Shown here one piece after another: positions 1 to 64,000 of a stretch of 64,000 bases of DNA. Origin of the DNA: Eukaryota sp. GEM-RC1 (lineage: Eukaryota). Where the stretch lies: positions 1,984,001-2,048,000 of the forward strand of contig JAUFOQ010000013.1 of assembly GCA_040285855.1 (NCBI GenBank), read 5' to 3'. Position 1 is the first letter of the stretch, and the number at the start of each line of letters is the position of its first letter. A model generated the notes under the pieces. The model made no database searches. It worked only from the letters and a program-made list of their open reading frames with translations, and was not told the origin of the DNA. The position numbers and the translations under genes are program-made.

Positions 1-1187
1 TAAGAAAAGTATTTCATCTCTACCGTCTGCTTTATGTAAGCTGCAAAATAAATTAACAAGGAGTTTGAACTCTTGGACTTTAATAATCGCATTGGCTAAA
101 ACTAATAGTCCCGAGTTCGCTGCTTTTTTAATTGACGTTTGTAATCGTGGACCTTCTGGATTTATTTCTCAAATTCCAAAGGTGTTTGGATTACATCTAT
201 CTGATGAATCTTGGATGATCAATATGCGTTTTCGTTTGGCTATTTGGTCGGCAAATTTATTAAACTATTCAACTTGCTTTTGTGGAGCTAATGGTGTTTT
301 CGTCATTTAATAAATTGTCTAAAAGGTTTTATGTTATAAATTAACGAAATACAAACAACTAGTACTTATAAGATATTAAATGATCCACATCTACTCTTGA
401 ACTACCACGATACAATTTGTCCAGAATACGATTCAAATACTTTGGGAAACTTCTATATAAGGAAGTAACAATGTGATTGCGCCAAAGAGACTGATTAACA
501 ATTAAATAATTGTCGTTTTTTATTCATCTACGTGCAGTAATTCATGATGGAGGACGTGATTCTTGTTATTCCATGTTTAAAGGACATGGTTTTCACTCCA
601 AAGTTGAACCAGTTTTGAATCATCTTTCAAATAATGAATTTACTGATCAAAAAAGAGGGGATCTCCATACTCCGTGGCTTAAATCGAGTTAATCATCAAT
701 GGATTTTACTACAGCAGATGTATGTAACAAATCATGTGTTAGTAGGCTATTAGATTCTTCCTTTAATCCATTAACAGCTGCTGAAAAGCTCAAACACTCC
801 AAGTATGACTCTCAAGTAGAAGAATTAAATAGAAACTCATATTCAAAATTTGTGTTTCAACCCTTTGCTGTTTCTCTTTTTGAATCTATTAGTCCTGCTG
901 GTGATCAATTTTTCAAGGATTTCGAAGAATTGTGTAAAGAAAAGAAGCGTAAGCTTAGAATAGCTGAATGGAAAATCCGTATTGTGTTTTCCATATATCG
1001 GAATATGCCTTTTTATTTCTCTAGATTAATTGAGAAATTGTACAAGTTTGGTGTGAAGGCTAATGTTGATAAACGTAATCTTTTACCGGGTGGTGATGAA
1101 GTCGTTTGGATTTAATCTTAGTATTATTTGTTTGTTTTTACAATTTCATAGTTTTGAAGGAAAGTTACCTTATTGGGTGCCGAATAC
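1..1187 (+). mobile_element. 3' part of a CRE/SLACS-like non-LTR retrotransposon (CCHC finger + restriction-like endonuclease), degenerate
   Basis: Peptides MRFRL, CFC..HLINC, RAVIHD, KRGDL, DFTT.D, AEKLKHSKY, FQPFAVSLF fit the C-terminal zinc finger/PD-(D/E)xK region of REL-type non-LTR elements; near-identical copies at 20647-21830(-) and 28405-29540(+). Confidence 0.8.
320..507 (-). mobile_element. 5'-truncated retrocopy of a sibling non-LTR element inserted antisense, with 7-bp TSD
   Basis: AATTGTC at 313-319 and 508-514; the minus strand reads VNQSLWRNHIVTSLYRSFPKYLNRILDKLY, homologous to the end of ORF 1855-2379; removing the insert rejoins the HLINC..RAVIHD motif. Confidence 0.75.
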
Positions 1188-1254
1188 AGTTTTCTTTTTT
1201 CTAATTTTGACAAAAAAACTAAATCAGGGGGTGAATATATAAATCTATTTTGTA

Positions 1255-2400
1255 TTGTTTTCTCAATCAATTGATTTAGAAATCAAACTACCTAAATGTT
1301 TTCTTATTGGTAAGCGGTTTGCGGAACTTATGTATGGTGAGCAATCAATCCAGTTTGTGGACTACAACACTGATGCAGTCCGTTTTTTGGGTTCCTATTT
1401 TGGCAATCCTTTGCAGATTGAGAGCGCGCTCAACAATTATCTTCAGAAAATCAAAGTTCAATTGCAGACTATACTAGATCTCAAGATCGATAACCACTTG
1501 TCTTTTTCAGTGCTTCCGGTCTGTTTTGGATCGAAAATCAATCATCTTCTTAGATCTTTACCACCTGAGCTTTCTCTTGGTTTTGCTCGTGAGTTCAACT
1601 CTTTGAGAACTCAATTTTTAGGGAATTTGGTTGAAGTCAATAGTTCCAAAATTCCTTATCATGCCTTTTCAGTCCAAAATTTGGTGGTGTTGGTTTTTCA
1701 AGAGCGGAGTATTTATGTAAAAGTGCTTTCGTTGGTGGTAAGATGAACTTTCTTTTTGAGAGTAAGCTTCGGTTCGAAAATATTTCCGATTCGGTCGTAG
1801 AAGGTTCTTATGCTTTATTGAACTCTTTGGAGGAGTTAGTTCAAGGTTTACCTAATGAAGTTTGGTTGTAAAAGTGAACCTCTTCTGAAAAATTATAGTG
1901 ACAATAACGTGTTTGATTCTCGGCGTGGTGACTTAATTGCTCCTTTTCTGGATTCATCTCAAGTTGTGGTTGATTTTACTACAGTAGACATGTTTGCAAA
2001 AGTTTACCAAGACTCCATATTGAATGATTCGAATGGTCATCTGGAAAAGGCTGAACTGCTAAAGTGTTCAAATTATGCCGATGCTTTGCAAAAGCTTAAT
2101 GGAAATCTATATTCTAAGTTTTCATTTGTTCCATTTGCAATTTCAAATGTTGGTAATATTGGTCCACCCGGTTTAAAGTTTTTCAGTGACTTTAGTCTTT
2201 TAAGTCGTTCTAATGGCAAGGTGTTTAATAGCGCTGTATGGATTAATCGAATTATGTTCGCTCTTTATAGAAGCATTCCCAAATATTTATGTTCCATTTA
2301 TTCGAAGTTGTATAGGGACAATTCTCGTGTTGGTGTGGAGAATTTAACTTCTTTCATTTTCTGTATTAGTATTTATTAATTTATTGTTGAAAATAAACTC
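1255..2400 (+). mobile_element. CRE-like non-LTR fragment (RT thumb region plus REL endonuclease), internally deleted
   Basis: VRFLGSYFG, KINHLLRSLPP (RT C-terminal part), then RRGDLIAP, VDFTTVD, FVPFAISNVGNIG. Confidence 0.75.
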
Positions 2401-2407
2401 TTACATA

Positions 2408-3450
2408 CAGTCAACACTGTTTATAGCGGGACTATATGTACCTACGCTATATAGAGTTTCACGCTATATAGAATAAACGCACTGTGCAGCTCCAATCTCA
2501 ACAATGAGTGTTTATTTCAAGCAGATCTAGAAAGAGCAAAGTGTGCACCATTCAAACATCCATATCGTGGGCATAACTACATGGGATGAAGAAGGACGTA
2601 TAGACAAGACTAGAATCTGGGTGGTAAATATTTTGAACAGAATTCAAGAAATCTTCCAGATATGGAAGTTCCGGTGGAGTAACTTCATTCTGACCCTATT
2701 TGGACATGAAAGAGTGAAGAAGAGACATGATTCATCTTCCAAGCATCTCCCTAGGTACGTTGTATCACCCTCCTCTCTGAGTAGTTAGAGTGATACATCT
2801 CCAGATACTACGAGAACGGATCTACATCTTCCATCGCCCCTTCTATTTCCCTATCAATTTGGGTTTGTTCTCTGGATTCATGGTAGTTCTGTATAGTTTC
2901 TTGTTGGTTCTCCCCATAAACACGATTCAATAAGGTTGTTTATCATAAATATATCTTCCGTCTACGTCTACGTTATAGCGTTGGTGAAGACCATGTGTTA
3001 TGCTCTTTTAGGGAACTCTTTTGGAGAGTATAGAGGGTTGCTAGATAAAAAAGTTCTTGTGGTACGTCAATCAACATCCTACAGGGTTTTGATGGAGGAG
3101 TTACATTTGTTAGAAGCTGTAACACCAAAGATAATCTGAAATGAGCAAGATGTGAAAGGGATGATGTTGACGAGGCAGCTAAGACGGGGATGTCAGGGGT
3201 ATCAAAGGAAATATGCCCGGTATATGAGAAGTCAAGAAAGAAGGTAATACACCTTCAAGTTGCTGATCAAAAGATGTTATCAGAATGAACGCCAGCAATA
3301 CGACAATTTATTACCAAAGAGAACTACTGATAGAGGCGACAGACATGATGTCATATGGGGAAAGGAGAGGAAAATGTCGGACCATGAAAAGTGCACGCTA
3401 TATAGAGTTTTACGCTATATAGAGTTTCACGCTATAGACAGTTTTGACTG
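2408..3450. mobile_element. pogo/Tc1-mariner-like non-autonomous element (MITE)
   Basis: TIR CAGTCAA(C/A)ACTGT(T/C)TATAGCG at both ends, flanking TA dinucleotides (2406-07, 3451-52), subterminal ACGCTATATAGA repeats. Confidence 0.85.
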
Positions 3451-3509
3451 TATATCTTTTTTTAAAATCTATTTTTTATTGTTTTCTTAATAATTTTCTT
3501 TTATTATAA

Positions 3510-4500
3510 ATGTAATAGATCAAACAACTAAAATTTGATATCATTAAAACAACACCCGTTGCTATCAAACCTCACAACAGCTTTGTTCTCATAGAAGGAG
3601 CTCACTGCTAATAAAGCTTTGGAGATGATTAGGGGAATTGTTTAAAAACAGTAAAAACGATCCGATTCAACCATAATACTAGTATATGATCAAAACGTTT
3701 GTTCATCCTATTTTTAACGATTTTCCGAAATCGTTTAAAAAATTCAATGCACTTTTTCCTAAACGTCCATAAATTGGAAACAGCAAAGGGCATAATTCAT
3801 ATTCAACATGTTTTACATGTTTTAAAGCCATCAATGGTTTCTTGTACTTATCCTGTTTGGCTTGTTCAGAAATGTCTAAAGGGGAAGTTTCAGAGTAGGC
3901 ATTCTTTAAAGATGTCTTTTACAAACATCCACTGACACTACATCAACTACAAACAATTTGTCTGCAAAAGAAGGGACAACAACATCTGCTCCCCGTTTAC
4001 CAAAAAATTGGTTCTGTTTCTCAACATTACAATTGTTACTTGGTTCTAAAAATCTTAGAAGTGGTTCAACAAATGACTGAATTTTGTAGGACTTACACAT
4101 AGGATGTGTTTGGTCACTTACCCCATCATGCATACTCGTTCGATAAGTTATGTAGTGATTACAACTGAACAAATTAGAAAACGTTAATTGTTTTCCACAG
4201 CTACATTGATGATCATTTGGTAAATTATGTGGTCATAAATCACAACGAAGTCTCATTGTAGTGGTCCATTGATGATCGTTTAATAATAACCCATATACTT
4301 GTGGAATTTGATTAATTAATGCCTCAACAGAACTCTCCTTTAAATCAATTAAACAATTAGCGAGAGCTGGATTTTTTTCCTTAGCCGAGCTAAGACGGAC
4401 TGTAAAATCTAAACTTTCAAAATATTTTAATAAATGATTTTGTCGCTTTTTTAAGGCAAACTTTAAAGACAAAAAGTTTCGTCATGGAATTTCTATGATA
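3510..4500 (-). mobile_element. CRE-like non-LTR fragment, degenerate
   Basis: ORFs 4233-4472 (IPQVYGLLL..MRLR) and 3906-4172 (RTSMHD, RGADVVVP, VDVVSVD) match the same family. Confidence 0.7.
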
Positions 4501-5049
4501 TCAACAGGAAATTATATTTGAATACTTGGGATTACATTTATAAAGAGCACACACAATTCCATTAATCTATACAGAACCATCAACAATCTTTCCATTAAAA
4601 CGACACTAAGTTGTATAAGAAGTGGTACTGGTGATGTGACCAGGACAAGTAGCAATCACGTCATCATTGAAGTGAATCACAAGTAGGAATCACGTCATGG
4701 AACCTAGTATCAATATAGCTGCTACTTGTGAATCTTGAAAAATATTTGGAATCACAGGAATTTTCTGTGTCCAGTGCAGTGTTTGAAGACACACGTGGAC
4801 ACAGATGTCTTTTCAAAAACACGCAAAATAACACGCAAAAAGGAAACGGCGTGTGTACGTGTTTTTCTGCAAAAACCTAGAAAACCTCGAAATTACCCTT
4901 TTATTTCCCTCGGTAGTGTGTGACTTGAATGTATTTCTCAATGTTGTACCACAATAGACTACAATGCCAACAAAAAGTGGCGAAAATACTCTGCGTTATT
5001 CTCTTAATTTACAATAGGTGATGAATTTTTTTTAAGAATTATTTATTCT

Positions 5050-6250
5050 AAATGTAAGAGACAAAAACACTACAGTGTATATACATCAAATAATCAGTAT
5101 CCTCAAACTCCAGATTACCTATCTGGAAATTCTCACCAACCTTATCCTCATAATGTCTGCCAAGAGATAATAAAGCGCTAGATACGGAAGTCACCATACC
5201 TTTAAAGATAGCAAACACGGTTCTATTTTTTCAAAATCCAAGTTCAAAAGTCCTAGATGTTGTTTCTTTTACAATCTTCACAAAGATTTCAAGTAATGAT
5301 GTGGCCGATTCAGCTAAAGAACCGTACAGTGAAAATACAAAAGGGTACAACAAGTAATTTGAGTGTGAAGCCGAATTCAAAAATTTCAATTTAGCACAAT
5401 ATTTTTCCAATTTAAATTTTTCACCAATCAACAGAGGGTTTTTAGTACAATACTTTTCCATTTCAAATTTTTCACCAATGAACAAGGGGTTTTTAGCATT
5501 AGATGTAGCAAGTTTCTTGTTGGAATCATTACAAACATCGATAGACATAATATCAGCAATAATGAATGATCCATCGAGACCAGGAAATATGACATCACCA
5601 CGGCTATTTCCAAACGATTTGTCAACATCTGTATCATCAATCAAACCAGCCAAAACTGGTTCTAAAATAGAAACTATTCCATAAGATTTACACATGCAAT
5701 ATAATTGATCCCTTACTGAATCATGAACCTTACTTCGAAAAGAAATAAAACGGTTACAGCTCAATAAATGTGTAGGTGTTACAGATTGCCCACATTGGCA
5801 TTTCAAATTGTGTGGAAGGTTATCAGGCCAAATATATGACCGTCAACGCATGTTTAATGACCAAGAGTTATCATCAAGAAGCAGACCGCAAACTTGAGGG
5901 ATTTGAGTAATCAGACATGAAGCAGAGCTATTAGAAACATCCGTTAAGAAATTTGCAAAAGCGTGATTGTTTTCCTTAGCCATCATAAGTCTAACATTAT
6001 AATTCAAGCTTTCAAAGGTATTTGTTAGTATCTGTTGCATTTTCTACAGACATAACTGAAGAGTAGTCAAACAACCCTCAGGTATTTCAGACACAGATTC
6101 TGGGAAACAATAGACCAAACGTCAAAAGGTAATTTGATCAACGTTTTGGTTAAGTCAATAATAGACATATCATCCATATAGCCAACTGTTTTAAGGTCTG
6201 AATATTTTTTTAAAATACACAAAAGCGAACCATGGATAGCTAAAATTTGA
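5050..6250 (-). mobile_element. CRE-like non-LTR 3' fragment
   Basis: CQCG..HLLSC, RSKVHD, RGDVIFP, ADIMSID, YPFVFSLYG; close paralog at 30290-31115. Confidence 0.75.
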
Positions 6251-6260
6251 TGAATAAAAA

Positions 6261-6540
6261 TTGAATGATCAATTTTTCAAGGATTTTGAAGAACTGTGTA
6301 AAGACAAGAAGCGTAAGTTTAGAATGGCTGAATGGAATAACCGTATTGTGTTGTCCATATATCGGAATAAAGCTTTCTATTTCTCTCGATTAGTTGAGAT
6401 TGTACAAGTTTTTGTGAAGGTTAATGTGAACATCGGAATCTTTTACCTGAAGTCGTTTGGATTTAGTCTTAGTATTATTTGTTTGGTCTTACAACTTCAT
6501 AGTTTTGTAGGAAGGCTACCTTATTGGGTCCCGGATTAAG
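6261..6540 (+). mobile_element. short 3'-terminal fragment of the CRE-like family
   Basis: Nucleotide match to 902-1185, including the 3' motif GGAAGG.TACCTTATTGGGT. Confidence 0.75.
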
Positions 6541-6680
6541 AATGTATATTCGTTGCACAAAAGACTTCAAATCAATTCAATTCCAAATTGGAAGTTCCAA
6601 TTCGTTTCTCTATGAGCCTTTTCACAACTCTTTTCACAACTCTCTTGGACACTGTTTCGTGATTCTCTCTCCTTGCTTCT

Positions 6681-9600
6681 ATGATTCGATGTGCGTCATT
6701 CAGAAATAACAGTCAACGTCCCACTTCAACCCCCACTTCTCTCTTCCAAACTCTGAATGACTGTCTATACTCTCTCCAGTCCTGCTCTCCATCCTCTATA
6801 GAGTTTGATGCCACTCTTTCTGCACTGGTCAATGGTCTTGCTGAATATCGAACAGAGCTATGTTCTCATACACGTGGGAGCTACTTCCAAAGTGTTTCTG
6901 AGACATTGATGACGTCATCAGCTGAATCTGTGTTTCCTCTTTACAAGCCTTCTATCCCAAAATCAGAGCCCTCATCTCCCTTAAGAACTTCAACTCTGTC
7001 CTCTCTTACTGTGTGCGATGACCCTCCAGATTCCTGCCCTCCTTCTCACCAACATCTCTCTTCATTCTTTGAAGACATTGCTGACCATTTGACTAATCCC
7101 CAACTACTCCCATCTGATCTTTCTCTTGCTGAATCCTCTCTCGGATCTTATCTGCTCACCCCTTCCTCCACCATCATTCCTCTAATGCTCACCGACCTCT
7201 TGTTCTATCTTTTCTTCCTTCCTTTCTTCTTCTCTTCCTCGAGGTAAAGCTGCACTTGTATTCCGATCTTATCGCTATCTCTTTCGTACAACTCAACTTG
7301 TTAGTAGAGTCTTTGAAATTGATGACAGTCTGGGGTTTTCATTTGCACTTGCTTTCTACTTGGAAAATGAGCTTTCTTTGATTGATTCCCTTGAATCAAT
7401 CAGATTGATTAGATTATTGATTGACAAAAGATGGACTGCACATCTATCAAATCAGATATTAAGAGCTCTTTTAGCAGTTGCTGAGTCATCATGTTCACTT
7501 CATTTGCCGGCAATCGAGTGTTTGAGAGACTTTTATTCATTAGAACCAATGAAAGGCATTGAGTTGAGTATAGATTTGTTCCTGGTTAATATCATTGTCC
7601 TTCCGTCTTTTAGACCGTTATCGTCATCAATCATTGGAAGTTTACTGTATACGTGTCAGTCAACGGAATTCAACGGACTAGTAGTTGCAAGAAAAGGAAT
7701 TTTTCCCTCTTTATTAGCTATACTGTATAGAAGCGGGAAAACCACTTCAATGCTTCAAAAAGAGCGGCAAAATGTTTGGTTTCTCTTTGAAAAGCTTTTG
7801 TTTTCTTGGGGAGGGTTATGTACCTTGCTTCAAGACAACATTTTTAAAATATTTTGTCAGTTTTTAGAGTCTGGTGCAATCGACACACAAATTAAATTGG
7901 AATGTATTGATTTTTTTAAAAATCTATTAAAATTGGACCTAATTTCTTCTTTAGATGGCTCCTTCAACATTTTTAAATGTTTATCTTATAATTTACTTTA
8001 CTTTTTAGTTGAAGGTGGTTTAATTAAGTCTCTACAAGTTGCTTCCACCACAATTCCTGAGATTTCTATGAACTGTAGAAACTTTCTGCATCAAGTTCAA
8101 CAATGTTTTTCTTCGAGTTTCTTTCTATCTGGAAACAAACTTTTAAATTATAATAATTTGGAATTGTATGATTATTTCTATTGTCGACCGGTTTGTGTGT
8201 CTAGTTTCACGTCATCTGATGAGTTGGCTTCCAATAATTCAGTCAAAATGGACTTTATCAAAACTTTTGTTGACGGTCAATCCGTCAGCTCTATTGATGA
8301 AATCGAAGATTTAGTTAAACAATCAAATGTCTTGATTGCACCCAAATCGGCAAGTCAATGGGGCTGGAATGCCATCAATGATTTACTGACTCATCATAAA
8401 TTAACAAAAAGTGATCCCCTTTATTTAATTTCTCCAAATGTTTTAAAATTTGTTGATATTTTAACTACTTTTTATACTCCCTTAGTTGGATCCTTCTACA
8501 AATTATCTTTTCCACGACCAATACGATTTATTTAGAACCTGCTGTTGGATTATTTGAATTATTATCGTCTAATTTCTCTTATTTTTTCGAGTTTTTGAAG
8601 TTTTTTGTAACCAACATGATTAGTTTTTTAGACAAAAGTATGAACTCCGAAATCTCCTGAATTTTTTTTTAATTATCGAAGGCAATTCTATGATTTGTGA
8701 AATATTTTCATTTCTTGAGGTAATTACTTCTTTCAAAGATCCTTTACTTCTGCTTTACCAATTGAATTTTTTTAAGAAATTTGAAAGGCTTTTCACCCTT
8801 CAAAAAGCTGATAATTTTTCATTAATTGATGTTATTTTAACTTCTTTATCTTTCAATTTTATTCTTGACAATGACTGTGAGTTTTTGTTAAAATTTGTCA
8901 AAAAACTCTTAAATTCTAAATATCTGCTATCCATCACTAAAAAAACTTTTCTGGTCAATCACTTAACTACTGTTTTTTCAGATTTTGCCAAGTCTTCGTC
9001 TGTGTTTTGTTTTAGTCTATGTAGGACGTTTTTAGAAAGTTTAATTCAAATAGTCTTTTCTTTAACTCAATTCTGGAATTGTAATCAAGACAAGATCGAT
9101 ATCTTAAAATCAAACCAGGAAAAAACTTTACTCGAGGGGGTTGTTGAACTTCTAATCACAATTTTTAAATTTGAATTCTCTGGAACTTTAGACTTTGCTG
9201 TGTCAATTTTTAATTCTTTGGTATCTGCTTCTTCTCAGGAACCCAATCAATCTGATTTGATTGACTCAATGCTTGATTGTCAGTTGCTCTTCCCAGTTTT
9301 TTATTATTTTTCTTCAATCAATGAAGGCTTTCAATTATTATTAGAGTTGAAATTTATTGACAAAATGTTAAATCAATGGAGTTCAGAAAAATCTTTACTT
9401 TATTTAAATTCTGTTGAGTACTATACTAATTTTGTTTTAAATAGAGAATTATTCGAAGAAAACCTTTTAGATGTTGACATTGACTTAAATGATTTTTTAA
9501 CAACCGAAATGATTTCGAAAGATTTGGACGTCCACTTTTTAAGAATGTGTTTTCAAAGTGAAGCAGGTGCAGAATATTTGAAAAAATCAAATTTAATTAA

Positions 9601-10205
9601 TTCTCTCGCTCAACAGTACAAGCTCAATAATCCGTCAGCGGAATCTAAAAGGTCTATCATTTGGACCCTGAGCCATATTGCTGCACACGTGACGACTTTT
9701 GATTTAGTGAAACCAGTAATATTTGAAATTTTCACTTCTTTGAACCACACTTCTCTATTAGGAACTTTCCTCCTATGTTCTTCGTTGTACTGCTGTCATT
9801 CACCAGGACGACTGTTTATTGAAAAAGAACTTCATTTACACGTTGTTGGGGACAAATTTGGAAATTGTATCGTTTTAGGAACGTCAACTTACTTAACAAA
9901 CTCTCAAAATTTAAATTATTCTGAAGAGACCCTGAATTTTCCATGTACATTAGGTGATCTCGATGACGAATCTTTTAAATTTTTTGAAATTTTCCAAGCA
10001 TTTATTAAAACGCCTTTCAAGCGCTATCAAAATGTCAGTCTTGCCTGTTTGTTTCCAAATTCATAATATTTCTATTGATGATCTGGGGTCTAATGAAATG
10101 CGAAATGTCGCTTTCCATGTGCTAGCCACTTGTAAAGTACCGTTGTCTAAAAGAAAGGAAATTTATCAAACTTGTCGGTTAAATCCAAAGACATTCAAGT
10201 CCTAG
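6681..10205 (+). CDS. RICTOR/Avo3/PiaA-like TORC2 subunit (frameshifted across ORFs 6681-7247, 7360-8535, 8690-10066, 9954-10205)
   Basis: Armadillo-like helical protein of about 1150 aa; an alternate frame gives AALVFRSYRYL..ESIRLIRLL, plus QWGWNAINDLL, FYTP..FY and KRSIIWTLSHI, which resemble RICTOR N, M and V domains. Start codon uncertain. Confidence 0.6.
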
Positions 10206-10362
10206 AACTCAAAAATTAAATTTTTAAAACTGATTTGTTTTTTAAGTGTTTTCTATCTCGACAGATTTTTTGGTATTTAAGTCAAAATTATCAAATATTT
10301 CGATTCTTGTATCACGTTTTTGTTTTTTTTATTTGTGTTGAGGTTTATTTCAAACACAAGAG

Positions 10363-11462
10363 TAGAGTTGCCGTCGACTCGACTCACAAAACCATGAGTA
10401 CGCTCGCACTCGAGTCGAGTCGAACGTACTCAGTCTCCAGACTCAATGTCAATTTGTTTAGCTCATCGTTCGTCAACAATTTACTGATCAGTTACATATA
10501 GAATGTTCGTTAAACAAACACCAAGTGGTGTGACTTTACTCTTGAACATAAAGATGGATTTACAACCTATATGGTACGAACTTTTCTGACGTTTGAAGTC
10601 GATTATGTCTACAAAGAAGTGTATAACGAAAGTAGAAATTACCTGATTTTCTTCTGAAGGAACATAGATGAACACCAAACTTTTATTGTGGAGAGGTTAA
10701 AATGAAATTGAAAATAACTCTTCTGGTTACTACAGTACTTATAGATCATAAAGGTAACTCAAAGCCATTAGCAGCCCAAAACCTAACACTCAAGAGCGCT
10801 AGTACAATTTTGGGGTGGAGATGTAATCATTAGAAGGTGGAAAAGTTGGTAATGTAATGTATAATGTTACTTCTACATTAGTTGTATTTTATTCCTTATT
10901 TTGTGTTTTCTTGTTGTGTGTTTTTTTCGGCATATAAAGCCGTTTCAACTTCCACCATAACTCTCTTCAACAAGGTTTTTGCATAGTGAATAGGTTACTA
11001 GTATACGATGCCTTATGATCTTCACTCTATGATAGGAGTAGAAGCAGACAGTTTCAATGTACACGGGTCTTCTTGGCACTGTTCGCTGTAGCACTTCGGT
11101 GCTGTTATACCTCTTCGTTCATACTTTAGTAAAGTCCTCATCTACAGCTTGTCTTAAGATACCTTTGGATGCTAAGGTAGCTTCTTGTATGGGAGTCATT
11201 ATAGTGTGAAACCGTCATGAATTTTTGATTTCATCTTGAGCATGTGTGAATTATTGATTTGGGAAATGAGTATATTTGACATTTATCCTAAAAACAAATA
11301 AAAACAAAAATTGGGACATCGCCTTGAGTGCAGACTCAGCGTACTCGACTCGACTCGGAAAATCTTGAGTACGCTCGGACTCGACTCACAGAATTGTGAG
11401 TTCGCTTTGACTCGAGTCGAGTGCGAGTCGAGTATGCTGAGTCGAGTCGATCGGCAACTCTA
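10363..11462. mobile_element. hAT-family non-autonomous element, 1100 bp
   Basis: TIR TAGAGTTGCCG(A)TCGACTCGACTCA; 8-bp TSD CACAAGAG at 10355-10362 and 11463-11470; subterminal ACTCG repeats. Confidence 0.9.
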
Positions 11463-12022
11463 CACAAGAGTGTATTTTTTAGTGCTTTTGAAGGAAGCAA
11501 TTCTTCTTAATTTATAGTTTTGTTTGATCCAACTGTGTTAGATCAAATTTGATTGATCATTTATTGATTGACATACTGTCAATTAATGAGAACTATCTTT
11601 TAAATTTCCAAACCAAAAGGGTGTTTATTCCAACATCTTTCAACTTTGGAAATGAAATGCATCGTTAAATAGACTTTTTACTCCGCAGTATGAATTACTC
11701 ATTGTTTTTCTAACCAATTGGACTAAATCCAGTTTTTCAAATAGTTCTATTTCAATCAGAATAAAACTGTGTATAGATGACAGGGACAAAAATACATATC
11801 AAAATAAAAGCCATGAAACACTATGATAGTTACAGTAGTAGTCGAGGTCCTAATACAAGCATAGTAGAAGATATGTTTGCATTGTTTCACAAAATAAACT
11901 CCCAGATTTCCTTTAAAACATACTGATCTCTATATATAAAACCGCAGAGAGTCATAATGGAATCATTTATAGATTTCATTTACTAGTTGCAAAAGCCCTT
12001 AGCTTGTCTAATTTCAGCTGAG

Positions 12023-12078
12023 TCACTCCAGTGTCAACACGTGTCAACACGTGTTGACACGTGTTGACACTGGAGTGA
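12023..12078. repeat. perfect 56-bp palindrome
   Basis: TCACTCCAGTGTCAACACGTGTCAACAC followed directly by its exact reverse complement. Confidence 0.95.
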
Positions 12079-12392
12079 TAACTGAACTATGCTGAGAAAC
12101 ACTAAGACACTAGACACTAGTAAGTAAATAAGAGAGATATACACATTTTTACTTACAAAATGACACCAATGTAAATAGGAAAACACAAACCATTGAAGTA
12201 CTGTCATTCCCTTCTGTTCGAAGAGAAATGACAGTACAGATTGGACAAATGTAGCAGCAATAATAGACACAAAGAAGAAACATTGAAGAGATAAAGATGT
12301 GAGAAAAGAGGATATGAGAATTCTGACAACACACATATAAATGAAGTGTAACAGACGAAATTCACTTTTCTACCGGCATTAATTCTTCTCAC

Positions 12393-14425
12393 ATGTCTAC
12401 AAGAGGGTATGCTTGTAAGGACTGTGATGCAGTTTTCGTATTCAAAAGTAGATTAAGGAGCCACGTGAACGCCAAGCATTCAACTAAGTTTCAGTGCAGT
12501 GAATGTTCGAATGTATGTTTAACCACAAACTAATCCCAGACTTATCAATCAGCTTGCCACCTGAGGGAACACATGCTCATCCACACGGGTGAAAAACCCC
12601 ACGAGTGTGAAGGTTGTCATCAACCCTTTACCCAAAAAGAACATCTCACTGCCCATCGTAGAAGCTGCAAGGCTCTAAACTCCAAACCTGATCACCAGTA
12701 TCAATGCGGAGTTCCGGGGTGCGAATACTTAACTACCAGTTTGTGGTTTTCTTCTTATTAATAACAGCAATTATAAACATGTGGCGACACCTAAACTTTG
12801 CACCATCCAAACCCGTCAAAATACACGCTGTGAGGAAGAGGCCAGTGCAAAGGTCAAGGACATTGTCTTTTGCGAAGGCTTATGCAAGTGGGCATTCCAT
12901 GTAGAATGTGTGGAAGACAAATGGGACACAGGAACTGCATTTGTGTGTGAAGAATGCGTCATGCTGGTATGTTGAGGATCGACTACTCTAACTCTAGAAA
13001 GCCCACGACGAGAAGAAGAAGATTATGAAAAACAAGAATTTGGAAGTTAGCGATCTCTCTCTAATGTGGATCGGAAGAACAATGAATGAAGATGGTTCGA
13101 GTTTGTTTCAACTTTGTACAGTAAACTCTCTCTAATTGCAACCCCTGTAATTGAAAACTCTCTGAAATTGCAACAAAAACCCATGCCATTGAGTAAAACA
13201 ATACCAAATTGAAAATTGAAACAATTGAAACAGTTTTTGAGACCTAATTGAAACATTGAAGTCAACTTTATGCTGTATTCTGGGTGTCGCATCTATAGCT
13301 AGCTGCCATATATTGATGTTAGTGTAGAAACAGAGGAAGACGATGTTGTTTTTCATAAATCCTACAGTACTCTTCTGGTTTTTTCCATCATCAACTTCAA
13401 TATATCATACAAAGAACTGAACATCAACCAAAAGTCAAATACAAAAGCATGCTCGTCAATATTTTGAAGATGATCAAAATACAGAAACTGTAACTGCAGA
13501 ACCTTTCCTCAAAAAAAGAACTGAATCATTTTTTGAGAATTTTCTCCTATTGTGTTCAAATACTAGTGCATTAGTTTAATGACTTCACTGCTCTAAATCA
13601 AGTGATGATAGATCTTCCAGTAGTGCGGGAAAAAATGAGGGAGCAACATTGGTTCATTTTTTGTCACCCTTACGAAATATGAACGAAACACTGTGTATGT
13701 ACCATTGTATAATGAGTACTGTCGATATTATGTAAAAATCTTTTTTAAAAAGCGGGATGATTAATTTGAGTCAAGCTAATAACATTTGTTTAAGTCCGAG
13801 CATTCATGGTAGTTGTTTTGTGGATCAGACTTGTTAATTTGCTCTTGTAGACTACTTAATAACATATTTGATGTTCTGGAATAAGTGTGGAGGTTGTATT
13901 TAGTTTAGGGTAGATTTATAGGAACTCTCTGTAATTGAAAACTCTCTGTAATTGAAACGAAACTCCATTCACCAAGTCGTTTCAATTAGAGAGAGTTTAC
14001 TGTAATTCATTTTAGTGTCATGCAAGTCCTTACTTACTGGACGCCCTTTCTCAATCTACAAGGCTCCTTCAACTTTAACTAATGCAGGAAACGGACTTTT
14101 CGTTTCTGGGACTCTCATTCCTTATGATCTCATTGCCTACTGGCGAGGTGTTCAGATCTCAAAGAAATTAGCTAAACGATCCTTTACTAGCTACATTGTC
14201 CAAAGAAAAGACGGGATGTACCTTGACGGAACTAATGCTATATGCTTGGGCAAGTTCGCCAACTACCACCCCGAATACAATGCGTACTTAAAGGACTTTA
14301 ATGATGTCAACGGGGAAAAGCTGGTTGGTCTGTATGCCCTTAGACATTTGAAGGAAGAGGAAGTTTTCTTGTCTTATGATTGGTACTTCCCTAAGGACGG
14401 GAAAGCCATTGCTTGGTTTAAGTAA
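12393..14425 (+). CDS. spliced C2H2 zinc-finger (x4) - PHD - SET domain protein
   Basis: C2H2 fingers with an HTGEKP linker, PHD-like FCEGLCKWAFHVEC..CEEC, SET motifs AGNGLF, KFANYH, EEVFLSY; four 27-31 nt GT-AG introns join the exons (the last contains a MITE); one frameshift near 12800. Confidence 0.75.
13119..14002. mobile_element. pogo-like MITE inside a micro-intron
   Basis: TIR CAGTAAACTCTCTCTAATTG at both ends, TA duplication at 13117-18 and 14003-04. Confidence 0.9.
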
Positions 14426-14623
14426 GTACAGTATTTAGTTTTGTTTTATTCTGATCCTTTTTAATCTTTGAATAAATTATTTTAATTATCAGTTTTCTTC
14501 TTAAATCGTTAAAAATAGGATTCTGAGTTCCGCTCAGAATAGCCGAGTAGGAGCTTGTTGAGGAAGTTGTAAGATGTTGTTGTCTGATGAAATTATAAAC
14601 AGCTTAGCTTTAATTTAAGTTGC

Positions 14624-14727
14624 CTACTGGAGTGACTACTGGAGTGACTACTGGAGTGACTACTGGAGTGACTACTGGAGTGACTACTGGAGTGACTACT
14701 GGAGTGACTACTGGAGTGACTACTGGA
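14624..14727 (+). repeat. 12-bp tandem repeat (CTACTGGAGTGA), 8 full units plus 8 bp
   Basis: Read directly from the sequence. Confidence 0.95.
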
Positions 14728-15885
14728 ACACCTGATGGACAGGTCTGTGACACGCAAGAATAACTAAACTTCTAGGAAACAGTGATACAATGAAGTTTCT
14801 CAATTTTTACGGCATTTATATATTTGTTCTATAGATACTAGCTTTAGGGCAGTGTTTGATTAACGGTGGTTGATAATTTATGAGATTAACAAAAATCTTG
14901 TCTGACCAGGAAATGTAAATGTGTCACATTTTGTTGGTTCGATTGATCAGCATAATAAAAAATGACTGAATGACGTTATTAAGTATCCAATCCAATCTTA
15001 GTGATCTTGTCATGATTAATAGTTGATTATACAACAGAGAGATTTAAAGGACCCTAATACAAGCAAGGTTCCCATACAAGCATAGTAAAAGGTATGTTTG
15101 TATTGTATTTAAGGTTGCTTGTATTAGACCCCCGACGATGTATGTACTATTCTGTTGCTTAGTTCAAAAGATACTATTTGCAAACAGTGTTTTTTTATTA
15201 CATTATTTAGTCTTAAAAAAACTCTTTTATCTCTTAAAGATACATAATGTCTAAAGACATAAACAAAATACAATGTATTAGGCAAAAGTGAGACTAATTT
15301 TTAATGGAGATTTTGTTCAAAGTATCATACCACCGTAATTAGTTTGAATGAGATATATTACCATGATTAGTCTATCGAAAAGTCTGTGATTTTGAAATGG
15401 TTTTATTACTGTGAATTTCATAACACTCCCTTGGGATACTTTGACTTACTCCCTTTTATGAAATTCACTCCTGTTTTCACAGGTTGTAAGAGACATATAG
15501 CGTCATCTGACAAAGACAATCATGATATTCATCAACGGGCTACATCGCTTAGATAGACCGACTGCTTAAACAGCTTACACTGCTTACACAGAACAAAGTT
15601 TCTTAGACTTAATCTATCTAAATGGATCTGACAAACATATCTACCGCATATAGATACATCACCAGGTCGGTCTTAAGGTGGTTAACTATTGATATAACCA
15701 TTTACATAACCATGTGGCTGAACGGCTTCTTTGATGTTTGAGCTTTCAAGAGAATTGAGGTGAATCATTCCCTGGGGATGTCAAAGCTTCGCAGATGCTG
15801 CATTCTTAACCACTTTCCATGTCAAATATAGTTGAGTATTTTGAAAGGAATGACGTTGAGGGGACATTTACTAACTGTCAATCTT

Positions 15886-16030
15886 ACCGGTTTGGTGACT
15901 CAGTTGACTCTGAGAGAAGCTTTGCGTTAGCTTGCCTAAACGGTTTACACTCAGTTGACTCTGAGAGAAGCTGACGGTTCAAGCTTACCTTTACCGGTTT
16001 GATATCTCAGTTATACTCTGGGGGCTTATA
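15886..16030 (+). repeat. three imperfect 51-56 bp repeats with internal hairpins
   Basis: ACTCAGTTGACTCTGAGAGAAGCT identical at 15898 and 15949; degenerate third copy near 16006. Confidence 0.8.
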
Positions 16031-16596
16031 GTCATGACACATAAAAAAGCAACCCAGCATATTGATTTTCGCACATCTACAGTAGATTTTCCGACTTCCC
16101 ACTTTTTCATCGTTGCAATATTTACTTCATAGATTTACTTCAGTCTAAAAAAAAAGACTGAAGTAGGTAAAAGTCTATTTTGAGCTCCTGTTTGTTTATT
16201 CTTACAGTATCCTGGAATTCTGCTTCTTCATTCAAAGCCAATGTTTTTCAACATCATTTCTTCGAATTATGTGTAAACTCTTTCAATGAAGACATTTGTA
16301 ACTTTATATAATGGTAAGAATACTATGCTTTTTAAACTACAAAGCAAAGCGACCATTAACTTTCAGTTCAAAACATCCAACTGTATTTGACAAAGTACAA
16401 GCTTCCACTTTCCTACAGAAATCATTGAAATGATATGGAGTTGTTGGTGTCAGTCCAGTAGGTAGTCCAGTAGTTGCCTACTGGACTGCCAAACAACTCT
16501 GTCTTGATTCTACTAGTTAAGATGGCATGTAGTTGCCTTGTGTATATATTGGTTGTATTATCCACAAATAATATTCTTCGAAATCAAATAATTCTT

Positions 16597-18677
16597 GGGA
16601 TTTATGCAGATTTCATCACTAATATACATTAATTGCATTTTTCATCTAATATTACTTTATTTTGCAATCATTGTTTCAACTCATAAAACCTATTTCGTTG
16701 GACAGTTTCTCCTGTCATGACCAACTTGGTCACAATTTCTACACTTACGTTGTCGTGGTCTTGGTGCTGAACCATCTACTACTGTTGGTATCATACTGCT
16801 GGCACCTTGCTGCAACACAATCCATTCTGGGCAGTTTCTTCTGTCGTGCCCAATAATTCTACAATGACCACATCTACGTGGGGAGAGAGGCATTGCTTCC
16901 TGATTCTCTTCCGTTGCTGCTGCGTCAGGTTCTACTTCTTCACTGTCGCTACTCGCATCCTTCTCATCGAATCTCTTTTGATTAAAGCGTTTAGTACGTG
17001 AGTACTTGTCCTTACGTGAAATTGGCGGACGACCTGGCATTACTGTATCTAAAGGAGGAAACACATCACTTTCTAGTTCTTCGATATTCCTTCTATAGTC
17101 GATTGGATAAAATTCGCCATCATACGTCTTCTTAAAATTAGTAACTAAATAATAGGGAGACACTAAAGATCTGGGGTGAATTCTAACACGTCTCGAAACT
17201 GACATTACGTGAATACATGGCACATCATGTTGTTTCCAGAATCCGCAACTGCACGTTTTGTACTTCAGATCCACAGAAAACACAAATTCGTTTTCTCTCA
17301 CGGAATACAAATTGTCGGAGAACGTGGTTACTTCTAAACTGCGAGCTCTCAATATCGACGGCAACAAATACTCTTCAACATCATCAACGAATTCTCCATG
17401 CATCTTCATTGATTCATCTTTTCTTCTTCTGAACAAATGAGTCATTGCTTCAAAGATACCGTTAACCATTGAAGTCACTGGCAAAGAGCGAACTGGAAGA
17501 AGCCATGCATTTAAGGATTCAATGATATTGGAGGTGAGTTGTCCATATCTATTCCCTTCAAAGTGTACTGTCGACCAAGATTCTTTCGGAGCTGACTCTT
17601 CCAAATAAGTATAACCCACTGGGCACTGGATTTGAAGGAGCTGCCAATAGCGGTCAAATTCGTTTAACGTACTCGCTCTTGCACATTTCCAAAACAATTT
17701 CATTGCTTTCTTTCCACCTCTGGACGAGAGATTGTCACTGAGATGTTTACAGCACACAGAGTGGTAGGTTTCTTCACCAAAAACTTCGACCAGCGTACGG
17801 GATATGGCTGGATTTCTGTCACTAATAAATACTGTTTTGTCGTTGATTGCAAAATTGTCATTCAAATTCTCCAAAAAGCTTCTCCAATTTATTACATTTT
17901 CCGTTCGAGTAATTTCAAAAGCTATAGGAAAGAAATGTCCGTTGGCATCAATGCCAGCAGCAGCCAACAATGTTCCCTTGTATTTGGACCTCAGATGAGT
18001 TCCATCTATCACGATAACAGGCCTTAAAAACTCAAATCCTTTCACAAGAGGTTGAAAAGTAAAGAAAAAGCGCTCAAATGTGCCATCAGGTGCAACATTC
18101 AGCTTAAAAGGAGAGTTGGGATTAGTGGAGTTGAGACTTTGGAAAAGGGTTCCAGAAAGGTGTATGAGGTATCTAAAGAACCATAAAGTAGTTCGTTAGT
18201 GGCCTCTAGAGCTCGACAGGCTTTACTCGGACTTATATCAATAAAGTACTTGGTTTTCAGCTTCCTAGCAAATACAGATGGACTGGTAATCTTTCCACCT
18301 CTTACTTCTTCTGCCATTAAAATGGCACAGATTTGTTTAGGCAAGGTCGTAAAACATAAGGATTGGCAGGAAGCAATGTGATCGACAAACTTTCTTATTT
18401 CCCATTCGTGGGTGTCTGTGTCCTGAAAACAGTGGATGTAACAGGGACAAGGTGTAGAGGAGCCACATCGTATATCCCAACGGTTCTGGTTTTTCTGAGT
18501 TATGTCGAAGCTTTTATCACTCGAAAGGAACCAAGAGTAAACATCATGCTGCAAGTGTTGGATGTTTGTATAAGAATGACCTTGTTGAAGAGTTGTATTA
18601 GTTGTAGTCATTAGCAAAAGAGTATTGATGTTAAATGAATTGTTATTTACTTATGTGATGTAAATTGACGATTTCCC
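16597..18677 (-). mobile_element. MuDR/Mutator DNA transposon, 2081 bp
   Basis: 9-bp TSD ATAATTCTT (16588-96, 18678-86), imperfect GGGA-starting TIRs, empty site at 19597-19605. Confidence 0.92.
16690..18611 (-). CDS. MULE transposase (N-terminal DNA-binding region, DDE, SWIM, two CCHC knuckles); one frameshift near 18100
   Basis: IDGTHL, FISDR, CCKHL, TSNIIESLN, SWIM CSCGFWKQHDVPCIH, CGHC..GHDRRNC, CRNC..GHDRRNC. Confidence 0.92.
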
Positions 18678-18692
18678 ATAATTCTTTTTGAT

Positions 18693-19227
18693 TCAAATGT
18701 CTTCAAGACTTCACTGTGCTAACCTCCTCACTTTTTGATCATAAATCTTTCTATTTTCTCTGAAATCAACTGCTGCATCTACATTCGCTGGAGATTCAGC
18801 TACAATTATTCAGAAGAATCAACATACCGTTGGGATCCACCAGCATTGACAACACGGACAACACAACTGATAAAGGGGACTGTACTGGACTCCATCTCTC
18901 TTCTGGAAGTTCTCCTGACATGACAAGATCTGATTCATCAGCACCAGGACGATGTAGGATGCTGATACATACTTCCCCCGAAGGATATATGTTGGGGTTA
19001 TACATTGGTGTGATAAATTTCATTGTAGGTGGCTCCATTGGATAGTTTTCAGGAAACTGCATAACTGCTTGAAACAAACCTCCTTCAAGTGGTGTATCGG
19101 GAGGTCCAGTTATGGCTACACGCCGTCGAAATATATCTTCGTTTTCAAGCCCAAAACTTATGCCTTCAACTGGTTCTTGCTGGTACTTTGTGAATTGTCT
19201 TGTTAGAAGTAACTGGCTGTGACGCAT
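18693..19227 (-). pseudogene. duplicate UBE2G/Ubc7-type E2, probably decaying
   Basis: Near-identical to 19612-20146 but with W-to-R in FRWRV and a CGA-to-TGA change six codons before the end; only about 26 bp of upstream sequence was duplicated. Confidence 0.6.
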
Positions 19228-19410
19228 TTATGTGAATTTACTAATAAAGAATTCATAATGGTAATTCTATAATGGTAAGAATACTATGCTTTTTAAACTA
19301 CAAAGCAAAGCGACCATTAACTTTCAGTTCAAAACATCCAACTGTATTTGACAAAGTACAAGCTTCCACTTTCCTACAGAAATCATTGAAATGATATGGA
19401 GTTGTTGGTG

Positions 19411-19498
19411 TCAGTCCAGTAGTCAGTCCAGTAGGTAGTCCAGTAGTCAGTCCAGTAGTCAGTCCAGTAGGTAGTCCAGTAGTTGCCTACTGGACTGC
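19411..19498 (-). repeat. 12-bp repeat CTACTGGACT(GA/AC), about 6 copies plus one inverted unit; 2-copy version at 16449-16489
   Basis: Read directly; unit differs at one position from the 14624 array unit. Confidence 0.85.
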
Positions 19499-19611
19499 CA
19501 AACAACTCTGTCTTGATTCTACTAGTTAAGATGGCATGTAGTTGCCTTGTGTATATATTGGTTGTATTATCCACAAATAATATTCTTCGAAATCAAATAA
19601 TTCTTTTTGAT

Positions 19612-20146
19612 TCAAATGTCTTCAAGACTTCGCTGTGCTAACCTCCTCACTTTTTGATCATAAATCTTTCTATTTTCTCTGAAATCAACTGCTGCATCTA
19701 CATTCGCTGGAGATTCAGCTACAATTATTCAGAAGAATCAACATACCGTTGGGATCCACCAGCATTGACAACACGGACAACACAACTGATAAAGGGGACT
19801 GTACTGGACTCCATCTCTCTTCTGGAAGTTCTCCTGACATGACAAGATCTGATTCATCAGCACCAGGACGATGTAGGATGCTGATACATACTTCCCCCGA
19901 AGGATATATGTTGGGGTTATACATTGGTGTGATAAATTTCATTGTAGGTGGCTCCATTGGATAGTTTTCAGGAAACTGCATAACTGCTTGAAACAAACCT
20001 CCTTCAAGTGGTGTATCGGGAGGTCCAGTTATGGCTACACGCCATCGAAATATATCTTCGTTTTCAAGCCCAAAACTTATGCCTTCAACTGGTTCTTGCT
20101 GGTACTTTGTGAATTGTCTTGTTAGAAGTAACTGGCTGTGACGCAT
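19612..20146 (-). CDS. ubiquitin-conjugating enzyme E2, UBE2G/Ubc7 class
   Basis: FPENYPMEPP, NPNIYPSGEVCISILH, acidic loop, ERWSPVQS; a 28-nt intron GTATGT..TAG gives ESPANVDAA..RSLEDI stop. Confidence 0.92.
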
Positions 20147-20362
20147 TTATGTGAATTTACTAATAAAGAATTCAGAGATTTCTACCAAGTGATACCCTCT
20201 TTTCTTTTTTTCAACGAGAATGTTGGTCAATAACATTGGATTCGAGTGACATCTAATCTTCTACTGTCATTCTTCGTCCAGCTTATAAAAACAAATCTTT
20301 ACATTGTGTTATTTATTTTTGTAAGCCTTTTATTTAATCATTCAAATAACGATCATAACAAC

Positions 20363-22260
20363 TGAGATACCAATACCTCTACATCATCTCAAATTCATGT
20401 CTCAATGCAAAGAGACGGTTCAAAATCGAATCAAAATTCCTAAACAGTGCTTTGAAAAGGGAACATGATAACCGCAACTTTTATTAAAATTCTTCCCATA
20501 CTGCTTTCACAATTTGCCAAAAGATGTGAGAAATTTTTGAATGAAGCAGCAAACATTCCGTAAAGGGAAACAGCAAAAGGATGGAAAACAAACAGTTTGT
20601 ATCGGCGAGAACTCATCTTGGTAATTATTCGTGTCGTTTAAGCTTTATTCGGCACCCAATAAGGTAACCTTCCTACAAAACTATGAAATTGAAAAATCAA
20701 ACAAATAATACTAAGATTAAATCCAAACGAATTCATCACCACCCGGTAAAAGATTACGTTTTTCAACATTAACCGTCACACCAAACTTTCACAATTTCTC
20801 AATTAATCGAGAGAAATAGAAAGGCATAATCCGATATATGGAAAACACTATAGGGTTTTTCCATTCAGCCACTCTAAACTTACGCTTCTTTTCTTTACAC
20901 AGTTCTTCGAAATCCTTGAAAAATTGATCAACAGCAGGACTAATCGATCGAAAAAGAGAAACAGCAAAAGATTGAACCACAAATTTGGAATATGAGTTTC
21001 TATTTAATTCTTCTACTTGAGAGTCAGACTTGGAGTGTTTGAGCTTTTCAGCAGCTGTTAACGGATTAAAAGAAGAATCTAATTTCCTACTAACACAAGA
21101 TTTGTTACAAACATCTACTGTAGTAAAATCCATTAATGATTTACTCGATTTAAGCCACGGAGTATGGAGATCCCCTCTTTTTAATCAGTAAATTTATTTT
21201 CTGAAAGATGATTCAAAACTGGTTCAACTTTGGAGTGAAAACCATGTCCTTTAAACATGGAATAACAAGAATCACGTACACCATCATGAATTACTGCACG
21301 TAGATGAATAAAAAACGACAATTAATTAGTTGTTAATCAGTCTCTTTGGCGCAATCACATTGTTTTTTCCTTATATAGAAGTTTCCCAAAGTATTTGAAT
21401 CGTATTCTGGACAAATTGTATCGTGGTATTTCAAGAGTAGATGTGGATCATTTAATATCTTTTAAGTACTAGTTGTTTGTATTTCGTTAATTTATAACAT
21501 AAAACCTTTTAGACAATTTATTAAATGACGAAAACACCATTAGCTCCACAAGAGCAAGTTGAATAGTTTAATGAATTTGCAGGCCAAATAGCCAAATGGA
21601 GACGCATATTGATCATCCAAGCTTCATCAGATAGATGTAATCCATAAACCTTTGGAATTTGAGAAATAAATCCAGAAGGTCCACTATTACAAAGATCGAT
21701 TAAAAAAGCAGCGAACTCGGGACTATTGGTTTTAGCCAAGGCGATTATTAAAGTCCAAGAGTTCAAACTCCTTTGTCAATTTATTTTGCAGCTTACATAA
21801 AGCAGACGGTAGAGATGAAATACTTTTTCTTAAAGGAGTCTCCTCCAATTGAGCAGGGAGCAAAGATTCCTACATTTCAGGAGACAAGGATTATACCAAA
21901 TCTTTAGCAGATTGAATCCAACGGCAATAACTTGAATTCAACAGATTGATTCCATCCAAGGGAAACCGTTTCAAAAATTCAAACATAAAAATCTTAACAC
22001 CTCCTAAAAGAGCAGATTTTCTAATGATTTTTGCATGGGTGAAACCTACTCCTGCGAATTCAGATGAATAAAAAGCATGAGATCTTGGAACTTAATTCGC
22101 CATAACGTTCAAATTTTTTCCTTTCAGCACTTTCAAGAGCTGAATAGTTTTCGTCTAAAAGTGTGTTAACAGAAGTTGAGTTACAAAAATCAGCCGTAGT
22201 AAAGTCCATAATTATTTCCTGAGAGGACAACCAATCAAATCACCTCTACTCTTAACTCTC
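20363..22260 (-). mobile_element. cluster of CRE-like non-LTR fragments (includes the composite copy 20647-21830)
   Basis: Reverse-complement match to 1-1187 and to 28405-29822. Confidence 0.8.
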
Positions 22261-22359
22261 ATAATTGAGTGAGTCAGATCATTGCTAGATACTAAGTACA
22301 AACTCTCTCATTAAACCAAAATGTTGTTAGCTCATGAGTAAAGAAGCAGATATCAATAA

Positions 22360-22720
22360 AAATCATGTCTATTTGAAGTGGCTGAAAAAGAAAAAAATAC
22401 AAAGTACTGTCACTTAATTAACCAATTGAACGTTGACAGGTACAATTCTTTTGTGTTTCAACCTTTTGCGATGTCGATATACGGTAATATTGGACCAACT
22501 GCACAAGGTTTTTTAACTTCCTTTGGTAAATTGTGTTCTGAGTATGGTAAAGTTTTCAATGAAAATTTTTGGTTGAGTAGGTTAACGTTTGCGTTGTTTT
22601 GTTCAATGCACAGATATTTTAATTCAAATTTAGGTAAGTTGTCCGGTAATGGACAGAAGGATCATAGTTTAGATACTTTAGTTAGTGTCTGTTAGTAATT
22701 CACTTCTGCAAATGCATGTA
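22360..22720 (+). mobile_element. CRE-like REL-domain 3' fragment
   Basis: AEKEKNTKY..FQPFAMSIYGNIG..FWLSRLTFAL. Confidence 0.7.
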
Positions 22721-22909
22721 TTTCACTGACTGGTCATAAACCCCGTTTTTTTGTCTATTTATTAAAGAAAATAAATTATTATTATTTTTATATTCCAAAC
22801 GTTTATCAAAAATTTGAAGCATTACTTAAATTTTTTCAAATTTGAATTTTTCGAATCGTTAATGTTCTAAACAAATGACAAACTAAATTTTGAGACAATT
22901 TTTAAATAT

Positions 22910-25900
22910 TTAAATGCAATTAATGTACTCATGGATTAGCGACACCATATCTTCTACTTCAAGACCTACTTTTAAAGCCAAAACTTGTTTTTCCTTTTTT
23001 CAAAACTCAAAACTTGTAAAAGCAAATCCCCGTTTAACATCATAGTGTTGGAAGTTTCTAGAAACAATAAAGAAGAAACAACTTTACAAATCATCTTCAA
23101 TTTTTCAAAAACTTCCCCTTTTTGAACTTTTGAAAACAGTAATAAAGATCCATCAGTTGCGCCAGAAATTGCAACTGGAGAAAGTATAGAATTACTTGGT
23201 CTAAGTTCTATAGGATACAGAGCAGTAGAAGAGGAGAAGCAAGAAACATTAGACACGTGTTGAAAACAAGATCCTTGAGAGGCAAAAGTAATGGTATTTT
23301 CATCAAAAGGAAATGATAACGTGATCACTTTCCCAGTTTGACCGCCAATCAAAGACACGTGATCATCAATCAAATGACAACAACGGCAACTAAACGGTTT
23401 AAAATCACGTGACAAAGCTCTCAATGATTGGATTTTTCCACAAGATTCCCGTTGAATTTGAACTAGTGATGCAGAAGACAAATGATCTGCAACGCAAATC
23501 AAATCATTAAAATAATCGAGAGAGTAGACAAAGTAATTAGCTGTATACTCAGCCAAGGCTGAGCTTTGACTTGTAACTGCATCAAACTCATAAATAATTA
23601 ATAAAGCATTGACTCCAACAGCAACGCACGGATTATAAGATGAAGGGACTGAAATAATTGAATAAATACAGCCACTGCCAACTTCAATCTGACCAGCAAA
23701 AGACCAATCACCAATCAAATCTGATTGATTCGAAAGGACAACAATACGTGATGAGTTTTCTGATTCTGAATGAACTGAAACAAAACAGTAGTAAGTTTTC
23801 TTATAAGTACACGTGGCAATCCCAGTTACGATGTCAGAAGTTGAGTTCCAGTTGAAAATATTAGAAAATGATTGACCAGATGACGTATCCATCACGTCAA
23901 CAGAGACTCCTTCGGGCTTAAACTGGTGACCTTGATTTAGGGTTAACTTATTTGACACGCAGAAACAATGAGATTTGATTGTGGACAATCGTCTCGGAGT
24001 TTTGCCTGCAAAAGAGTGGAATTCTGAATGAATAGAAGTGGTGAGATCAATAAAGCCAAGCAGCAATGACTGTGACGTCACCATGACAGTCAAATCAAAC
24101 TCATCAAACAAATCAGTCGCAGTCGAGGAAACTGAAACAGTTCCAGGCCCTTTGAGAAATAAAGGATAAATCTCAGTAATTGAACCAATTCTAAACAAAT
24201 AATTAGAGGTTCCAGATACTAAAACTGCTGAGGACGAGCCTAAATCAATTAACGAAGATCCTTTAGAAACAAAAGAGAGGACTGGTGTTGATGTACCCAG
24301 ATTGTACCACTTCCAATCAGTTTTTTGACCTTCAATTATTTTTGATAGGTTTAAAACCCCAACGCTACCATCAACTAAACCTAAGAAAATCCATGATTGA
24401 CTTTGAGTTTCTAAAATCAAAGAGCTTTTAGGTAACTGGTCAACAGAAATCTGGGGAATTTCAATCGACGCAGTAAACCTTGCATCTAAAAACACGTGTA
24501 CAGACCGATCCCAACAAGCTACAAACACCTTGTCTGATGAAGATATAGACATTGTAGAAGGAGATGATGGTAGGGATTTTGAAATAATTGAAAAGAAAAA
24601 GGATCAACTGAAACGATTTCGTCGTTTGAGGTACCTAGAATAATTGCATTTTGACCTATCGATGACGATATGATTTTGTAATCACTAAAGATCAGTTTCT
24701 TCATGTGATCAGAGGTATAAATTCCATCATTAGTAATTTGAACCATTAAATCTGACACTATTCCAAAATTGAGAGTAATACTTGTTGAAACCAAGTAACT
24801 ACCTGCAACTTCATTGATGGAGATTCCCTCAGCATTTTTACTTAATTGCAACAGTACAGATTTAGTAGATAAATGAAAGGACAAAAGTAGAAAAGTTCCC
24901 AAATTAGGTGCAAAATCAAGAAAACACTCACAACCAGGTGCTAATTCTTGAGAAAGAAAGTGTTGGAATTGACATCCTCTTCTAAACTCTCTAACACCAC
25001 CACTCTTATTCATTCCCACACTTCCAAATAATTGACTCTTGACGTTTACAATCGAAGTGATTGGAGCAGAAGTAGAAAGAACGGAACACCCAGATAGGCA
25101 ATACTTTAATGGATCTTGTTCAAGGTGACGATTACTTGCAAGGGAAAAGAGAGAAGTAACGTGTCAGAAAAAGGAAAAGTAAGCAAAAACACGTTTTCTT
25201 TCAAAAGGGAAAGTGATGACGTTATGGCCATGAGTTTGATTGAGTTTTCATTAATTATTTCCGTTCCTGGGAGGATGATTGGTACAGGTCTAACTATCAA
25301 ATGTGGCTCAAAAAGAATTTCAAAAGTATCACCGGTACAATCAACAATCAAAAAATGATTGTTGTTATTTTTGACTGCACTAACAACGTCACAACAGTCT
25401 AAATCAAAGGTTTCAGTAGATTCCATGGTTTTGATTTGAACAAAGCCTGTACCTGCAATGATAAGGACAGGTCTGCCAGAGAAAGTAAAAGGTTGAGCTA
25501 AAGTTGTACCCAATGGAACCTCAAGTCTATTGAACAAGCCAAGTGAAAGAGAGATTAAAGAGTGAGTATCATCAAGAATAGCTCTGTAGCAAGAGACAAA
25601 GCGTTTCTTTCCTGCAGGAGACACGTGATCACCAAGAACAAGGAAGTGATCAGGGTGGGAAGGGAGAACATGTAGGGAGAGGATGGTGACTTCATCTATG
25701 GGGACATGATGGGACGAAAGAGATTGTTGTTGTGTTTTTAAAAGAGGTGTGCACGAGAGTCTAGTGCAGTGTGTAGCTGTGATCAAAACATCAAGGTTTT
25801 CGAAGGAGATGATCGTGAGTAAAGGTTTTTCAAGAGGAGAACCCAAGGAATCAGAAGGATTGGGAAGACCATTGGCATGGATTTTAACTGCAATAGAGGA

Positions 25901-26190
25901 GTTGGTGTCCTTTTTTCAAAAGAGAAAATGCCTACCTCATGATGTGAAGTGAGAAAAACAAGTGAAGAGGGAAAATGTTGAGAGTTGGTGAATGAGAGGG
26001 CTACAATTGATCTAAATAGAGAAGCATGAGCTAAAGTTGCAAGGCCACTTTCAGATAATTTGTATAGAACAAGATCGTTGCCTCTTTGAAGAACTACTTG
26101 AGGTTCAGATAGCTTAGGTAGAAATTTCCCTGTACATTGGACTGAAGATGATGATCCAGATAATATTGTAGAAACAACAAAATCTGACAT
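22910..26190 (-). CDS. DDB1: DDB1-like triple beta-propeller protein (DDB1/CPSF160/SF3B3 family), several frameshifts
   Basis: N-terminus MSDFVVST..CTGKF..GNDLVLYKLSESGL resembles DDB1; IFLGLVDGSV, GKTPRRL, ICVADHLSS, LSRDF; about 1090 aa when joined. Confidence 0.65.
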
Positions 26191-26238
26191 TTGCAGATTA
26201 GATGAGTTGAAGAACAAAAAGCAATTTCTCACAAACAC

Positions 26239-27310
26239 ATGGCGACCTTCTCGAAGAACCACAATGCTATTGTTGAAATGAGCCAGCGTTTAGTTAATGG
26301 TTGGGGTCTCAGTGGTACTTCCCACGATGTGTGTCATCTTCCTCTTGTTGTTGACGAAAATCCATCAGATCCCCTCAAAAAGTTCTACTGCTCACACTGT
26401 CGTATCTATCTTGCAGATGATAAAGACCAGACCCAGCAAATGGAGAGTTCTTCTCCCCTCATTGTACCCTCTTCGCCTGCTTTCAACGAAGACCAACATT
26501 CGGACAACCTCGAAAGCGTAGAAGAAACACACGCGGAACCCATTGACCTTGACAAAGATGAAGCTGCTGAACCCAAACGAGCACCTTCAGAAAATGAATC
26601 TGAATCCTCTTACGAAGATCTTCCTCATACATCTTCTCTTGATGACGTTTCCGCAAAACTCGCTGAAAAAAATGCTCAAAGGCTATTCACTGCTCGATAA
26701 ACAATGCCCATCCTGTTACACGCCTCTAGTGTCAAAAGATGACGTCATGTGGTGTGTCAAATGTGAAGTGAGAGTCGTCACTCAAGAACAGTTTAATGCT
26801 TCCACCATGCAGAATGTAAACGATGACATTGAGTCTGATGAAGAGGAACTTTCTCACGATATCACTAATACTGACAGAAAGTCTCGCAGAAGTGACCAAC
26901 AAGTAGAAACAGAAGTGGAGGAAAGTATATCTTCATTGAAGGTTGAAGTACCACGAGAGAAGATTTGCAGATCCCGATCAGCTGAACTCGAAGAGGATTC
27001 TTTGGTGGACTCAGTAGGATGTAAAGACTGTCCAAGAAAGGAATCTCCTCAGGTAATCAATCCATTCAAGAAGAGATCAGATGACGTGGATGATGACGTG
27101 AGAGATTGCTGGCATGATTGTGGGGCAAGTAATTGTATTGATTCGGCTGAAGATCTCTGGACTTCTATTGATCACCTCAAGACAACTGTGGCAAATAGAA
27201 TTAGAGAAATGACACGTATGCTGGACTCTTGTGATGTTGAAGATATTCAGGCAGTGGCTGAATGTTTGTCATCGTTGTTAGACGTAGCAAGAAAACTTGT
27301 TGATGTTTAG
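26239..27310 (+). CDS. SSSCA1/ZNRD2 (autoantigen p27)-like protein with two zinc-ribbon domains; one frameshift in an A-run near 26670
   Basis: MSQRLVNGW..CHLPLV..YCSHC and KMLKGYSLLDKQCPSCYTPLV..CVKC. Confidence 0.75.
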
Positions 27311-27441
27311 AAACGTGTTTGTAATCAATTTTTATCTGTATCAAATAAAGATTTTATTCTTATTGTTAATACTTCTTTCACTTTTTAAATGTAATGAAAC
27401 AATTGTTAATACAGTAGCTATTTGGATAAATTGGATTGAAA

Positions 27442-28002
27442 ATGTTTCGAATAGTGGTTTTCATCATCGTATTTGTCACCTTCGTCAATAGCTGCGACTA
27501 TTCCATTCCTTCTTCTTCGTGCAAAGTTACTGGTGGTTTGAATCCTACATGCCAAAGAGAACGATTTGTCATTGATGGCGTTTCTCGGTATTTCGCTTCC
27601 TGTTACGCATCTGGAGCTGAGTATTGTGAGTTGAGTTACTTCAACAGCTTCTGTAGTACATCAGGACAGAACTCAAAATGTGCTGTTGATACTAGAAGTG
27701 TTGGTCAAGTCACTCACATTTCTGCATTTTGTTCTTCAGAGAATGCCAAAAGTTGTTCCCAGCAGCTTTATCGCCATAGCTGTAGCATCATCGGTGAGTC
27801 TTCACTTTGTTCTTCAACATGGCTTGAAGGGCAGCACCCTTATTATGTGCCTACATGTGAATCACATCGTGGACTTCAATGTTCCATTACTTGTGCAACT
27901 AGCTCTTGTGACCAAACTTGTACTGGACATGCTTCTGCTTTCTGCAAATGTGTTATTGACGATGAAATGGTAGGGTTGGCTGCAAAATGTGGTTGTAAGT
28001 AG
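27442..28002 (+). CDS. secreted cysteine-rich protein
   Basis: Hydrophobic signal peptide MFRIVVFIIVFVTFVNS; more than 20 Cys in about 186 aa, in roughly 40-aa modules. Confidence 0.75.
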   Translation: MFRIVVFIIVFVTFVNSCDYSIPSSSCKVTGGLNPTCQRERFVIDGVSRYFASCYASGAEYCELSYFNSFCSTSGQNSKCAVDTRSVGQVTHISAFCSSENAKSCSQQLYRHSCSIIGESSLCSSTWLEGQHPYYVPTCESHRGLQCSITCATSSCDQTCTGHASAFCKCVIDDEMVGLAAKCGCK

Positions 28003-28404
28003 GCTTACGGGGGGGGTTAGTGTACATATTTCAAGTTGAAGTATAATACATTGTTTTATTGTTTGTATGTGCCCAACTTCTAATTCTTTCTATTTACTTT
28101 ATTTTATAAAAAACAACTGTTTATAGATGAAGGTAACAAAAACACACATCATAATAAAAGCTATGAAACACTCGACACTGAAAATTCCTGGTCAACAGTA
28201 CCACAGTTTTTATACAACTGTGTGATAAATGCATTAAAAACTTAGTCCAAGAAAGAAAAAATCAAAAATTCAACGGTTATGCCAAATTGATAAGTTAAAT
28301 CTCCTATTCTGAGACTTACATATAGATCCAAAATCAGTTAAATACTGAGAAGCCATTTCAGCAATACTGTCAAAAATTGAAATAGCAAATGGAACAAATA
28401 CAAA

Positions 28405-29935
28405 TGAGTTTGAACTCTTGGACATTAATATTCGTATTAGCTTGGTTAAAACTAATAGTCCCGAGTTCGCTGCTTTTTTAATTGACCTTTGTAATAGTGG
28501 ATCTTCCGGATTTATTTCTCAAATTCCTAAGGTGTTTGGATTACATCTATCTGGTGAAGCTTGGATGATCAATATGCGTCTTCGTTTGGCTTTATGGCCT
28601 GCAAATTTATTAAACTATTCAACTTGCTCTTGTGGAGCTAATGGTGTTTTTCGTCATTTAATAAATTGTCTAAAAGGTTTTATGTTATAAATTAACGAAA
28701 TACAAACAACTAGTACTTAAAAGATATTAAATGATCCACATCTACTCTTGAAATACCACGATACAATTTGTCCAGAATACGATTCAAATACTTTGGGAAA
28801 CTTCTATATAAGGAGAAAACAATGTTATTGCGCCAAAGAGACTGATTAACAATTAATTAATTAATTGTCGTTTTTTATTCATCTACGTGCAGTAATTCAT
28901 GATGGTGTACGTGATTCTTGTTATTCCATGTTTAAAGGACATGGTTTTCACACTAAAGTTGAACCAGTTTTGAATCATCTTTCAGAAAATAAATTTACTG
29001 ATTAAAAAGAGGGGATCTCCATACTCCGTGGCTTAAATCGAGTAAATCATTAATGGATTTTACTACAGTAGATGTTTGTAACAAATCTTGTGTTAGTAGG
29101 AAATTAGATTCTTCTTTTAATCCGTTAACAGCTGCTGAAAAGCTCAAACACTCCAAGTCTGACTCTCAAGTAGAAGAATTAAATAGAAACTCATATTCCA
29201 AATTTGTGGTTCAATCTTTTGCTGTTTCTCTTTTCGATCGATTAGTCCTGCTGTTGATCAATTTTTCAAGGATTTCGAAGAACTGTGTAAAGAAAAGAAG
29301 CGTAAGTTTAGAGTGGCTGAATGGAAAAACCCTATAGTGTTTTCCATATATCGGATTATGCCTTTCTATTTCTCTCGATTAATTGAGAAATTGTGAAAGT
29401 TTGGTGTGACGGTTAATGTTGAAAAACGTAATCTTTTACCGGGTGGTGATGAATTCGTTTGGATTTAATCTTAGTATTATTTGTTTGATTTTTCAATTTC
29501 ATAGTTTTGTAGGAAGGTTACCTTATTGGGTGCCGAATAAAGCTTAAACGACACGAATAATTACCAAGATGAGTTCTCGCCGATACAAACTGTTTGTTTT
29601 CCATCCTTTTGCTGTTTCCCTTTACGGAACGTTTGCTGCTTCATTCAAAAATTTCTCACATCTTTTGGCAAATTGTGAAAGCAGTATGGGAAGAATTTTA
29701 ATAAAAGTTGCGGTTATCATGTTCCCTTTTCAAAGCACTGTTTAGGAATTTTGATTCGATTTTGAACCGTCTCTTTGCATTGAGACATGAATTTGAGATG
29801 ATGTAGAGGTATTGGTATCTCATTTGTTAATATTGATGATAGTTTGATTTGTAAGTTTAGAATGGCTGAATGGAAAAACTGTATAGTGTTTCCCGTATAT
29901 CACAATTTCATAGTTTTGTGGGAAGGTTACCTTAT
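28405..29935 (+). mobile_element. CRE-like composite copy followed by further REL 3' fragments
   Basis: Inverted near-identical copy of 20363-21770. Confidence 0.8.
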
Positions 29936-30289
29936 GAAGAATAATACGTTATGTATTAATCAAAATAAAGAGTTATATATTTTTCATCTGGATCATATAG
30001 TTCTGATCTCAATTGACTTTGATTGTCAAAATGATTGCATGTCACTGAGTTATCAAGCCAATAAATCATTGATTGACTGACTTTTTGATAAGTGAACCAA
30101 GTTCTGTATTCTTCTCATTTCTATTAGTACAATGTAGACATTTCAAATTCAGAAAAACCATTGGATCTTATTCAGCAAGCTGAAATCCTTAACTGAACAG
30201 AAACACATCTTCAAAACATTTTTAACATGATAGAGTTGTCACAACCATCTCAAATATAACAATGATAACTAGAAATTTTTTTCCATAAA

Positions 30290-31115
30290 GATTTATTGAC
30301 AACAACACTACAGTGTACATACATCTAATAATCAATATCCTCAAAGTCCAGATTGCCTATCTGGAAATTTTCACCTACATTATCCTCATAATGTCTGCCA
30401 CGAGATAATAAAGCGCTAGATACAGAAGTCACCATACCTTTAAAGATAACAAACACGATTCGATTTTTCCAAAATCTAAGATCAAAAGCCCTAGATGTTT
30501 TTTCTTTAACAATCTTCACAAATATTTCAAGTAATGATGTTGCAGATTCACCTAAAGAACCGTAGAGTGAAAATACAAAAGGGTACAACAAGTAATACGA
30601 GTGTGAAGTCGAATTCAATAATTTCAATTTAGCACAATATTTTTGCATTTTAAATTTTTCACCAATCAACAAGGGGTTTTTAGTATTAGATTTAGCAAGT
30701 TTCTTGTTGGAATAATTACAAACATCAATAGACATAACATCAGCAATAATGAAAGATCCATCAAGACCAGGAAATAGGACATCAACACCTAGACGGCTAT
30801 TTCCAAACGATTTGTCAACATCTGTGTCATCAAACAAACCAGCCAGAACTGGTTCCAAAAGGAAACTATTCCATAGGATTTACACATACAATATAATTGA
30901 TCCCTTACTGAATCACGAACCTTACTTTTAAAAAGAAATAAAACGGTACAATTCAATAGATGTGTAGGTGTTACAGATTGCCCACATTGGCATTTCAAAT
31001 TATGTGTAAGGTTATCAGGCCAAATATATGACCGTAAACGCATGTTTAATGACCAAGAGTTACCATCAAGAAGAAGACCGTAAACTCGAGGGATTTGAGT
31101 AATCAGACATGAACT
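30290..31115 (-). mobile_element. CRE-like non-LTR 3' fragment
   Basis: Paralog of 5050-5920: CQCG..HLLNC, ADVMSID, FWKNRIVF. Confidence 0.78.
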
Positions 31116-31173
31116 AGAAAATTTAGAATCAATAAACAAATTCAAATCTAGACTAAAAACTACATTCAAGTTA

Positions 31174-33271
31174 TTACAATGAATCCAACAACTCCCTTTT
31201 CTTCTTCAGCGGTGAGTAAACGTCCACTGGAGAACCAAGAAGTCTTAATCCAAGTGCACAAAGAGCAATTGCCACAACTAAACAAACAAAAGGGCTCACA
31301 TTCAACATAGCAAGAAATACAGCTACAAAACAAGCAGCTAATGAAAGGAAAGCATACGGTAATTGTGTCTTAACATGGTTAATTAAAGAACATTTGGCTG
31401 CTGCAGCTGCTACAATAGAAGTATCGGCCAACGGGGAGCTGTGGTTGCCAAACACTGCTCCAGATAGTGTACATCCAACAGCAACCTTTAACAACAAGAG
31501 ATTCCCGGGGTGAGCTTGGTGGGCTAAGGAAATGGAGAATCCCAATAGAATAGAGAGAGTTCCAAATGCTGATCCAACAGATATACCAATGAGTGAAGCA
31601 ACCAAAAAGATTGCCAAAGCCAAAACTAATGGAGAAAATCCTTCAGGGATTTTTGGAAGCAATGAAAGAACCAGTTTGAAGAACATACGTACTAGTACCT
31701 AGACTCCAGGCGCACCACAGATTAAGCAGAGCTCCAGACATATCAGCCCAACCAGCCATCATTGAATCAACTGAATCCTTGTAAGGAATCTTGATCATTG
31801 CCATCAATACAAAACAGGTTAAAGTACCAGCAACCATACCATAAAGAAGGGACGAGTAAACGTCAGTGTAGGTGAAAATAGATGTTGAGTCAATTACGAG
31901 ACCATCAAGTGTTTCCTCAAGTTCACTGACACGTTTAAGGTTTCCTCTTCGTTTTTCAATCAAAATATCTTGTTCTAAGCCACTTCGAACTCCATTGATC
32001 TCTAATACGCCATAAGCAATCATTGAGACAATCACTGTAACCATAATGACAAGAATTGGTAACAAAGCATTCCTAGCTAATTGAGGTGTGTCTTTATCTG
32101 GCACCTTTGCCTTGTTCTCCTCCTCCAATTGATCACCTTTATTACTTACTCCACATCGTCTTGCTTCACGTTCGACCTTTAGCATTGGACCAAAATCTCT
32201 GGCCAGAAGTACATTCAACCAAGGCATAACCGTTGCAACAATGGGGTAAAAGCAATACGGAATTGTTGAAATAAAAAGAGGAAACGGTTCAAGTTCAATT
32301 CCATTGCTCTCAAAATGAGTCTGCAGAGAACTAATGATGAAACCGATCCACGAGGAGACAATGAAGATGGAAGACGGGGGTGAGCCCATACTATCAAGCA
32401 AAAGGCCACCTTTTCAGCAGAAACTCTCATGCTTGTAAGTACTGGCTGCAAAGCTAAACCCTGGAGTTAACTTTCTTGGAAGAAGAACAAACACTGAAAT
32501 GAGATGAAGGAAGAGCAAGCATACCAGCAAAAGATGTTGACGAACTCATCGACAATCAACAAACACATCATGGTCAGCAATCCAAATTGAGAGCTTTTTG
32601 AAGTCTTTGCAACACGTGTGACTATTTTAGCTAAACCTTGACTTCCACCTGATTTACTAATCAAACCAATGACAGCTCCTAAAAAGATGAAAAAGCCAGC
32701 CACTTTGGCATATGAAGGATCTGCAATGGAATTGACAAAGTAATCAAACGTCCATCGGAAGGCAACGACTGGATTAAGTGAACCACAGGAGAGATAACTA
32801 GCGATGAAAACCCCTATAATGAGAGTATGGGTAATGTACTATACCGATTAGCAATGAGGGGACAACTTGTGCTGTGGTAACGGCCAACGTGATTGTAACT
32901 AAGGGAGGGAGCAGTGTGAGGAACCCGGGAAGGATAAAGATCCTTGAACTTATGGTAGAGGGGAACTGGCAGTCAGAACATCTAACCTTCATGTCTTTAA
33001 AGCCTGCTTTGTCGCCTTTGATGTCCTCAAAGGTGACATAAAGCGCAGAATCATGGCAAACATAGTGTGATGCAGAGAGCTTTTCATCATCAATAGACAA
33101 ATCAAAGTTTCCAGTGCCACATTCATCCCCAATTATTTCAAAGTAGAAACGGGCGTTAAAAGTTAATCCGGTAGGAGAAGCAGCAGGATGTTCTACCTTA
33201 GTGAACTCAATGTCAATTGAACACGAACCCAGGGCAATCAGAAGAGCAAGCACCAACAGAGAGTAACACAT
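31174..33271 (-). CDS. NhaC-family Na+/H+ antiporter-like membrane protein with signal peptide and N-terminal extracellular domain (frameshifted)
   Basis: TLLPPLVTITLA, SGGSQGLA, SAEKVAF.LDS, ARDFGPMLKVE, GAVFGNHSSPLADT..HVKTQLPYA. Confidence 0.85.
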
Positions 33272-34134
33272 TGGAAGAAGAAGAAATTGAGATGATGGTC
33301 AAATATTAAAAGGAATCTCTTGACTTCCAGAGACTGTCAAATCAAAAACAGGTTCCTCTAGACTTCCCAAGTACTGACCAAAGTTATCTTCAATTTCCTG
33401 AAATAGGTCGGTGTATGTGGGAAAGAAATTGATATCCTTCCACATTGCCATTCTAGGTGTTTCATCACATAAACTCTTTTTTAAAATTAACAACTATCTG
33501 TAGTAGAAGGTTATTTTTGAAATTGACAGCTATCTCCAAAACTAGACTTCAAAATACCTGGAATTAAGGTATTCTCTGAAAAAGAGTACATCTTTTATTT
33601 TCCAAGTATGCACTGTAATATTGAATTGACAATTCAATATTGTTATTTACAAGAAAAGAATCATAAAGAAATGAAAAAATATTATTTAAAGATTATCAAT
33701 TATGATATGAGTCAACACAATAATTCAGTTGCCAATAAATATGTACCATTATTGATTGTTTGCCGAAAAACCAATACCAATATATTGCCAATATTGATCA
33801 ATAAGGATGTTTATGGCTTGTGTCGCAAACATCTACGGAACAATGTATATCAGTGTCTGTCAGTAACACATTAATTGAACTTCTTAGCACAAATGAGCCA
33901 ACAACATACTTTATGAGAAATCTGTCAAACCAATAGAAGAATGATGTTGTTCAAACTGTTTATTTCTGTAACTTACTCTTACAATGAATAAGAATGACAA
34001 TTAAACAATCTGTCTCACCGTTTATTCCCTCAACTCCACGTCTCCCGATCCAGGGGTGTGAAAAAAGTATCTACAATAAATATAAACTTATTTTAGCCAC
34101 AAAATAAATACTTTAATTCTGAAATAGTGCCAAT

Positions 34135-34913
34135 TAGACCTGTGCACGACTCAACTCAACTCGACTCGACTAGAAATTTATCTGAGTCGACTCGACTCGG
34201 CTCTACGAATCGTGTAGTCGACTCGACTCGACTAATTATTTATCTGAGTCGACTCGACTCGGCTTTGAGTCGACTCAAGTCGACTATTGAGTAGCGACAG
34301 TAACTATAGCCCAATCACTGAAACTTATTCGTCTAAAAAATTGCAAAATGTAGGATTTTTTTATAACAAGAAACAAGAAAAACTATTAGTATACAGTCTA
34401 TAAGTATTGAAGTAGCTATAACACAAATTTATCACCACGAAAGATGCTCAATGACTGCAAACACACAGATGCTCTAATATTTTCGTCACTCAAAGAACGA
34501 GAAAACTCATGGTGGGGTATGATTCTCCCGAAATAGCCCAGTGACAGCGAAGAACGGTTTAAGCAGTTCTGGGCATAGATTGAGAGTAGATTCCTCATCT
34601 GGAGAAAGAGCTGAATTCTACAGGTCTTTGTTGGAGGTAAACACGTTCCAAGATCAGAAACAAGAAACTGGTTTAACAGAAATCAATTGAGCATTACATG
34701 TAGTAACGTTGTTAGTATACTACACTCAATTATTTAACCACAAAGACGAAAGTCAATTGGTGTTGTTTCAGTATTCTGTATTGAACTATTTAATGGAAGA
34801 TAATATCTATAAACCACATGTAGTGTGATTTGATGCAATGTGATATATGACTTGACTCGACTGCTGTAGCGGAGTCGACTTAGTCGACTATTTGAGTCGA
34901 TTGCACAGGTCTA
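34135..34913 (-). mobile_element. hAT deletion derivative retaining a dimerisation-domain remnant
   Basis: TIR TAGACCTGTGCA..CGACTCAA; 8-bp TSD GTGCCAAT (34127-34, 34914-21); peptide LLSI..RSLSDENIRASVCL. Confidence 0.88.
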
Positions 34914-35382
34914 GTGCCAATATTCCTTGCAATTCTTCAACCAATATTGCATTATTTCAGTATTGCAACAATATGATTCATATTATGTATTTATCACAAA
35001 AAAACCACATATTCTGCTGTCCATCATCTTTAGAAGAATCCGAAATAATCTCAAAGCCATTGTCTACATCTTCGAATTTTTGACTGTTCATGATATGTCT
35101 TACAGATGCTTCACTCCGAAAATCACTATCTTCTTTCATCATTATTTGCATTTCAAGACTGGAGGGCTTAACAGAAAATCACTTCAGTGGAAAGAATATT
35201 CATTGTACTTTAGTAAACACTGGAGCTGAGCTCAAATGACAGACATTATGACAATGCAATAACTACATGTAGAAACCACTACCGAGAAAACAACTCTCAC
35301 TATATTTACACACTTAAGCCAGCAAAACGGGTTTTAGAAGTCCAAAGGAGAAGCAAAACAACGAAATGAACAACTCAAAGTA

Positions 35383-35922
35383 CACTAATTGAAAAATAGT
35401 CTCACATGGTAATTAGTCTCACTCAGACTAATTAGCATGTGAGACTAATTATCATGTTAGAAAAATAGTCTCACTCAGATCAATTATTATTGTTGGAAAT
35501 TAGTCTCACTTCTTGAAAAAGTTGTTGTCATTCATTACGACCAATAGAGTAGAAAAACAGTCGTTCGGTGCGTCTGCTTGAATTTCTCCCACAGCAATCC
35601 TATTAGGATGGTTATACCAACCAGAAGGCTGTGCTAGAACAAGCTTATTATTGAAAAATCGACATCCTGACTCAATTTCTTGACTTGTAAACACAAAGAT
35701 CAACGGAGACGCTATACATAAGAAAATAGAAGAAATATCAACGTGGTTCAGTATTTGTATTCGTTGAATGTTGTTCTATTTTATAGGTATTTTATATCAA
35801 AAAGTGAGACTAATTTCCAATCGAGTTTCAGTGTAAAGTGTTACAGCATGGTAATCAGTCTGGGTGAGACTAATTTCCATGTGAGACTATTTTTCAATAC
35901 AGACTAATTACCATGATTAGTG
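35383..35922. mobile_element. Tc1/mariner-like MITE
   Basis: TA-CACTAAT ... ATTAGTG-TA ends with inverted CATGGTAATTAGTCT and TTGAAAAATAGTCTCAC blocks. Confidence 0.75.
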
Positions 35923-36109
35923 TATATTGGTAATAATGCAATAATGCAATAAATAACCGGTGTGAGCAATACTGATTGCAATACTGGAAAAGCAATATTG
36001 TTTTGATACCCCTGGTATTATCTCTAATAGCCTTTCTGAAAAGATCACGTTATCACTTCTTGATGTTTACAAAGGCTGTTGGGCGGCTTTTCTTGTTAAT
36101 AAGCAAGAA

Positions 36110-36740
36110 ACCTCAACACTCATTCTCGGAAATTAAATATGCGATTACGATTGAGTTTGCCTCCTGCTGAATTGCTGGACAATTCTGAGTGTGTTTGTAG
36201 TCATCCTCACATTGCAACATTTAGACATGTAATTAATTGCCCCAAATTTATTCAATTTCGATCAGTTCTTCATTATGCTGTCAGAGATGTTCATTTAAAA
36301 TGTTTCAAGCTCATGGATTTCATGCCAAAGTTGAACCCTTATTTAGTAAGTTGGGTCTTGATTTCATTAATAATTCTCGTCGAGGCGACTAACATGGTCC
36401 TTTTATTGATTCCAGTCAACAACTTCACTTCAAATAGCATTAACCACCTAGAAACCGCTGAAAACTGTAAAATAACGTAAAATGTACGTAAAATTGATTT
36501 GTATTCCAGTGATGTTGCTAAACTCAATCGAAACGTATATATTCGAAATTTGTATTCGTCCCGTTTGCTATTTCTCTTCTAACTGATTTCGGATCTATGC
36601 GTAAGTCTCAGAATAAGGAGATTCGACTTCTCAATTTGAGTGTTTCACAGTTTCGGTCTATGACAATGTCTATTAAATCAATTATCACAGACTTGTAGAA
36701 GAACTATGGTAGTCTTTTGACCACGAATTTTCAATTGTTT
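36110..36740 (+). mobile_element. CRE-like non-LTR 3' fragment, degenerate
   Basis: MRLRL, CVC..HVINC, RSVLH, RRGD, FVPFAISL. Confidence 0.7.
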
Positions 36741-36928
36741 CATTGTTTTCATCATTTTGAAATTTCATCTTGTCCATTTCATCTAAAACAACATTGAACT
36801 GTATTTTATCGAAGAGGTGACAAATATGAAATTAACAAAGACCTATTGTAAAACAATTCAATGAATACAAGAACACAACATTTGGTATCATCTGTTTCCC
36901 TGAGCTGTTATAGAACTTTCTGCCATCA

Positions 36929-37777
36929 TCAAACAAAGTTATCCATTTCAGTTATTCCAGTCAAATGTGCGCTCTTGATTAGAGCTGATTGCTTTTTCTG
37001 ATGATAGTTGGTGTGAAAATGAACTAGAGAGTAGAAAACCATCTTAAAATGGTAATACAATCCAGCCATTATAAAGAAATGGAAAACCTCGTGACTATGT
37101 ATGACACCGTCAATTATGACAAGTCTATCTTGAAGGTATCCTTCTTGTATGGCTCCTATTGTGTACATTAGTCCTCCAACGATTAAGTAAAACAGGGGAC
37201 GGAACTTCTTATGTTCTCTCCAGATTAGCACCATACTGATTGTCCCCATCCAACCCATTGCAATGTAAAGAGCTCCTGAGAGAATGCTATCACCAAACTG
37301 ATCAAAAAGATTGTCTTTAGAGTCACTGCAGTGGCAGTGATCACCCACATTATGATGACGATTAGCCAACGTGACCAAAAGGTCAAAAAAAGCAACAGAA
37401 TGGATTGCCGAAAACGTTCCACTAATGAAACAGAAGATAGCAGCATGATCGATCCTCCGTAGAACTAATCGGCCCATAGTATAAGTGGGGAGGAGATGAT
37501 AGACTCCACTTATACTCATGGAAAAGACCGATCCAAAGATAAACAGAGAAACACCCATGATTGCTTGCTTGTCTTTACATCTTTTGAACAAAACTGGACA
37601 GAAAGCAAGAGTCAGAGCAGCTGTAAGTAAATGACTCCAGGAGTTGACGGGCTCAGCAAAGCCTAATGCCGAATAAATAGGAAAATGTCTATTGGAAGGT
37701 GGTGCGAATGGGCGATTGTCTTTCGCAGACACAAAGATTAAGAAGAGAAGAAATAGTGAAAGTTTGAAGAAAGCCAT
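36929..37777 (-). CDS. hemolysin-III / PAQR family membrane protein
   Basis: EPVNSWSH, SGVYH, RRIDHAAIF, MGWMG, GGLMYTIGA, HEVFHFF; an internal compensated frameshift near 37320-37380. Confidence 0.88.
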   Translation of the reverse strand: MAFFKLSLFLLFLIFVSAKDNRPFAPPSNRHFPIYSALGFAEPVNSWSHLLTAALTLAFCPVLFKRCKDKQAIMGVSLFIFGSVFSMSISGVYHLLPTYTMGRLVLRRIDHAAIFCFISGTFSAIHSVAFFDLLVTLANRHHNVGDHCHCSDSKDNLFDQFGDSILSGALYIAMGWMGTISMVLIWREHKKFRPLFYLIVGGLMYTIGAIQEGYLQDRLVIIDGVIHSHEVFHFFIMAGLYYHFKMVFYSLVHFHTNYHQKKQSALIKSAHLTGITEMDNFV

Positions 37778-38052
37778 AGATGCAAGTTTTTATTAAGTTT
37801 TCGCGTTTGGTCCTGTCTCTGGACGGGGGAGAACCATCTTTCTTTCTTCCTTGACTCGCAAAGTACGATCTCTCGCTGGATAAACAGTGCATATACTCCT
37901 TCTTATGATAATCTTTCATCTTCTCATTCTGACCGTCACAAGCTGAAAGCATATGTCGACTTGGAAATCTTGATTGATTGTGTTTTTCTTTTGTTCATAA
38001 AGTTAAGTCACTTATGTCAGTCTATTGTCACTATCTATTGTCTTTTAGTTGT

Positions 38053-38117
38053 CACAAGATGTGTTTTACAAGATGTGTAATACAAGATGTGTTTTACAAG
38101 ATGTGTAATACAAGATG
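38053..38117. repeat. 14-bp repeat ACAAGATGTG(TTTT/TAAT) overlapping the PIF1 stop codon
   Basis: About 4.5 units; the same unit recurs at 41431-41545. Confidence 0.9.
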
Positions 38118-40607
38118 AAACTATCAAAATTACCTATATTGTCCAATCTTTTCAAAATTAAATATAATTCAAATAAAACACACATACCAGTCTTTTCATC
38201 ATTTTTCAAATACTCTTTCAAAACATGAAACAATTCCACAATCACATCACTACAATAACGTTCATCAACATTATCCTTATTAATCACATCGGTAATGTAA
38301 CAGTTTCTTATTGTTTTCACTTCCATACTTGATGCAGATTCAGATCCAATACAATCTAGTACATTATCGACAATTGACTGAATTCCAATAGTTAAGTCCA
38401 CTCTCAATTGTTTTGAAGTAGCAACACGATTATACTCCAAAATAGGAGACAGTGATGTTGTTTCATAATTCACATTGTCAGTTTGTTGATATTCACATAT
38501 GGAATCACATTTTTCATTTTCAAAGCTTTCAGTCTGAACTTCCTTGAGACAAAATCGTTTTTCATCATCAATAAGAGGAAACACTTGGGAACTTGTTCTT
38601 TCTATACCAGCACTGACATTCTTTTTTAATAATAAAATCTTCGTTGGTAAAGAGGTTTTCTTCAAACGGGGAAGTGATGGTAGAATACTTTTGCTTCGTG
38701 GTAACTGAGGAAGTTTAGACTTATTGACACCAATCTCTGGGGAATTTTTGTTAAAAATTGAGTCACAATTAATAAATTTGGGATGAATATTAGTTTCATC
38801 TTCTTCATCATTTACCACAAAATCATCTAAACTTGTTGAAATTGTATCACTGTCAGATTCATCACCAGAATCGGATCCTGATAGTAGTGCTTCTGTTTCA
38901 AATAAATTTGATTTGTCTAAATGATTTTTGTCCAAGTCAATAATTTGATTATCATTATTTTCAATAATTTGTTCATCAACATTATCAACAACAACTTCAT
39001 CAACAACTTCATCAACACAATGAACATCTTCAGGAACAACAGCATCATCCATAATTGGGTCACTCGATTCTGCACAAAAGTTTGCAAACAATGAATTAAA
39101 ATGATTGAAATCTCGTTGAAGACAATGTTGATTTCCCAAAACATACAAATCAATAGTGGATGGCTTAACAGGATGAAAAGTTGAATAACACCATTGATGC
39201 AATTCCAAATTTGGTACTGGATAACTTCTTCCAATGCTTAAAATCTTTAAACTCCTCCAAGACCTAACCCTACTTAAGGTCACATAATGTTGGGCATATT
39301 CCCAAAACTGGATAGCAACTTCAATCCCGTCAATTGTTAAACCTTGGGATCGATGCACTGTTATCGCCCAGCAAGGTCTTAGCGGAAACTGAATTCTTTT
39401 CGCCACTTGAACAGGTCTTCCGATTTCGTTCAAGTGTTCGATAGCAAACCTTGACTGACTGATTCTTTTCGGTTCTGCTTCAGCGTTGAACCGAACATCA
39501 ATATATGTATCTGAAAAATTAACAATAACTCCTTTTGAACCATTAACTAGTCCAAGTTCAGGTTTATTTTGAGTGTACATCACTTGTCCACCAACAACAC
39601 AGTCAAGTTTTTTTTCAGCAAAGTCATCTAAACGATTTTTCAGCACAGAAGTTTCAATGTCATAATATTTTTCCAAATTAGATTCATTGACCGGAAATCT
39701 AGAACTTCTTTTTCTAATTTGAGATTTTAATTCAGATTCATTGAATTTGTCAACAGCTACAAATTCAATTGAATCTGAATTTTTGCCCGAATTTTGAATT
39801 GTTTTAAATTTTCTCTAGCAACATCAGTATTCTTTCCGTATAAAATTGTTGGTTTTCAACAGATTCTGCTGTTTCGAAATGATTACGCAGAATTGATTTC
39901 ATAAAATTATCAAAAAGACCCAATCTCAATTGATTTAGAAAATTAAATTGGGAATCTGATTGCTGTCGAATACTACCAGCCAGTTCACAATATCTAAAAT
40001 TTAAATTGTTCCAAGCTCTTGATGAAAAAGCGAAATCAGAAATTACCACTTTTCGATTTCCTTTTCCATCAAGACTTTTCACAACAGGGGTTAATTGAAG
40101 AAAGTCCCCAAAACAAATTATCTGAATTCCTCCAAATGGTTTCTTCGGGGAGTGACATTTTTGCGTGTGCATAAGTTCGCCCAAAATGTCACTCGCCCGT
40201 TGAAACAAATTGGAGGACAACATTGAAATTTCATCAATGATTAACATTGAATTTTTTGGAGTAATTTTTTTTAACAATGATTTGACATTTGATGGCATAC
40301 ATTTAATAACATCATGTATGGATTCTTCTTCTTTCATAAACTTATAACCAAACAGTGAGTGTATGGTCTGTCCACCAAAAACAGTTGAGGCAACCCCAGT
40401 TGTTGCAGTGAAGAAGATTTCACCATTAGCACGCATGAGACGAGATCCGACGTTACTCCACCAGTATTTGAGAGCATGCAAAAGATAAGATTTTCCTGAT
40501 CCTGCACCACCAGTGACAAAGAAGTTGTGTCTGCTGGTAGTGATTGCGTTAAAGATCTCACGTTGGTCATCTGTGAGATTGATGTTGTGTATAGTGGTTG
40601 GTGCCAT
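38066..40607 (-). CDS. PIF1-family SF1B helicase with long acidic C-terminal tail (frameshift near 39810)
   Basis: GGAGSGKS, ATTGVAS, IIDEISM, FGGIQIICFGDFLQLTPV, QFPLRPCWAITVHRSQGLT, YVTLSRV. Confidence 0.93.
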
Positions 40608-41430
40608 TGAGTTGATGGATTGTTTGAGCGCAGGGAAACTTGGTCTTCATCAAATTTCTCTTTCACTTCAAACTATGACTTTATCCTTGAAATGGGACTG
40701 TATTTCAATGGATCCGACGAGTTCAATATAATCTCACATTTCCGCAGTTCGCGACTTCAAGTCCTTTTATATTGATTCTGTGAACATTTGTCCTTCCATA
40801 CGATTCATATGCAAGCATTTTCTATATCACACCAGTAGTAGTGATGCAGGATGTGTGTTTGTATGTTTATATGTATCATCTCTGACTTCTTTTTGTAATA
40901 GTAAACTTCGTTTTAACATCTATGTCTTCTTGTTTATAGATCAAATCTTACTTTCAAACCAGTATGATATTACTCAGCGACATTACTCAGCGACTAACTA
41001 ATACATCTAGCACCGTCTTCCAATAGAATCAACACAAAATGTTAAAAGAGGAAAAGAGGGAATGTGTTTCCGATAAGTTTGGCGAGAAGTGTAAAGCAGT
41101 GGATTGACCAAACAATAAAGAGTACGCGTAAGTCTGTTTGACTGGGATTAGAATTGTGATGTCTTGATGTTATCATAGAAAAGATATGCAACGACGATAC
41201 GCAAACGAGACACTAGCTGTTTATTACACAAGAAGGAGAATCAAAGACCAAGGGGTAACAATATGGCATTTAACATGTGTATCGGGTGTATGTCTTCAGC
41301 AAATGTCACTAGCCTTCAGTTTGGGGAGTCACATAACTCTAAAAGAACGAGAAGTAACAGAGTGTGGCTTCGTTGTGGATATGAGTTTGGATGAAGAAAA
41401 TGTGGATGTAGATACAAGACTGGATGTGTA

Positions 41431-41545
41431 ACACAAGATGTGTTTTACAACATTTGTAACACAAGATGTGTTTTACAAGATGTGTTTTACAAGATGTGTA
41501 ATACAAGATGTGTAATACAAGATGTGTAATACAAGATTTGTAACA
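41431..41545. repeat. 14-bp repeat ACAAGATGTG(TTTT/TAAT), about 8 units
   Basis: Read directly; lies just downstream of the stop of ORF 41554(-). Confidence 0.9.
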
Positions 41546-41553
41546 ATATTAAT

Positions 41554-42333
41554 CTAGTTACACAGATACTTACAAACATACTTCACTACACTATCATTAA
41601 ACTGCAACAATTCATCACATAAATTATCCACATCAATCTCATCATTACCTGACATTTTCCAAGTCAAAACATGTTTCAAATCAACAAAATCACTTCGTTC
41701 TAAAATAAAACTAAACAAATTGACAACTCCAGTATAATCATTACAATTACCTTTTGCTAAAACAATGTTAACAAAAATCAAAACAAACTTTGAAACAGAC
41801 AAACAATAATCATTGTCCTCAAGTAATAACAACAGTTTATCTTCAATCTTTTTAAAATAAACAAATCTTAAATGACCATCATCATGAAGTGAACTTTGGA
41901 GGAGTACAGGAATTAATAAAGTTGTAGAAGATCGAGAACTGTGACAAAATATTATACCAACTGAACAAGCAAAACTATTGATCAGTAAATGCAAATGCTT
42001 CAAAAATAAACAAGTGTCATCATTGAGACAACAATGAAGAAGAATATCAATTAACCCTGTCCAATTGAGAAAACTGTTGAGTAGAGGCGTGAACTGCCAA
42101 AGATGAGATACTCTGATTAAGACTTCATCAACATTAGAAGTTTCTGATGAAGGGTAGAACAGAGTTGACACAAGATCTTTTAAGGATGTTGATATAGATA
42201 TGGTCACAGAATCATCTCCTAAAGAAGTACAATGACAACAATTGCATAAGGTTATCAAACTTCTGTTGCATTGTTCATGAAACTGTGCTAACAGACTTGA
42301 CATCACTTCAAGAGAAGGTTCGTTCAAAGACAT
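41554..42333 (-). CDS. hypothetical Leu/Cys-rich protein
   Basis: About 260-codon open frame; no recognised motif. Confidence 0.5.
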   Translation of the reverse strand: MSLNEPSLEVMSSLLAQFHEQCNRSLITLCNCCHCTSLGDDSVTISISTSLKDLVSTLFYPSSETSNVDEVLIRVSHLWQFTPLLNSFLNWTGLIDILLHCCLNDDTCLFLKHLHLLINSFACSVGIIFCHSSRSSTTLLIPVLLQSSLHDDGHLRFVYFKKIEDKLLLLLEDNDYCLSVSKFVLIFVNIVLAKGNCNDYTGVVNLFSFILERSDFVDLKHVLTWKMSGNDEIDVDNLCDELLQFNDSVVKYVCKYLCN

Positions 42334-42376
42334 TGAGATTACGATGAAGGAAAATTTGTTTACCGGCAAAATTTGC

Positions 42377-43018
42377 ATGAACTCATCAACAAACGTTTTG
42401 TCTCGGAAACGTCGTCTTTCTGCTTATCAGAGGAAGTATGCATCTAAACATCAAGATGTATACAATGTCTTTTCTTTTACTGAGACAAAATCAACTCCTT
42501 CAACTTCACCTTGCAATCTCGGAATCAATGGAGATTATATCTTAATCACCCGAGCTGCTGATAGTACTTCTCATATCGCAGTGTCCACCAACAATACAAC
42601 ATGGTTTAAAAATGTTGTTGGTGATAATCTTAAGGAAAACATTGAATTCTTTATTAACAAAGAAACTCATATTCTTGAAGAAAAGACTGGTACCACTAAT
42701 TCCTTGTCATCTCAAAATTTATATAATGTTTTGATTCAAGATCAATCTGACTCAGCAATAGACTTGTCTGATTTTGCAGAACATGAACAACATCAAAAAG
42801 TTTCATGTTCTGCAAGACTTTCTAAGATGAAGAAGTCTAAATGTCCAAAGGCTGTTAGAGAAGAAAACTTATTGAATGAAAAAGAAGAATCAAGTAACTC
42901 AAGCAATGACTTAGAGTCAGAATCAACTGGAACAACTGAGATTACTTCGACTCCACTCCCTCCTCTTAAGTCTCTTGTCAAAAAATCCAATTTTACGAAG
43001 AGTCCTTTTGAACTTTAG
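42377..43018 (+). CDS. hypothetical Ser/Thr/Lys-rich protein with NLS-like RKRR
   Basis: 213-codon ORF divergent from 42333(-); no recognised motif. Confidence 0.5.
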   Translation: MNSSTNVLSRKRRLSAYQRKYASKHQDVYNVFSFTETKSTPSTSPCNLGINGDYILITRAADSTSHIAVSTNNTTWFKNVVGDNLKENIEFFINKETHILEEKTGTTNSLSSQNLYNVLIQDQSDSAIDLSDFAEHEQHQKVSCSARLSKMKKSKCPKAVREENLLNEKEESSNSSNDLESESTGTTEITSTPLPPLKSLVKKSNFTKSPFEL

Positions 43019-43390
43019 ATATATCTTCCCTTCATTATGTACATGAAAGAAACCATCATATACAATAAAGATTTTCTGACCATATAGTGAAAAAAAGTGA
43101 GAAGAGATGTTGGTTGTTGACAAACACGACATGTTGAAGATGAAATTGTATTTCAATTCTAGACTTTTTCTTCACACCAATTATGCGTATGAATCAAGTA
43201 TAATTCTAATTTCAGACTATGTGATGCCAAAAGTAAGTTTTGGTGACGATCAGTGCTTACTCTTACATCGGTTCCAGTTGCTCAGAGAGTTCCTGAACAG
43301 ATTGCTATCTTCCGGCTTTGTTCCGCCGCTAATGTATGTTCATCTCTAACCGCAGATAACCTCTCAACCCCTTTCTCTCTGATTGTATAT

Positions 43391-43458
43391 CCTTCCCCAA
43401 AACAACAAATAGGGATAACATTCTCGTTAACAAGAGTCATGCCTTGAAAGTGTTGGTT
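43391..43458 (+). repeat. single diverged copy of the CTCGTTAACAAGAGT hairpin unit
   Basis: TAGGGATAACATTCTCGTTAACAAGAGTCATGCCTTGAA aligns with the 120-bp array unit. Confidence 0.85.
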
Positions 43459-44360
43459 CTTCTCTCGTTGTTGCTACAATTTCTCCTCTCCATGTCAATA
43501 CGCTCATTATTACCAGTCTCCTCCTTCTTCTTCAAAACATCAACCTGTAAAGACAAAGTTATTCACCGCAGTAGCTGTAAAATCAACAGTGATACTTAAA
43601 TCAATAATAGTTGTCCTTAACAATAGAACTTTACAAAACGTAATTAACTGAGCTTGAGATCCAATATTTGTTTGATGACTCTTGATGACTCTTGGAGTAG
43701 AGAGAGGAAAGAACCAAAGAGCAAACGTTGATGTTGAGGATAAACTTTTTCGTTCACTTGTTCAGCAAGTACTTTTGGGGTCGTTCGCAAATCGCTGACA
43801 TCTATCCTGTTTTTGCCTCTTACTCACTCGTTCCTTTATTAGTCTAATCCTGTATTAGTTATTGTAATACATTAATCCACGTGAATGACAAATTCAACAT
43901 GGAATGAATAAACCAAACTTTTTTGCTCAAGATAGTCCCAATCAATAAACCATTTGTATAATATTTTTAATTTTTATTGTAATGTATCCCTTGATGTTCA
44001 GTGATAACAATCTGTTATAAATAAATATATTCTCACAGCCGAATGCTGGCTGTATAATGGTCATACAGCCAGGAATCGGCTGTGAAAATTGCAAATGACT
44101 TCCATAAGAAATCAAATAGCTTAAAATATGTAGCAAAATGTACTGATTCTTTAAATGTATATGAAATCAATCAATCAAAATCACATAAAATTTGAAAACT
44201 ATTTAATAAATAGTTAACCTTAACCAGTGGTCTCTTAATCGTCTCACACTAAAGCAACAACCATACAGTTGTTTATAACACGTAAAGAAGAATTCGTGAT
44301 GAAAAAGTTGTCACTTGAAGTATCAAATTGTTTCACATATATTTCCTCAAAATGCAATTC

Positions 44361-44921
44361 CCTCCCCCAAAGTCAGCAATTAGGGATACCATGCTCGTTA
44401 ACAAGAGTCATGCATTGAACTATTGTTGTTTTTGGTGTTTTGCTTCCGTCGTTGAAACTGATGACTTTCTGCTCACGCCTCCTCCCCCAAAGTCAGCAAT
44501 TAGGGATACCATGCTCGTTAACAAGAGTCATGCATTGAACTATTGTTGTTTTTGGTGTTTTGCTTCCGTCGTTGAAACTGATGACTTTCTGCTCACGCCT
44601 CCTCCCCCAAAGTCAGCAATTAGGGATACCATGCTCGTTAACAAGAGTCATGCATTGAACTATTGTTGTTTTTGGTGTTTTGCTTCCGTCGTTGAAACTG
44701 ATGACTTTCTGCTCACGCCTCCTCCCCCAAAGTCAGCAATTAGGGATACCATGCTCGTTAACAAGAGTCATGCATTGAACTATTGTTGTTTTTGGTGTTT
44801 TGCTTCCGTCGTTGAAACTGATGACTTTCTGCTCACGCCTCCTCCCCCAAAGTCAGCAATTAGGGATACCATGCTCGTTAACAAGAGTCATGCATTGAAC
44901 TATTGTTGTTTTTGGTGTTTT
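44361..44921 (+). repeat. tandem array 1: 120-bp unit x4.7
   Basis: Identical units at 44361, 44481, 44601, 44721 and 44841 (partial); open frame gives 40-aa repeats with LVNKSHA..YCCFWCF. Confidence 0.97.
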
Positions 44922-45359
44922 CCTCCCCCTGATGTCCTCTCCAGGTTGTTGCATAAGAAGACCCCTGATGCTTATTCGATGGATACACCTACTAAAGGTA
45001 TCTCAGTCATGGCTGCATCTGGGATCCATGGGTGACTTGGCGCTAGGGCCAGACAAAGGTTCCTTTCCTCGCGATCCCCCCAGATGTCCAGCTAAGCACC
45101 ACGCATCGCGTCATGCTGCTCCAATATCTTGGATTCTACAGTTTTCTGCACAAAAACGTTTGACAATTGATAAACAATGTTCAAGTTACGCCATTTGTAA
45201 TCAATGTATGCTCCCCCGACAGCCTGGTATACTTCCACAACAGCATGATTCGACCAGGCCCGTCCAATGCTGTTTAACCGCTCATACTCTTGATTTCTCG
45301 AAATTCATTCGCGTTGTAAATCCTGCCTGTTGTCTTTCGTTAACAACAATGTTGACGAT

Positions 45360-46414
45360 AGCACTAACACTGTGTCATCAGTATTTGCAAAGATCTAAAT
45401 TTTTTAAAGATACCTTTCCAACGCCAGATTCTCTTTCCCCATTCACAGTCGATTCAGCAAGAGAAGTAAAAACTTGGCTGCGAGAACTGACCCCACCAAA
45501 ACATTTTACCAAAAATTACATGGAAAAACTACTCAATGAAATTGTAGAATATGCTGAAGCTGCCGATGGCCAAGCTGTTCTTTCCAGAACAAACAACTGA
45601 CGAAGCTGATGAATATGAACAAGTACAGGATTTTAATAATACATCTATTGATATGTCTGTAAGAATTGAAAACTATGCTTCCCGATTACTCAATGTTGAT
45701 GCAAAGTTACAAGATACCTGGATGTTTCGATCACTCTATCGCTTTTATGTCTTTGCCAAGACATATTTATTTTCAAATGAAACTGATCAAGAGAATTACC
45801 GAAATCAACAAATTTCTTCAATTTATTTGTTGGTATTTATGCTAGGTTATCAAAGTTACATTATTTCCACTTCAGAATTTGAAAATTGTTTTGAACCCTT
45901 TGTAAATCTAATGAACTTCCCATTTGTTTTCATTAGCTATATATTCAATGGAACAACACACGAAGAAGTTGTTGAACAAGCAATTAAAGATGCTTTGAAA
46001 TATAAGACAGAGAAAGCCAAAGTTATTGATTTATTACAAGATGTTGAAGAAACACCCGAAGATCTTACGGAAATTCTCCTTGATGTTAGTAGCTGCTGAT
46101 GATACTAAACCAATTGATGTAATGTCACTCAAAGTGCTTACAATTTCACAATGCACCAGTTCAACACGAAACCAAACTCGGTATTGTTTGCTAATTGGGG
46201 AATTTTGGAAAAATTTTCCGAATTTAGGTGTCAGATATCAATTATTATTGATCTTCCAGACACGCCAACAACATTTCCTTTTATTCAACAAAGAACTGAA
46301 AACGCACTGTTTGTTATCATGGATAACAAACAACCCCAAAGCAAAAAGTGGAATACTTTCCACGCGTTTTTGAGGCAAAATCTTACAGATGTGGAATACA
46401 AAATGAGGGAATAG
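45360..46414 (+). CDS. hypothetical protein, frameshifted; C-terminus weakly resembles a degenerate SF2 helicase C-terminal domain
   Basis: Overlapping ORFs 44932-45600, 45551-46099, 46026-46373, 46151-46414; SVLFANW..IIIDLP..FIQQR. Start uncertain. Confidence 0.4.
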
Positions 46415-46724
46415 TCTTTATTCATTTTTTCGTTCTTTATAAATTGTTTCGTTCTTAGTTTTTATGGTTAATTCTACACCTCAGACAGTGACTTACTTGA
46501 TCTTATTTATATGTTTTCTTGCCAATTTTTCGATTTACAAGTCTTTGTATTTTACATATATCCAAAACATAATATGTTTGGACATACACATTACTGATTA
46601 GATTTAATATTGTATTCCATTAAAATCAAGCAAAATGAATATTTTGAAATCTTTTGATTTTGAACATAAACCTATAATTCAGTCAATTATAACTTGCATA
46701 CAAGAATACATTATCGTTTATTAT

Positions 46725-47296
46725 TCACTCTTTTGCTGCTCTAACAGGAATTCTAGTACTACTTCGTCGATCATTTCTATTTTCAGGTAGATTATCAAGA
46801 AACGGAAAAAAGATATCTACCAGTTTAATTCGATATCTCATGTCCACCACCTCTTGTTCATCTTGACTAGAATCATCTTGACTAGAATCTTCTTCACTAA
46901 CGTCTATTTCATCTTCACTGTCAATGACAATAACTTCATCTTCATCATCATTTTCATCTTCATTTTGAATATCAGATACCAAAGTTCTCCCCTGGATTAG
47001 TGAGTTAGCATTATCCACTGTAATCCATCCACAAATACATGAATTTGTCGGTTGCAGATGAGGAATAGAATACTTCACAGAATACGATGGCAATTTACAA
47101 AAAACGGTTGAACAATTAAAGATTGATAATTTTGATAATGCAGTGAATCGTAAATATTGAAATTGAACTTATTATTTTCGTTTGACAATTCAACCAAGAA
47201 CCAATGTCCATAAGTCTTTCTTTTTGAACCCTTTGGAACATTTTCACTGTATGAGTCCAAACAAATCGGGATTAAAATTTTGACACTCAATGACAT
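46725..47296 (-). CDS. Ulp1/C48-like protease domain with acidic tail (frameshift near 47090)
   Basis: ILIPIC..GHWFLV..IYDSL then QPTNSCICG, followed by a SIM-like EVIVIDSEDE. Confidence 0.6.
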
Positions 47297-47576
47297 TTAT
47301 GAGAAGTGTTTTTACAACTCTGAGAAGAACTGACAACCAGTATTACTTAAACGCAGAGGAGTAGATCGGGTATAGATTCTATATTTCTGTGAATAAAAAG
47401 ACTGTCTACACTTGCTGTTTATGAGCTAAATTAATCACCCAATAAGACCATAAGATAATTCCGACATAGCACTGTATGAGAATATGGTGACATTGTCATT
47501 GACCTAGACAAGTGACATCAAAGTCTTGTATAGTACGAAAAGTCTTGATTCATTTCTATCTACTGTACTGTTGGAT

Positions 47577-50500
47577 ATGTCAACAGTTCCTCTTCTCCCT
47601 ACTAACAGAACAGATTCTCCTCTTTGTGCCAATCCTTGCCCAATGAGCTACGTACCCATACTCGTTAACAAGAGTTATGCAGTTTGTAGTTGTTGTTGTG
47701 GTTCTGCTCTCGCCGCTACTAGTACAGATTCTCCTCTTTGTGCCAATCCTTGCCCAATGAGCTACGTACCCATACTCGTTAACAAGAGTTATGCAGTTTG
47801 TAGTTGTTGTTGTGGTTCTGCTCTCGCCGCTACTAGTACAGATTCTCCTCTTTGTGCCAATCCTTGCCCAATGAGCTACGTACCCATACTCGTTAACAAG
47901 AGTTATGCAGTTTGTAGTTGTTGTTGTGGTTCTGCTCTCGCCGCTACTAGTACAGATTCTCCTCTTTGTGCCAATCCTTGCCCAATGAGCTACGTACCCA
48001 TAATCGTTAACAAGAGTTATGCAGTTTGTAGTTGTTGTTGTGGTTCTGCTCTCGCCGCTACTAGTACAGATTCTCCTCTTTGTGCCAATCCTTGCCCAAT
48101 GAGCTACGTACCCATACTCGTTAACAAGAGTTATGCAGTTTGTAGTTGTTGTTGTGGTTCTGCTCTCGCCGCTACTAGTACAGATTCTCCTCTTTGTGCC
48201 AATCCTTGCCCAATGAGCTACGTACCCATACTCGTTAACAAGAGTTATGCAGTTTGTAGTTGTTGTTGTGGTTCTCCCTCGCGAAGTGTTTTAGACCTCT
48301 CTTGTACATTTTTCTCATCCCGTCCCCCATTCAAAAAAGATCTCACCATGGATGGTGACGTGGAATCCAATCCAGGGCCAGTTTCTCAACAAGCTTTAGA
48401 TTGTTTGCAACCTGATCATTTGGTAGATGATGAAGTCTTTGTTGAGTTTTCTAGATCCATATTTCAAACATATTTCGAACTACAAGCATGTAGTGTAGAT
48501 TTCGATGATCTTTTTATTCAACCTGCTCTTTTAAAGGGACATAATCTTTTTCCTGATTTATCGTTAGATGTTTTTTCAATGACAAAGTCAATGTCACTAA
48601 GGCAAAAGGATACAACTATCTCATAATCCCACTAAATAATTCCATGACAGAACCGGCCAATGATGGAACACACTGGGGGCTAGTTATTGTCGATTGTGTG
48701 CGTTTGGAAGGTATATTTATTGATCCACAGTGTGATTGAGATTCTTCAATAGAATCTTCGTCTTTGAAACAGATATTCAATATAGTTCAAACAACTTTTG
48801 GAACTTATAATCTCAAACCAATTCCTGTTGCAACCAAGCAAACTTTAAACGACGGTGTAATTTATGTCCTAAAATATATAGAGAAATTTATTGAACTTTT
48901 GTCACAATTACGATCAATCCCTGGGCTGTATTTGGAATCCAAATTGCTTGAAATAGCCAACATAAACACTGTAGAAGTTCGCCAAGAGATTCAGAACCGT
49001 TTGAGTCGATCAGAGACTAAACCCAAAAAAGTTGTTTCTGATGAGACTTTGACCTCTGTGGAACCGAATAACTGGGTCGATGATGAAGTTATACGACTAT
49101 ATTGTAAGAAATTATTTGAAATTTATGGTCTAGGTTACGATTGGACTTCTTTTATCCCCCCTTCAGTGATGAAGTATTACATCACTAGTCACAATCTGTT
49201 ATCTTTTCTATATGATAAAATTCACGAATGTTTAAATCGAGGCAACAGATTTCTTATTGCTCCCTTGAATGATGGATTTACAGAACCAGCACAATCTGGT
49301 ATTCATTGGGGTTTGATTATCATTGATTGTCAAATCAGGAACTGGATGTTTATTGACCCATATTACGATACTGGTGATTTTGCACAGGATGGAAATATTA
49401 TCAAGACTTCTCTGCTGACAAATGTCCTTTCTATAGTAGTATCAGTTCTTAGCATTCTTGAATTCGAACCAATTGTTTTTCCTGTTACGCGAAAGCAGAC
49501 GCCCAATGATTGTGGAATCTATGTTATAGAGTATATTCACCAATTTTTGAACATTCAAAATGAACTTCCAAGCCTGTCTCATGCTGAAGCGTCGTTGCTT
49601 AATATGGAAATTGATGCTCTTGCTGTTCGAAACGAAATCTACTCGTATCTTGAATCACTTAATCCACCAGAGGAAGAGGAAGAAGAGACTGAGGAAGAAG
49701 AAGAAGAAGAGTCTGAAGAAGAAGAACAGCTAATGTCCAAAGAATCGTCTATTAGGTTAACAGACCTACCACCAAAATTGCAAGAATCTATTTCTTTATA
49801 TCCACCGTCAATGCAAAAGGATATACTTATCATGGAAGAAAGTCTACACACTGAACCTGTAAAAGAAGTTGTTTCTGTAGACACCTTAGTCTCCTCATCT
49901 AAAAAAGAACTACATAAACCTCAAAAAGTGGAATTACTCCTCCATTTAAGAAATCGAATCTATCAGAATTAACAGAAACAGAAGAAATCCCAACATTTTG
50001 TTTAATTGATTTTAAAACAATGATTACTGATGCAAAACGACTTAATCCAAGAATTCTCAAATCACCTAAAACTGTATTGCCTAAAAAAAGTGTCGACTCT
50101 GATGATATTGAAGATGACTCTGAGGAACCAGAGGATGCTGATATACCTAAAATCAAAGAAGAAGTTGAAGCATCGAGAGCAGAACTGTTTGCAAATCCTT
50201 TGGATAAAGAAGACAAAATAATCTTTATCAGTCTCAAATTTATCTATGCTAATTTCACTTCAACTGTTATTTTTAGTAAAAGAACATAAACAATACATTT
50301 GAAAATGTCGAAATAATTGTTTGTGCTTCAGAAGAAGCCATGATTGGGGAACTTATCCAAGTTTTATGCCAAACAAAACCCAGATTGTTGATTGGTTATA
50401 ACACTGATGAACTTTTGTTTCCTTTTTGATTAAACGGTGTGAAATGTTCAAGATTCAGACAAATTTTCATTTAGATAATCCATACAGACCCTACGTACCC

Positions 50501-53442
50501 AACTGGTTTCATAGATGGTGTAAGCTTTGCAATTTTGGACCTTTTGTTTCTCTAGACTTGGCAAATGTTACAAAGTCTACTTATGTCTTCAAAGGTGGTA
50601 GAAGTTTGGAAAATGTTTGTTCAAAGTTGTTTCGTAGACACGTACCGAATTTAATTTTGTCGTCATTAGAATTAACTACGTACTTCACAGAATTTCGAAA
50701 AGTACCAGGCATAACTGTTAACAAGGAAATAGAGAAAGAGTTTAACCTACTCGCACACAACAAGCAAACCTTCAAATTGTGGACTGATAATGCAAAAGTA
50801 ATTACTCTGGTTGAAGATTTACTTCAACGAATTGACTGTTTATCTGAATTACATGAATATTTCTTTGATGAAGAAACTCAACATGTTCTAGAGCGCCATC
50901 CAATTAAAGTGGTGAAAAAGGGACTGGAGAAAGTTATTAAAGATCAGGATAATATTGTCTTAATTAAAGACTGTGTTATCCGAAATCAAAGAGCAACAGT
51001 AAGGGGTTCTAATTTTTTGAAACATCTCCTTATGTGTGAGTTTGAAACACGTGGATGTGAATTAAATTTGATGAATCCTCATTACTTTCGTCCATATCTC
51101 CTAGAATCTTCTGTTTCGGAATCAAAAGAACGAGATTTAATGTACGAACATGATTTTTTTGAGAAACGACTTCGTGAAATGAAGTTAATGTACGAACATG
51201 ATTTTTTTGAGGAACGACTTCGTGAAATGGAGTTAATGAATGAACATGATTTAGATTCGTATCCATCAGAACTTTCTGATTTGTTGGCATTAAATGATCG
51301 TAAATTAATGAAGAGCCATGATACAATGCCTGATTCTGATGATGCATCTGTTTCTGATCCGTTAGAACCTTCTGATTTACCCCTCTACACTAAGTTTTCC
51401 GTAGTCTTACCAGATTTGGAAAAAACTGCTTAAACACGATTCTATTAGACAAGTATTGAGACGGATGTATGTGAAGAAATAAACTGGTTCTTCAATTACA
51501 AAGTCAGAACTAGAAATGTCAAGAGCAGAGGCTCAAAAAGTGATTGACGATTTCCAAAAATCTTCAAGACTAGAAATGAACGAAAAAGAAAAAATTGCAT
51601 TTCACTACTTGAACAACTTTTCTCCACTTCTACAACAGTTGTCTGATGAAATTGGAACAAATCAAATTTCATTTCCTGATTCTACGTCAATGTCTCCCAT
51701 ATTTCATTACACTGCCAAACAAATTTCTACAAATTATGCAAACAATATGGTCAAAAATTTTCATGATTATGTATTCAGATTCTTTAATCTGGTAACAAGA
51801 AAGAAGGTCAGACTTGAACAAATCAATGATCAAGTTAGTAAGAAAAAATTGATTTCGAAATTGAATTCAGTCAGAGATTCGATTATCAATGGAAATTTTG
51901 ATGACATTCCAATTGAAGATCACGAGATTTTCCCTAATCAACGTGAAGAACTAACGTTGAGGTTTTTTGCGTATTTAAAATTTTCTTTGTTTCCAATGTT
52001 TTCAAAAAGAACATTTACTATTTACAGAAAGCAAAGCCGACAGAGTTAATTTCTCATGCTCTGTACATCAACCGAACAATACAATCTTTGTGTTTGGTTG
52101 ATGGAAAACCAATCAGTGTAAACAACCCTTTTCCAATGACGAAGACATTGATTCCTCAGCATATTCGTTTGGACACAGGTTGGATGAATGATAGATTTGT
52201 TCATATACGTGGCAAAAATGCAGATGAAATAAGAAAAAAGGTCTTTGATCAGGTCCTTACTGACAAAGCTGTGGCACCAACAAAATCATTTGTCTTTAGA
52301 TATTCTTCAATTCTGACTGATGGAATTTCTTGTTGTTTGGTTTTAATGAGGAAAGATTTAGTTGATGAAGATGGAAATACTTTCAAAGATTTTACTGCTA
52401 AATCTCTCGGAACTTCGGAAAGATACATTCACTCTTTATCAAATGAGAATATTCACGAATTACAATTGAAAGAAAAAAAGAATTGTCGGTGTCGATCCCA
52501 ATGAATATGATTTAATGTATTGTGTTTCAGAAAAGACAGTCGATGAGCTTAAAGAAGAAGATATTTCTGAAAATAATCCACTCAAAAAACGATTACCCTT
52601 AGAAATCAGAAGTAAGAAAAGAGGAGGAATTAAGAAAAGAAAGAAACAGTTACAAGATTGGAAAAATTCGAATAATGATGTAAAAATCAAAGAAAAAGAC
52701 TAAGCACAAATGGAAGAAGTTTAATTACACAGCGGGAGAAAGAGCTTATGATAGGAAATCTAAAAAATATCGTAAATCTGAAAATAGAAAACTGAAAGAA
52801 TTTTCTATCGAATCACCAGACGAAACTGTCACTGAAAGACAACTTAAAGATTTTTTGGTTCTCCACCCTGATAGAATTCTTGTAACAGGAAGAGATGTCG
52901 TTAACCAATTCTCCAATGCTGTATCAAACGGGGAAAGAAAGTCGTGTTTCAGTGACACATTTGAAACATATATTAAAGAAGCTGAACGATATAACGTATA
53001 TTTGAGTTCTTTCTACGAAGATGACTGGTTTAGAAAGAGGAAATTCCAAATTTATTCTAATAACCAACGTTCGGAGAAAAACATGCTAGAACGCTTCAAT
53101 TTAACATATGGACCTCCAGAAGACGTCGTCATTGGCTATGGGGATTGGAGCTCAAAAGGTAAAACAAGAAAGTCTCTGTCTCTCGAGAGATCTAAAACTC
53201 AAACAACAGATCTCGAGAGTGGTAAGGATACTTTGGCGAGAGACCAGAAGAAGAAGAAGACTGCGACCAAGAAGGAGAAAACTTCAACAGGAAAGGCTCG
53301 TAAGAAACCAACATGTGGAAATTGTGGCCAAGAAGGTCATAACAAAACGTCATGCAAGAATCCACCAAAAGAAATGAGTTCGCCTAAAAGAAGAAGCGTA
53401 AAGTCAGTCAAGAAGAAGAAGCTCTCTCGTAAAGGACTTTAG
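47577..53442 (+). CDS. inferred polyprotein: Cys-rich repeats - 2A - Ulp1 x2 - PolB exonuclease-like - Fanzor1-like - CCHC; disrupted in this sequence
   Basis: Abutting same-strand ORFs whose breaks fall inside or between domains, mostly at A/T homopolymers; two in-frame stops (TGA 48737, TAA 51480). Continuity is inferred. Confidence 0.6.
47610..48275 (+). repeat. tandem array 2: 114-bp unit x5.8
   Basis: Units at 47610, 47724, 47838, 47952, 48066 and 48180 (partial); one C-to-A variant at 48003; 38-aa repeats with LVNKSYA.CSCCCG. Confidence 0.97.
48339..48380 (+). other. 2A / StopGo ribosomal skipping peptide
   Basis: DLTMDGDVESNPGP matches D(V/I)ExNPGP exactly, in frame between the repeats and the first protease domain. 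Confidence 0.9.
48390..49650 (+). CDS. tandem Ulp1/C48 (SUMO/NEDD8-protease-like) domains; the first lacks the catalytic Cys
   Basis: Domain 1: LVDDEV, IIPLNN, GTHWGLVIVD, FIDP, KQTLNDGV. Domain 2: WVDDEVI, IAPLND, GIHWGLIIID, FIDP, KQTPNDCGIYV. Confidence 0.85.
49990..50860 (+). CDS. family-B DNA polymerase 3'-5' exonuclease-like domain, probably inactive
   Basis: IPTFCLIDFKT, DKIIFIS, SEEAMIGEL, PRLLIGYNTDELLFPFLIKRC, SLDL..RSLENVCSKL; the Exo I E, Exo II D and Exo III YxxxD are not canonical. Confidence 0.65.
50900..53442 (+). CDS. Fanzor1-like (eukaryotic TnpB homologue), C-terminally altered
   Basis: FLKHLL, HYTAKQISTNYANNM..FHDYVFRFFN, PFPM..IPQHIRLDT, ILTDGISC, RuvC-I IVGVDPN (Asp 52494-96), FNYT..ER, RKRKFQIY..QRSE, VVIGYGDWS; no RuvC-II/III before the stop. 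Confidence 0.85.
51138..51250 (+). repeat. 48-bp in-frame repeat, about 2.3 copies (LMYEHDFFE.RLREM.)
   Basis: Read directly; inserted in the Fanzor N-terminal region. Confidence 0.85.
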
Positions 53443-53495
53443 TGTACTTTTAACGGTACACAGTGCAGTGGGCTTAGCTCACTGGGTGTCTGTGG
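53442..53495 (+). ncRNA. candidate omegaRNA scaffold (continues at 57691-57700 beyond the LTR element)
   Basis: Hairpins GTGTAC/GTACAC, CAGTGGGC/GCTCACTG and, after removing the insertion, GTGTC/GATAC directly 3' of the Fanzor ORF. Function inferred from position only. Confidence 0.4.
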
Positions 53496-53595
53496 TGTTA
53501 GGTCAATAATGACGTGTAATTATGACCTATGCCTTTTTATAGAATTGTACTTTAATAAACCTATCTTCACCATCGTTTTACGCGTAGAAGCAACA
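53496..53595 (+). repeat. 5' LTR
   Basis: TGTTAGG...GCAACA, identical to 57587-57686. Confidence 0.97.
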
Positions 53596-53625
53596 GTGAT
53601 CACTGACGCTATTAGTCACTGAACC

Positions 53626-54381
53626 ATGGACCGCCCTAGAACCACCCCCATCCTCAAAGGACTTACCTCAGACCAAGTACAACAATATCTTGATGATTTC
53701 AAGATCGCCCAGAAGAACGATGACTCTCTCTCCCTGAGAGATGGAATCCCAGACACCATCTTGGAAGGCATTTACCTTCTAAAGCCTCTGGCCGACCCTG
53801 ACTCTGAAGAAGACCCACACGAGGGATTTGTCTCTGCCGAAGAAGAGCTGAAGGGTTTCTTCGAGAGCCGTCAAGCGATACCCAGTCTCCGTTCCCTTGT
53901 CTCATCTCTAGCAAACTTAAGACCTGATTTCAAAGAAAGAGATACGGAGGCAAGATACCTCGCGTTCGCCGCAAAGTTTCAGAGATTGAGGAAGAGAGCC
54001 AGTCACCTCAACCTTGACCTCCCATGGTGGATGAATCAATTTGCCGAGAAGGTTCGTCCCACCAGGATTGCCGAAGACTTCGTAGAACGCATTAAAGCCG
54101 GTTCCATCCCCTCGATGACTATTCTGCTACAAGAAGTCATTGATGAATGCAGCGCTTTTGAACGACTTGATGGGTACCGCACGCCCAACAAACCTTCGTC
54201 CCGCAACCACCATAGCACCCAGTCCCTCACGACCAGTGGAACTCCCAAAGCCCTCACCAAACTCACGGACAAAGAAAGAACCGAGCTCTCTCGATCTGGT
54301 TCCTGCTTTAGATGTAGACAGAAGGGTCACGTGGCTGCGATGTGCCCTCTCGCTGTGAAAAAAAGAAATAAACGCTATTAA
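53626..54381 (+). CDS. gag: Gag with CCHC nucleocapsid knuckle
   Basis: CFRCRQKGHVAAMC. Confidence 0.9.
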   Translation: MDRPRTTPILKGLTSDQVQQYLDDFKIAQKNDDSLSLRDGIPDTILEGIYLLKPLADPDSEEDPHEGFVSAEEELKGFFESRQAIPSLRSLVSSLANLRPDFKERDTEARYLAFAAKFQRLRKRASHLNLDLPWWMNQFAEKVRPTRIAEDFVERIKAGSIPSMTILLQEVIDECSAFERLDGYRTPNKPSSRNHHSTQSLTTSGTPKALTKLTDKERTELSRSGSCFRCRQKGHVAAMCPLAVKKRNKRY

Positions 54382-57300
54382 CTATGAAAGCCCCCCAATC
54401 CCTCCTATCCTAATCCCTGTACTCATAAAGGAAGAAGAAATTCAAGCCTTTGTGGACCCCGGATCAGACTGCAGCCTCATCCACTCAGACTTAGTGAAGA
54501 GACTACAACTCCCCCTCTTTTTTCACCAAAGTACAACTGAAAGGAATCCACGGCACCTGCAGAACCTCCTCTGGTACATCCCAAGTTCAATTTGAACTAC
54601 TCGAACCACATAATCTGATCTCCACAGCCAAGTTCATCGTCTATGACACGGCTTACCCTATAATCTTAGGCCGTGAAATTCTTCACGATCTAGGACTTCT
54701 GTCGGAAAAAGGTCTATTCTTGCATCTTAAAGGCAAAGAGGACTTTTCAGACGATGACTTAGAACCCGAAGTACCAGATCCCTGTCAGCCAAACCCTTGG
54801 AACAAGGACGATGACCCTAACGAAGTATCCAAAATCAGAGTACAACTAAATCCCTCTCAAGCATCACAGATATACTCTCTGCTACAACACCATGTCGAAG
54901 TCTTTGATACTAAGCCTCATCCCGATGGTCTAGACTGCCCAGATTTCGAAATCCCCTTCCTAGACGAGACCAAAACTACCAAAGCAAGACCTAGGCCCAT
55001 GAAACCCAGGCAACTCGAATTAGCCAAATCACTTATGAAGGAACATGTCGACTCTGGTGTCGCAAGAGTTGTTAGCGAACCCCGGTTTAGTAGTCCCGTA
55101 GTTCTCAAAGAATATGCTGATAAGAAACCACGACTTTGTGGCGACTACAAGAAGATCAATGAACTGAGCATCACCCACGCTGCTGAAATTCCACGAATTA
55201 CTGACATTATCCAAAAGATAGCGAACGCCACCTATGTAGCCGTCTTCGACCTAAGACGGGCTTTCTACCAACTTAAAGTGAGCCCGAGAGATGTGGAGAA
55301 AACTACTATCTCTGTACCAGGCCTAAGCATTCAATACCTCAGAGCGCCTTTCGGATTAAAAAATGTTCCGGGATACTTTCAAGACCGTCTTGGGTCAATC
55401 TTCAACACTGACTACTCCGACATCTACATCGATGACCTCATCGTTTTTGGAACCGACTTTGAGAGGTTCAAACAGAGCCTCGACAAGACCCTCGGAAAAG
55501 TCAAAAGCATCAGAGCTCGCCTGGCCGCCCCAAAAGCTGTGATCTCAGATTGCTCTCACAAATTCACACTTTTAGGGTTCACATTCCTTAACCAAACGAA
55601 ATCTATCAGTGAGGACAAACTCAAGCCCATAAGAAACGCCACATACCCCGCCACCATCAAACACCTACGCTCCTTCCTCGGGGCAACAAACTATCTAAGA
55701 GAATTCATTCCCAATTTTGCAGACATCACGAGGCCCTTATACGACCTACTACAGAAAGGAGCCAAATTCATATTCTCAAAGAGCCACAAAGAATCGTTTG
55801 ACGTCTTGAAGCACCACGTCATTAACTCAGTCCCTCTCCAGCTGCCGACAGAAACTCAGAAAGTTATTGTGACGACAGATGCTTCCGATTCTCGCCATCG
55901 GAGGTGTGATCTGGGCCGACAATACAGCCGACGAAAATAGTCCCCTTGACAAAAAGAACTTAGTCCCTTTGTGTTTTTACTCAAAGAAATTGAACAAGAC
56001 GCAGACAGCCTGGTCCACGAACAAGAAAGAGTTGTTCGCCATAGTTTCTACCCTGTGTCTCTCAAGCCTATCCAACTTCCTGATCTCTCATCCTTTCACA
56101 CTTTACACCGATCATCGCAACCTTGTCCATCTCCACACAACAGAATCTCCCATGATCTCCCGATGGAGACCCCTACTCAGCCAATTCTCTTTCAAGATCG
56201 TCCACACACCTGGAAAAATAAACTCCATGGCTGACTTCTTGTCGAGAAAACCCGACCACCTTCTTCCACACAGAGAAGTCCTAACCACCGAATCACCAGT
56301 TAACAAGACCTCCGACAACATAGTGTCGCACCTGATCAAAACAGTTCACTCTAATGGACACCTAAGCCAGGAACGCACCCTCAACCACCTGAAAACTTTG
56401 GGCTTCAGTGCCCCTAACCTCAAAGACTGGGTCAACGACATTGTTTCCAACTGCGGAACATGTCAAAAGGCGTCAAACATCCCAAGAAAGACACCAGCCC
56501 ACACAGGCTCCCTGGGATCATCAATGCCCTTCGAAAGCCTCCATCTAGACTGCATAACTTTACCAAAAGACGCTAAAGGATTTAAACATGTACTAGTAAT
56601 AGTTGATGGCTTCTCGAAATTCACTTTCTTAACACCTTTGAAGAATCTCTCAGCGGAAGCAACATGTGATATCCTCACTTCTAAAGTGTTCAGCATTTTT
56701 GGACTTCCTCTACAAGTCCACTCAGATGGAGGAAAGGAATTCGCAAACAACCTGGTCAAAAACCTCCTCTTGAAACTAGGAATCCAACAGACCTTTTTCT
56801 TTCCCCAACCACAGCCCATCAAACGGGCTAGTAGAACGAGTTAACCAAGAAGTTGTCAAACTTACACGAAAACTGTCCACTGACACTGCTAATCATACAG
56901 ATTGGAGTGATAAAATCCCTCTCATCCAGCTCATTCTCAACTCAGAACCCTCTTCCACTACCAAGTTGTCACCATATTCCTTATTATTTGGTAGACACAT
57001 TAAGCCTAGACGTAACCTACTCGATGTACTACTGTCCAGAAATGACACCACAGACAAAACCTCAAACACTCATTCCTTCGTTGATCAGATATCCAAAGAA
57101 ACCCTTAAGCTTACTTCTGAAGCTATCAGTCGAAAGAGGAAAACCGTTGATGCCACCCCAAATGAATTTCTAGTCGGTGACCTGGTACTCCTCGACGATG
57201 CTCCGAACAAACTGTTGAACTTACTAGGACCGTTTCAAGTGACCAAGAAACATGGCAACTCCGGTTACGAGATCGAATCAATAGTAGCTGACAAGAAGAG

Positions 57301-57592
57301 GACTGTGTCAGCATATGATTTACACTCCTTCTCCCCCAACATCCTTGACGAAAACGCCAAAAGACTTGCTGCTTCAGACTATGATGAACATCTTGTCAAC
57401 CAAGTTATTGACCACGACCCAAAGAACGAATGGTTTCTGGTCAGGTTTTCAAATGGAGTTGAAGCTTGGCAACCACTGGACAACCTCAGAGATGGCAGCA
57501 AGATCAATTGTTACCTACAAGACTACTGCCTAAAGCACAAACTAAACCTCACCCCTAGAAAGAGGGGAAGGAAGGGGAAGAAGCAATGTTAG
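54382..57592 (+). CDS. pol: Pol (protease, RT, RNase H, integrase, chromodomain), frameshifted
   Basis: AFVDPGSD, RLCGDYKKIN, PFGLKN, YIDD, TDAS, YTDHRNL, H..H..CGTC, HSDGGKEF, VNQVIDH..FLVRF..WQPLDNL. Confidence 0.93.
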
Positions 57593-57686
57593 GTCAATAA
57601 TGACGTGTAATTATGACCTATGCCTTTTTATAGAATTGTACTTTAATAAACCTATCTTCACCATCGTTTTACGCGTAGAAGCAACA
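57587..57686 (+). repeat. 3' LTR
   Basis: Identical to the 5' LTR. Confidence 0.97.
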
Positions 57687-58153
57687 GTGGTTTCGATACT
57701 CTAATCAAAATGAAAATTAACAAAGTTGTGTACTTTGGGAATATCCATTTGAGTTGAGAACCACATACGTTTTTATTGTTGGAGTACAAGACAAGTTATG
57801 TTGTGATCTTACCATGTTGGTCTAGACTCTAGATCCATCAAGAACTTCTACCGAACAATAACACAAACCACGAAATCGTAGTACTATATAGTAGTTCCTC
57901 AAAGTATTTGAATCGATTGCTGGACGAACAATATTAGAACTACTATGGGGTATTCTACAATGTTACACCACCAGCTGCCCAGTCATTGCTTTAAAGACAT
58001 TGGAATTCAATGTCCTTAAATCAATGACTTTACAGTTGATGTTTTGTATATTACAATCTTTTCTCGATCTTTTCTGGTCCTGGTTTCTATCCGAAATATA
58101 TATAAACTGGTTGTCTACTTCTCAACCTATGATGACGTGATGAAAACTGACTG

Positions 58154-61100
58154 TCAATAGGTCAATGTTGAATGATTTCTTCTCATAAAGCGAAGATGAT
58201 GGAAAAAATCAATTAAAATATGATACAGATTTATCAAAATTGTCGCAACAAAAACATCAGAATTGATGTTATGTTTCAACATTGAAATATTTTTGAAAAA
58301 AGGTCTACAACCAAAGGCCAGAAAACAATCAAACAATTAAATTATTCAATTTTTGAAGAAGTTGGAAACATTGTAGAAAAGAATCTTCAAATTCCAATTG
58401 ATAATCGACATTTAAAAATTTGTTCAAATATTGCAGACTCTGCGTACAATCAAAAAATAAACTTAAAGCTGTACACACTACTTTTTGTGAATCAACAAAA
58501 GAATTTGGACTCTTATTCGAATCAATCAATATTGATTGAAGAACAGAATTAAACTCTCGATCGCTACTAAATAAGTTCCTGGAGACTAAATCATTTTTGA
58601 TTGAATCCAGACAGAAATCAATCTCTTCTTCCTCTTCTTCGTGTCTAAATAAGACAGTTGTAAAAAAGACGTAAAACCAATTCTCCCATGCTAAGGTTTT
58701 TGGAAAGTTTGTCTCCAATAGAAGACAACAAATCAAAAATATTGGTCAATAATTCGAAAGAATTTTCTAAACTTCGTCGTAAGGTCTCTTGATTTTTAAA
58801 TCTGTCAATTTTTCTGCGATGATTGACGACATTTGAAGTCATCATAGAACGGATTTTTGAAATTTTCAAAGAAATTTCAATTTTTCGTTGAAGGAAGGAC
58901 CCCCGTTCCTTATAAGTGGAGGTCATTTGGTGCTTTAAAATTTGAATATTATCCTCAATCGAATTAAGTTCCTTGGCATGACTACTTGTATGCACACAAC
59001 AGAGACAAAAAACAAGTAAATGGCCTACCGCATTGGAAAAATCAAAATTTTCAAAATTATCCGAATCAAAAAACACAGCAGCATCAATTCCATAATTTTT
59101 CAAATTTTTAATACACATTGGAACAATTTTTGAGGTTTCTTAAAAGATCGGTACGGAGTTGTGGGAGTGGCATCTTCACCATTAGTGTTATAATCAAAAA
59201 TTACACCAAATTTTGAAAAAAGGGAAGCAACTTGCCTAATAGATTCAGATGGAATGTGAGACACGTCAAAATTGATCAATCTATCCTTAAATTTGTCCAT
59301 GGAAGTCAACAGACTCCTGAAATTTCCCCATCTTAAAGAGTTGACAGAAAGCTCAATGTCAGAATTCGAAGAGAAAAACAACAGTAAAACAGACTTAGAA
59401 AGGAGAATAAGAAGTTCATTAGGTCTTGTGACTGAATTAATTGAAGCTAAATAATTTCCACCAAACGCAATATCTAAAGCATCCTTGGAAATTTTAAAAA
59501 ATGGACTTAATAAAGTTTGAAGAGTTGTAACACGCGTGTTGAGGACAGCAATAGAAGATCTGAAATCTTCAATGTGCATACAACATGTTTCAATTTTGGA
59601 AGGCAGAAAATCAATTTCAAGTTGATATTTTCCAATTCGGTCAATCAGTTTTCCAAACGAGGAATTGAAATCATCCTGATTTTGACCTTCCAGGAAAGTT
59701 TTAGAATTTTGAAGTTCAGTTAAAATTTGAAAAGATAACTCTTTCTATTTAATGACGAAGTTAGAAAATTTGAAAAATGTTTTCGTTTTTGTAGGTAATC
59801 TGTCAACCAAAAACAAAGTATACTTAAGAATTTTGAAAATATACCAATTAAAAATGATTGTTCATAAAACAATTGATAACCGAAAATCAAGGCATGTGAG
59901 ACGTTATCAGCCACCAAAAGAGGTAAGTATTGGGTCAAATAAGAAGAACAATAGGGAGTGATTGAATTCTTGCCAAATATGTCAGTGACAATCACTGTTC
60001 TTACCGAGTTGCGATTATTTTTAATACAAAAACCAGAAGTAATAGCAATTTGATTATCCGTGAGATATTTTAAAATTTCCAAAATCGTCCTTCGGCCAGA
60101 GTTTGAATCGCCAATTAATTCAATTGAGGGAGTAAAAGGTGAATAAGGAAAATACAAAAGAAAGGAATGTAGTAAAGGAAGTAGATTCAGGGAGAAAAAT
60201 ATTGGAGTCATTGAGTTATTGTTAGTTAAATTTCTAAGTGAAGATGTTGAGTTGAAGAGGTGTTTACCAAAGTCTACGGAATCTTCAAATGGCAAATCAG
60301 AAATTGAGTATGTCACGTCACCAACAGTCAAAATTTTAAGATTTTTAGAACTTTTAAAGAAAGGCAAAAATCGTCCAAATATAGATACCAGATCGTCCTC
60401 AGTTTCAACTGTTTTGGGCAAAAATTTAATGACATTTGAAAATTTTTGGAAGGATTTTTTAAATACCTTGCAGATAGTTGAAGCAATTGTTAAAAAGTCT
60501 GGTGCATGACTACATTGAGAACACAGCAATGCAATCAACTTGGCAGTCAAAAAACCAATCAAAATTGGTTGACCTTCTCCCCGAGGAAGTTTTGGATTCA
60601 AATTGGCAATACAATCAATAATAGGGATCAGGAGGGTAGATACATCAGAATTTGCAGGAAATAAAGGACCACATTCTAAAAGTGATTTTCCAACAGAAAA
60701 ACAGACTAAATCTGTGAAAGTACAAGTATAAGAATGGAAAACATCATCATCAACATTGAAAGCCAAAAGATAGTCATGTTTTTTAAAAGAGAACACGTGT
60801 GAAAAAACACCAGCGAAAACACCCAAGATTTCGGAAAGGGAAGTTGGAAACGTGACATGATTACTCTTAAACTGAGGTAAAGCAACAGGGCTACAAGTTG
60901 TTAGTAAGGGGAGAAAACAAAAGATTTTCACTAGAAAAACTTGCAAAAACAAATGAAACAGAGTGACCAAGTGTACACGTGGCAGTGAGTTCCAAGTGGG
61001 ACAATAAAAGGAAACAACTGATGGATCAGTGGCGGAATCAAAATTGGAAAAACAAAAATTAAAAACATACATACTTTTGGAAATAAAATATAAGATGTAA

Positions 61101-64000
61101 GTCCTTGATCAACAAATGGAACTGAAAGACAATGTCTTGCAATCAAATCCTGAACTGACTGCAACGTGGCACTATTTAAGTCAACGAGAATCTCCTTGAC
61201 TTCTTCAGGTTTACAAATAGGAGCCATTGAAGCTCTTGAAGCTGTAGTAACTGAAGAGAAACGGCCATGAAGAAAGTCTCCTACAGAAGGACAATGTGTT
61301 GGAACAAGATACAGAGATGAAGGGGACGATAGGGAAAGCCAGGAAATATCAAAAGAAAAGGAACATTTTTAAAATATTCAGATTCTGATTGCATAACGTG
61401 AGACCCAAATGCAACAATGCTAGGAAACCCCAAACTCAACCGTTGTTGTAGAATTACTAATAATAAAGGGTAATTTAAAGAAAAACATTCATTAAAATAG
61501 AATGCAATTGTACCTGGAATTTGACAAAGTGAAGTAGTTTGATGGAGAAGAGATGAAACTAATTCATCACCAGAAGATATTTTAATATTTGGAATGAGCA
61601 CAGAAAGATCTTTGGCCGAATTACTAGAGATAAATGAGATCAATGATGTAGACAAATGAGATTTAAAGAAATCTTGAGTTAAGTTTAAAAGTATATCCAT
61701 ATTTGAATCGACATTAGTTTCATTTCTAGACTTTTCAAACTTTTGATACGTTTCAAACAAGTCACGATTTTGATGCTTTTTAAGCTGTGACTCAAAAAGT
61801 TTAGAATCAGTAGTGGAAATTGAAATATTTGAAATATTTGAAAGTTCTTGATCAGAAATTAAAATAAACGGATTGGTTTCCATACGATCACTATCTAAAA
61901 AATCAACAATATTTGAATAATCTGATGAATCTAAAATAAGAACAGGTACAAAAGAAACGTCATCAGTTTTGGATTTAACGATATGCAAAAAGTGATTGCA
62001 ATCGTGGCAAAGAAAGAAGATTTTGGAATAATCTAAATATTGATCCCTTAATGAAGAAATAAGATCCGAAATGATTACTGATTGATTGGAGGTATATAAA
62101 TTGATAGATTTACCATTGGAAATCCCATCAAGAACTTTGTCAAATGCTTTTTGTTTTCCAATAGTATTAACAAATACCGGATGGGAAAACTTTGAATTAG
62201 TAGAAAATACAAAAGGAATAAAAGAAGCATTGAGAAAATCATTAGTGGTTTGTTTAGCTTTTTCATCATTTTTTAATTTTTTAACTTTTTGAAATAGTAG
62301 AGGAAGATTAACTGAAGAATCAGTGGTATCAGAATCACCATATCGATCAAATTCTAGATTTTCAAGGGAAAAGGCAAACGACCAATAAACAGCAGAATAG
62401 AGATCAATCAAAACGTCATTAATTTTAACTGATTTAAAAAATCTAACATCTATACTTGGAAGAAAACGACCGTCATTCAACTTGATTGACTTAACAGCAA
62501 AACCCTTAGATTTAGAAAATGACAAGGAAATTTCACTAACAAATGGAAATAAATTAAAGGTTTTAACAGCAGAAACGTTAAGTAAACCAAATCTGGCAAG
62601 TAAGAGGTTTGTACAAAATCTTGGCTGGAACTCTAGAGGTAAAAAAATCAAGAAAATATGAATAAGTGGCCGAAAAATTGGAAATTTCGGTTGAATTTAA
62701 AAATTCAGAGTACATGGGGGAAAGATCAGATAGAAAAAGTCCGAGTTCATGTAGAGTTAGAATTAAATCATCAAATTTTTTAATTTTTGATAATACCACT
62801 GATAACTTGGTTCGGAACTGAATTAGAAAATCTTTTAAATTGTCGAAATAAGTTCCAAAATCATCCGAAAAAGGAAACTGACACAACAAAAGAGTAGCAT
62901 CAATCGTTTGGCAAAAATTTAAAATATATTGAAAATTCATTTGTGTATTGGAATATGCTTCAATATTGTGAGATAATTCAGGATTGGGATAGAGACAATC
63001 TCGTTGAAGTTCAGCCAGTTGGTTCTGGATAAGTGACAAATCAGCAAAGATTGAAAAATCTTGGAATTGCGAGAAAACCATGTTCATACTTTGATAGGGA
63101 GCGAGGAAATCACACACATTTTGATTCTTTGAAGATGAAAAAAGTGGCAACTGAAGAGAATCGAACTCGCTATCTGCTAAATGACCTTCTTCTTGGGGGG
63201 TATAAAAACTAAAACCAAACTTACATAGAGGAAACTGATAATTAACAAAAGTAGAATTAATTGAAAATAACTCTGCTTGAATTGTCTCTTTTTAACCAAC
63301 TCACGTAAGGTATCAAGAAGATCAGAAAAATGTACAGAATTTGAAATCAAATTCAAAAGATCATTGCAAACGCCAGAACTAAAATCAAAATCAAACTGCA
63401 AGACGGAAACTGCCAATTGTGATTGATCATTGACAGTCCGGACGAGTTCTAGAACTTGCTCAGCGTTTCCCATAAGAGTAAACAGACGGGCAACAACGTC
63501 GTTTAATAGAGTACCAGTTTGATTGACTGGTAACGTGATGAAGGTCCCCATCAAAATTTGAATCTCAGCAGATATTTCAGAAAACAGATCACTTGTAAGT
63601 TCGGTAACTGGCAATGACGAGAACTTATTTAGAATAATTTGGAAAGATGACGTGATGCCAAGAAAGCTTCTACAATGAGACAACCAGGAAAGGCAACTGT
63701 CTTTGATGGAGTTTAAGCGAGAAAATCCATTGTTGAGTTGCTGAAGGGCAGTGCTTTCGAGAATTTCGGAAAAAACTCCACTTCATCAAAATTAGACACA
63801 ATATTTGAAATTTGAGACTCCAAATTGAGAATAGTTTCAAGTCCAGAGTCTAAAGATATTTGGCTATCTAATCCTGAGTTTTCAAGAAAAAACCATTTGG
63901 GAAGAGCAAGATAACTATCGACAATTCTAGTAAGCGAAGATCCATAACTTGAGGAATATATGGCCGGATTTTGAAAAGACTGAATTTTTTCAAGTTGAGT
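58154..64000 (-). CDS. large divergent protein, dynein-heavy-chain-like (partial; 5' end outside the window; many frameshifts)
   Basis: Abutting minus-strand ORFs; degenerate P-loop ELIGDSNSGRRTIL followed by coiled coil - FKDRLINFDVSHIP (stalk-head-like) - coiled coil. Confidence 0.5.

Follow-up and report, generated by a model that had tools for sequence, protein, structure and literature searches.

A multi-gene block in Eukaryota sp. GEM-RC1 with PIF1, Ulp1-like and PolB-exonuclease parts: a possible damaged stack of mobile modules

The 15.5-kb block analyzed here is best explained, at a confidence a little short of even, as a non-autonomous, damaged head-to-tail stack of modules from an unclassified family of mobile DNA carrying virus-like replication cargo. 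This reading is favored because two of its genes, PIF1 and ORF A, have many scattered near-copies and both share terminal repeat arrays. All positions refer to the window, which is the whole 64,000-nucleotide stretch that was analyzed. The homology of a 114-nt and a 120-nt repeat unit, a gypsy remnant, a 2A motif, half of a PolB exonuclease, and the 14-nt arrays of PIF1 and ORF A are newly recognized here.

Boundaries and setting of the block

The first-pass annotation had delimited a block from 38,000 to 53,495, and this location was upheld. Its left neighbor is a host gene for a haemolysin-III-like membrane protein (HlyIII, 36929..37789, reverse strand; Pfam PF03006, E 6e-23), and its right neighbor, from 53496, is a young Ty3/gypsy LTR retrotransposon with identical LTRs (53492..57690, forward strand). 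Because the latter is bounded by a GTGG target duplication, it is read as an insertion, and the block may extend to about 57880. As first described, the block has almost no such debris as is found elsewhere: the window's dispersed repeats cover none of its 15,495 bases versus 7,948 of 38,000 (21%) upstream. This scarcity is not special to the block, since the downstream host gene is almost as clean (44 of 6,310 bases). The GC content of the block resembles that of the host, and no introns were seen in it.

The earlier statement that the block has neither terminal inverted repeats (TIRs) nor a target site duplication (TSD) was borne out by comparing its ends, which share no inverted or direct repeat (longest common word 9 nt versus a shuffle mean of 8.3–8.7). 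The same holds for the mobilizing and virion functions reported as missing: scans of the block with Pfam, PHROG, and NCBIfam returned no HUH, DDE, recombinase, or capsid family, and neither an HUH motif nor a Helitron Pfam match was present. Family scans of the block also gave no packaging ATPase, primase, or polymerase domain, remote capsids being a class that such scans could miss and that the orphan folds are too poor to exclude. An A32-type ATPase was not found in the block, whose sole Walker A motif is in PIF1. A ribozyme was rejected, as Rfam gave no match near threshold. Upstream of the block, the window contains an intact-looking MULE (16693–18650), which does not match the block.

Gene modules and repeats

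The leftmost gene is a stand-alone PIF1 helicase with an acidic C-terminal tail (38066..40607, reverse strand), the identity of which was confirmed (Pfam PF05970, E 2e-33). It contains frameshifts near 39852 and 39800, both read through in relatives. Window-type PIF1 is represented by 18 gene models of GEM-RC1, a metamonad, on 7 contigs (87–97% identity), and a sister family at about 60% adds 19 members. These relatives start at a Met immediately ahead of the Walker A motif and have no fused Rep; many of the 37 models are truncated, their flanks differ, and some lie in a tandem-like arrangement (close tags 006863/006867/006869 and 011558/011560). Upstream of PIF1 lies a non-coding spacer (40608..41422), part of which (41343–41408) recurs downstream of the PIF1 5′ half in model P0164 with 22 of 22 residues identical. 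In model P0170, the PIF1 3′ end continues into a different, host-like and unrelated protein that is absent from the window. Both joins come from predicted splicing and not from DNA.

The 3′ end of PIF1 carries a tandem array of 4.6 copies of a 14-nt unit (ACAAGATGTG-TTTT/TAAT; 38054..38117), which is likely the left end of the block. A second, co-oriented array of 8.6 copies (41423..41545) lies 9 nt past the stop codon of ORF A, an intact 259-aa orphan (41554..42333, reverse strand). ORF A has nine GEM-RC1 models on 5 contigs at 93–97% identity, seven of them also 259 aa long, and matches no family in the scans, Pfam and NCBIfam among them. The AlphaFold models of ORF A and of ORF C (below), built from single sequences, are poor (pLDDT 36 and 44, respectively). 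ORF B (224 aa; 42344..43018, forward strand) starts 11 nt from the ORF A start and may not be a gene; it has no family in Pfam or NCBIfam scans, and its exact sequence is absent from the protein collection searched.

The private repeats of the block were likewise confirmed, comprising, besides the 14-nt arrays, two longer units. The 120-nt unit is present in 4.7 copies that are 100% identical, each unit being open over 40 codons (44361..44921, forward strand). The 114-nt unit, in 5.9 copies of 38 codons each, forms a Cys-rich leader (47577..48282, forward strand). The two are homologous (alignment score 178; best shuffle 98), and together with a single 115–120-nt hairpin unit (core CTCGTTAACAAGAGT; 43390..43500, forward strand) they make three dispersed sites of related hairpin repeats with a common imperfect palindrome. 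Another hairpin, with 27-bp arms, lies in non-coding DNA (44029..44089). A TRIM-like or tRNA-derived origin of the repeats was rejected, as there is no tRNA and the 114-nt unit does not preserve a primer-site-like word; a MULE remnant at 43160–43470 was dropped (Pfam 0 matches).

A decayed Ty3/gypsy-derived piece with a GC content of 47% (44930..45310, forward strand) probably runs from the end of RNase H to the start of the integrase. Its segment 44989–45120 is 70–72% identical over 40–44 aa to GEM-RC1 models with RT/RNase H-like and LTR-pol-like parts, and Pfam gave no match to the piece. The N-terminal half of the ORF at 44899 was rejected as an orphan, since both profile search matches (n = 2) are LTR-like models. 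ORF C, a broken helical orphan, follows (45349..46414, forward strand).

The most elaborate part of the block is a single broken frame, in which the repeat leader is followed by a 2A motif, two Ulp1-like domains, an acidic linker, and half of a PolB exonuclease. The 2A/StopGo motif (DLTMDGDVESNPG, then P; 48339..48380, forward strand) is a predicted ribosome-skipping site where the first Ulp1 domain begins, and the exact pattern D(V/I)ExNPG followed by P matched once and in none of 100 shuffles. Three Ulp1-like domains had been annotated, of which one is solid. Domain b (49013..49660, forward strand), which precedes the acidic linker and has one GEM-RC1 relative (87%), is a predicted protease with His-Asp-Gln-Cys motifs; positions 49034–49660 score 24.2 bits against Pfam PF02902 (cut-off 20.7), and this domain alone combines the peptidase C48 Pfam match with the His-Asp-Cys triad and Gln. 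Domain a (48381..49003, forward strand) is homologous to it (E 1e-25; Pfam C48 E 0.069) but damaged, with a frameshift, an in-frame stop, and no catalytic Cys. The third, a decayed candidate with an acidic tail on the reverse strand (46728..47425), was rejected: its HW/D/Q/C motifs were seen by eye, Pfam gave no match, and our own HMM scored it below shuffles, leaving a motif-level likeness.

The PolB-bearing ORF (49918..51433, forward strand) contains the ExoI–ExoII half of a family-B DNA polymerase exonuclease at about 50090–50460, which matches Pfam PF03104 (E 1.5e-5; 25 bits versus a cut-off of 23) and our delta-type PolB HMM (42.8 bits versus 5.4 for the best of 200 shuffles). The ExoII Asp is lost. 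An ExoIII motif and polymerase continuation seen by eye gained no support from matching and were discarded, and Atlas gave no usable match for this ORF. A 2A skip before an Ulp1-Ulp1-PolB-exonuclease frame was not found in the literature searched.

The right part of the block is occupied by a Fanzor1-like gene in four frames (51483..53163, forward strand), which ends after GYGDW. The Fanzor assignment stands in part: two pieces give weak, colinear matches to Guillardia theta Fanzor1 (PDB 9cer; E 0.11 and 0.042) and an IGYGDW motif is present, but the gene is truncated and its first piece has no Fanzor match. NCBIfam returned nothing. According to the available part of PMC13565253, the catalytic Glu of Fanzor1 lies six residues before the zinc finger; the forward frames past 53163 showed neither a RuvC-II Glu nor a zinc finger nor a RuvC-III, and the truncated product is predicted to be inactive. 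Fused to it is a basic tail with a CCHC zinc knuckle (53164..53442, forward strand; Pfam zf-CCHC E 0.082, with nucleocapsid knuckles in the PDB). A viral scan with the Fanzor-like piece confirmed nothing. The sole Fanzor-motif match (L135) lacked such a frame. Like the gypsy piece, the Fanzor-like gene appears to be a separate passenger.

Copy number, mechanism, and alternative origins

Co-location, ends, and empty sites were judged from gene-model tag numbers only, in a chromosome-scale assembly with 48% repeats, the gene models of which were made after repeat masking (PMC11316075, available part); on this basis no mobilizer, circle, or empty site came to light. The modules differ in their numbers of GEM-RC1 relatives (18 + 19 for PIF1, 9 for ORF A, and one each for Ulp1 and the PolB ORF). 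Each of the nine ORF A tags is more than 3 tags away from any listed PIF1 (the nearest is 13 tags away), and the block is therefore not supported as a single moving unit. This non-adjacency is soft, since the models post-date repeat masking and 4 of the 19 sister-family PIF1 members are absent from the tag listing. The tags of ORF A lie a little closer to PIF1 than random tags do (median distance 151 versus 326, p 0.064), and the PolB-ORF relative lies 5 tags from a sister-family PIF1; both observations fit larger composite units. The block did not prove to be single-copy host DNA: PIF1 and ORF A are multi-copy, and the PIF1 of one relative has a different host-like flank. The initial proposal of a mobile or virus-derived element stands because GEM-RC1 has several scattered copies of the block genes; what lacks support, given the copy numbers and the lack of adjacency, is the single 15.5-kb unit.

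In the module-stack reading, ribosome skipping at the 2A motif would free an Ulp1-Ulp1-PolB-exonuclease protein that would remove SUMO or ubiquitin-like tags and so help the element to escape silencing, while PIF1 would unwind the element during replicative copying. The 14-nt arrays would be module ends or joints, and rolling-circle-like copying or recombination at these arrays would yield head-to-tail units, which an enzyme encoded elsewhere would insert close to genes of the host. The Fanzor-like, gypsy, and LTR pieces probably joined later as passengers. A bolder version, which we consider doubtful, is a segmented mobile DNA of one-gene modules (helicase, ORF A, and 2A-processed Ulp1-PolB) with shared terminal arrays and hairpin origins, spreading singly or as head-to-tail stacks and needing none of the known transposases, integrases, or reverse transcriptases; one orphan ORF would be a new mobilizing enzyme.

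The strongest alternative, itself rather unlikely, is that an endogenous large DNA virus of a Nucleocytoviricota-, mirusvirus-, or baculovirus-like kind integrated several times and then broke up, leaving this fragment. Delta-type PolB exonuclease, stand-alone PIF1, and Ulp1 occur in such viruses (available parts of PMC8788227 and PMC10175614), and so does Fanzor1; no introns were seen, and the three palindromic repeat sites could be origins like baculovirus hrs, which are dispersed imperfect palindromes (PMC4758234, available part). However, no capsid, packaging ATPase, primase, or polymerase domain was found, viral PIF1 relatives reach 29–37% identity only, the best viral PolB match is 26% over 118 columns, and GC is host-like. 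A viral scan with E. coli Pol II confirmed nothing, the hairpin repeat core had no match in metagenome or viral contigs, and none of the 166 pattern matches from a metagenome scan with the PIF1 alignment was confirmed. Young copies that are scattered by the dozen suit transposition better.

We also regard as unlikely one giant DNA transposon of at least 15 kb that moves as a unit and of which this copy is missing the transposase end, perhaps at the place now taken by the Fanzor-like gene and LTR element. It would account for a contiguous, debris-free block in which private repeats connect three places, for parts that are similarly divergent from their relatives (87–97%), and for the PolB-ORF relative near PIF1, but conflicts with ORF A relatives that do not adjoin listed PIF1 genes, copy numbers from 1 to 37, and the absence of TIR and TSD.

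A Helitron or MuDR derivative with captured fragments (PolB exonuclease, gypsy, Fanzor, and zinc knuckle) is improbable. A MULE is at hand in the window, Helitrons are known to carry Ulp1 (PMC11417382), Fanzor is present in Helitron as well as MuDR elements (PMC13565253), and broken RepHel frames can resemble lone PIF1 (PMC8788227), each according to the available part of the source. Against a Helitron stand PIF1 relatives without Rep, the missing HUH and Helitron matches, and PDB scores favoring yeast-type Pif1 (143 bits versus 82 for Helraiser, and 111 versus 56 in another run), Helraiser being the weakest of 19 PDB matches; against MuDR stand the lack of TIR and of a MULE match in the block. 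Least probable of all are host gene families enlarged by segmental duplication, for which speak a PIF1 nearer to cellular Pif1 structures than to Helraiser and the multiple genomic Pif1 genes of kinetoplastids and amoebae (PMC8788227, available part), but which fit poorly with 37 models, many truncated and differently flanked, with terminal arrays and a 2A polyprotein, with no relative from another skoliomonad named among the 120 matches listed, and with the PIF1 tree (FastTree, 130 rows), in which, in partial answer to the phylogenetic question raised at first, the family forms a long isolated branch apart from the fungal rows but has no reliable sister.

Comparison with known systems

Helitrons and Helentrons (HLE1, HLE2) resemble the block in their Pif1-family helicase, Ulp1 cargo, captured fragments, occasional Fanzor, and lack of TSD. 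The block differs from them in that it has no HUH Rep fused to the helicase or nearby, and PDB scores place its helicase with the cellular/prokaryotic Pif1 type; Helitron-type termini were not identified in the block, and 2A and PolB exonuclease are not reported in the available parts of the Helitron sources. Polintons and Polinton-like viruses share with the block a size of 15–25 kb, genes on both strands, an Ulp1-like protease, and a family-B polymerase part, but the block PolB is delta-type and not protein-primed, and no RVE integrase, A32 ATPase, capsid, or TIR was found. Endogenous large DNA viruses and Teratorn-type composites are similar in delta-type PolB, Pif1-like helicase, Ulp1, Fanzor1, and dispersed palindromic repeats; in contrast to these, the block has half an exonuclease only, no virion or packaging gene, host-like GC, and small multi-copy modules. 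For the tyrosine recombinase of Cryptons and other YR elements, with its R-H-R-H-Y catalytic set, the block offers a weak lead in ORF C, to which Atlas gave an integrase SAM-like score of 0.85, below the Atlas bar; ORF C has no Pfam match and a low-confidence fold without a Foldseek match.

Two further systems compare with single genes. Guillardia theta Fanzor1 is matched weakly, at two colinear places, by the Fanzor-like gene here, which also has the IGYGDW motif but is cut off ahead of the catalytic Glu as well as of the zinc finger and RuvC-III. Non-LTR retrotransposons with 2A sequences (L1Tc, Ingi, APE-type) are likewise mobile elements of protists in which a class A motif (GDVESNPGP) sits early in a long frame, but their 2A precedes APE/RT, whereas that of the block precedes Ulp1 proteases, without a reverse transcriptase. 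The classes of large DNA elements in eukaryotes follow the mobilizer, namely RepHel, DDE, YR, or pPolB plus integrase, and in the GEM-RC1 genome a lone PIF1 and an orphan gene are present in dozens of young copies with no such mobilizer in view.

Copies of the block and its setting

The closest named relatives of the genes in the block (window positions 38000-53495) all come from Eukaryota sp. GEM-RC1, the metamonad described in PMC11316075 as Skoliomonas sp. GEM-RC. The first-pass annotation had named as refuting a mobile origin a block that is single-copy and syntenic in relatives, with a PIF1 grouping with cellular orthologues; copies were found. The PIF1 helicase gene (38066-40607, minus strand) matches 18 window-type models on 7 contigs with 87-97% identity (13 N-terminal halves, 3 C-terminal halves and 2 longer models), and a sister family at about 60% identity has 19 members, 15 of them listed. 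The 259-aa orphan ORF A (41554-42333, minus strand) has 9 relatives (93-97%), the Ulp1-like domain Ulp1 b (49013-49660, plus strand) has one (87%), and the PolB-bearing ORF (49918-51433, plus strand) has a single short one. Because of these relatives, the block is, as judged from gene-model comparison, repeated and young DNA. Exact-sequence look-ups, 6 of 10 of which gave no match in the collection, have no bearing on copy number.

An HlyIII gene flanks the block on one side and a Ty3/gypsy LTR retrotransposon (53496-57686) on the other. The identical 100-nt LTRs and GTGG duplication indicate that this element inserted at the block edge, and 53495 is therefore possibly not the true end. A TGG primer site is absent after its 5' LTR, where an inverted repeat is present, and our guess is that the element is self-primed. 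Several short hairpins follow the knuckle-bearing ORF on both sides of the insertion site (53440-53495 and 57690-57740), and could mark an element end or be an omega-RNA remnant.

The initial impression of a block almost free of debris and with no visible mobilising enzyme or TIR was borne out. The window's dispersed repeats match 0 bases of the block and 20.9% of 1-38000; they are also scarce (0.7%) in the host gene at 57690-64000. No end repeats beyond chance expectation were found, and no transposase, HUH, recombinase or capsid was detected in the block by Pfam, PHROG (15 ORFs) or NCBIfam (12) scans. The Pfam scans covered the long ORFs and, of 118 short frames, the 97 that remained after setting aside 2 scanned before and 19 off-frame pieces overlapping PIF1.

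Elsewhere, the main debris of the window consists of many non-LTR element fragments (693-2376, 5234-5842, 20792-21184 and 30328-31205), with CCHC and PD-(D/E)xK-like motifs by eye. Two MITE-like elements (34135-34915 and 35388-35915) carry GTCGACTC or GAGACTAATT repeats in their subterminal regions, and both have terminal inverted repeats. A MULE transposase (16693-18650, minus strand; Pfam MULE E 2e-15) contains SWIM, two zinc knuckles and one frameshift. Two near-identical minus-strand ORFs (18799-19227 and 19718-20146), ubiquitin-conjugating-enzyme-like by eye, enclose a 12-nt tandem array (19410-19483), and a small plus-strand ORF (14006-14422) appears SET-domain-like by eye, with no Pfam SET match.

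Coding frames, repeats and likely passengers

The plus-strand frame 47577-51433, with about five breaks, runs from a leader (the 114-nt unit array, 47577-48282) through a 2A motif (48339-48380), Ulp1 a (48381-49003), Ulp1 b, an acidic linker and a PolB exonuclease half to an unassigned tail. No second match to the 2A motif occurs in the window, and none in 100 shuffles; the Gly-Pro site of the motif is aligned with the Ulp1 domain start. In the portion of PMC12338488 consulted, eukaryotic 2A motifs are described as usually close to the coding-region start and, in excavates, as mostly known from Trypanosoma; 2A motifs are also reported to occur in non-LTR elements (PMC3708506). The PolB piece lies above the Pfam cut-off, and an HMM of 77 PolB sequences (from viral contigs picked by a motif, with E. 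coli Pol II also allowed in) gave 42.8 bits on the X-joined frame, compared with a maximum of 5.4 among 200 shuffles. The match spans ExoI and ExoII only, with the ExoI Asp-Ile-Glu retained and the ExoII Asp lost; ExoIII and the polymerase domain had no match in this frame. The piece may derive from host or virus: its best viral match has 26% identity, and an archaeal PolB matches at E 0.1.

The units of the 120-nt array (44361-44921), the 114-nt array and a single unit (43390-43500) are homologous (scores 178, 123 and 109 versus shuffle maxima of 98, 73 and 71). Their 15-nt core occurs 12 times, always within the block (0.22 expected), as the description of private repeats had implied, and is part of a predicted hairpin in which the two arrays differ by a single compensatory change. 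Each array has a unit length divisible by three, and both are open in one common frame; the units are candidates for an origin, an RNA element or a peptide repeat.

A gypsy-like piece (44989-45120) has 70-72% identity to GEMRC1 models that are otherwise LTR-pol-like, and its GC content (47%) is similar to that of the LTR element. The gene annotated as Fanzor (51483-53163, plus strand) shows weak colinear matches to G. theta Fanzor1. Of the features described in PMC13565253, the catalytic Glu and the zinc finger are missing from it, and a CCHC knuckle occupies their place.

Many frame breaks in the block are likely assembly errors, because most are located at A or T runs, PIF1 relatives are uninterrupted across both PIF1 breaks, and genes outside the block are also broken: two host-like genes, presumably DDB1-like and dynein-like, are spread over 4 and 8 overlapping frames, pol of the young LTR element over 3. 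Introns may explain the splits in the host-like genes, and the in-frame stops of Ulp1 a and of the minus-strand domain at 46728-47425, possibly a third Ulp1-like domain, may be real decay. Five PIF1 models (P0154, P0155, P0158, P0159 and P0166) stop at one common A run, where the cause is a sequencing error of a systematic kind or else a frameshift, inherited or programmed.

Origin of the block

We tentatively favour reading the block as a non-autonomous module stack. Its copying would have followed a DNA-replicative route, with the 14-nt arrays (38054-38117 and 41423-41545) as joints, and the enzyme that inserted it would be encoded at another locus. A 14-nt array lies at the 3' end of both minus-strand genes, PIF1 and ORF A, each of which is found in close pairs or triples of its own kind in GEM-RC1. 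Model P0164 fuses a PIF1 5' half to sequence that in the window follows the second 14-nt array, the expected product of head-to-tail PIF1 units. In P0170, the PIF1 3' end continues into a protein absent from the window, which we take to be sugar-kinase-like.

That the block is the remnant of a large DNA virus seems unlikely: the viral relatives of PIF1 reach 29-37% and the best viral match of the PolB piece 26%, and the scans yielded no capsid. Somewhat more doubtful is a single giant transposon. PIF1 and ORF A adjoin each other in the window. In GEM-RC1, the distances in gene-model numbers (tags) from the nine ORF A models to the closest window-type PIF1 among those listed are 13, 15, 54, 54, 151, 160, 178, 213 and 543, with a median of 151 against 326 at random (p 0.064); no pair is adjacent, which favours separate modules. 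That case is weakened by the repeat masking that preceded gene modelling, by incomplete listings, and by the relative of the PolB-bearing ORF, which lies 5 tags from a sister-family PIF1.

A derivative of Helitron or MuDR is improbable. Yeast-type and bacterial Pif1 scored above Helraiser in PDB comparisons; a 130-row FastTree, in which six GEMRC1 PIF1 rows form a single long branch, gave no reliable sister. Genomic Pif1 and Helitron helicases are far apart in the section of PMC8788227 consulted. A host duplication is very improbable. The block differs from Helitrons, Polintons, MuDR and endogenous large viruses in lacking the tested defining features of each, and works like the broad group to which they belong.

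Follow-up and report, generated by a model that had tools for sequence, protein, structure and literature searches.

We sought to identify what is conserved in a short repeat that recurs at three loci within a 64,000-nucleotide stretch of a Eukaryota sp. GEM-RC1 contig (the window), and what its multiplication at two of them could be for. The repeat is marked by a 15-nt core, CTCGTTAACAAGAGT. As the original prediction held, this core is shared: it occurs 12 times on the + strand, against a mean of 0.22 in shuffles, and 0/100 shuffles reached 12. A lone copy lies at 43423, five copies lie at 44394-44874 and six at 47661-48231, and the single core variant is a C>A change at 48003 in one of the six 114-bp units. 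The first array (44361-44921) has a period of 120 bp, 4.7 copies and 100% identity, while the second (47610-48282) has a period of 114 bp, 5.9 copies and 99% identity. The array units had been said to differ outside the core. This was not confirmed: aligned over their whole length, the three units match in 79/104, 74/103 and 78/105 columns (72-76%). With the core removed, 4/6 flank pairs beat shuffles (0, 0, 4 and 14 of 500 as good), and the remaining two were not above them (53 and 127 of 500). The alignment makes all three repeats copies of a single ~115-nt unit, in which a 23-nt core was kept while the units differ by about a quarter elsewhere. The GC content of the units is 44-46%, compared with 32-35% in the surroundings. 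The description of the arrays as not CRISPR-like also stood, as there are no variable spacers and the units are 99-100% identical across the whole period.

The lone unit (43373..43500, + strand, core at 43423-43437) reads PKTTNRDNILVNKSHAL and then leaves the common frame. Its peptide matches the repeat of paralogous proteins at 72% over 18 aa. No relic of a 2A motif was found behind it (the best candidate was matched by 1598/2000 shuffles), and a search for a second decayed unit beside it gave nothing above shuffles. The lone unit is likely decayed. Neither the sequences upstream of the three loci nor, at the DNA level, the two joints that follow the arrays resembled one another more than shuffles did. 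At 44029..44089, past the lone copy and before the 120-bp array, there is an inverted repeat of 27 bp with a 7-nt loop, which far outfolds the repeat-unit hairpins (RNA z -7.5, DNA z -9.1).

The arrays had been described as sitting where long coding tracts begin. The 5' position held, but the arrays do not merely precede these tracts, since they lie inside reading frames. Both unit lengths, 120 and 114, are divisible by three as predicted, both arrays are open in the LVNKS frame, and the 39-aa repeat of the paralogs implies a third in-frame length of 117 nt. When units were shuffled, any one frame stayed open in just 17% and 14% of them, and the LVNKS frame tops the six frames in a coding model with scores of 0.12 and 0.09, on a scale where the coding median is 0.16 and the non-coding 95th percentile 0.02. 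A minus-strand reading (TLVNE; helicase-like by eye) was rejected because it scores below the plus frame and meets a stop in each 120-bp unit. Pfam and PHROG matches to the arrays were repeat artefacts, with 0 passing stretches, and a single-sequence structure model of the leader reached a pLDDT of 41.

Leader 2 (47577..48282, + strand) consists of an ATG at 47577 and the 114-bp array with its six hairpin units, encoding the peptide PCPMSYVPILVNKSYAVCSCCCGSALAATSTDSPLCAN; the change at 48003 replaces L by I in this peptide and breaks one stem pair. The gene continues from the 5.9 units through a linker to GDVESNPGP (2A/StopGo) and two Ulp1-like proteases. The full motif, PFKKDLTMDGDVESNPGP, occupies 48327..48380 (+), with GDVESNPGP itself at 48354-48380, and is in frame with the array, giving a leader of 267 aa. 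The two Ulp1-like (C48) protease domains follow at 48381..49660 (+; PF02902, E 1.8e-5); the first of them is broken twice, where the frame shifts near 48560-48626 and by a TGA at 48737. The rest of the gene, as in paralog P0044, lies fragmented at 49918..51433 (+) and comprises an acidic tract and a PolB-family exonuclease-like domain (PF03104, E 1.1e-9). Compared by eye, the upstream context of the motif is near that of the picornavirus 2As PFKRDLTRDGDVESNPGP and WVRDLTMDGDVEENPGP given in an excerpt of PMC11512398, and 2A activity depends on such context according to an excerpt of PMC3708506. From its sequence, the motif would part the repeat peptide from the enzyme as the two are translated. 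Excerpted accounts report 2A from viruses, non-LTR retrotransposons and NLR genes, and the supplements of 2A surveys (PMC12338488, 2026 preprints) may already contain the present sequences. An intact 2A was found in the window and in 4/4 retrieved leader-bearing paralogs (P0001, P0007-9). In P0001 a different 27-aa repeat stands ahead of the same 2A-Ulp1 start (93%); it is without LVNKS and resembles our units weakly at best (3, 25 and 22 of 100 shuffles). Reading the P0001 linker as a frameshifted array end was unsupported (146/150, 80/100).

Leader 1 (44352..44921, + strand) has its ATG at 44352, in the register at which paralogs P0007-9 begin, followed by the 120-bp array with five hairpin units and the peptide PKSAIRDTMLVNKSHALNYCCFWCFASVVETDDFLLTPPP. 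The joint behind it (44922..45135, +) is GC-rich (52%) and stands in for ~160 paralog residues (linker, 2A and first domain); paralog residues 106-266 have no match there. An intact 2A is absent behind this array, and the joint holds only a weak 2A-like relic, SQSWLHLGSMGDLALGP, at 45001-45051, in a frame other than the array's (29/2000 shuffles as good). The gene body (45136..46093, +) is frameshifted and shortened, and the array is out of frame with it; this copy of the helicase gene is likely decayed. The full paralogs P0007-9 are ordered as ATG, 39-aa units with 2, 3 or 4 cores, linker, GDVESNPGP and DEAH-type helicase, and they run on into a DEAH/RHA-type helicase domain (best E 2.7e-6). 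P0007-9 are known as gene predictions, not as DNA; leader and body may have been brought together by predicted introns, and annotation biases such proteins towards being in frame. Leaders diverge far more than gene bodies: the paralog repeat is ~60% identical to that of the window, compared with 98-99% for the body (147/150 and 166/167 identical to P0007). Across leaders the core is present in 2, 3, 4, 5 and 6 copies. Both arrays stop just past a complete hairpin, at offsets of 47 and 45 from the last core, and the paralog repeats likewise end behind a full hairpin (NYCCF). The leader is thus likely, judging from these sequences, a variable, exchangeable, translated N-terminal module of element genes.

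The arrays likely belong to a multi-copy, probably mobile, large element of unclassified kind. Its gene set includes PIF1, DEAH helicase, Ulp1, PolB-exonuclease and a broken Fanzor1-like gene, in 10-14 copies, and its named relatives all come from the metamonad Eukaryota sp. GEM-RC1. In the window, a PIF1-like helicase gene lies at 38066..40607 (- strand; E 1.8e-33; clusters of 4 and 14 members), followed by two divergent genes at 41554-42333 (minus) and 42377-43018 (plus), whose clusters have 10 and 5 members. Family searches found nothing for these two, and a single-sequence structure model of the gene at 41.5 kb reached a pLDDT of 40. The element carries other minisatellites, namely 14-bp arrays at 38054 and 41423 and a 48-bp array at 51137. 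Fanzor1-like frames at 51483..53170 (+) are frameshifted and end past a GYGDW stretch; they show weak colinear matches to the Fanzor1 structure of G. theta (E 0.11 and 0.16) and no match in Pfam and NCBIfam. Between 38 and 53.5 kb we found no HUH-Rep, pPolB with integrase or capsid, DDE transposase or defined termini, in a copy of the element that carries deletions and in which several frames matched no family.

Is the conserved entity a hairpin in the RNA? Each of the two array units is predicted to form a hairpin of ~69 nt centred on the core, close to the ~70 nt predicted, with a core pairing probability of 0.7-0.8 in array context. The 70-nt z scores are -2.96 and -2.42 for a folding window centred after the fact on a hairpin chosen by eye; among background windows, 6/97 reached z<=-2.4, and 6/97 reached -2.9 when the best of five sizes was taken. 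Whole-unit folds of the three units were not above shuffles (z -0.78, -0.35 and -0.84). The claim that all three loci share one hairpin failed at the lone copy, where the 70-nt z is -0.31, the core pairs with a probability of 0.14-0.38, and the fold is not significant (181/1000 recodings as good). The reported compensatory change in the upper stem came down to G-C to A-U in one pair alone, with U.C in the lone copy, and in the 114-bp unit a shifted register is equally likely at this pair (0.43 vs 0.39). Counted over the stem, 4/16 pairs change on both sides (13/500 shuffles), but the count draws on three sequences, and the structure was itself taken from these three. The lower stems are thin evidence: flank shuffles reached the native energy in 47-88 (120-bp unit) and 84-228 (114-bp unit) of 1000 cases, and in 108 and 24 of 1000 with the core codons fixed. 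Database and pattern searches added no known RNA: Rfam over 42500-49000 at E<=5 gave just two unrelated weak matches, ARAGORN nothing relevant, and our own HDV-like and hammerhead ribozyme patterns, used without a positive control, had no match on either strand of 43150-48450.

Synonymous recoding separates the nucleotide sequence from the peptide. Composition-matched synonymous recodings beat the native fold in 12 and 17 of 1500 cases for the 120-bp unit and in 6 and 7 of 1500 for the 114-bp unit, and 1/21 coding controls reached p<=0.02. For the array units, 8 and 6 of 1000 recodings beat the native fold as sense-strand RNA, compared with 82 and 84 of 1000 on the minus strand and 150 and 342 of 1000 with DNA energies. 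Among the three units, which are the only types known as DNA, the five core codons show zero synonymous change, while most changes in the codons beside them are non-synonymous (synonymous/non-synonymous counts over 9 codons 1/2, 2/2 and 0/3). The invariant core codons and the superior fold of the native codons argue against the peptide as the sole cause of conservation.

We tentatively favour, at a little under even confidence and from sequence comparison, the reading that a 2A-released leader carries an RNA-hairpin array that tunes expression of the genes by copy number. The earlier proposal of a multimerised cis-acting hairpin thus still accounts best for the conservation, although it had missed the translated leader and the 2A. 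In sequence the unit stands between start codon and 2A, in frame, heading two different element genes; the leader would be translated and then skipped off at the 2A. Because it is shed, the leader would be free of protein constraint except for keeping frame, and could therefore expand, diverge and move between genes. Selection would act mainly on the mRNA hairpin, which would most likely slow initiating or early ribosomes or bind a protein, with the element's own DEAH helicase as a candidate. A more speculative version, which we consider improbable, is a portable cassette of hairpin array and StopGo swapped between helicase and protease genes of a large, undescribed metamonad DNA element, in which hairpins set the translation dose and the element's own DEAH helicase reads them. 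If true, StopGo would reach beyond RNA viruses and retrotransposons into a DNA element, adding a metamonad DNA element to the known places of 2A, and cis-RNA would be hidden in a throw-away frame. The 2A would buy evolutionary freedom, with regulatory RNA multiplying inside the frame as the peptide is shed, and the occurrence of N-terminal 2As in mobile elements would have an explanation open to test.

If the released cysteine-rich repeat peptide were itself the selected product (e.g. metal-binding or membrane-associated), made 1:1 with the enzyme, then the hairpin would be a codon by-product. The frame is always open, one block (LV.KS(H/Y)A...CC) is conserved in the 117, 120 and 114 types, each paralog leader has 6-14 cysteines, and the L>I change at 48003 is conservative. 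The RD..NYCC block, picked by eye, is also largely spared by amino-acid changes (2/16 vs 15/24), a pattern that fits peptide and nucleotide constraint equally well. We nevertheless regard this explanation as unlikely, given the core without synonymous variation, the native codons that outfold same-peptide recodings, leaders that diverge much faster than bodies, and a P0001 peptide in the same place that looks unrelated. No family or outside homolog was found: exact core patterns had no match in viral, metagenome and prokaryote contigs, protein-guided scans including phages gave no relative, atlas searches no usable match, and a representative search one unrelated-looking repeat protein (P0046, 21%). 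The blanks among peptide and homolog searches weigh little, because the three-unit peptide alignment search had no match in a collection that contains P0007-9.

A neutral coding minisatellite, in which slippage or unequal exchange multiplied a mildly self-complementary stretch that the 2A makes tolerable, with recent conversion between copies behind the common core, would account for the 99-100% homogeneous and hence recent arrays, the element's further minisatellites and the lone copy without a fold. It would also fit the swapped-half chimeras, of which 4/6 fold like natives (-15.8 to -22.1 kcal/mol) and 2/6 do not. We find it rather unlikely: the 23-nt core was retained despite the divergence elsewhere, the fold signal is specific to sense-strand RNA, not DNA, and two genes would have had to amplify the stretch independently in corresponding positions, each time ending past a full hairpin. 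Promoter or enhancer monomers acting as DNA, incidentally transcribed and translated, with the core as a transcription-factor site (TAACGA may be a Myb site), appear distinctly unlikely. Such monomers would suit the 5' position, the copy-number variation, the exchangeable 5' ends, the GC content above the surroundings and conservation at the nucleotide level, and mouse L1 monomers do add promoter activity, as excerpts of PMC9022269 describe. Here, however, the arrays are downstream of an in-frame ATG, not untranslated, a double-stranded DNA site needs no sense-strand RNA fold, and the paralogs vary in the core itself, where an N>K change at a hairpin-loop position alters the GTTAAC centre. That the arrays are processed into 114/120-nt small RNAs guiding or binding the Fanzor-like protein, much as had been suggested, has a repeated hairpin on the same element in its favour but is barely credible: the frames are broken and begin at least 3.2 kb past the nearer array (3.2-7 kb for the two), the arrays have no spacers or variable guide, Rfam gave no related match, the paralogs pair the repeat with the helicase gene, and omega-RNAs described in excerpts of PMC10432273 are encoded past the Fanzor gene, at the right-hand end of the element.

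Compared with known systems, the likeness to Fanzor omega-RNA (PMC10432273, in part) is limited to a Fanzor1-like gene on the same element; the arrays are tandem, lack a guide segment and lie at the opposite gene end. Mouse L1 5' monomers (PMC9022269, in part) likewise stand in tandem at the 5' end, in numbers that differ from one element copy to another, but they are untranslated promoter repeats, with a tether before ORF1, whereas our units lie behind the ATG and in frame. Pr77 of L1Tc/NARTc, an internal promoter and HDV-like ribozyme in the accounts excerpted, is also a short structured module that precedes a 2A at the 5' end of a mobile element from a protist; it is single copy, while the present unit is tandem and inside the frame, and the searches found no HDV-like fold in it. 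Picornavirus 2As of the DLTxDGDVESNPGP type (PMC11512398, in part) have a near-identical context of 15-18 residues, within an RNA-virus polyprotein, whereas the present motif belongs to a multi-copy element in the nuclear DNA of a protist. In non-LTR retrotransposons (L1Tc, Ingi, CR1/L2/Crack), an excerpt of PMC3708506 places GD(V/I)ExNPGP near the N-terminus, where it similarly parts a leader from enzymes. No APE or reverse transcriptase was found behind the 2A by Pfam/PDB in the frames seen, among paralog proteins that may be cut short; in contrast to the non-LTR elements, what follows here is either a DEAH helicase or a set of Ulp1-like proteases and a PolB exonuclease, and the leader is a variable-number tandem hairpin array serving two genes.

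The 15-mer core encoding LVNKS occurred 12 times in the window, on the + strand only, against 0.22 copies expected, bearing out the original prediction that three loci share a repeated core. One copy stood alone at 43423 (+), five lay in the 100% identical 120-bp units of array 1 (44361-44921, +) and six in the 114-bp units of array 2 (47610-48282, +), with a single C>A change at 48003. The stretch common to the units was CATNCTCGTTAACAAGAGTYATGC, which had no further copy elsewhere in the window. The array units had been said to differ outside the core; instead, all three units were homologous over their whole length (72-76% identity of aligned columns), and 4 of 6 core-free flank comparisons scored above shuffles. 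Because this homology extends throughout, convergence of unrelated sequences on the core is ruled out, and the alignments identify the three units as descendants of one ancestral unit.

The arrays had been placed at the 5' ends of coding tracts. Their position at gene starts held, but they lie inside the reading frames, as probably translated leaders, followed in frame by a 2A/StopGo motif in array 2 and in the paralogs. The LVNKS frame was open in both arrays (chance of an open frame 17% and 14%) and ranked top of six in a coding model. In array 2 the open frame ran from an ATG at 47577, upstream of the array, through six units and a linker to PFKKDLTMDGDVESNPGP and protease domains. Looking up the frame that follows array 1 by exact match gave three paralogs longer than it, which start with M-PFSS and a 39-residue repeat, PNTTYRDNMLVKKSHALNYCCCCSPPVVEAKSSLSTPPS, with 2, 3 or 4 cores, and continue with a linker, WLRNLTMDGDVESNPGP and the gene body, extending in the two longer ones to a DEAH/RHA-type helicase domain. 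Compared as protein only, these gene predictions aligned to array 1 starting at the shared ATG, with about 60% identity in the repeat, and their bodies matched the window gene at 147/150 and 166/167 residues. A fourth paralog carried a different, 27-residue repeat ahead of the same 2A-protease start. Judged from sequence, this order and the 27-residue-repeat paralog argue that a single leader plan is common to two unrelated genes, and that near-identical bodies carry leaders differing in number and type. The window's helicase copy has lost ~160 residues, the 2A among them, and is out of frame, keeping a weak 2A relic (as good in 29/2000 shuffles). The lone copy leaves the shared frame directly after the core, and no 2A was found behind it. 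We hold the leader layout with high confidence. It is established that a 2A acts only if read from upstream (PMC3708506), and the contexts here, compared by eye, closely resemble picornavirus 2As in a published table (PMC11512398). Since 2A function depends on register and upstream residues, as PMC12338488 shows, skipping activity of these 2As is not assured.

A hairpin had been proposed for all three loci. Whole units folded no better than shuffles; 70-nt windows centred on the core did so in both array types (z -2.96 for the 120-bp and -2.42 for the 114-bp unit; 6 of 97 background windows reached -2.4 or beyond) but not at the lone copy (z -0.31). Recodings preserving peptide and composition folded as well in 12-17/1500 (120-bp unit) and 6-7/1500 (114-bp unit) cases, against 187-288/1500 for the lone copy; 1 of 21 coding controls reached p<=0.02. 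The lower stems contribute little over what an A/C-rich 5' and a G/U-rich 3' flank already give (47-228/1000 flank shuffles; 4/6 chimeras folding as well as native units). The upper stem has only one compensatory change, which is ambiguous, and the 48003 variant disrupts a stem pair. Nearest-codon reading of the paralogs gave the same hairpin, a circular result in that codons were picked for closeness to the window units; their N>K change sits in the loop. A fair reading is a modest RNA signal atop a translated frame.

We tentatively favour, as the most likely mechanism, a hairpin array that tunes expression within a 2A-shed leader. The mRNA would begin with a run of hairpins doubling as codons, and the 2A would shed the leader peptide during translation, so that the leader would need only to stay in frame; the number of hairpins would then set expression. 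The hairpin's role in this scheme is inferred. Unlikely, yet foremost among the alternatives, is a cysteine-rich leader peptide that is itself functional. Amino-acid conservation clusters in the same block as the hairpin. Against the peptide as sole cause of conservation, for which free synonymous variation had been expected, the five core codons show zero synonymous change and most changes close by are non-synonymous. A neutral minisatellite is slightly less probable. Rather improbable too are DNA promoter monomers, suggested by the position at gene starts; the folding signal was limited to sense-strand RNA. Small RNAs linked to Fanzor are very improbable: Fanzor1-like frames do lie in the same element, in broken form with weak colinear matches, and omega-RNA identity was rejected.

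The 38-53.5 kb stretch is one multi-copy element. It carries a PIF1 helicase (cluster of 14), two genes of unknown kind (clusters of 10 and 5), the gene that follows array 1 (cluster of 4), Ulp1-like proteases and a PolB-exonuclease-like domain; every named relative of its proteins belongs to Eukaryota sp. GEM-RC1. Searches of it turned up no transposase, Rep or capsid, and it is unclassified; that it is mobile is suggested by its copy number. One PIF1 paralog (P0028) is predicted as a fusion to an FGGY sugar kinase, likely an element-host read-through or a gene-model join. An inverted repeat of 27 bp around a 7-nt loop (44029-44089), very stable (z -7.5 as RNA, -9.1 as DNA), may serve the element as a signal for replication or recombination. 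One 14-bp minisatellite (ACAAGATGTGT core) recurs at 38054-38117 and 41423-41545; each time it sits at the 3' end of a minus-strand element gene or immediately past it, and the two genes differ. It is possibly a common 3' signal as counterpart to the shared 5' leader. Broken frames at 46930-47300 (minus), divergent from the 114-bp array, show Ulp1-like motifs by eye (LIPI..GHWFL..YDSL) and gave no Pfam match. A 48-bp coding repeat (51137-51252) belongs to the reading frame that precedes the Fanzor-like gene, and paralog P0005 has it too. At 53170-53442, after GYGDW, the Fanzor-like frame gives way to a basic tail that carries a zinc knuckle, CGNCGQEGHNKTSC, and resembles that of the MULE at 16690; it is probably a rearranged end. 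To the right, after the Fanzor1-like frames, lies a Ty3/gypsy insertion (53496-57689), recent in that its 103-bp LTRs are 100% identical.

The window DNA is eukaryotic, with fragmented host genes, retroelements and a MULE. Two near-identical frames (18796-19227 and 19715-20146, 919 bases between) we take to be ubiquitin-conjugating-enzyme-like. Related 31-bp repeats rich in GACTCGACTCG (11347-11419 and 34147-34292) may belong to a small DNA transposon as its sub-terminal repeats. Eukaryota sp. GEM-RC1 is a free-living metamonad; PMC11316075 reports its genome, a long-read assembly, as 48% repetitive, and part of the frame breaks may for this reason be assembly errors.

The arrays are not CRISPR-like, as originally stated, and no recognisable ribozyme was found. 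In L1Tc/Ingi and CR1-type elements an N-terminal 2A works alike, but neither RT nor APE lies behind the 2A in the frames seen here, which sets the element apart from that type. The literature searches, as far as they reached, brought up no account of such a leader or element.

Follow-up and report, generated by a model that had tools for sequence, protein, structure and literature searches.

The element found in the window (the whole 64,000-nt stretch of DNA that was analysed) is a broken member of a multi-copy family in which a 2A-type motif, Ulp1-type (C48) protease domains, a family-B DNA polymerase exonuclease domain and a Fanzor1 nuclease are joined in one frame. The protease-exonuclease-Fanzor architecture is real and represents a variant of Fanzor1; the window's own copy cannot cut. 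The reading considered probable is that the window holds a damaged copy of a likely mobile 2A-protease-protease-exonuclease-Fanzor1 element whose intact product would be an RNA-guided homing nuclease to which the protease is tethered as an accessory.

Layout and reading frame of the window copy

An initial annotation of this DNA had proposed the same-strand order repeats, 2A motif, two Ulp1 domains, acidic linker, polymerase-B-type exonuclease and Fanzor1; this order was borne out and all of the domain calls held (Table 1). The exonuclease-to-Fanzor junction, previously described as in frame without correction, indeed lies inside one open reading frame (50411-51433), and the strand and helix that open the Fanzor part begin at 50903, which corresponds to the start of the stand-alone Fanzor1 proteins in L001-L003. 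Profile searches by segment placed Peptidase_C48 and DNA_pol_B_exo1 above their cut-offs and identified Fanzor1 through a family profile. The short Pro/Lys-rich motif that follows the acidic linker is a possible nuclear localisation signal.

Table 1. Features of the window copy and of the insertion that follows it (window positions).
Feature	Position	Strand	Basis or remark
Leader ORF from ATG	47577..48356	+	mostly 114-nt array, in frame with 2A motif
2A/StopGo-type motif D-V-E-S-N-P-G-P	48357..48380	+	predicted skip before last Pro (48378)
Ulp1/C48 domain 1	48378..49012	+	alignment; tblastn to P0040/P0051/P0052, 35-47%
Ulp1/C48 domain 2, SENP8/DEN1-like	49028..49660	+	Pfam, predicted structure, Foldseek, sibling P0031 (94%)
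Acidic linker, then short Pro/Lys-rich motif	49664..49990	+	motif common to families A, B, E and F
Family-B DNA polymerase 3'-5' exonuclease domain without polymerase	49991..50902	+	Pfam PF03104, Pol delta profile match
Fanzor1	50903..53442	+	family profile; stop 53440-53442
Likely 5' part of omegaRNA scaffold	53442..53495	+	hairpins directly after Fanzor stop
Ty3/Gypsy-like LTR retrotransposon in the element's 3' end	53496..57686	+	100-bp identical LTRs, 4-bp target duplication

The window copy carries eight frame changes and two stops within 5.1 kb. The six frame changes listed in the initial annotation are all there, with the last nearer 52684 than 52695, and two more were located (near 48580 and 52005). 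Both in-frame stops are also present, at 48737 (TGA) and at 51480, the latter corresponding to a Ser in the relative P0044. An A or T run of four to seven bases lies at or beside each of the eight frame changes. The suggestion that such shifts are of the same kind as errors in host genes was matched by three frame changes in a DDB1/CPSF-like host gene (22972-26289) and by another three in the window's young LTR element, within its pol region; most of these background shifts fall at base runs, one in the LTR element having no run of at least five bases nearby. Together, the host gene and the LTR element set the background of the window at about one shift per kilobase. Programmed -1 frameshifting on the A-run that precedes RuvC-I was considered and rejected, as the -1 frame closes within a few codons and the RuvC frame is +1.

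Leader repeats and 2A motif

The tandem array of the leader (47610-48282) comprises 5.9 copies of a 38-codon unit, and the DVESNPGP that follows it is the sole full 2A-type match in the six frames of the window. This motif and those of the relatives agree with the consensus D(V/I)ExNPGP given in the available text of 10.64898/2026.09.24.754024 (general 2A background in the available part of PMC12338488), and ribosome skipping is predicted. Among the 56 relatives, the motif recurs at this position in eight (families C, E and F), one of them with P changed to L. The motif is kept in families A, C, E and F, whose downstream proteins are about 25-40% alike while their leaders differ; the family C relatives P0051 and P0052 likewise have a 38-residue repeat before the 2A motif, unrelated in sequence to that of the window. 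Repeat units as ribozymes or guide arrays were rejected for now, the units being 99-100% identical and without spacers. Folding of the repeat unit was no better than that of shuffles (z -0.35 and -0.78), with no Rfam match.

Protease domains

The C48 assignment comes from Pfam PF02902 (30.9 bits vs. a cut-off of 20.7). Protease 1 retains His and Asp, and in the alignment its catalytic Cys is replaced by Gly at 48854, a loss overlooked in the initial annotation; this domain is also interrupted by the frame change near 48580 and the TGA at 48737. Protease 2 has a complete catalytic set (His 49304, Asp 49355, Gln 49496 and Cys 49511) and combines the Pfam score with a CE-clan fold and the His-Asp-Cys triad. 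Its predicted structure (pLDDT 87, pTM 0.88) matched NEDP1/DEN1 best in Foldseek (E 3.6e-7; top structures 2bkq, 1xt9 and 2bkr), followed by yeast Ulp1 (E 1.6e-6) and, more weakly, viral CE-clan proteases (best E 2e-5). At the sequence level, P0051 matches SENP8 at E 7e-4, and the window protease domain alone and a 9-row profile gave weak matches only, led by a bacterial C48 enzyme. Based on these comparisons, protease 2 appears nearest to the NEDD8-specific SENP8, narrowly so (the E-values lie within one order of magnitude) over SUMO proteases.

Protease 2 plus linker occurs once more in P0031, at 94% identity to the window. In both A and C, which are about 35% identical here, the protease triad is complete; the catalytic Cys is missing from two protease copies, window domain 1 and P0039. 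The protease was seen in families A and C; the models of families B and D start downstream of where it would lie. Because it is absent from two intact families (E and F), the protease is regarded as an accessory. A search with the protease among proteins of 299-2000 aa, run through a word index, returned none of 284 candidates, even though P0040 and P0050-P0052 fit; the word index therefore misses relatives at about 35% identity, and the wider distribution is under-sampled. An origin from a giant virus or Polinton was considered and rejected, with no polymerase or capsid ORF nearby and the protease closer to cellular enzymes.

Exonuclease domain

A 49-aa piece (50280-50426) matches PF03104 with 25 bits (cut-off 23). 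The motif positions in the window are ExoI 50005-50019, ExoII 50394-50423 and an ExoIII equivalent at 50819-50842. The domain is degenerate, which the initial annotation overlooked: only the first ExoI Asp of the four acidic residues is kept, and with the other three lost the DEDDy set is incomplete. The relative P0036 reads through both internal breaks of this region. Catalytic residues are lost in four of the six families (A-D), and all four acidic residues are kept in E and F, in which ExoI, ExoII and ExoIII are all found in P0005, P0007, P0008, P0011, P0013, P0014, P0016, P0043, P0054 and P0056. At about 30% identity, all six families preserve the reading frame and the fold motifs of the exonuclease (24 invariant columns in 8 rows). 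A conserved Gly-Gly sits inside the exonuclease fold and is also found in families without the protease.

Fanzor1 part and its damage

The Fanzor1 call was upheld by a 15-row family profile, which matches SpuFz1 (E 1.5e-22), PpFz1 (E 1.1e-17) and GtFz1 (E 5.6e-16), followed by Pol delta (E 1.1e-8). These three solved Fanzor1 proteins are the top three PDB matches, and no TnpB or Fanzor2 occurs in the best 60 of 82; the family thus sits nearer to the solved Fanzor1 proteins than to TnpB, Fanzor2 or Cas12. By itself, P0011 matches SpuFz1 at E 8e-12, and relatives match PF07282. Searches with single window sequences gave little: the Fanzor pieces had no Pfam match of note, NCBIfam showed no match above its cut-off, the C-terminal Fanzor piece reached GtFz1 in the PDB at E 0.16, and ORF 50411-51430 had no PDB match. 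The ESM Atlas held no usable match for P0014 or for ORF 45551-46096.

The window copy has the N-terminal WED/REC region, the RuvC-I Asp at 52494 and the bridge region to 53151. At 53172/53179, an in-frame gap overlooked in the initial annotation has removed about 130 codons encoding RuvC-II, the TNB zinc finger and RuvC-III; residues 220-351 of P0002 are without counterpart there. A C-terminal CCHC zinc knuckle, also overlooked and native to family A, follows the gap (53314-53355). The Fanzor1 motif described in the available text of PMC3627910, D-X(125,275)-[TS][TS]-XX-C4 zinc finger-X(5,50)-RD, is found in P0011 (RuvC-I 827, RuvC-II 1067, RD 1158) and also in P0014, P0016, P0043 and P0054, and the window copy has RuvC-I alone. 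The Fanzor1 hallmark named in the available part of PMC13565253, a Glu of RuvC-II placed six residues ahead of the zinc finger, is present in P0001, P0002, P0029, P0011 and P0043. Since the siblings P0001, P0002 and P0029 keep RuvC-II and RuvC-III, the missing nuclease half is attributed to damage to the window copy. Besides the two stops, from which damage was previously suspected, this copy shows the loss of about 130 codons and an LTR insertion. A full-length model of 1181 aa was too poor for domain contacts (mean pLDDT 44, pTM 0.30), and its Foldseek matches, Fanzor1 and then Pol delta, repeat the sequence result.

The LTR element, likewise overlooked in the initial annotation, is inserted 53 nt after the Fanzor stop. 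The stretch between the stop and the insertion holds two hairpins, the first of 7 bp, and one arm of a third, the other arm lying past the LTR element (about 57691-57700). An empty-site model with the LTR element removed folds into three hairpins, with z between -2.0 and -3.3 over five lengths (a single-sequence fold); at 86 nt, z is -2.9 and 1 of 200 shuffles did as well. The 68-nt 5' part alone was not significant (z -1.7, 13 of 200 shuffles), and there was no Rfam match at gathering level for the 3' end. According to the available text of PMC11423790, the first stem (SL1) has 7 bp in all three solved Fanzor1 omegaRNAs, and the first hairpin after the Fanzor stop of the window is also 7 bp. 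Judging from the modelled fold, the 3' end after the Fanzor stop is likely an omegaRNA scaffold that was split by the LTR retrotransposon.

Relatives across the junctions

The 56 relatives are predicted gene models that may include predicted introns, as opposed to sequenced proteins or transcripts. Fifty-two come from Eukaryota sp. GEM-RC1 or Eukaryota sp. TZLM3-RCL, and the other four are records matching the window. Organisms of these names are described in the available part of PMC11316075 as free-living metamonads with nanopore assemblies corrected with short reads; the word 'Fanzor' is absent from its main text.

The proposed single frame through 2A motif, protease, exonuclease and Fanzor is supported by P0036, P0039, P0040, P0052, P0014 and P0043. 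P0036 (396 aa) follows four successive window frames at 96-98%, joined without a missing residue, and so spans the tail of the protease ORF with the linker, the exonuclease and the first Fanzor helix in one frame. In family C, P0052 (997 aa) contains 38-residue repeats, 2A motif, Ulp1 domain, linker, exonuclease and Fanzor start in one model, and P0039 (Ulp1, exonuclease and Fanzor start), P0040 (2A motif, Ulp1 and exonuclease), P0050 and P0051 cover overlapping parts; no RuvC region was found among the family C relatives within the 56. P0024 (family B) extends from the exonuclease to RuvC-II. Three exonuclease and three RuvC motifs occur in one chain in P0011, P0014 and P0016 (family E) and in P0043 and P0054 (family F), and P0005, P0014, P0043 and P0054 have a 2A motif before the exonuclease and no protease. 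P0014 (1303 aa) and P0043 (1473 aa) are 2A-exonuclease-Fanzor1 proteins with a complete Fanzor1 and all catalytic residues. The initial annotation had looked to sibling copies for one uninterrupted reading frame: the breaks of the window are bridged by them, but none of the 56 proteins runs from the protease to RuvC-III.

All three family-A siblings covering the region begin at a Met immediately behind RuvC-I, the point at which the window changes frame too, so the break there may be inherited rather than a sequencing error; 7 of 13 family-B members continue across it.

Distribution and history

The exonuclease-Fanzor fusion is common to six diverged families, all in two related protists. A phmmer search with ORF 50411-51430 against 1.84 billion representatives gave nine matches, all in the same two organisms. 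Six query proteins searched against nine Fanzor1 loci (one viral and eight metagenomic, some on short contigs) matched the Fanzor part only, with no exonuclease, protease or 2A match. In a tree of the region from the exonuclease to the Fanzor start (10 rows picked among the 56 relatives, with one or two for each family; midpoint root only), (E,F) stood apart from ((A,B),(C,D)), all seven inner branches were fully supported, and C had a long branch. Besides the protease, families A and C have the linker in common. The simplest reading of these comparisons is an ancestral 2A-exonuclease-Fanzor element that would later have gained the protease in one lineage, with duplication in family A.

No transposase Pfam match was found in the ORFs of 41554-53442, and no inverted match of at least 11 nt between 41500-47700 and the 3' end; the terminal inverted repeats, target duplication and transposase that mark Mutator/MuDR or other TIR DNA transposons were not found in this single copy, which does not fix the element's ends. 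With neither transposase nor terminal inverted repeat found, copy number is the sole argument for mobility. A Mutator transposase is present elsewhere in the window. Mutator elements have been linked to both Fanzor1 and Ulp1 (available text of PMC3627910 and PMC13317346), and the Mutator transposase of the window as mobiliser of the element is a lead only.

A literature search of openly available full texts listed no paper on a natural Fanzor fused to an exonuclease, protease or 2A peptide. The word 'exonuclease' occurs 0 times in the main text of PMC3627910, PMC10711439, PMC10432273, PMC10530073, PMC13565253 and PMC10691335, and the domain names were not found in the searchable supplements of PMC10530073 and PMC10432273. 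Each part has a precedent in other mobile elements; for their joining to an RNA-guided nuclease, none turned up in the literature search.

Proposed mechanism and alternative explanations

Because the siblings keep RuvC-II and RuvC-III, the likeliest role of the intact protein, on this analysis, is that of a homing nuclease carrying accessory domains and not of an effector whose nuclease is dead. The judgement follows the analogy of restorative homing, which has been proposed for TnpB and Fanzor (available text of PMC13565253 and PMC10432273). Translation would start in the variable, repeat-rich leader, and the 2A motif would free a product whose first residue is a fixed Pro and whose length would be about 1820 aa in an intact member of the window family. 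The Fanzor would load an omegaRNA from the element's 3' end and cut the empty donor site, and repair would copy the element back. Its ancestral partner would have been an active 3'-5' exonuclease, intact in E and F, that may trim the cut ends or the guide at its 3' end. In lineage A-D, the exonuclease would have lost its catalytic residues and remained as a structural spacer, and a SENP8-like protease would have been placed between it and the 2A motif. This protease might strip NEDD8 or SUMO from the complex itself (in cis) or from proteins at the cut site, and tag removal could shield the complex from host turnover or silencing.

The initial annotation had suggested that a post-2A product of roughly 1700 aa could be an RNA-guided de-SUMOylase or anti-silencing effector. 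As the main reading, a catalytically dead RNA-guided de-SUMOylase was not sustained: the siblings keep RuvC-II/III, the protease is accessory, and its nearest solved relative is SENP8/DEN1, a NEDD8 enzyme. A related explanation, that the protease-bearing families chiefly perform guided SUMO/NEDD8 removal at chosen chromatin as an anti-silencing effector, with cutting secondary or switched off (e.g., by a conserved frame change before RuvC-I), is unlikely. It would fit the complete triad of protease 2, the four of four family-A copies covering the region that look broken just before RuvC-I, and the plant non-TIR Mutator elements, whose Ulp1 belongs to an anti-silencing gene recognising short motifs (available text of PMC13317346), motif arrays being found in this element too. 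However, RuvC-II, the zinc finger and RuvC-III are intact in siblings, families E and F persist without the protease, and the deletion takes the RuvC/TNB surface that binds omegaRNA SL1 in solved Fanzor1 (available text of PMC11423790); with that surface lost, the window copy is no neat dead-nuclease targeting module. Guided removal of a ubiquitin-like tag may be a second activity of the Fanzor fusion.

It is distinctly unlikely that the Ulp1-type domain instead processes its own polyprotein and frees the Fanzor, with protease and nuclease acting apart. CE-clan proteases of large DNA viruses cut polyproteins; the protease fold does match theirs, and a long disordered linker separates protease from exonuclease, but cellular Ubl proteases give the best matches in structure and in sequence, the Gly-Gly lies inside the exonuclease fold in protease-less families too, and E and F have the same 2A-exonuclease-Fanzor chain without a protease, so no processing is needed there. 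Protease and exonuclease could also be captured host passengers without a role, with only the Fanzor mattering and the 2A motif mainly lowering output. The loss of exonuclease residues in four of six families and of Cys in window domain 1 and P0039 points in this direction, as do the retrotransposon 2A-like peptides, many of which are reported to reduce protein abundance instead of skipping (available text of the preprint 10.64898/2026.06.17.732966). Conservation of the exonuclease frame and fold motifs in all six families, of the four acidic residues in E and F and of the protease triad in A and C speaks against this account, which is very improbable. That an error-rich assembly, or gene models running neighbouring genes together, produced the fusion as an artefact is largely refuted and barely credible: although the window frame is repeatedly broken and the relatives are automatic gene models, possibly with predicted introns, P0036 is colinear with the window residue by residue over three breaks, leaving no room for an intron, the exonuclease-Fanzor junction is unbroken in the window itself, and these junctions are found again across six families and in two organisms.

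Comparison with known systems and implications

The family shares with SpuFz1, PpFz1 and GtFz1 the RuvC-I, rearranged RuvC-II Glu and RuvC-III, the WED/REC start and, as predicted, hairpins after the stop, but its proteins have 500-850 extra N-terminal residues (2A motif, exonuclease and, in some families, protease), family A ends in a CCHC knuckle, and no terminal inverted repeats were found. The protease has the fold and His-Asp-Cys triad with Gln of SENP8/NEDP1/DEN1 and Ulp1/SENP (peptidase C48), whereas identity is about 17%, the domain lies inside a polyprotein, and it is duplicated in family A with one copy dead. The exonuclease resembles the proofreading domain of family-B polymerases of the Pol delta type (PF03104; ExoI-III intact in E and F); unlike these, it has no polymerase domain, the Fanzor starts about 25 residues after ExoIII, and catalytic residues are lost in A-D. 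Non-TIR Mutator elements (Kaonashi/VANDAL) are also mobile, with a captured Ulp1 and short repeated motifs (available text of PMC13317346), whereas no transposase or VANC-like domain was found in this element and the partner is an RNA-guided nuclease. Proteins of non-LTR retrotransposon ORF2 likewise join a 2A motif, a ubiquitin-like protease and a nuclease in one frame, with N-terminal Josephin or OTU deubiquitinase domains (available text of 10.64898/2026.06.17.732966); here, the protease is C48, exonuclease and Fanzor follow, and there is no reverse transcriptase.

The family could supply a programmable multi-enzyme editor, combining RNA-guided cutting with exonuclease end-trimming in some families and, in others, delivery of a NEDD8/SUMO protease to a guide-chosen site, disarming chromatin or repair control. 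This prospect is tentative and on balance doubtful; if true, the family would contain the first RNA-guided protein-modification eraser to occur naturally. The helpers fused to the nuclease point to particular steps (end or guide trimming, NEDD8/SUMO removal), and the fusion bears on the role of Fanzor in its hosts and on how cuts are steered to copy the element back. P0014 and P0043 are natural counterparts of engineered exonuclease-nuclease fusions and, with every catalytic residue present, are directly expressible. Additionally, the families provide a built-in comparison between an active exonuclease without protease (E and F) and a dead exonuclease with protease (A and C).

Repeated motif and associated arrays

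A single 20-nt motif occurs in 12 copies in the window, all on the forward strand and grouped in three clusters (chance 0.01), the last of which spans the 114-nt tandem array in the leader of the Fanzor element. A 120-nt array at 44.4 kb stands ahead of ORFs (44899-46414) for which no family hit was obtained; this array may mark either a relative of the Fanzor element or an additional gene belonging to it.

Coordinates of the motif clusters and other features in the window
Feature	Position	Strand	Details
20-nt motif cluster	43423-43442	+	1 copy
20-nt motif cluster	44361-44921	+	5 copies
20-nt motif cluster	47610-48282	+	6 copies
PIF1-like helicase gene	38066-40646	-	Pfam E 2e-33
14-nt tandem arrays	38054-38117; 41423-41543		flank helicase gene
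Mutator-type transposase	16690-18650	-	SWIM finger, two C-terminal CCHC knuckles
E2-like (ubiquitin-conjugating) ORF	18796-19227; 19715-20146		near-identical tandem duplicate; named by eye
Ty3/Gypsy-like element	53496-57686		identical 100-bp LTRs, 4-bp target duplication
Non-LTR-like element	45-2379; 5060-6540; 20336-21827; 28400-31205; 57885-57928		several copies and fragments, 90-99% identical

Relatives and neighboring elements

Among the relatives of the Fanzor element, the family-C gene model P0039 carries a protease domain unlike that in P0040 and P0052 and lacks the catalytic Cys, which hints that the tandem pairing of one dead and one live protease, as in the window's copy, recurs here. 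The family-F relatives (P0043, P0054) have N-E-Y-R-T-S at RuvC-II in place of D-E-Y-R-T-S, and their chains of 1473-1479 aa are about twice the typical Fanzor1 length.

The PIF1-like helicase gene, together with its flanking arrays, looks like a separate mobile unit. The CCHC knuckles of the Mutator-type transposase are similar to the knuckle ending the window's Fanzor. Copies of the non-LTR-like element contain a restriction-like endonuclease motif recognized by eye, and a Pfam scan of three pieces gave no hit. The Ty3/Gypsy-like element is very young; the C-terminus of its integrase, without a Pfam hit, appears by eye to be possibly chromodomain-like.

Follow-up and report, generated by a model that had tools for sequence, protein, structure and literature searches.

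The 2A peptides published so far are those of RNA viruses and retroelements, besides a few in cellular genes. The class A 2A (StopGo) motif 4 (PMC12846837) combines the core D[VI]ExNPGP with an upstream DLTxDG hexapeptide and an aromatic residue at position -16, and a representative of this DLTxDG class gave almost 100% StopGo in vitro (PMC12846837). For a picornavirus entry with a 14-mer identical to ours the activity is given as 'N/A' (PMC12338488 supplement), and many 2A-like motifs of retroelements have low or no activity (PMC3708506). In non-LTR elements (L1Tc, Ingi, CR1, Crack, L2; PMC3708506, PMC3894237) the 2A lies near the N-terminus of a single long ORF, ahead of a nuclease-bearing polyprotein, and protease domains are sometimes carried too (bioRxiv 2026.06.17.732966). 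Fanzor1 nucleases (SpuFz1 8gkh; GtFz1 9cer; PMC3627910, PMC10432273) are multi-copy and have a RuvC triad with the Glu just before a zinc finger. Polintons carry as cargo an Ulp1-like protease, the same C48 protease that is found in our locus. NeSL, MULE and Helitron elements with Ulp1 are known as well.

The locus described here lies in a stretch of 64,000 nt (the window), which also holds RICTOR-like and CPSF-like eukaryotic genes. Its predicted 2A has the class A core, hexapeptide and aromatic -16, but stands in a DNA-type mobile gene of a protist instead of an RNA virus and has F in place of the usual W at -16. Like the non-LTR 2As it comes early in one long ORF of a mobile element, but its gene has no RT or APE, continues into Fanzor1 and starts with leaders that are tandem arrays exchanged between copies. 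With known Fanzor1 loci the family shares the RuvC arrangement, the multi-copy state, a 3' flank with predicted hairpins, Ty3 insertions as in Spu-1 and, as far as Pfam shows, the lack of a transposase in the locus. It differs from them in having an N-terminal 2A, a PolB-type exonuclease and (in Eukaryota sp. GEM-RC1) Ulp1 in the same gene, of about 1300 aa in TZLM3-RCL and an estimated 1900 aa here, and no terminal inverted repeats were found. Unlike the elements that carry Ulp1, neither the 2A gene nor the ORFs of the block outside Ty3 have a capsid, integrase, full polymerase, RT or HUH domain according to Pfam.

We consider it probable that the 2A heads a multi-copy skoliomonad Fanzor1 gene (leader, 2A, Ulp1, PolB-type exonuclease, Fanzor1) and sheds a variable leader, which would give the predicted nuclease polyprotein a constant N-terminal proline. 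Judged from sequence, what is new is a predicted Fanzor1 polyprotein with an exonuclease domain, optional Ulp1 and exchangeable leaders, placed behind a real, conserved 2A motif, a setting that we did not find described. No 2A, exonuclease or Ulp1 fused to Fanzor was found in the literature searched (including the accessible text of PMC10711439, PMC10530073 and bioRxiv 2026.09.24.754024); supplements of Fanzor papers, Repbase and subscription journals may hold such fusions. The word 'exonuclease' is absent from the main text of the Fanzor papers searched, the searched part of the PMC12338488 supplement has no Skoliomonas entry, and the accessible supplement files of PMC13405545 (the PMC copy of bioRxiv 2026.06.17.732966) gave 0 matches.

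The 2A motif and its conservation

The motif DLTMDGDVESNPGP is encoded at 48339-48380 on the plus strand (GAT CTC ACC ATG GAT GGT GAC GTG GAA TCC AAT CCA GGG CCA). Its core, D(V/I)ExNPG/P, is that of class A StopGo, and the DLTMDG hexapeptide upstream corresponds to motif 4 (DLTxDG) of the known class A contexts. D[VI]ExNPGP occurs only once in a six-frame scan of the window, the chance expectation from six-frame residue frequencies being 3e-5 per window. The 2A is in frame with the first ATG (47577) of the ORF 47508-48626, which runs through the 114-nt repeats of the leader (Table 1), and the N-terminal box of Ulp1 domain A begins 6 residues after G/P; in an alignment, the second Ulp1 domain opens with residues homologous to those after G/P. 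A canonical 2A motif, in frame and at a domain boundary, as the earlier note had described it, is thereby confirmed. The frame of the window copy breaks about 63 codons downstream of the motif. In P0028, P0041 and P0058 the 2A is continuous with both of the coding regions that it separates.

A search of the representative library gave 25 matches without a profile; with cluster look-ups and one further search the set grew to 76 proteins, of which seven distant, non-family proteins were set aside, leaving 69 family proteins (P-numbered). The 2A is present in 21 of the 69 (19 from Eukaryota sp. GEM-RC1 and 2 from TZLM3-RCL), all counted on gene models rather than DNA and not independent of each other; the family proteins without it are mostly downstream fragments. 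In the alignment of 21 2A sequences, which includes the window and from which P0012 was dropped as too short, nine positions (L, T, G, D, E, N, P, G, P) are invariant in all sequences and variation is seen at -10, -9, -6 and -4. F stands at -16 in 20 of the 21, and an aromatic residue at this position is found in 16 of 26 viral 2A contexts. P0044 carries F for S within the core and lacks part of the sequence upstream. Eighteen of the 20 proteins that have the Ulp1 N-terminal box carry the 2A directly before it; the other two, P0014 and P0076, form one cluster, and in P0076 the box follows another Ulp1 stretch. The RCL 2A shows changes of the conserved core at -13, -9 and -4 only, and the RCL proteins have no Ulp1 after it and are about 30-40% identical downstream. 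Loss of the motif from sibling copies would have spoken against the earlier proposal; since it is conserved in siblings and in a second species, the proposal passes this test at the level of sequence.

The nearest named relatives of the window proteins come from Eukaryota sp. GEM-RC1 (87-98% identical) and from TZLM3-RCL. Both belong to Skoliomonas, a group of metamonads that live freely and whose genomes, assembled from Nanopore reads, are rich in repeats (PMC11316075). The host is therefore probably of skoliomonad type. P0015, P0074, P0004 and P0076 of GEM-RC1 make up a more distant subfamily with several Ulp1 domains; the same 2A class is present in P0015 and P0074, behind leaders that are not repeats. 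A metagenome scan with the Ulp1 domain gave 125 candidates and 0 relatives, and one with the exonuclease-Fanzor alignment gave three distant Fanzor loci, none matching the 2A or the exonuclease. Viral scans for the family returned no locus, and none of 39 viral loci with the same 2A class has a family domain.

Architecture and state of the gene

In the homologues the domain order is leader, 2A, one or two Ulp1 domains, PolB-type 3'-5' exonuclease domain and Fanzor1. P0028 (1098 aa) and P0041 (997 aa) hold in a single chain the leader, the 2A, Ulp1 (two domains and one, respectively), the linker, PF03104 and the first Fanzor-like residues. P0068 (1182 aa) extends from the exonuclease domain to the zinc finger of Fanzor, whose end is covered by P0046, and the four proteins map in order onto 47577-53442 of the window. 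No GEM-RC1 protein among those fetched runs from 2A to RuvC-III in one chain; we infer the full GEM-RC1 order from the overlap of P0028/P0041 with P0068/P0046. Six GEM-RC1 models of the exonuclease region share one downstream Met start, which may be a natural break.

Table 1. Coordinates of the 2A gene and of related or neighbouring features in the window
Feature	Positions	Strand	Remarks
Single decayed leader-type monomer	43390..43458	+	exact 15-mer common to both arrays
Paralogous leader-type array	44361..44921	+	4.7 x 120 nt, one open frame, no 2A after it
Variable leader ORF	47577..48311	+	ATG 47577; 5.9 x 114-nt (38-aa) tandem repeats at 47610-48282
2A/StopGo peptide, ~22 aa (...PPFKKDLTMDGDVESNPG, then P)	48312..48380	+	core 48339-48380; DLTxDG class
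Ulp1/C48 domain A	48381..49020	+	46% to domain B over 56 aa; 93% to P0044 over 165 aa
Ulp1/C48 domain B	49031..49663	+	PF02902 E 1.8e-5; His, Asp, Gln, Cys present
Acidic low-complexity linker	49664..49938	+	
PolB-family 3'-5' exonuclease domain	49939..50620	+	over three frames; 49-59% to P0068 (PF03104 E 6e-10)
Fanzor1 coding region, frameshifted	50890..53442	+	93-96% to P0046 (PF07282 E 1.9e-7); 55-66% to P0068
Candidate omegaRNA scaffold, first part (putative)	53440..53495	+	hairpins resume at ~57691-57745 beyond Ty3
Nested Ty3/Gypsy LTR retrotransposon	53496..57686	+	identical LTRs, GTGG target duplication; separate from the 2A gene

The RCL protein P0058 is one chain of 1303 aa, made of a 76-aa leader ending in NLTIHGDIEKNPG before P, the exonuclease and Fanzor1, with no Ulp1. 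It matches PF03104 (E 1.7e-15), DNA polymerase delta (E 3.9e-6) and SpuFz1 8gkh (E 7.8e-13), and its exonuclease (DxE, FD, YxxxD) and Fanzor (DPN, DEYRTS, RDLN) motifs are intact. Because P0058 joins 2A, exonuclease and Fanzor1 without Ulp1, the 2A belongs to the exonuclease-Fanzor gene. As far as the gene models go, Ulp1 is a lineage-specific module right behind the 2A, which the GEM-RC1 branch has and the RCL copy lacks. In the RCL cluster the 2A is found in 2 of 12 members, and four others start with a different 12-aa N-terminus just after the 2A position. All the DEDDy motifs (ExoI DxE, ExoII D, ExoIII YxxxD) are present in RCL P0058, P0055 and P0049, and all three RuvC motifs (D, E and D, the Glu being closely followed by a C4 zinc finger) in P0058, P0055 and P0056. 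An AlphaFold model of the RCL protein was uninformative (pLDDT 34).

In the window itself, Ulp1/C48 at 48740-49972 is the one Pfam match that the 2A gene gives from the window alone. Domain B has the C48 triad and the oxyanion Gln; domain A keeps His and Asp and has Gly in place of the catalytic Cys, likewise in its sibling P0044. The ExoI Glu and ExoII Asp are lost from the exonuclease domain, and catalytic residues are also lost in all six GEM-RC1 proteins checked. Searched directly in PDB, the Fanzor fragments of the window gave E 0.11-0.32 at best, or no match. Behind RuvC-III the Fanzor ORF ends in a basic tail that contains a CCHC zinc knuckle (53179-53442), as in the sibling P0046.

The copy has about eight frame switches, one of them near 48570, and in-frame stops at 48737 (TGA, 48737-48739) and near 51480; siblings P0044 and P0012 are uninterrupted both at the 48570 switch and at the TGA. 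An intron at 48570-48601 would restore the frame; we prefer a frame break, since these two siblings encode the intervening residues. Each of the eight switches has a run of 5-7 identical bases within 25 nt, and runs of 6 or more lie at four of the eight, compared with 14% of random windows. These homopolymer runs, together with the frame breaks in a Ty3 element whose LTRs are identical, suggest that some of the switches may be sequencing errors. The Ty3 insertion and the deletion of about 132 codons between 53172 and 53179 are not of that kind. The deletion takes out DEYRTS, RDLN and the zinc finger (P0046 residues 220-351), leaving only the DPN of RuvC-I from the RuvC triad. Most likely, the window copy is dead. 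The earlier note had the motif separate a leader from a protease; it does sit between them, but the protease is only the front of an Ulp1-exonuclease-Fanzor1 gene, here in a broken copy.

The same note had placed the motif in a block with no RT or capsid gene. There is an RT 6 kb downstream, which belongs to the separate nested Ty3 element; within the 2A gene no RT with APE or RLE domain follows the motif. Polinton/Maverick genes (protein-primed PolB, integrase, packaging ATPase, capsid) are absent from the 38 ORFs except for the Ty3 integrase, Pfam being able to miss divergent capsids, and the block has no transposase Pfam match. The Ty3 element is young and sits inside the candidate Fanzor omegaRNA, and its pol has frame breaks. 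Folding of the candidate hairpins gives z -1.5 for 53440-53495 alone and z -0.8 to -2.7 for windows that span the empty site (-2.7 being the best of 16 windows). Eight comparisons in search of terminal repeats gave no convincing match, with one score of 34 against a shuffle maximum of 32.

On the opposite strand, 7 kb upstream, is a Pif1 gene, with no Rep match in Pfam that would point to a Helitron. This helicase gene is split (38066-40646, minus strand) and has the same 14-nt tandem array on both sides (38054-38117, 41423-41545), and gene and arrays are possibly a separate mobile unit. A MULE transposase with SWIM and zinc knuckle at 16690-18195 (minus strand) is a candidate for a transposase acting in trans. 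A repeat of about 1.4 kb or more is present in three copies 92-99% alike, one of them inverted (1-1190, 20336-21827, 28330-29935). Two fragments, 30325-31205 (minus strand) and 5060-5939, are 90% identical and have no Pfam match; presumably they resemble the C-terminal end of RLE-type non-LTR elements.

Leaders and reassortment at the motif

Leaders across the family are of several unrelated types. Repeats are found in 12 of 22 sequences, with units of 27, 27, 33, 38, 38 and 42 aa and some 2 to 6 copies each, and the other 10 have no detectable leader repeat; the RCL leader has none in its 76 aa. In the window, each 114-nt (38-codon) repeat holds an in-frame Met, the leader is stop-free in the frame of the 2A and the unit is a multiple of 3, which has a rough chance of 0.006, a biased figure since this was the reason that the leader was noticed. 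The open frame and the unit lengths divisible by 3 suggest that the leader is probably translated, from which a function of the peptide does not follow.

The earlier note had also proposed a metal-binding or lipidated repeat peptide. Cys clusters occur in three leader types, and the repeat unit of P0011 can be matched to that of the window without a change of frame. The idea is weakened by the 33-aa repeat leader of P0006, P0028 and P0044, which is homologous to the window leader and lacks the SCCC cluster, and the Cys fraction of leaders long enough to measure varies from 0.02 to 0.15. A single-sequence AlphaFold model of the leader was uninformative (pLDDT 37).

Two further leader-type sites lie upstream in the window, one an array and the other a decayed monomer. 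The 15-nt core of the three monomer sites is identical at all five third positions, and the changes flanking it are spread over codon positions, which fits constraint at the level of DNA as well as of protein. No 2A follows either of the upstream sites (a degenerate one after the 120-nt array was rejected, its score not being above background), and the ORFs at 44899-46411 after this array have no family match. The idea that unrelated leaders have a DNA motif in common but translate it in different frames is unsupported, P0003, P0010 and P0019 falling within shuffles. The repeat unit folds no better than shuffled sequences (z -0.35 to -1.39), and Rfam gave two chance-level matches on 43000-49000, with no ribozyme or snRNA.

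With P0012 and the two RCL proteins excluded, 19 sequences give 171 pairs, whose mean identity is 25% in the leader (40 aa), 85% in the 2A 15-mer and 37% in the part downstream. Among 29 pairs with the same leader just 4 share the downstream type, and 4 of 22 pairs with the same downstream type share the leader. The window and P0003 are 20% alike before the 2A and 96% after it, P0003 and P0018 97% before and 13% after, and leader and downstream similarities are weakly correlated (Mantel r 0.14, p 0.056). From this mismatch it follows that copies exchange 5' ends at or near the 2A, and the protein after G/P stays defined as they do so. The suggestion that a 2A lets the leader change copy number without altering the downstream protein finds support here, since the number of repeats varies (about 2 to 6) and leaders are swapped as a whole.

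Probable function of the motif and its meaning

According to the scheme that we favour, the ribosome would start at an AUG in the leader, drop the leader-2A peptide at G/P and continue, and the product would begin with Pro whatever the leader; the 5' arrays could therefore expand or be swapped at no cost. The leader itself would be mostly a by-product of amplified or exchanged 5' DNA. The element would be a non-autonomous DNA transposon, whose predicted Fanzor would cut empty sites for homing with a guide RNA that, by analogy with characterised Fanzors and TnpB (PMC10432273, PMC13565253), would be encoded 3'. In intact copies the exonuclease, to go by its family, would trim the cut ends, and the Ulp1 domain, by the same reasoning, would remove SUMO or ubiquitin-like marks. 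A bolder version, possible though on the whole doubtful, is that the skoliomonad Fanzor1 is built like a viral polyprotein: with a working 2A the 5' end could be exchanged freely, and the protein set free would be an RNA-guided cut-and-trim enzyme (Fanzor and an active 3'-5' exonuclease, with SUMO-type proteases in one lineage) that spreads the element by homing without a transposase of its own.

An active 2A might instead act mainly in dosage control, stalling or termination at G/P keeping a genotoxic nuclease scarce and leader shedding being secondary. Such a role has been proposed for the 2As of single-ORF non-LTR elements (PMC3894237, PMC3708506), half of the retrotransposon 2A-like peptides tested fall in a protein-reduction class (bioRxiv 2026.06.17.732966), and the RCL leader, short and repeat-free, needs no insulation from an array. 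However, the DLTxDG representative skipped almost completely in vitro (PMC12846837), reduction is tied to leucine-rich upstream tracts (bioRxiv 2026.06.17.732966) that this 2A family lacks, and reassortment of leaders at the motif would be left unexplained. We regard dosage control as the main role as unlikely; it is compatible with leader shedding.

Still less likely, the leader peptides, once released, could have a job of their own (as metal-binding, lipidated, toxic or anti-silencing peptides) and be deliberately diversified. The stop-free window leader, with the biased chance estimate given above, the single open frame kept by the 120-nt array as well and the Cys clusters with their matching P0011 unit speak for this, and against it are the homologous unit without a Cys cluster, the several unrelated leader types, the 10 of 22 sequences without a detectable repeat, and the changes in and around the 15-nt core, which suit constraint on DNA equally well. 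We find it just as hard to believe that the 2A survives, with no function, from the 5' end (2A plus protease) of a retroelement that was captured, and is alike among copies only as a shared recombination point. NeSL elements do encode Ulp1. LINE ORF2 proteins with 2A and deubiquitinase domains are also known (bioRxiv 2026.06.17.732966), crossovers cluster at the motif, and P0044 has its altered core and upstream deletion; yet an RT or APE domain is reported in no family protein scanned, and the RCL copies, about 30-40% identical downstream, retain the 2A without Ulp1 and with only three core changes.

Shedding of the leader by the 2A thus remains our preferred reading. A conserved 2A in the gene of a predicted RNA-guided DNA nuclease would bring StopGo into metamonads and into a new kind of element and, if true, it would be the first use of StopGo in a DNA-type element within the literature searched. 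With the same 2A, many leaders and measurable reassortment, the family is a natural experiment from which one could learn why a 2A is kept at the N-terminus of such elements. Finally, the intact RCL protein is a test case for the role of Fanzors in eukaryotes and for whether a built-in proofreading-type exonuclease alters the outcome of repair, a question that matters for compact genome editors.
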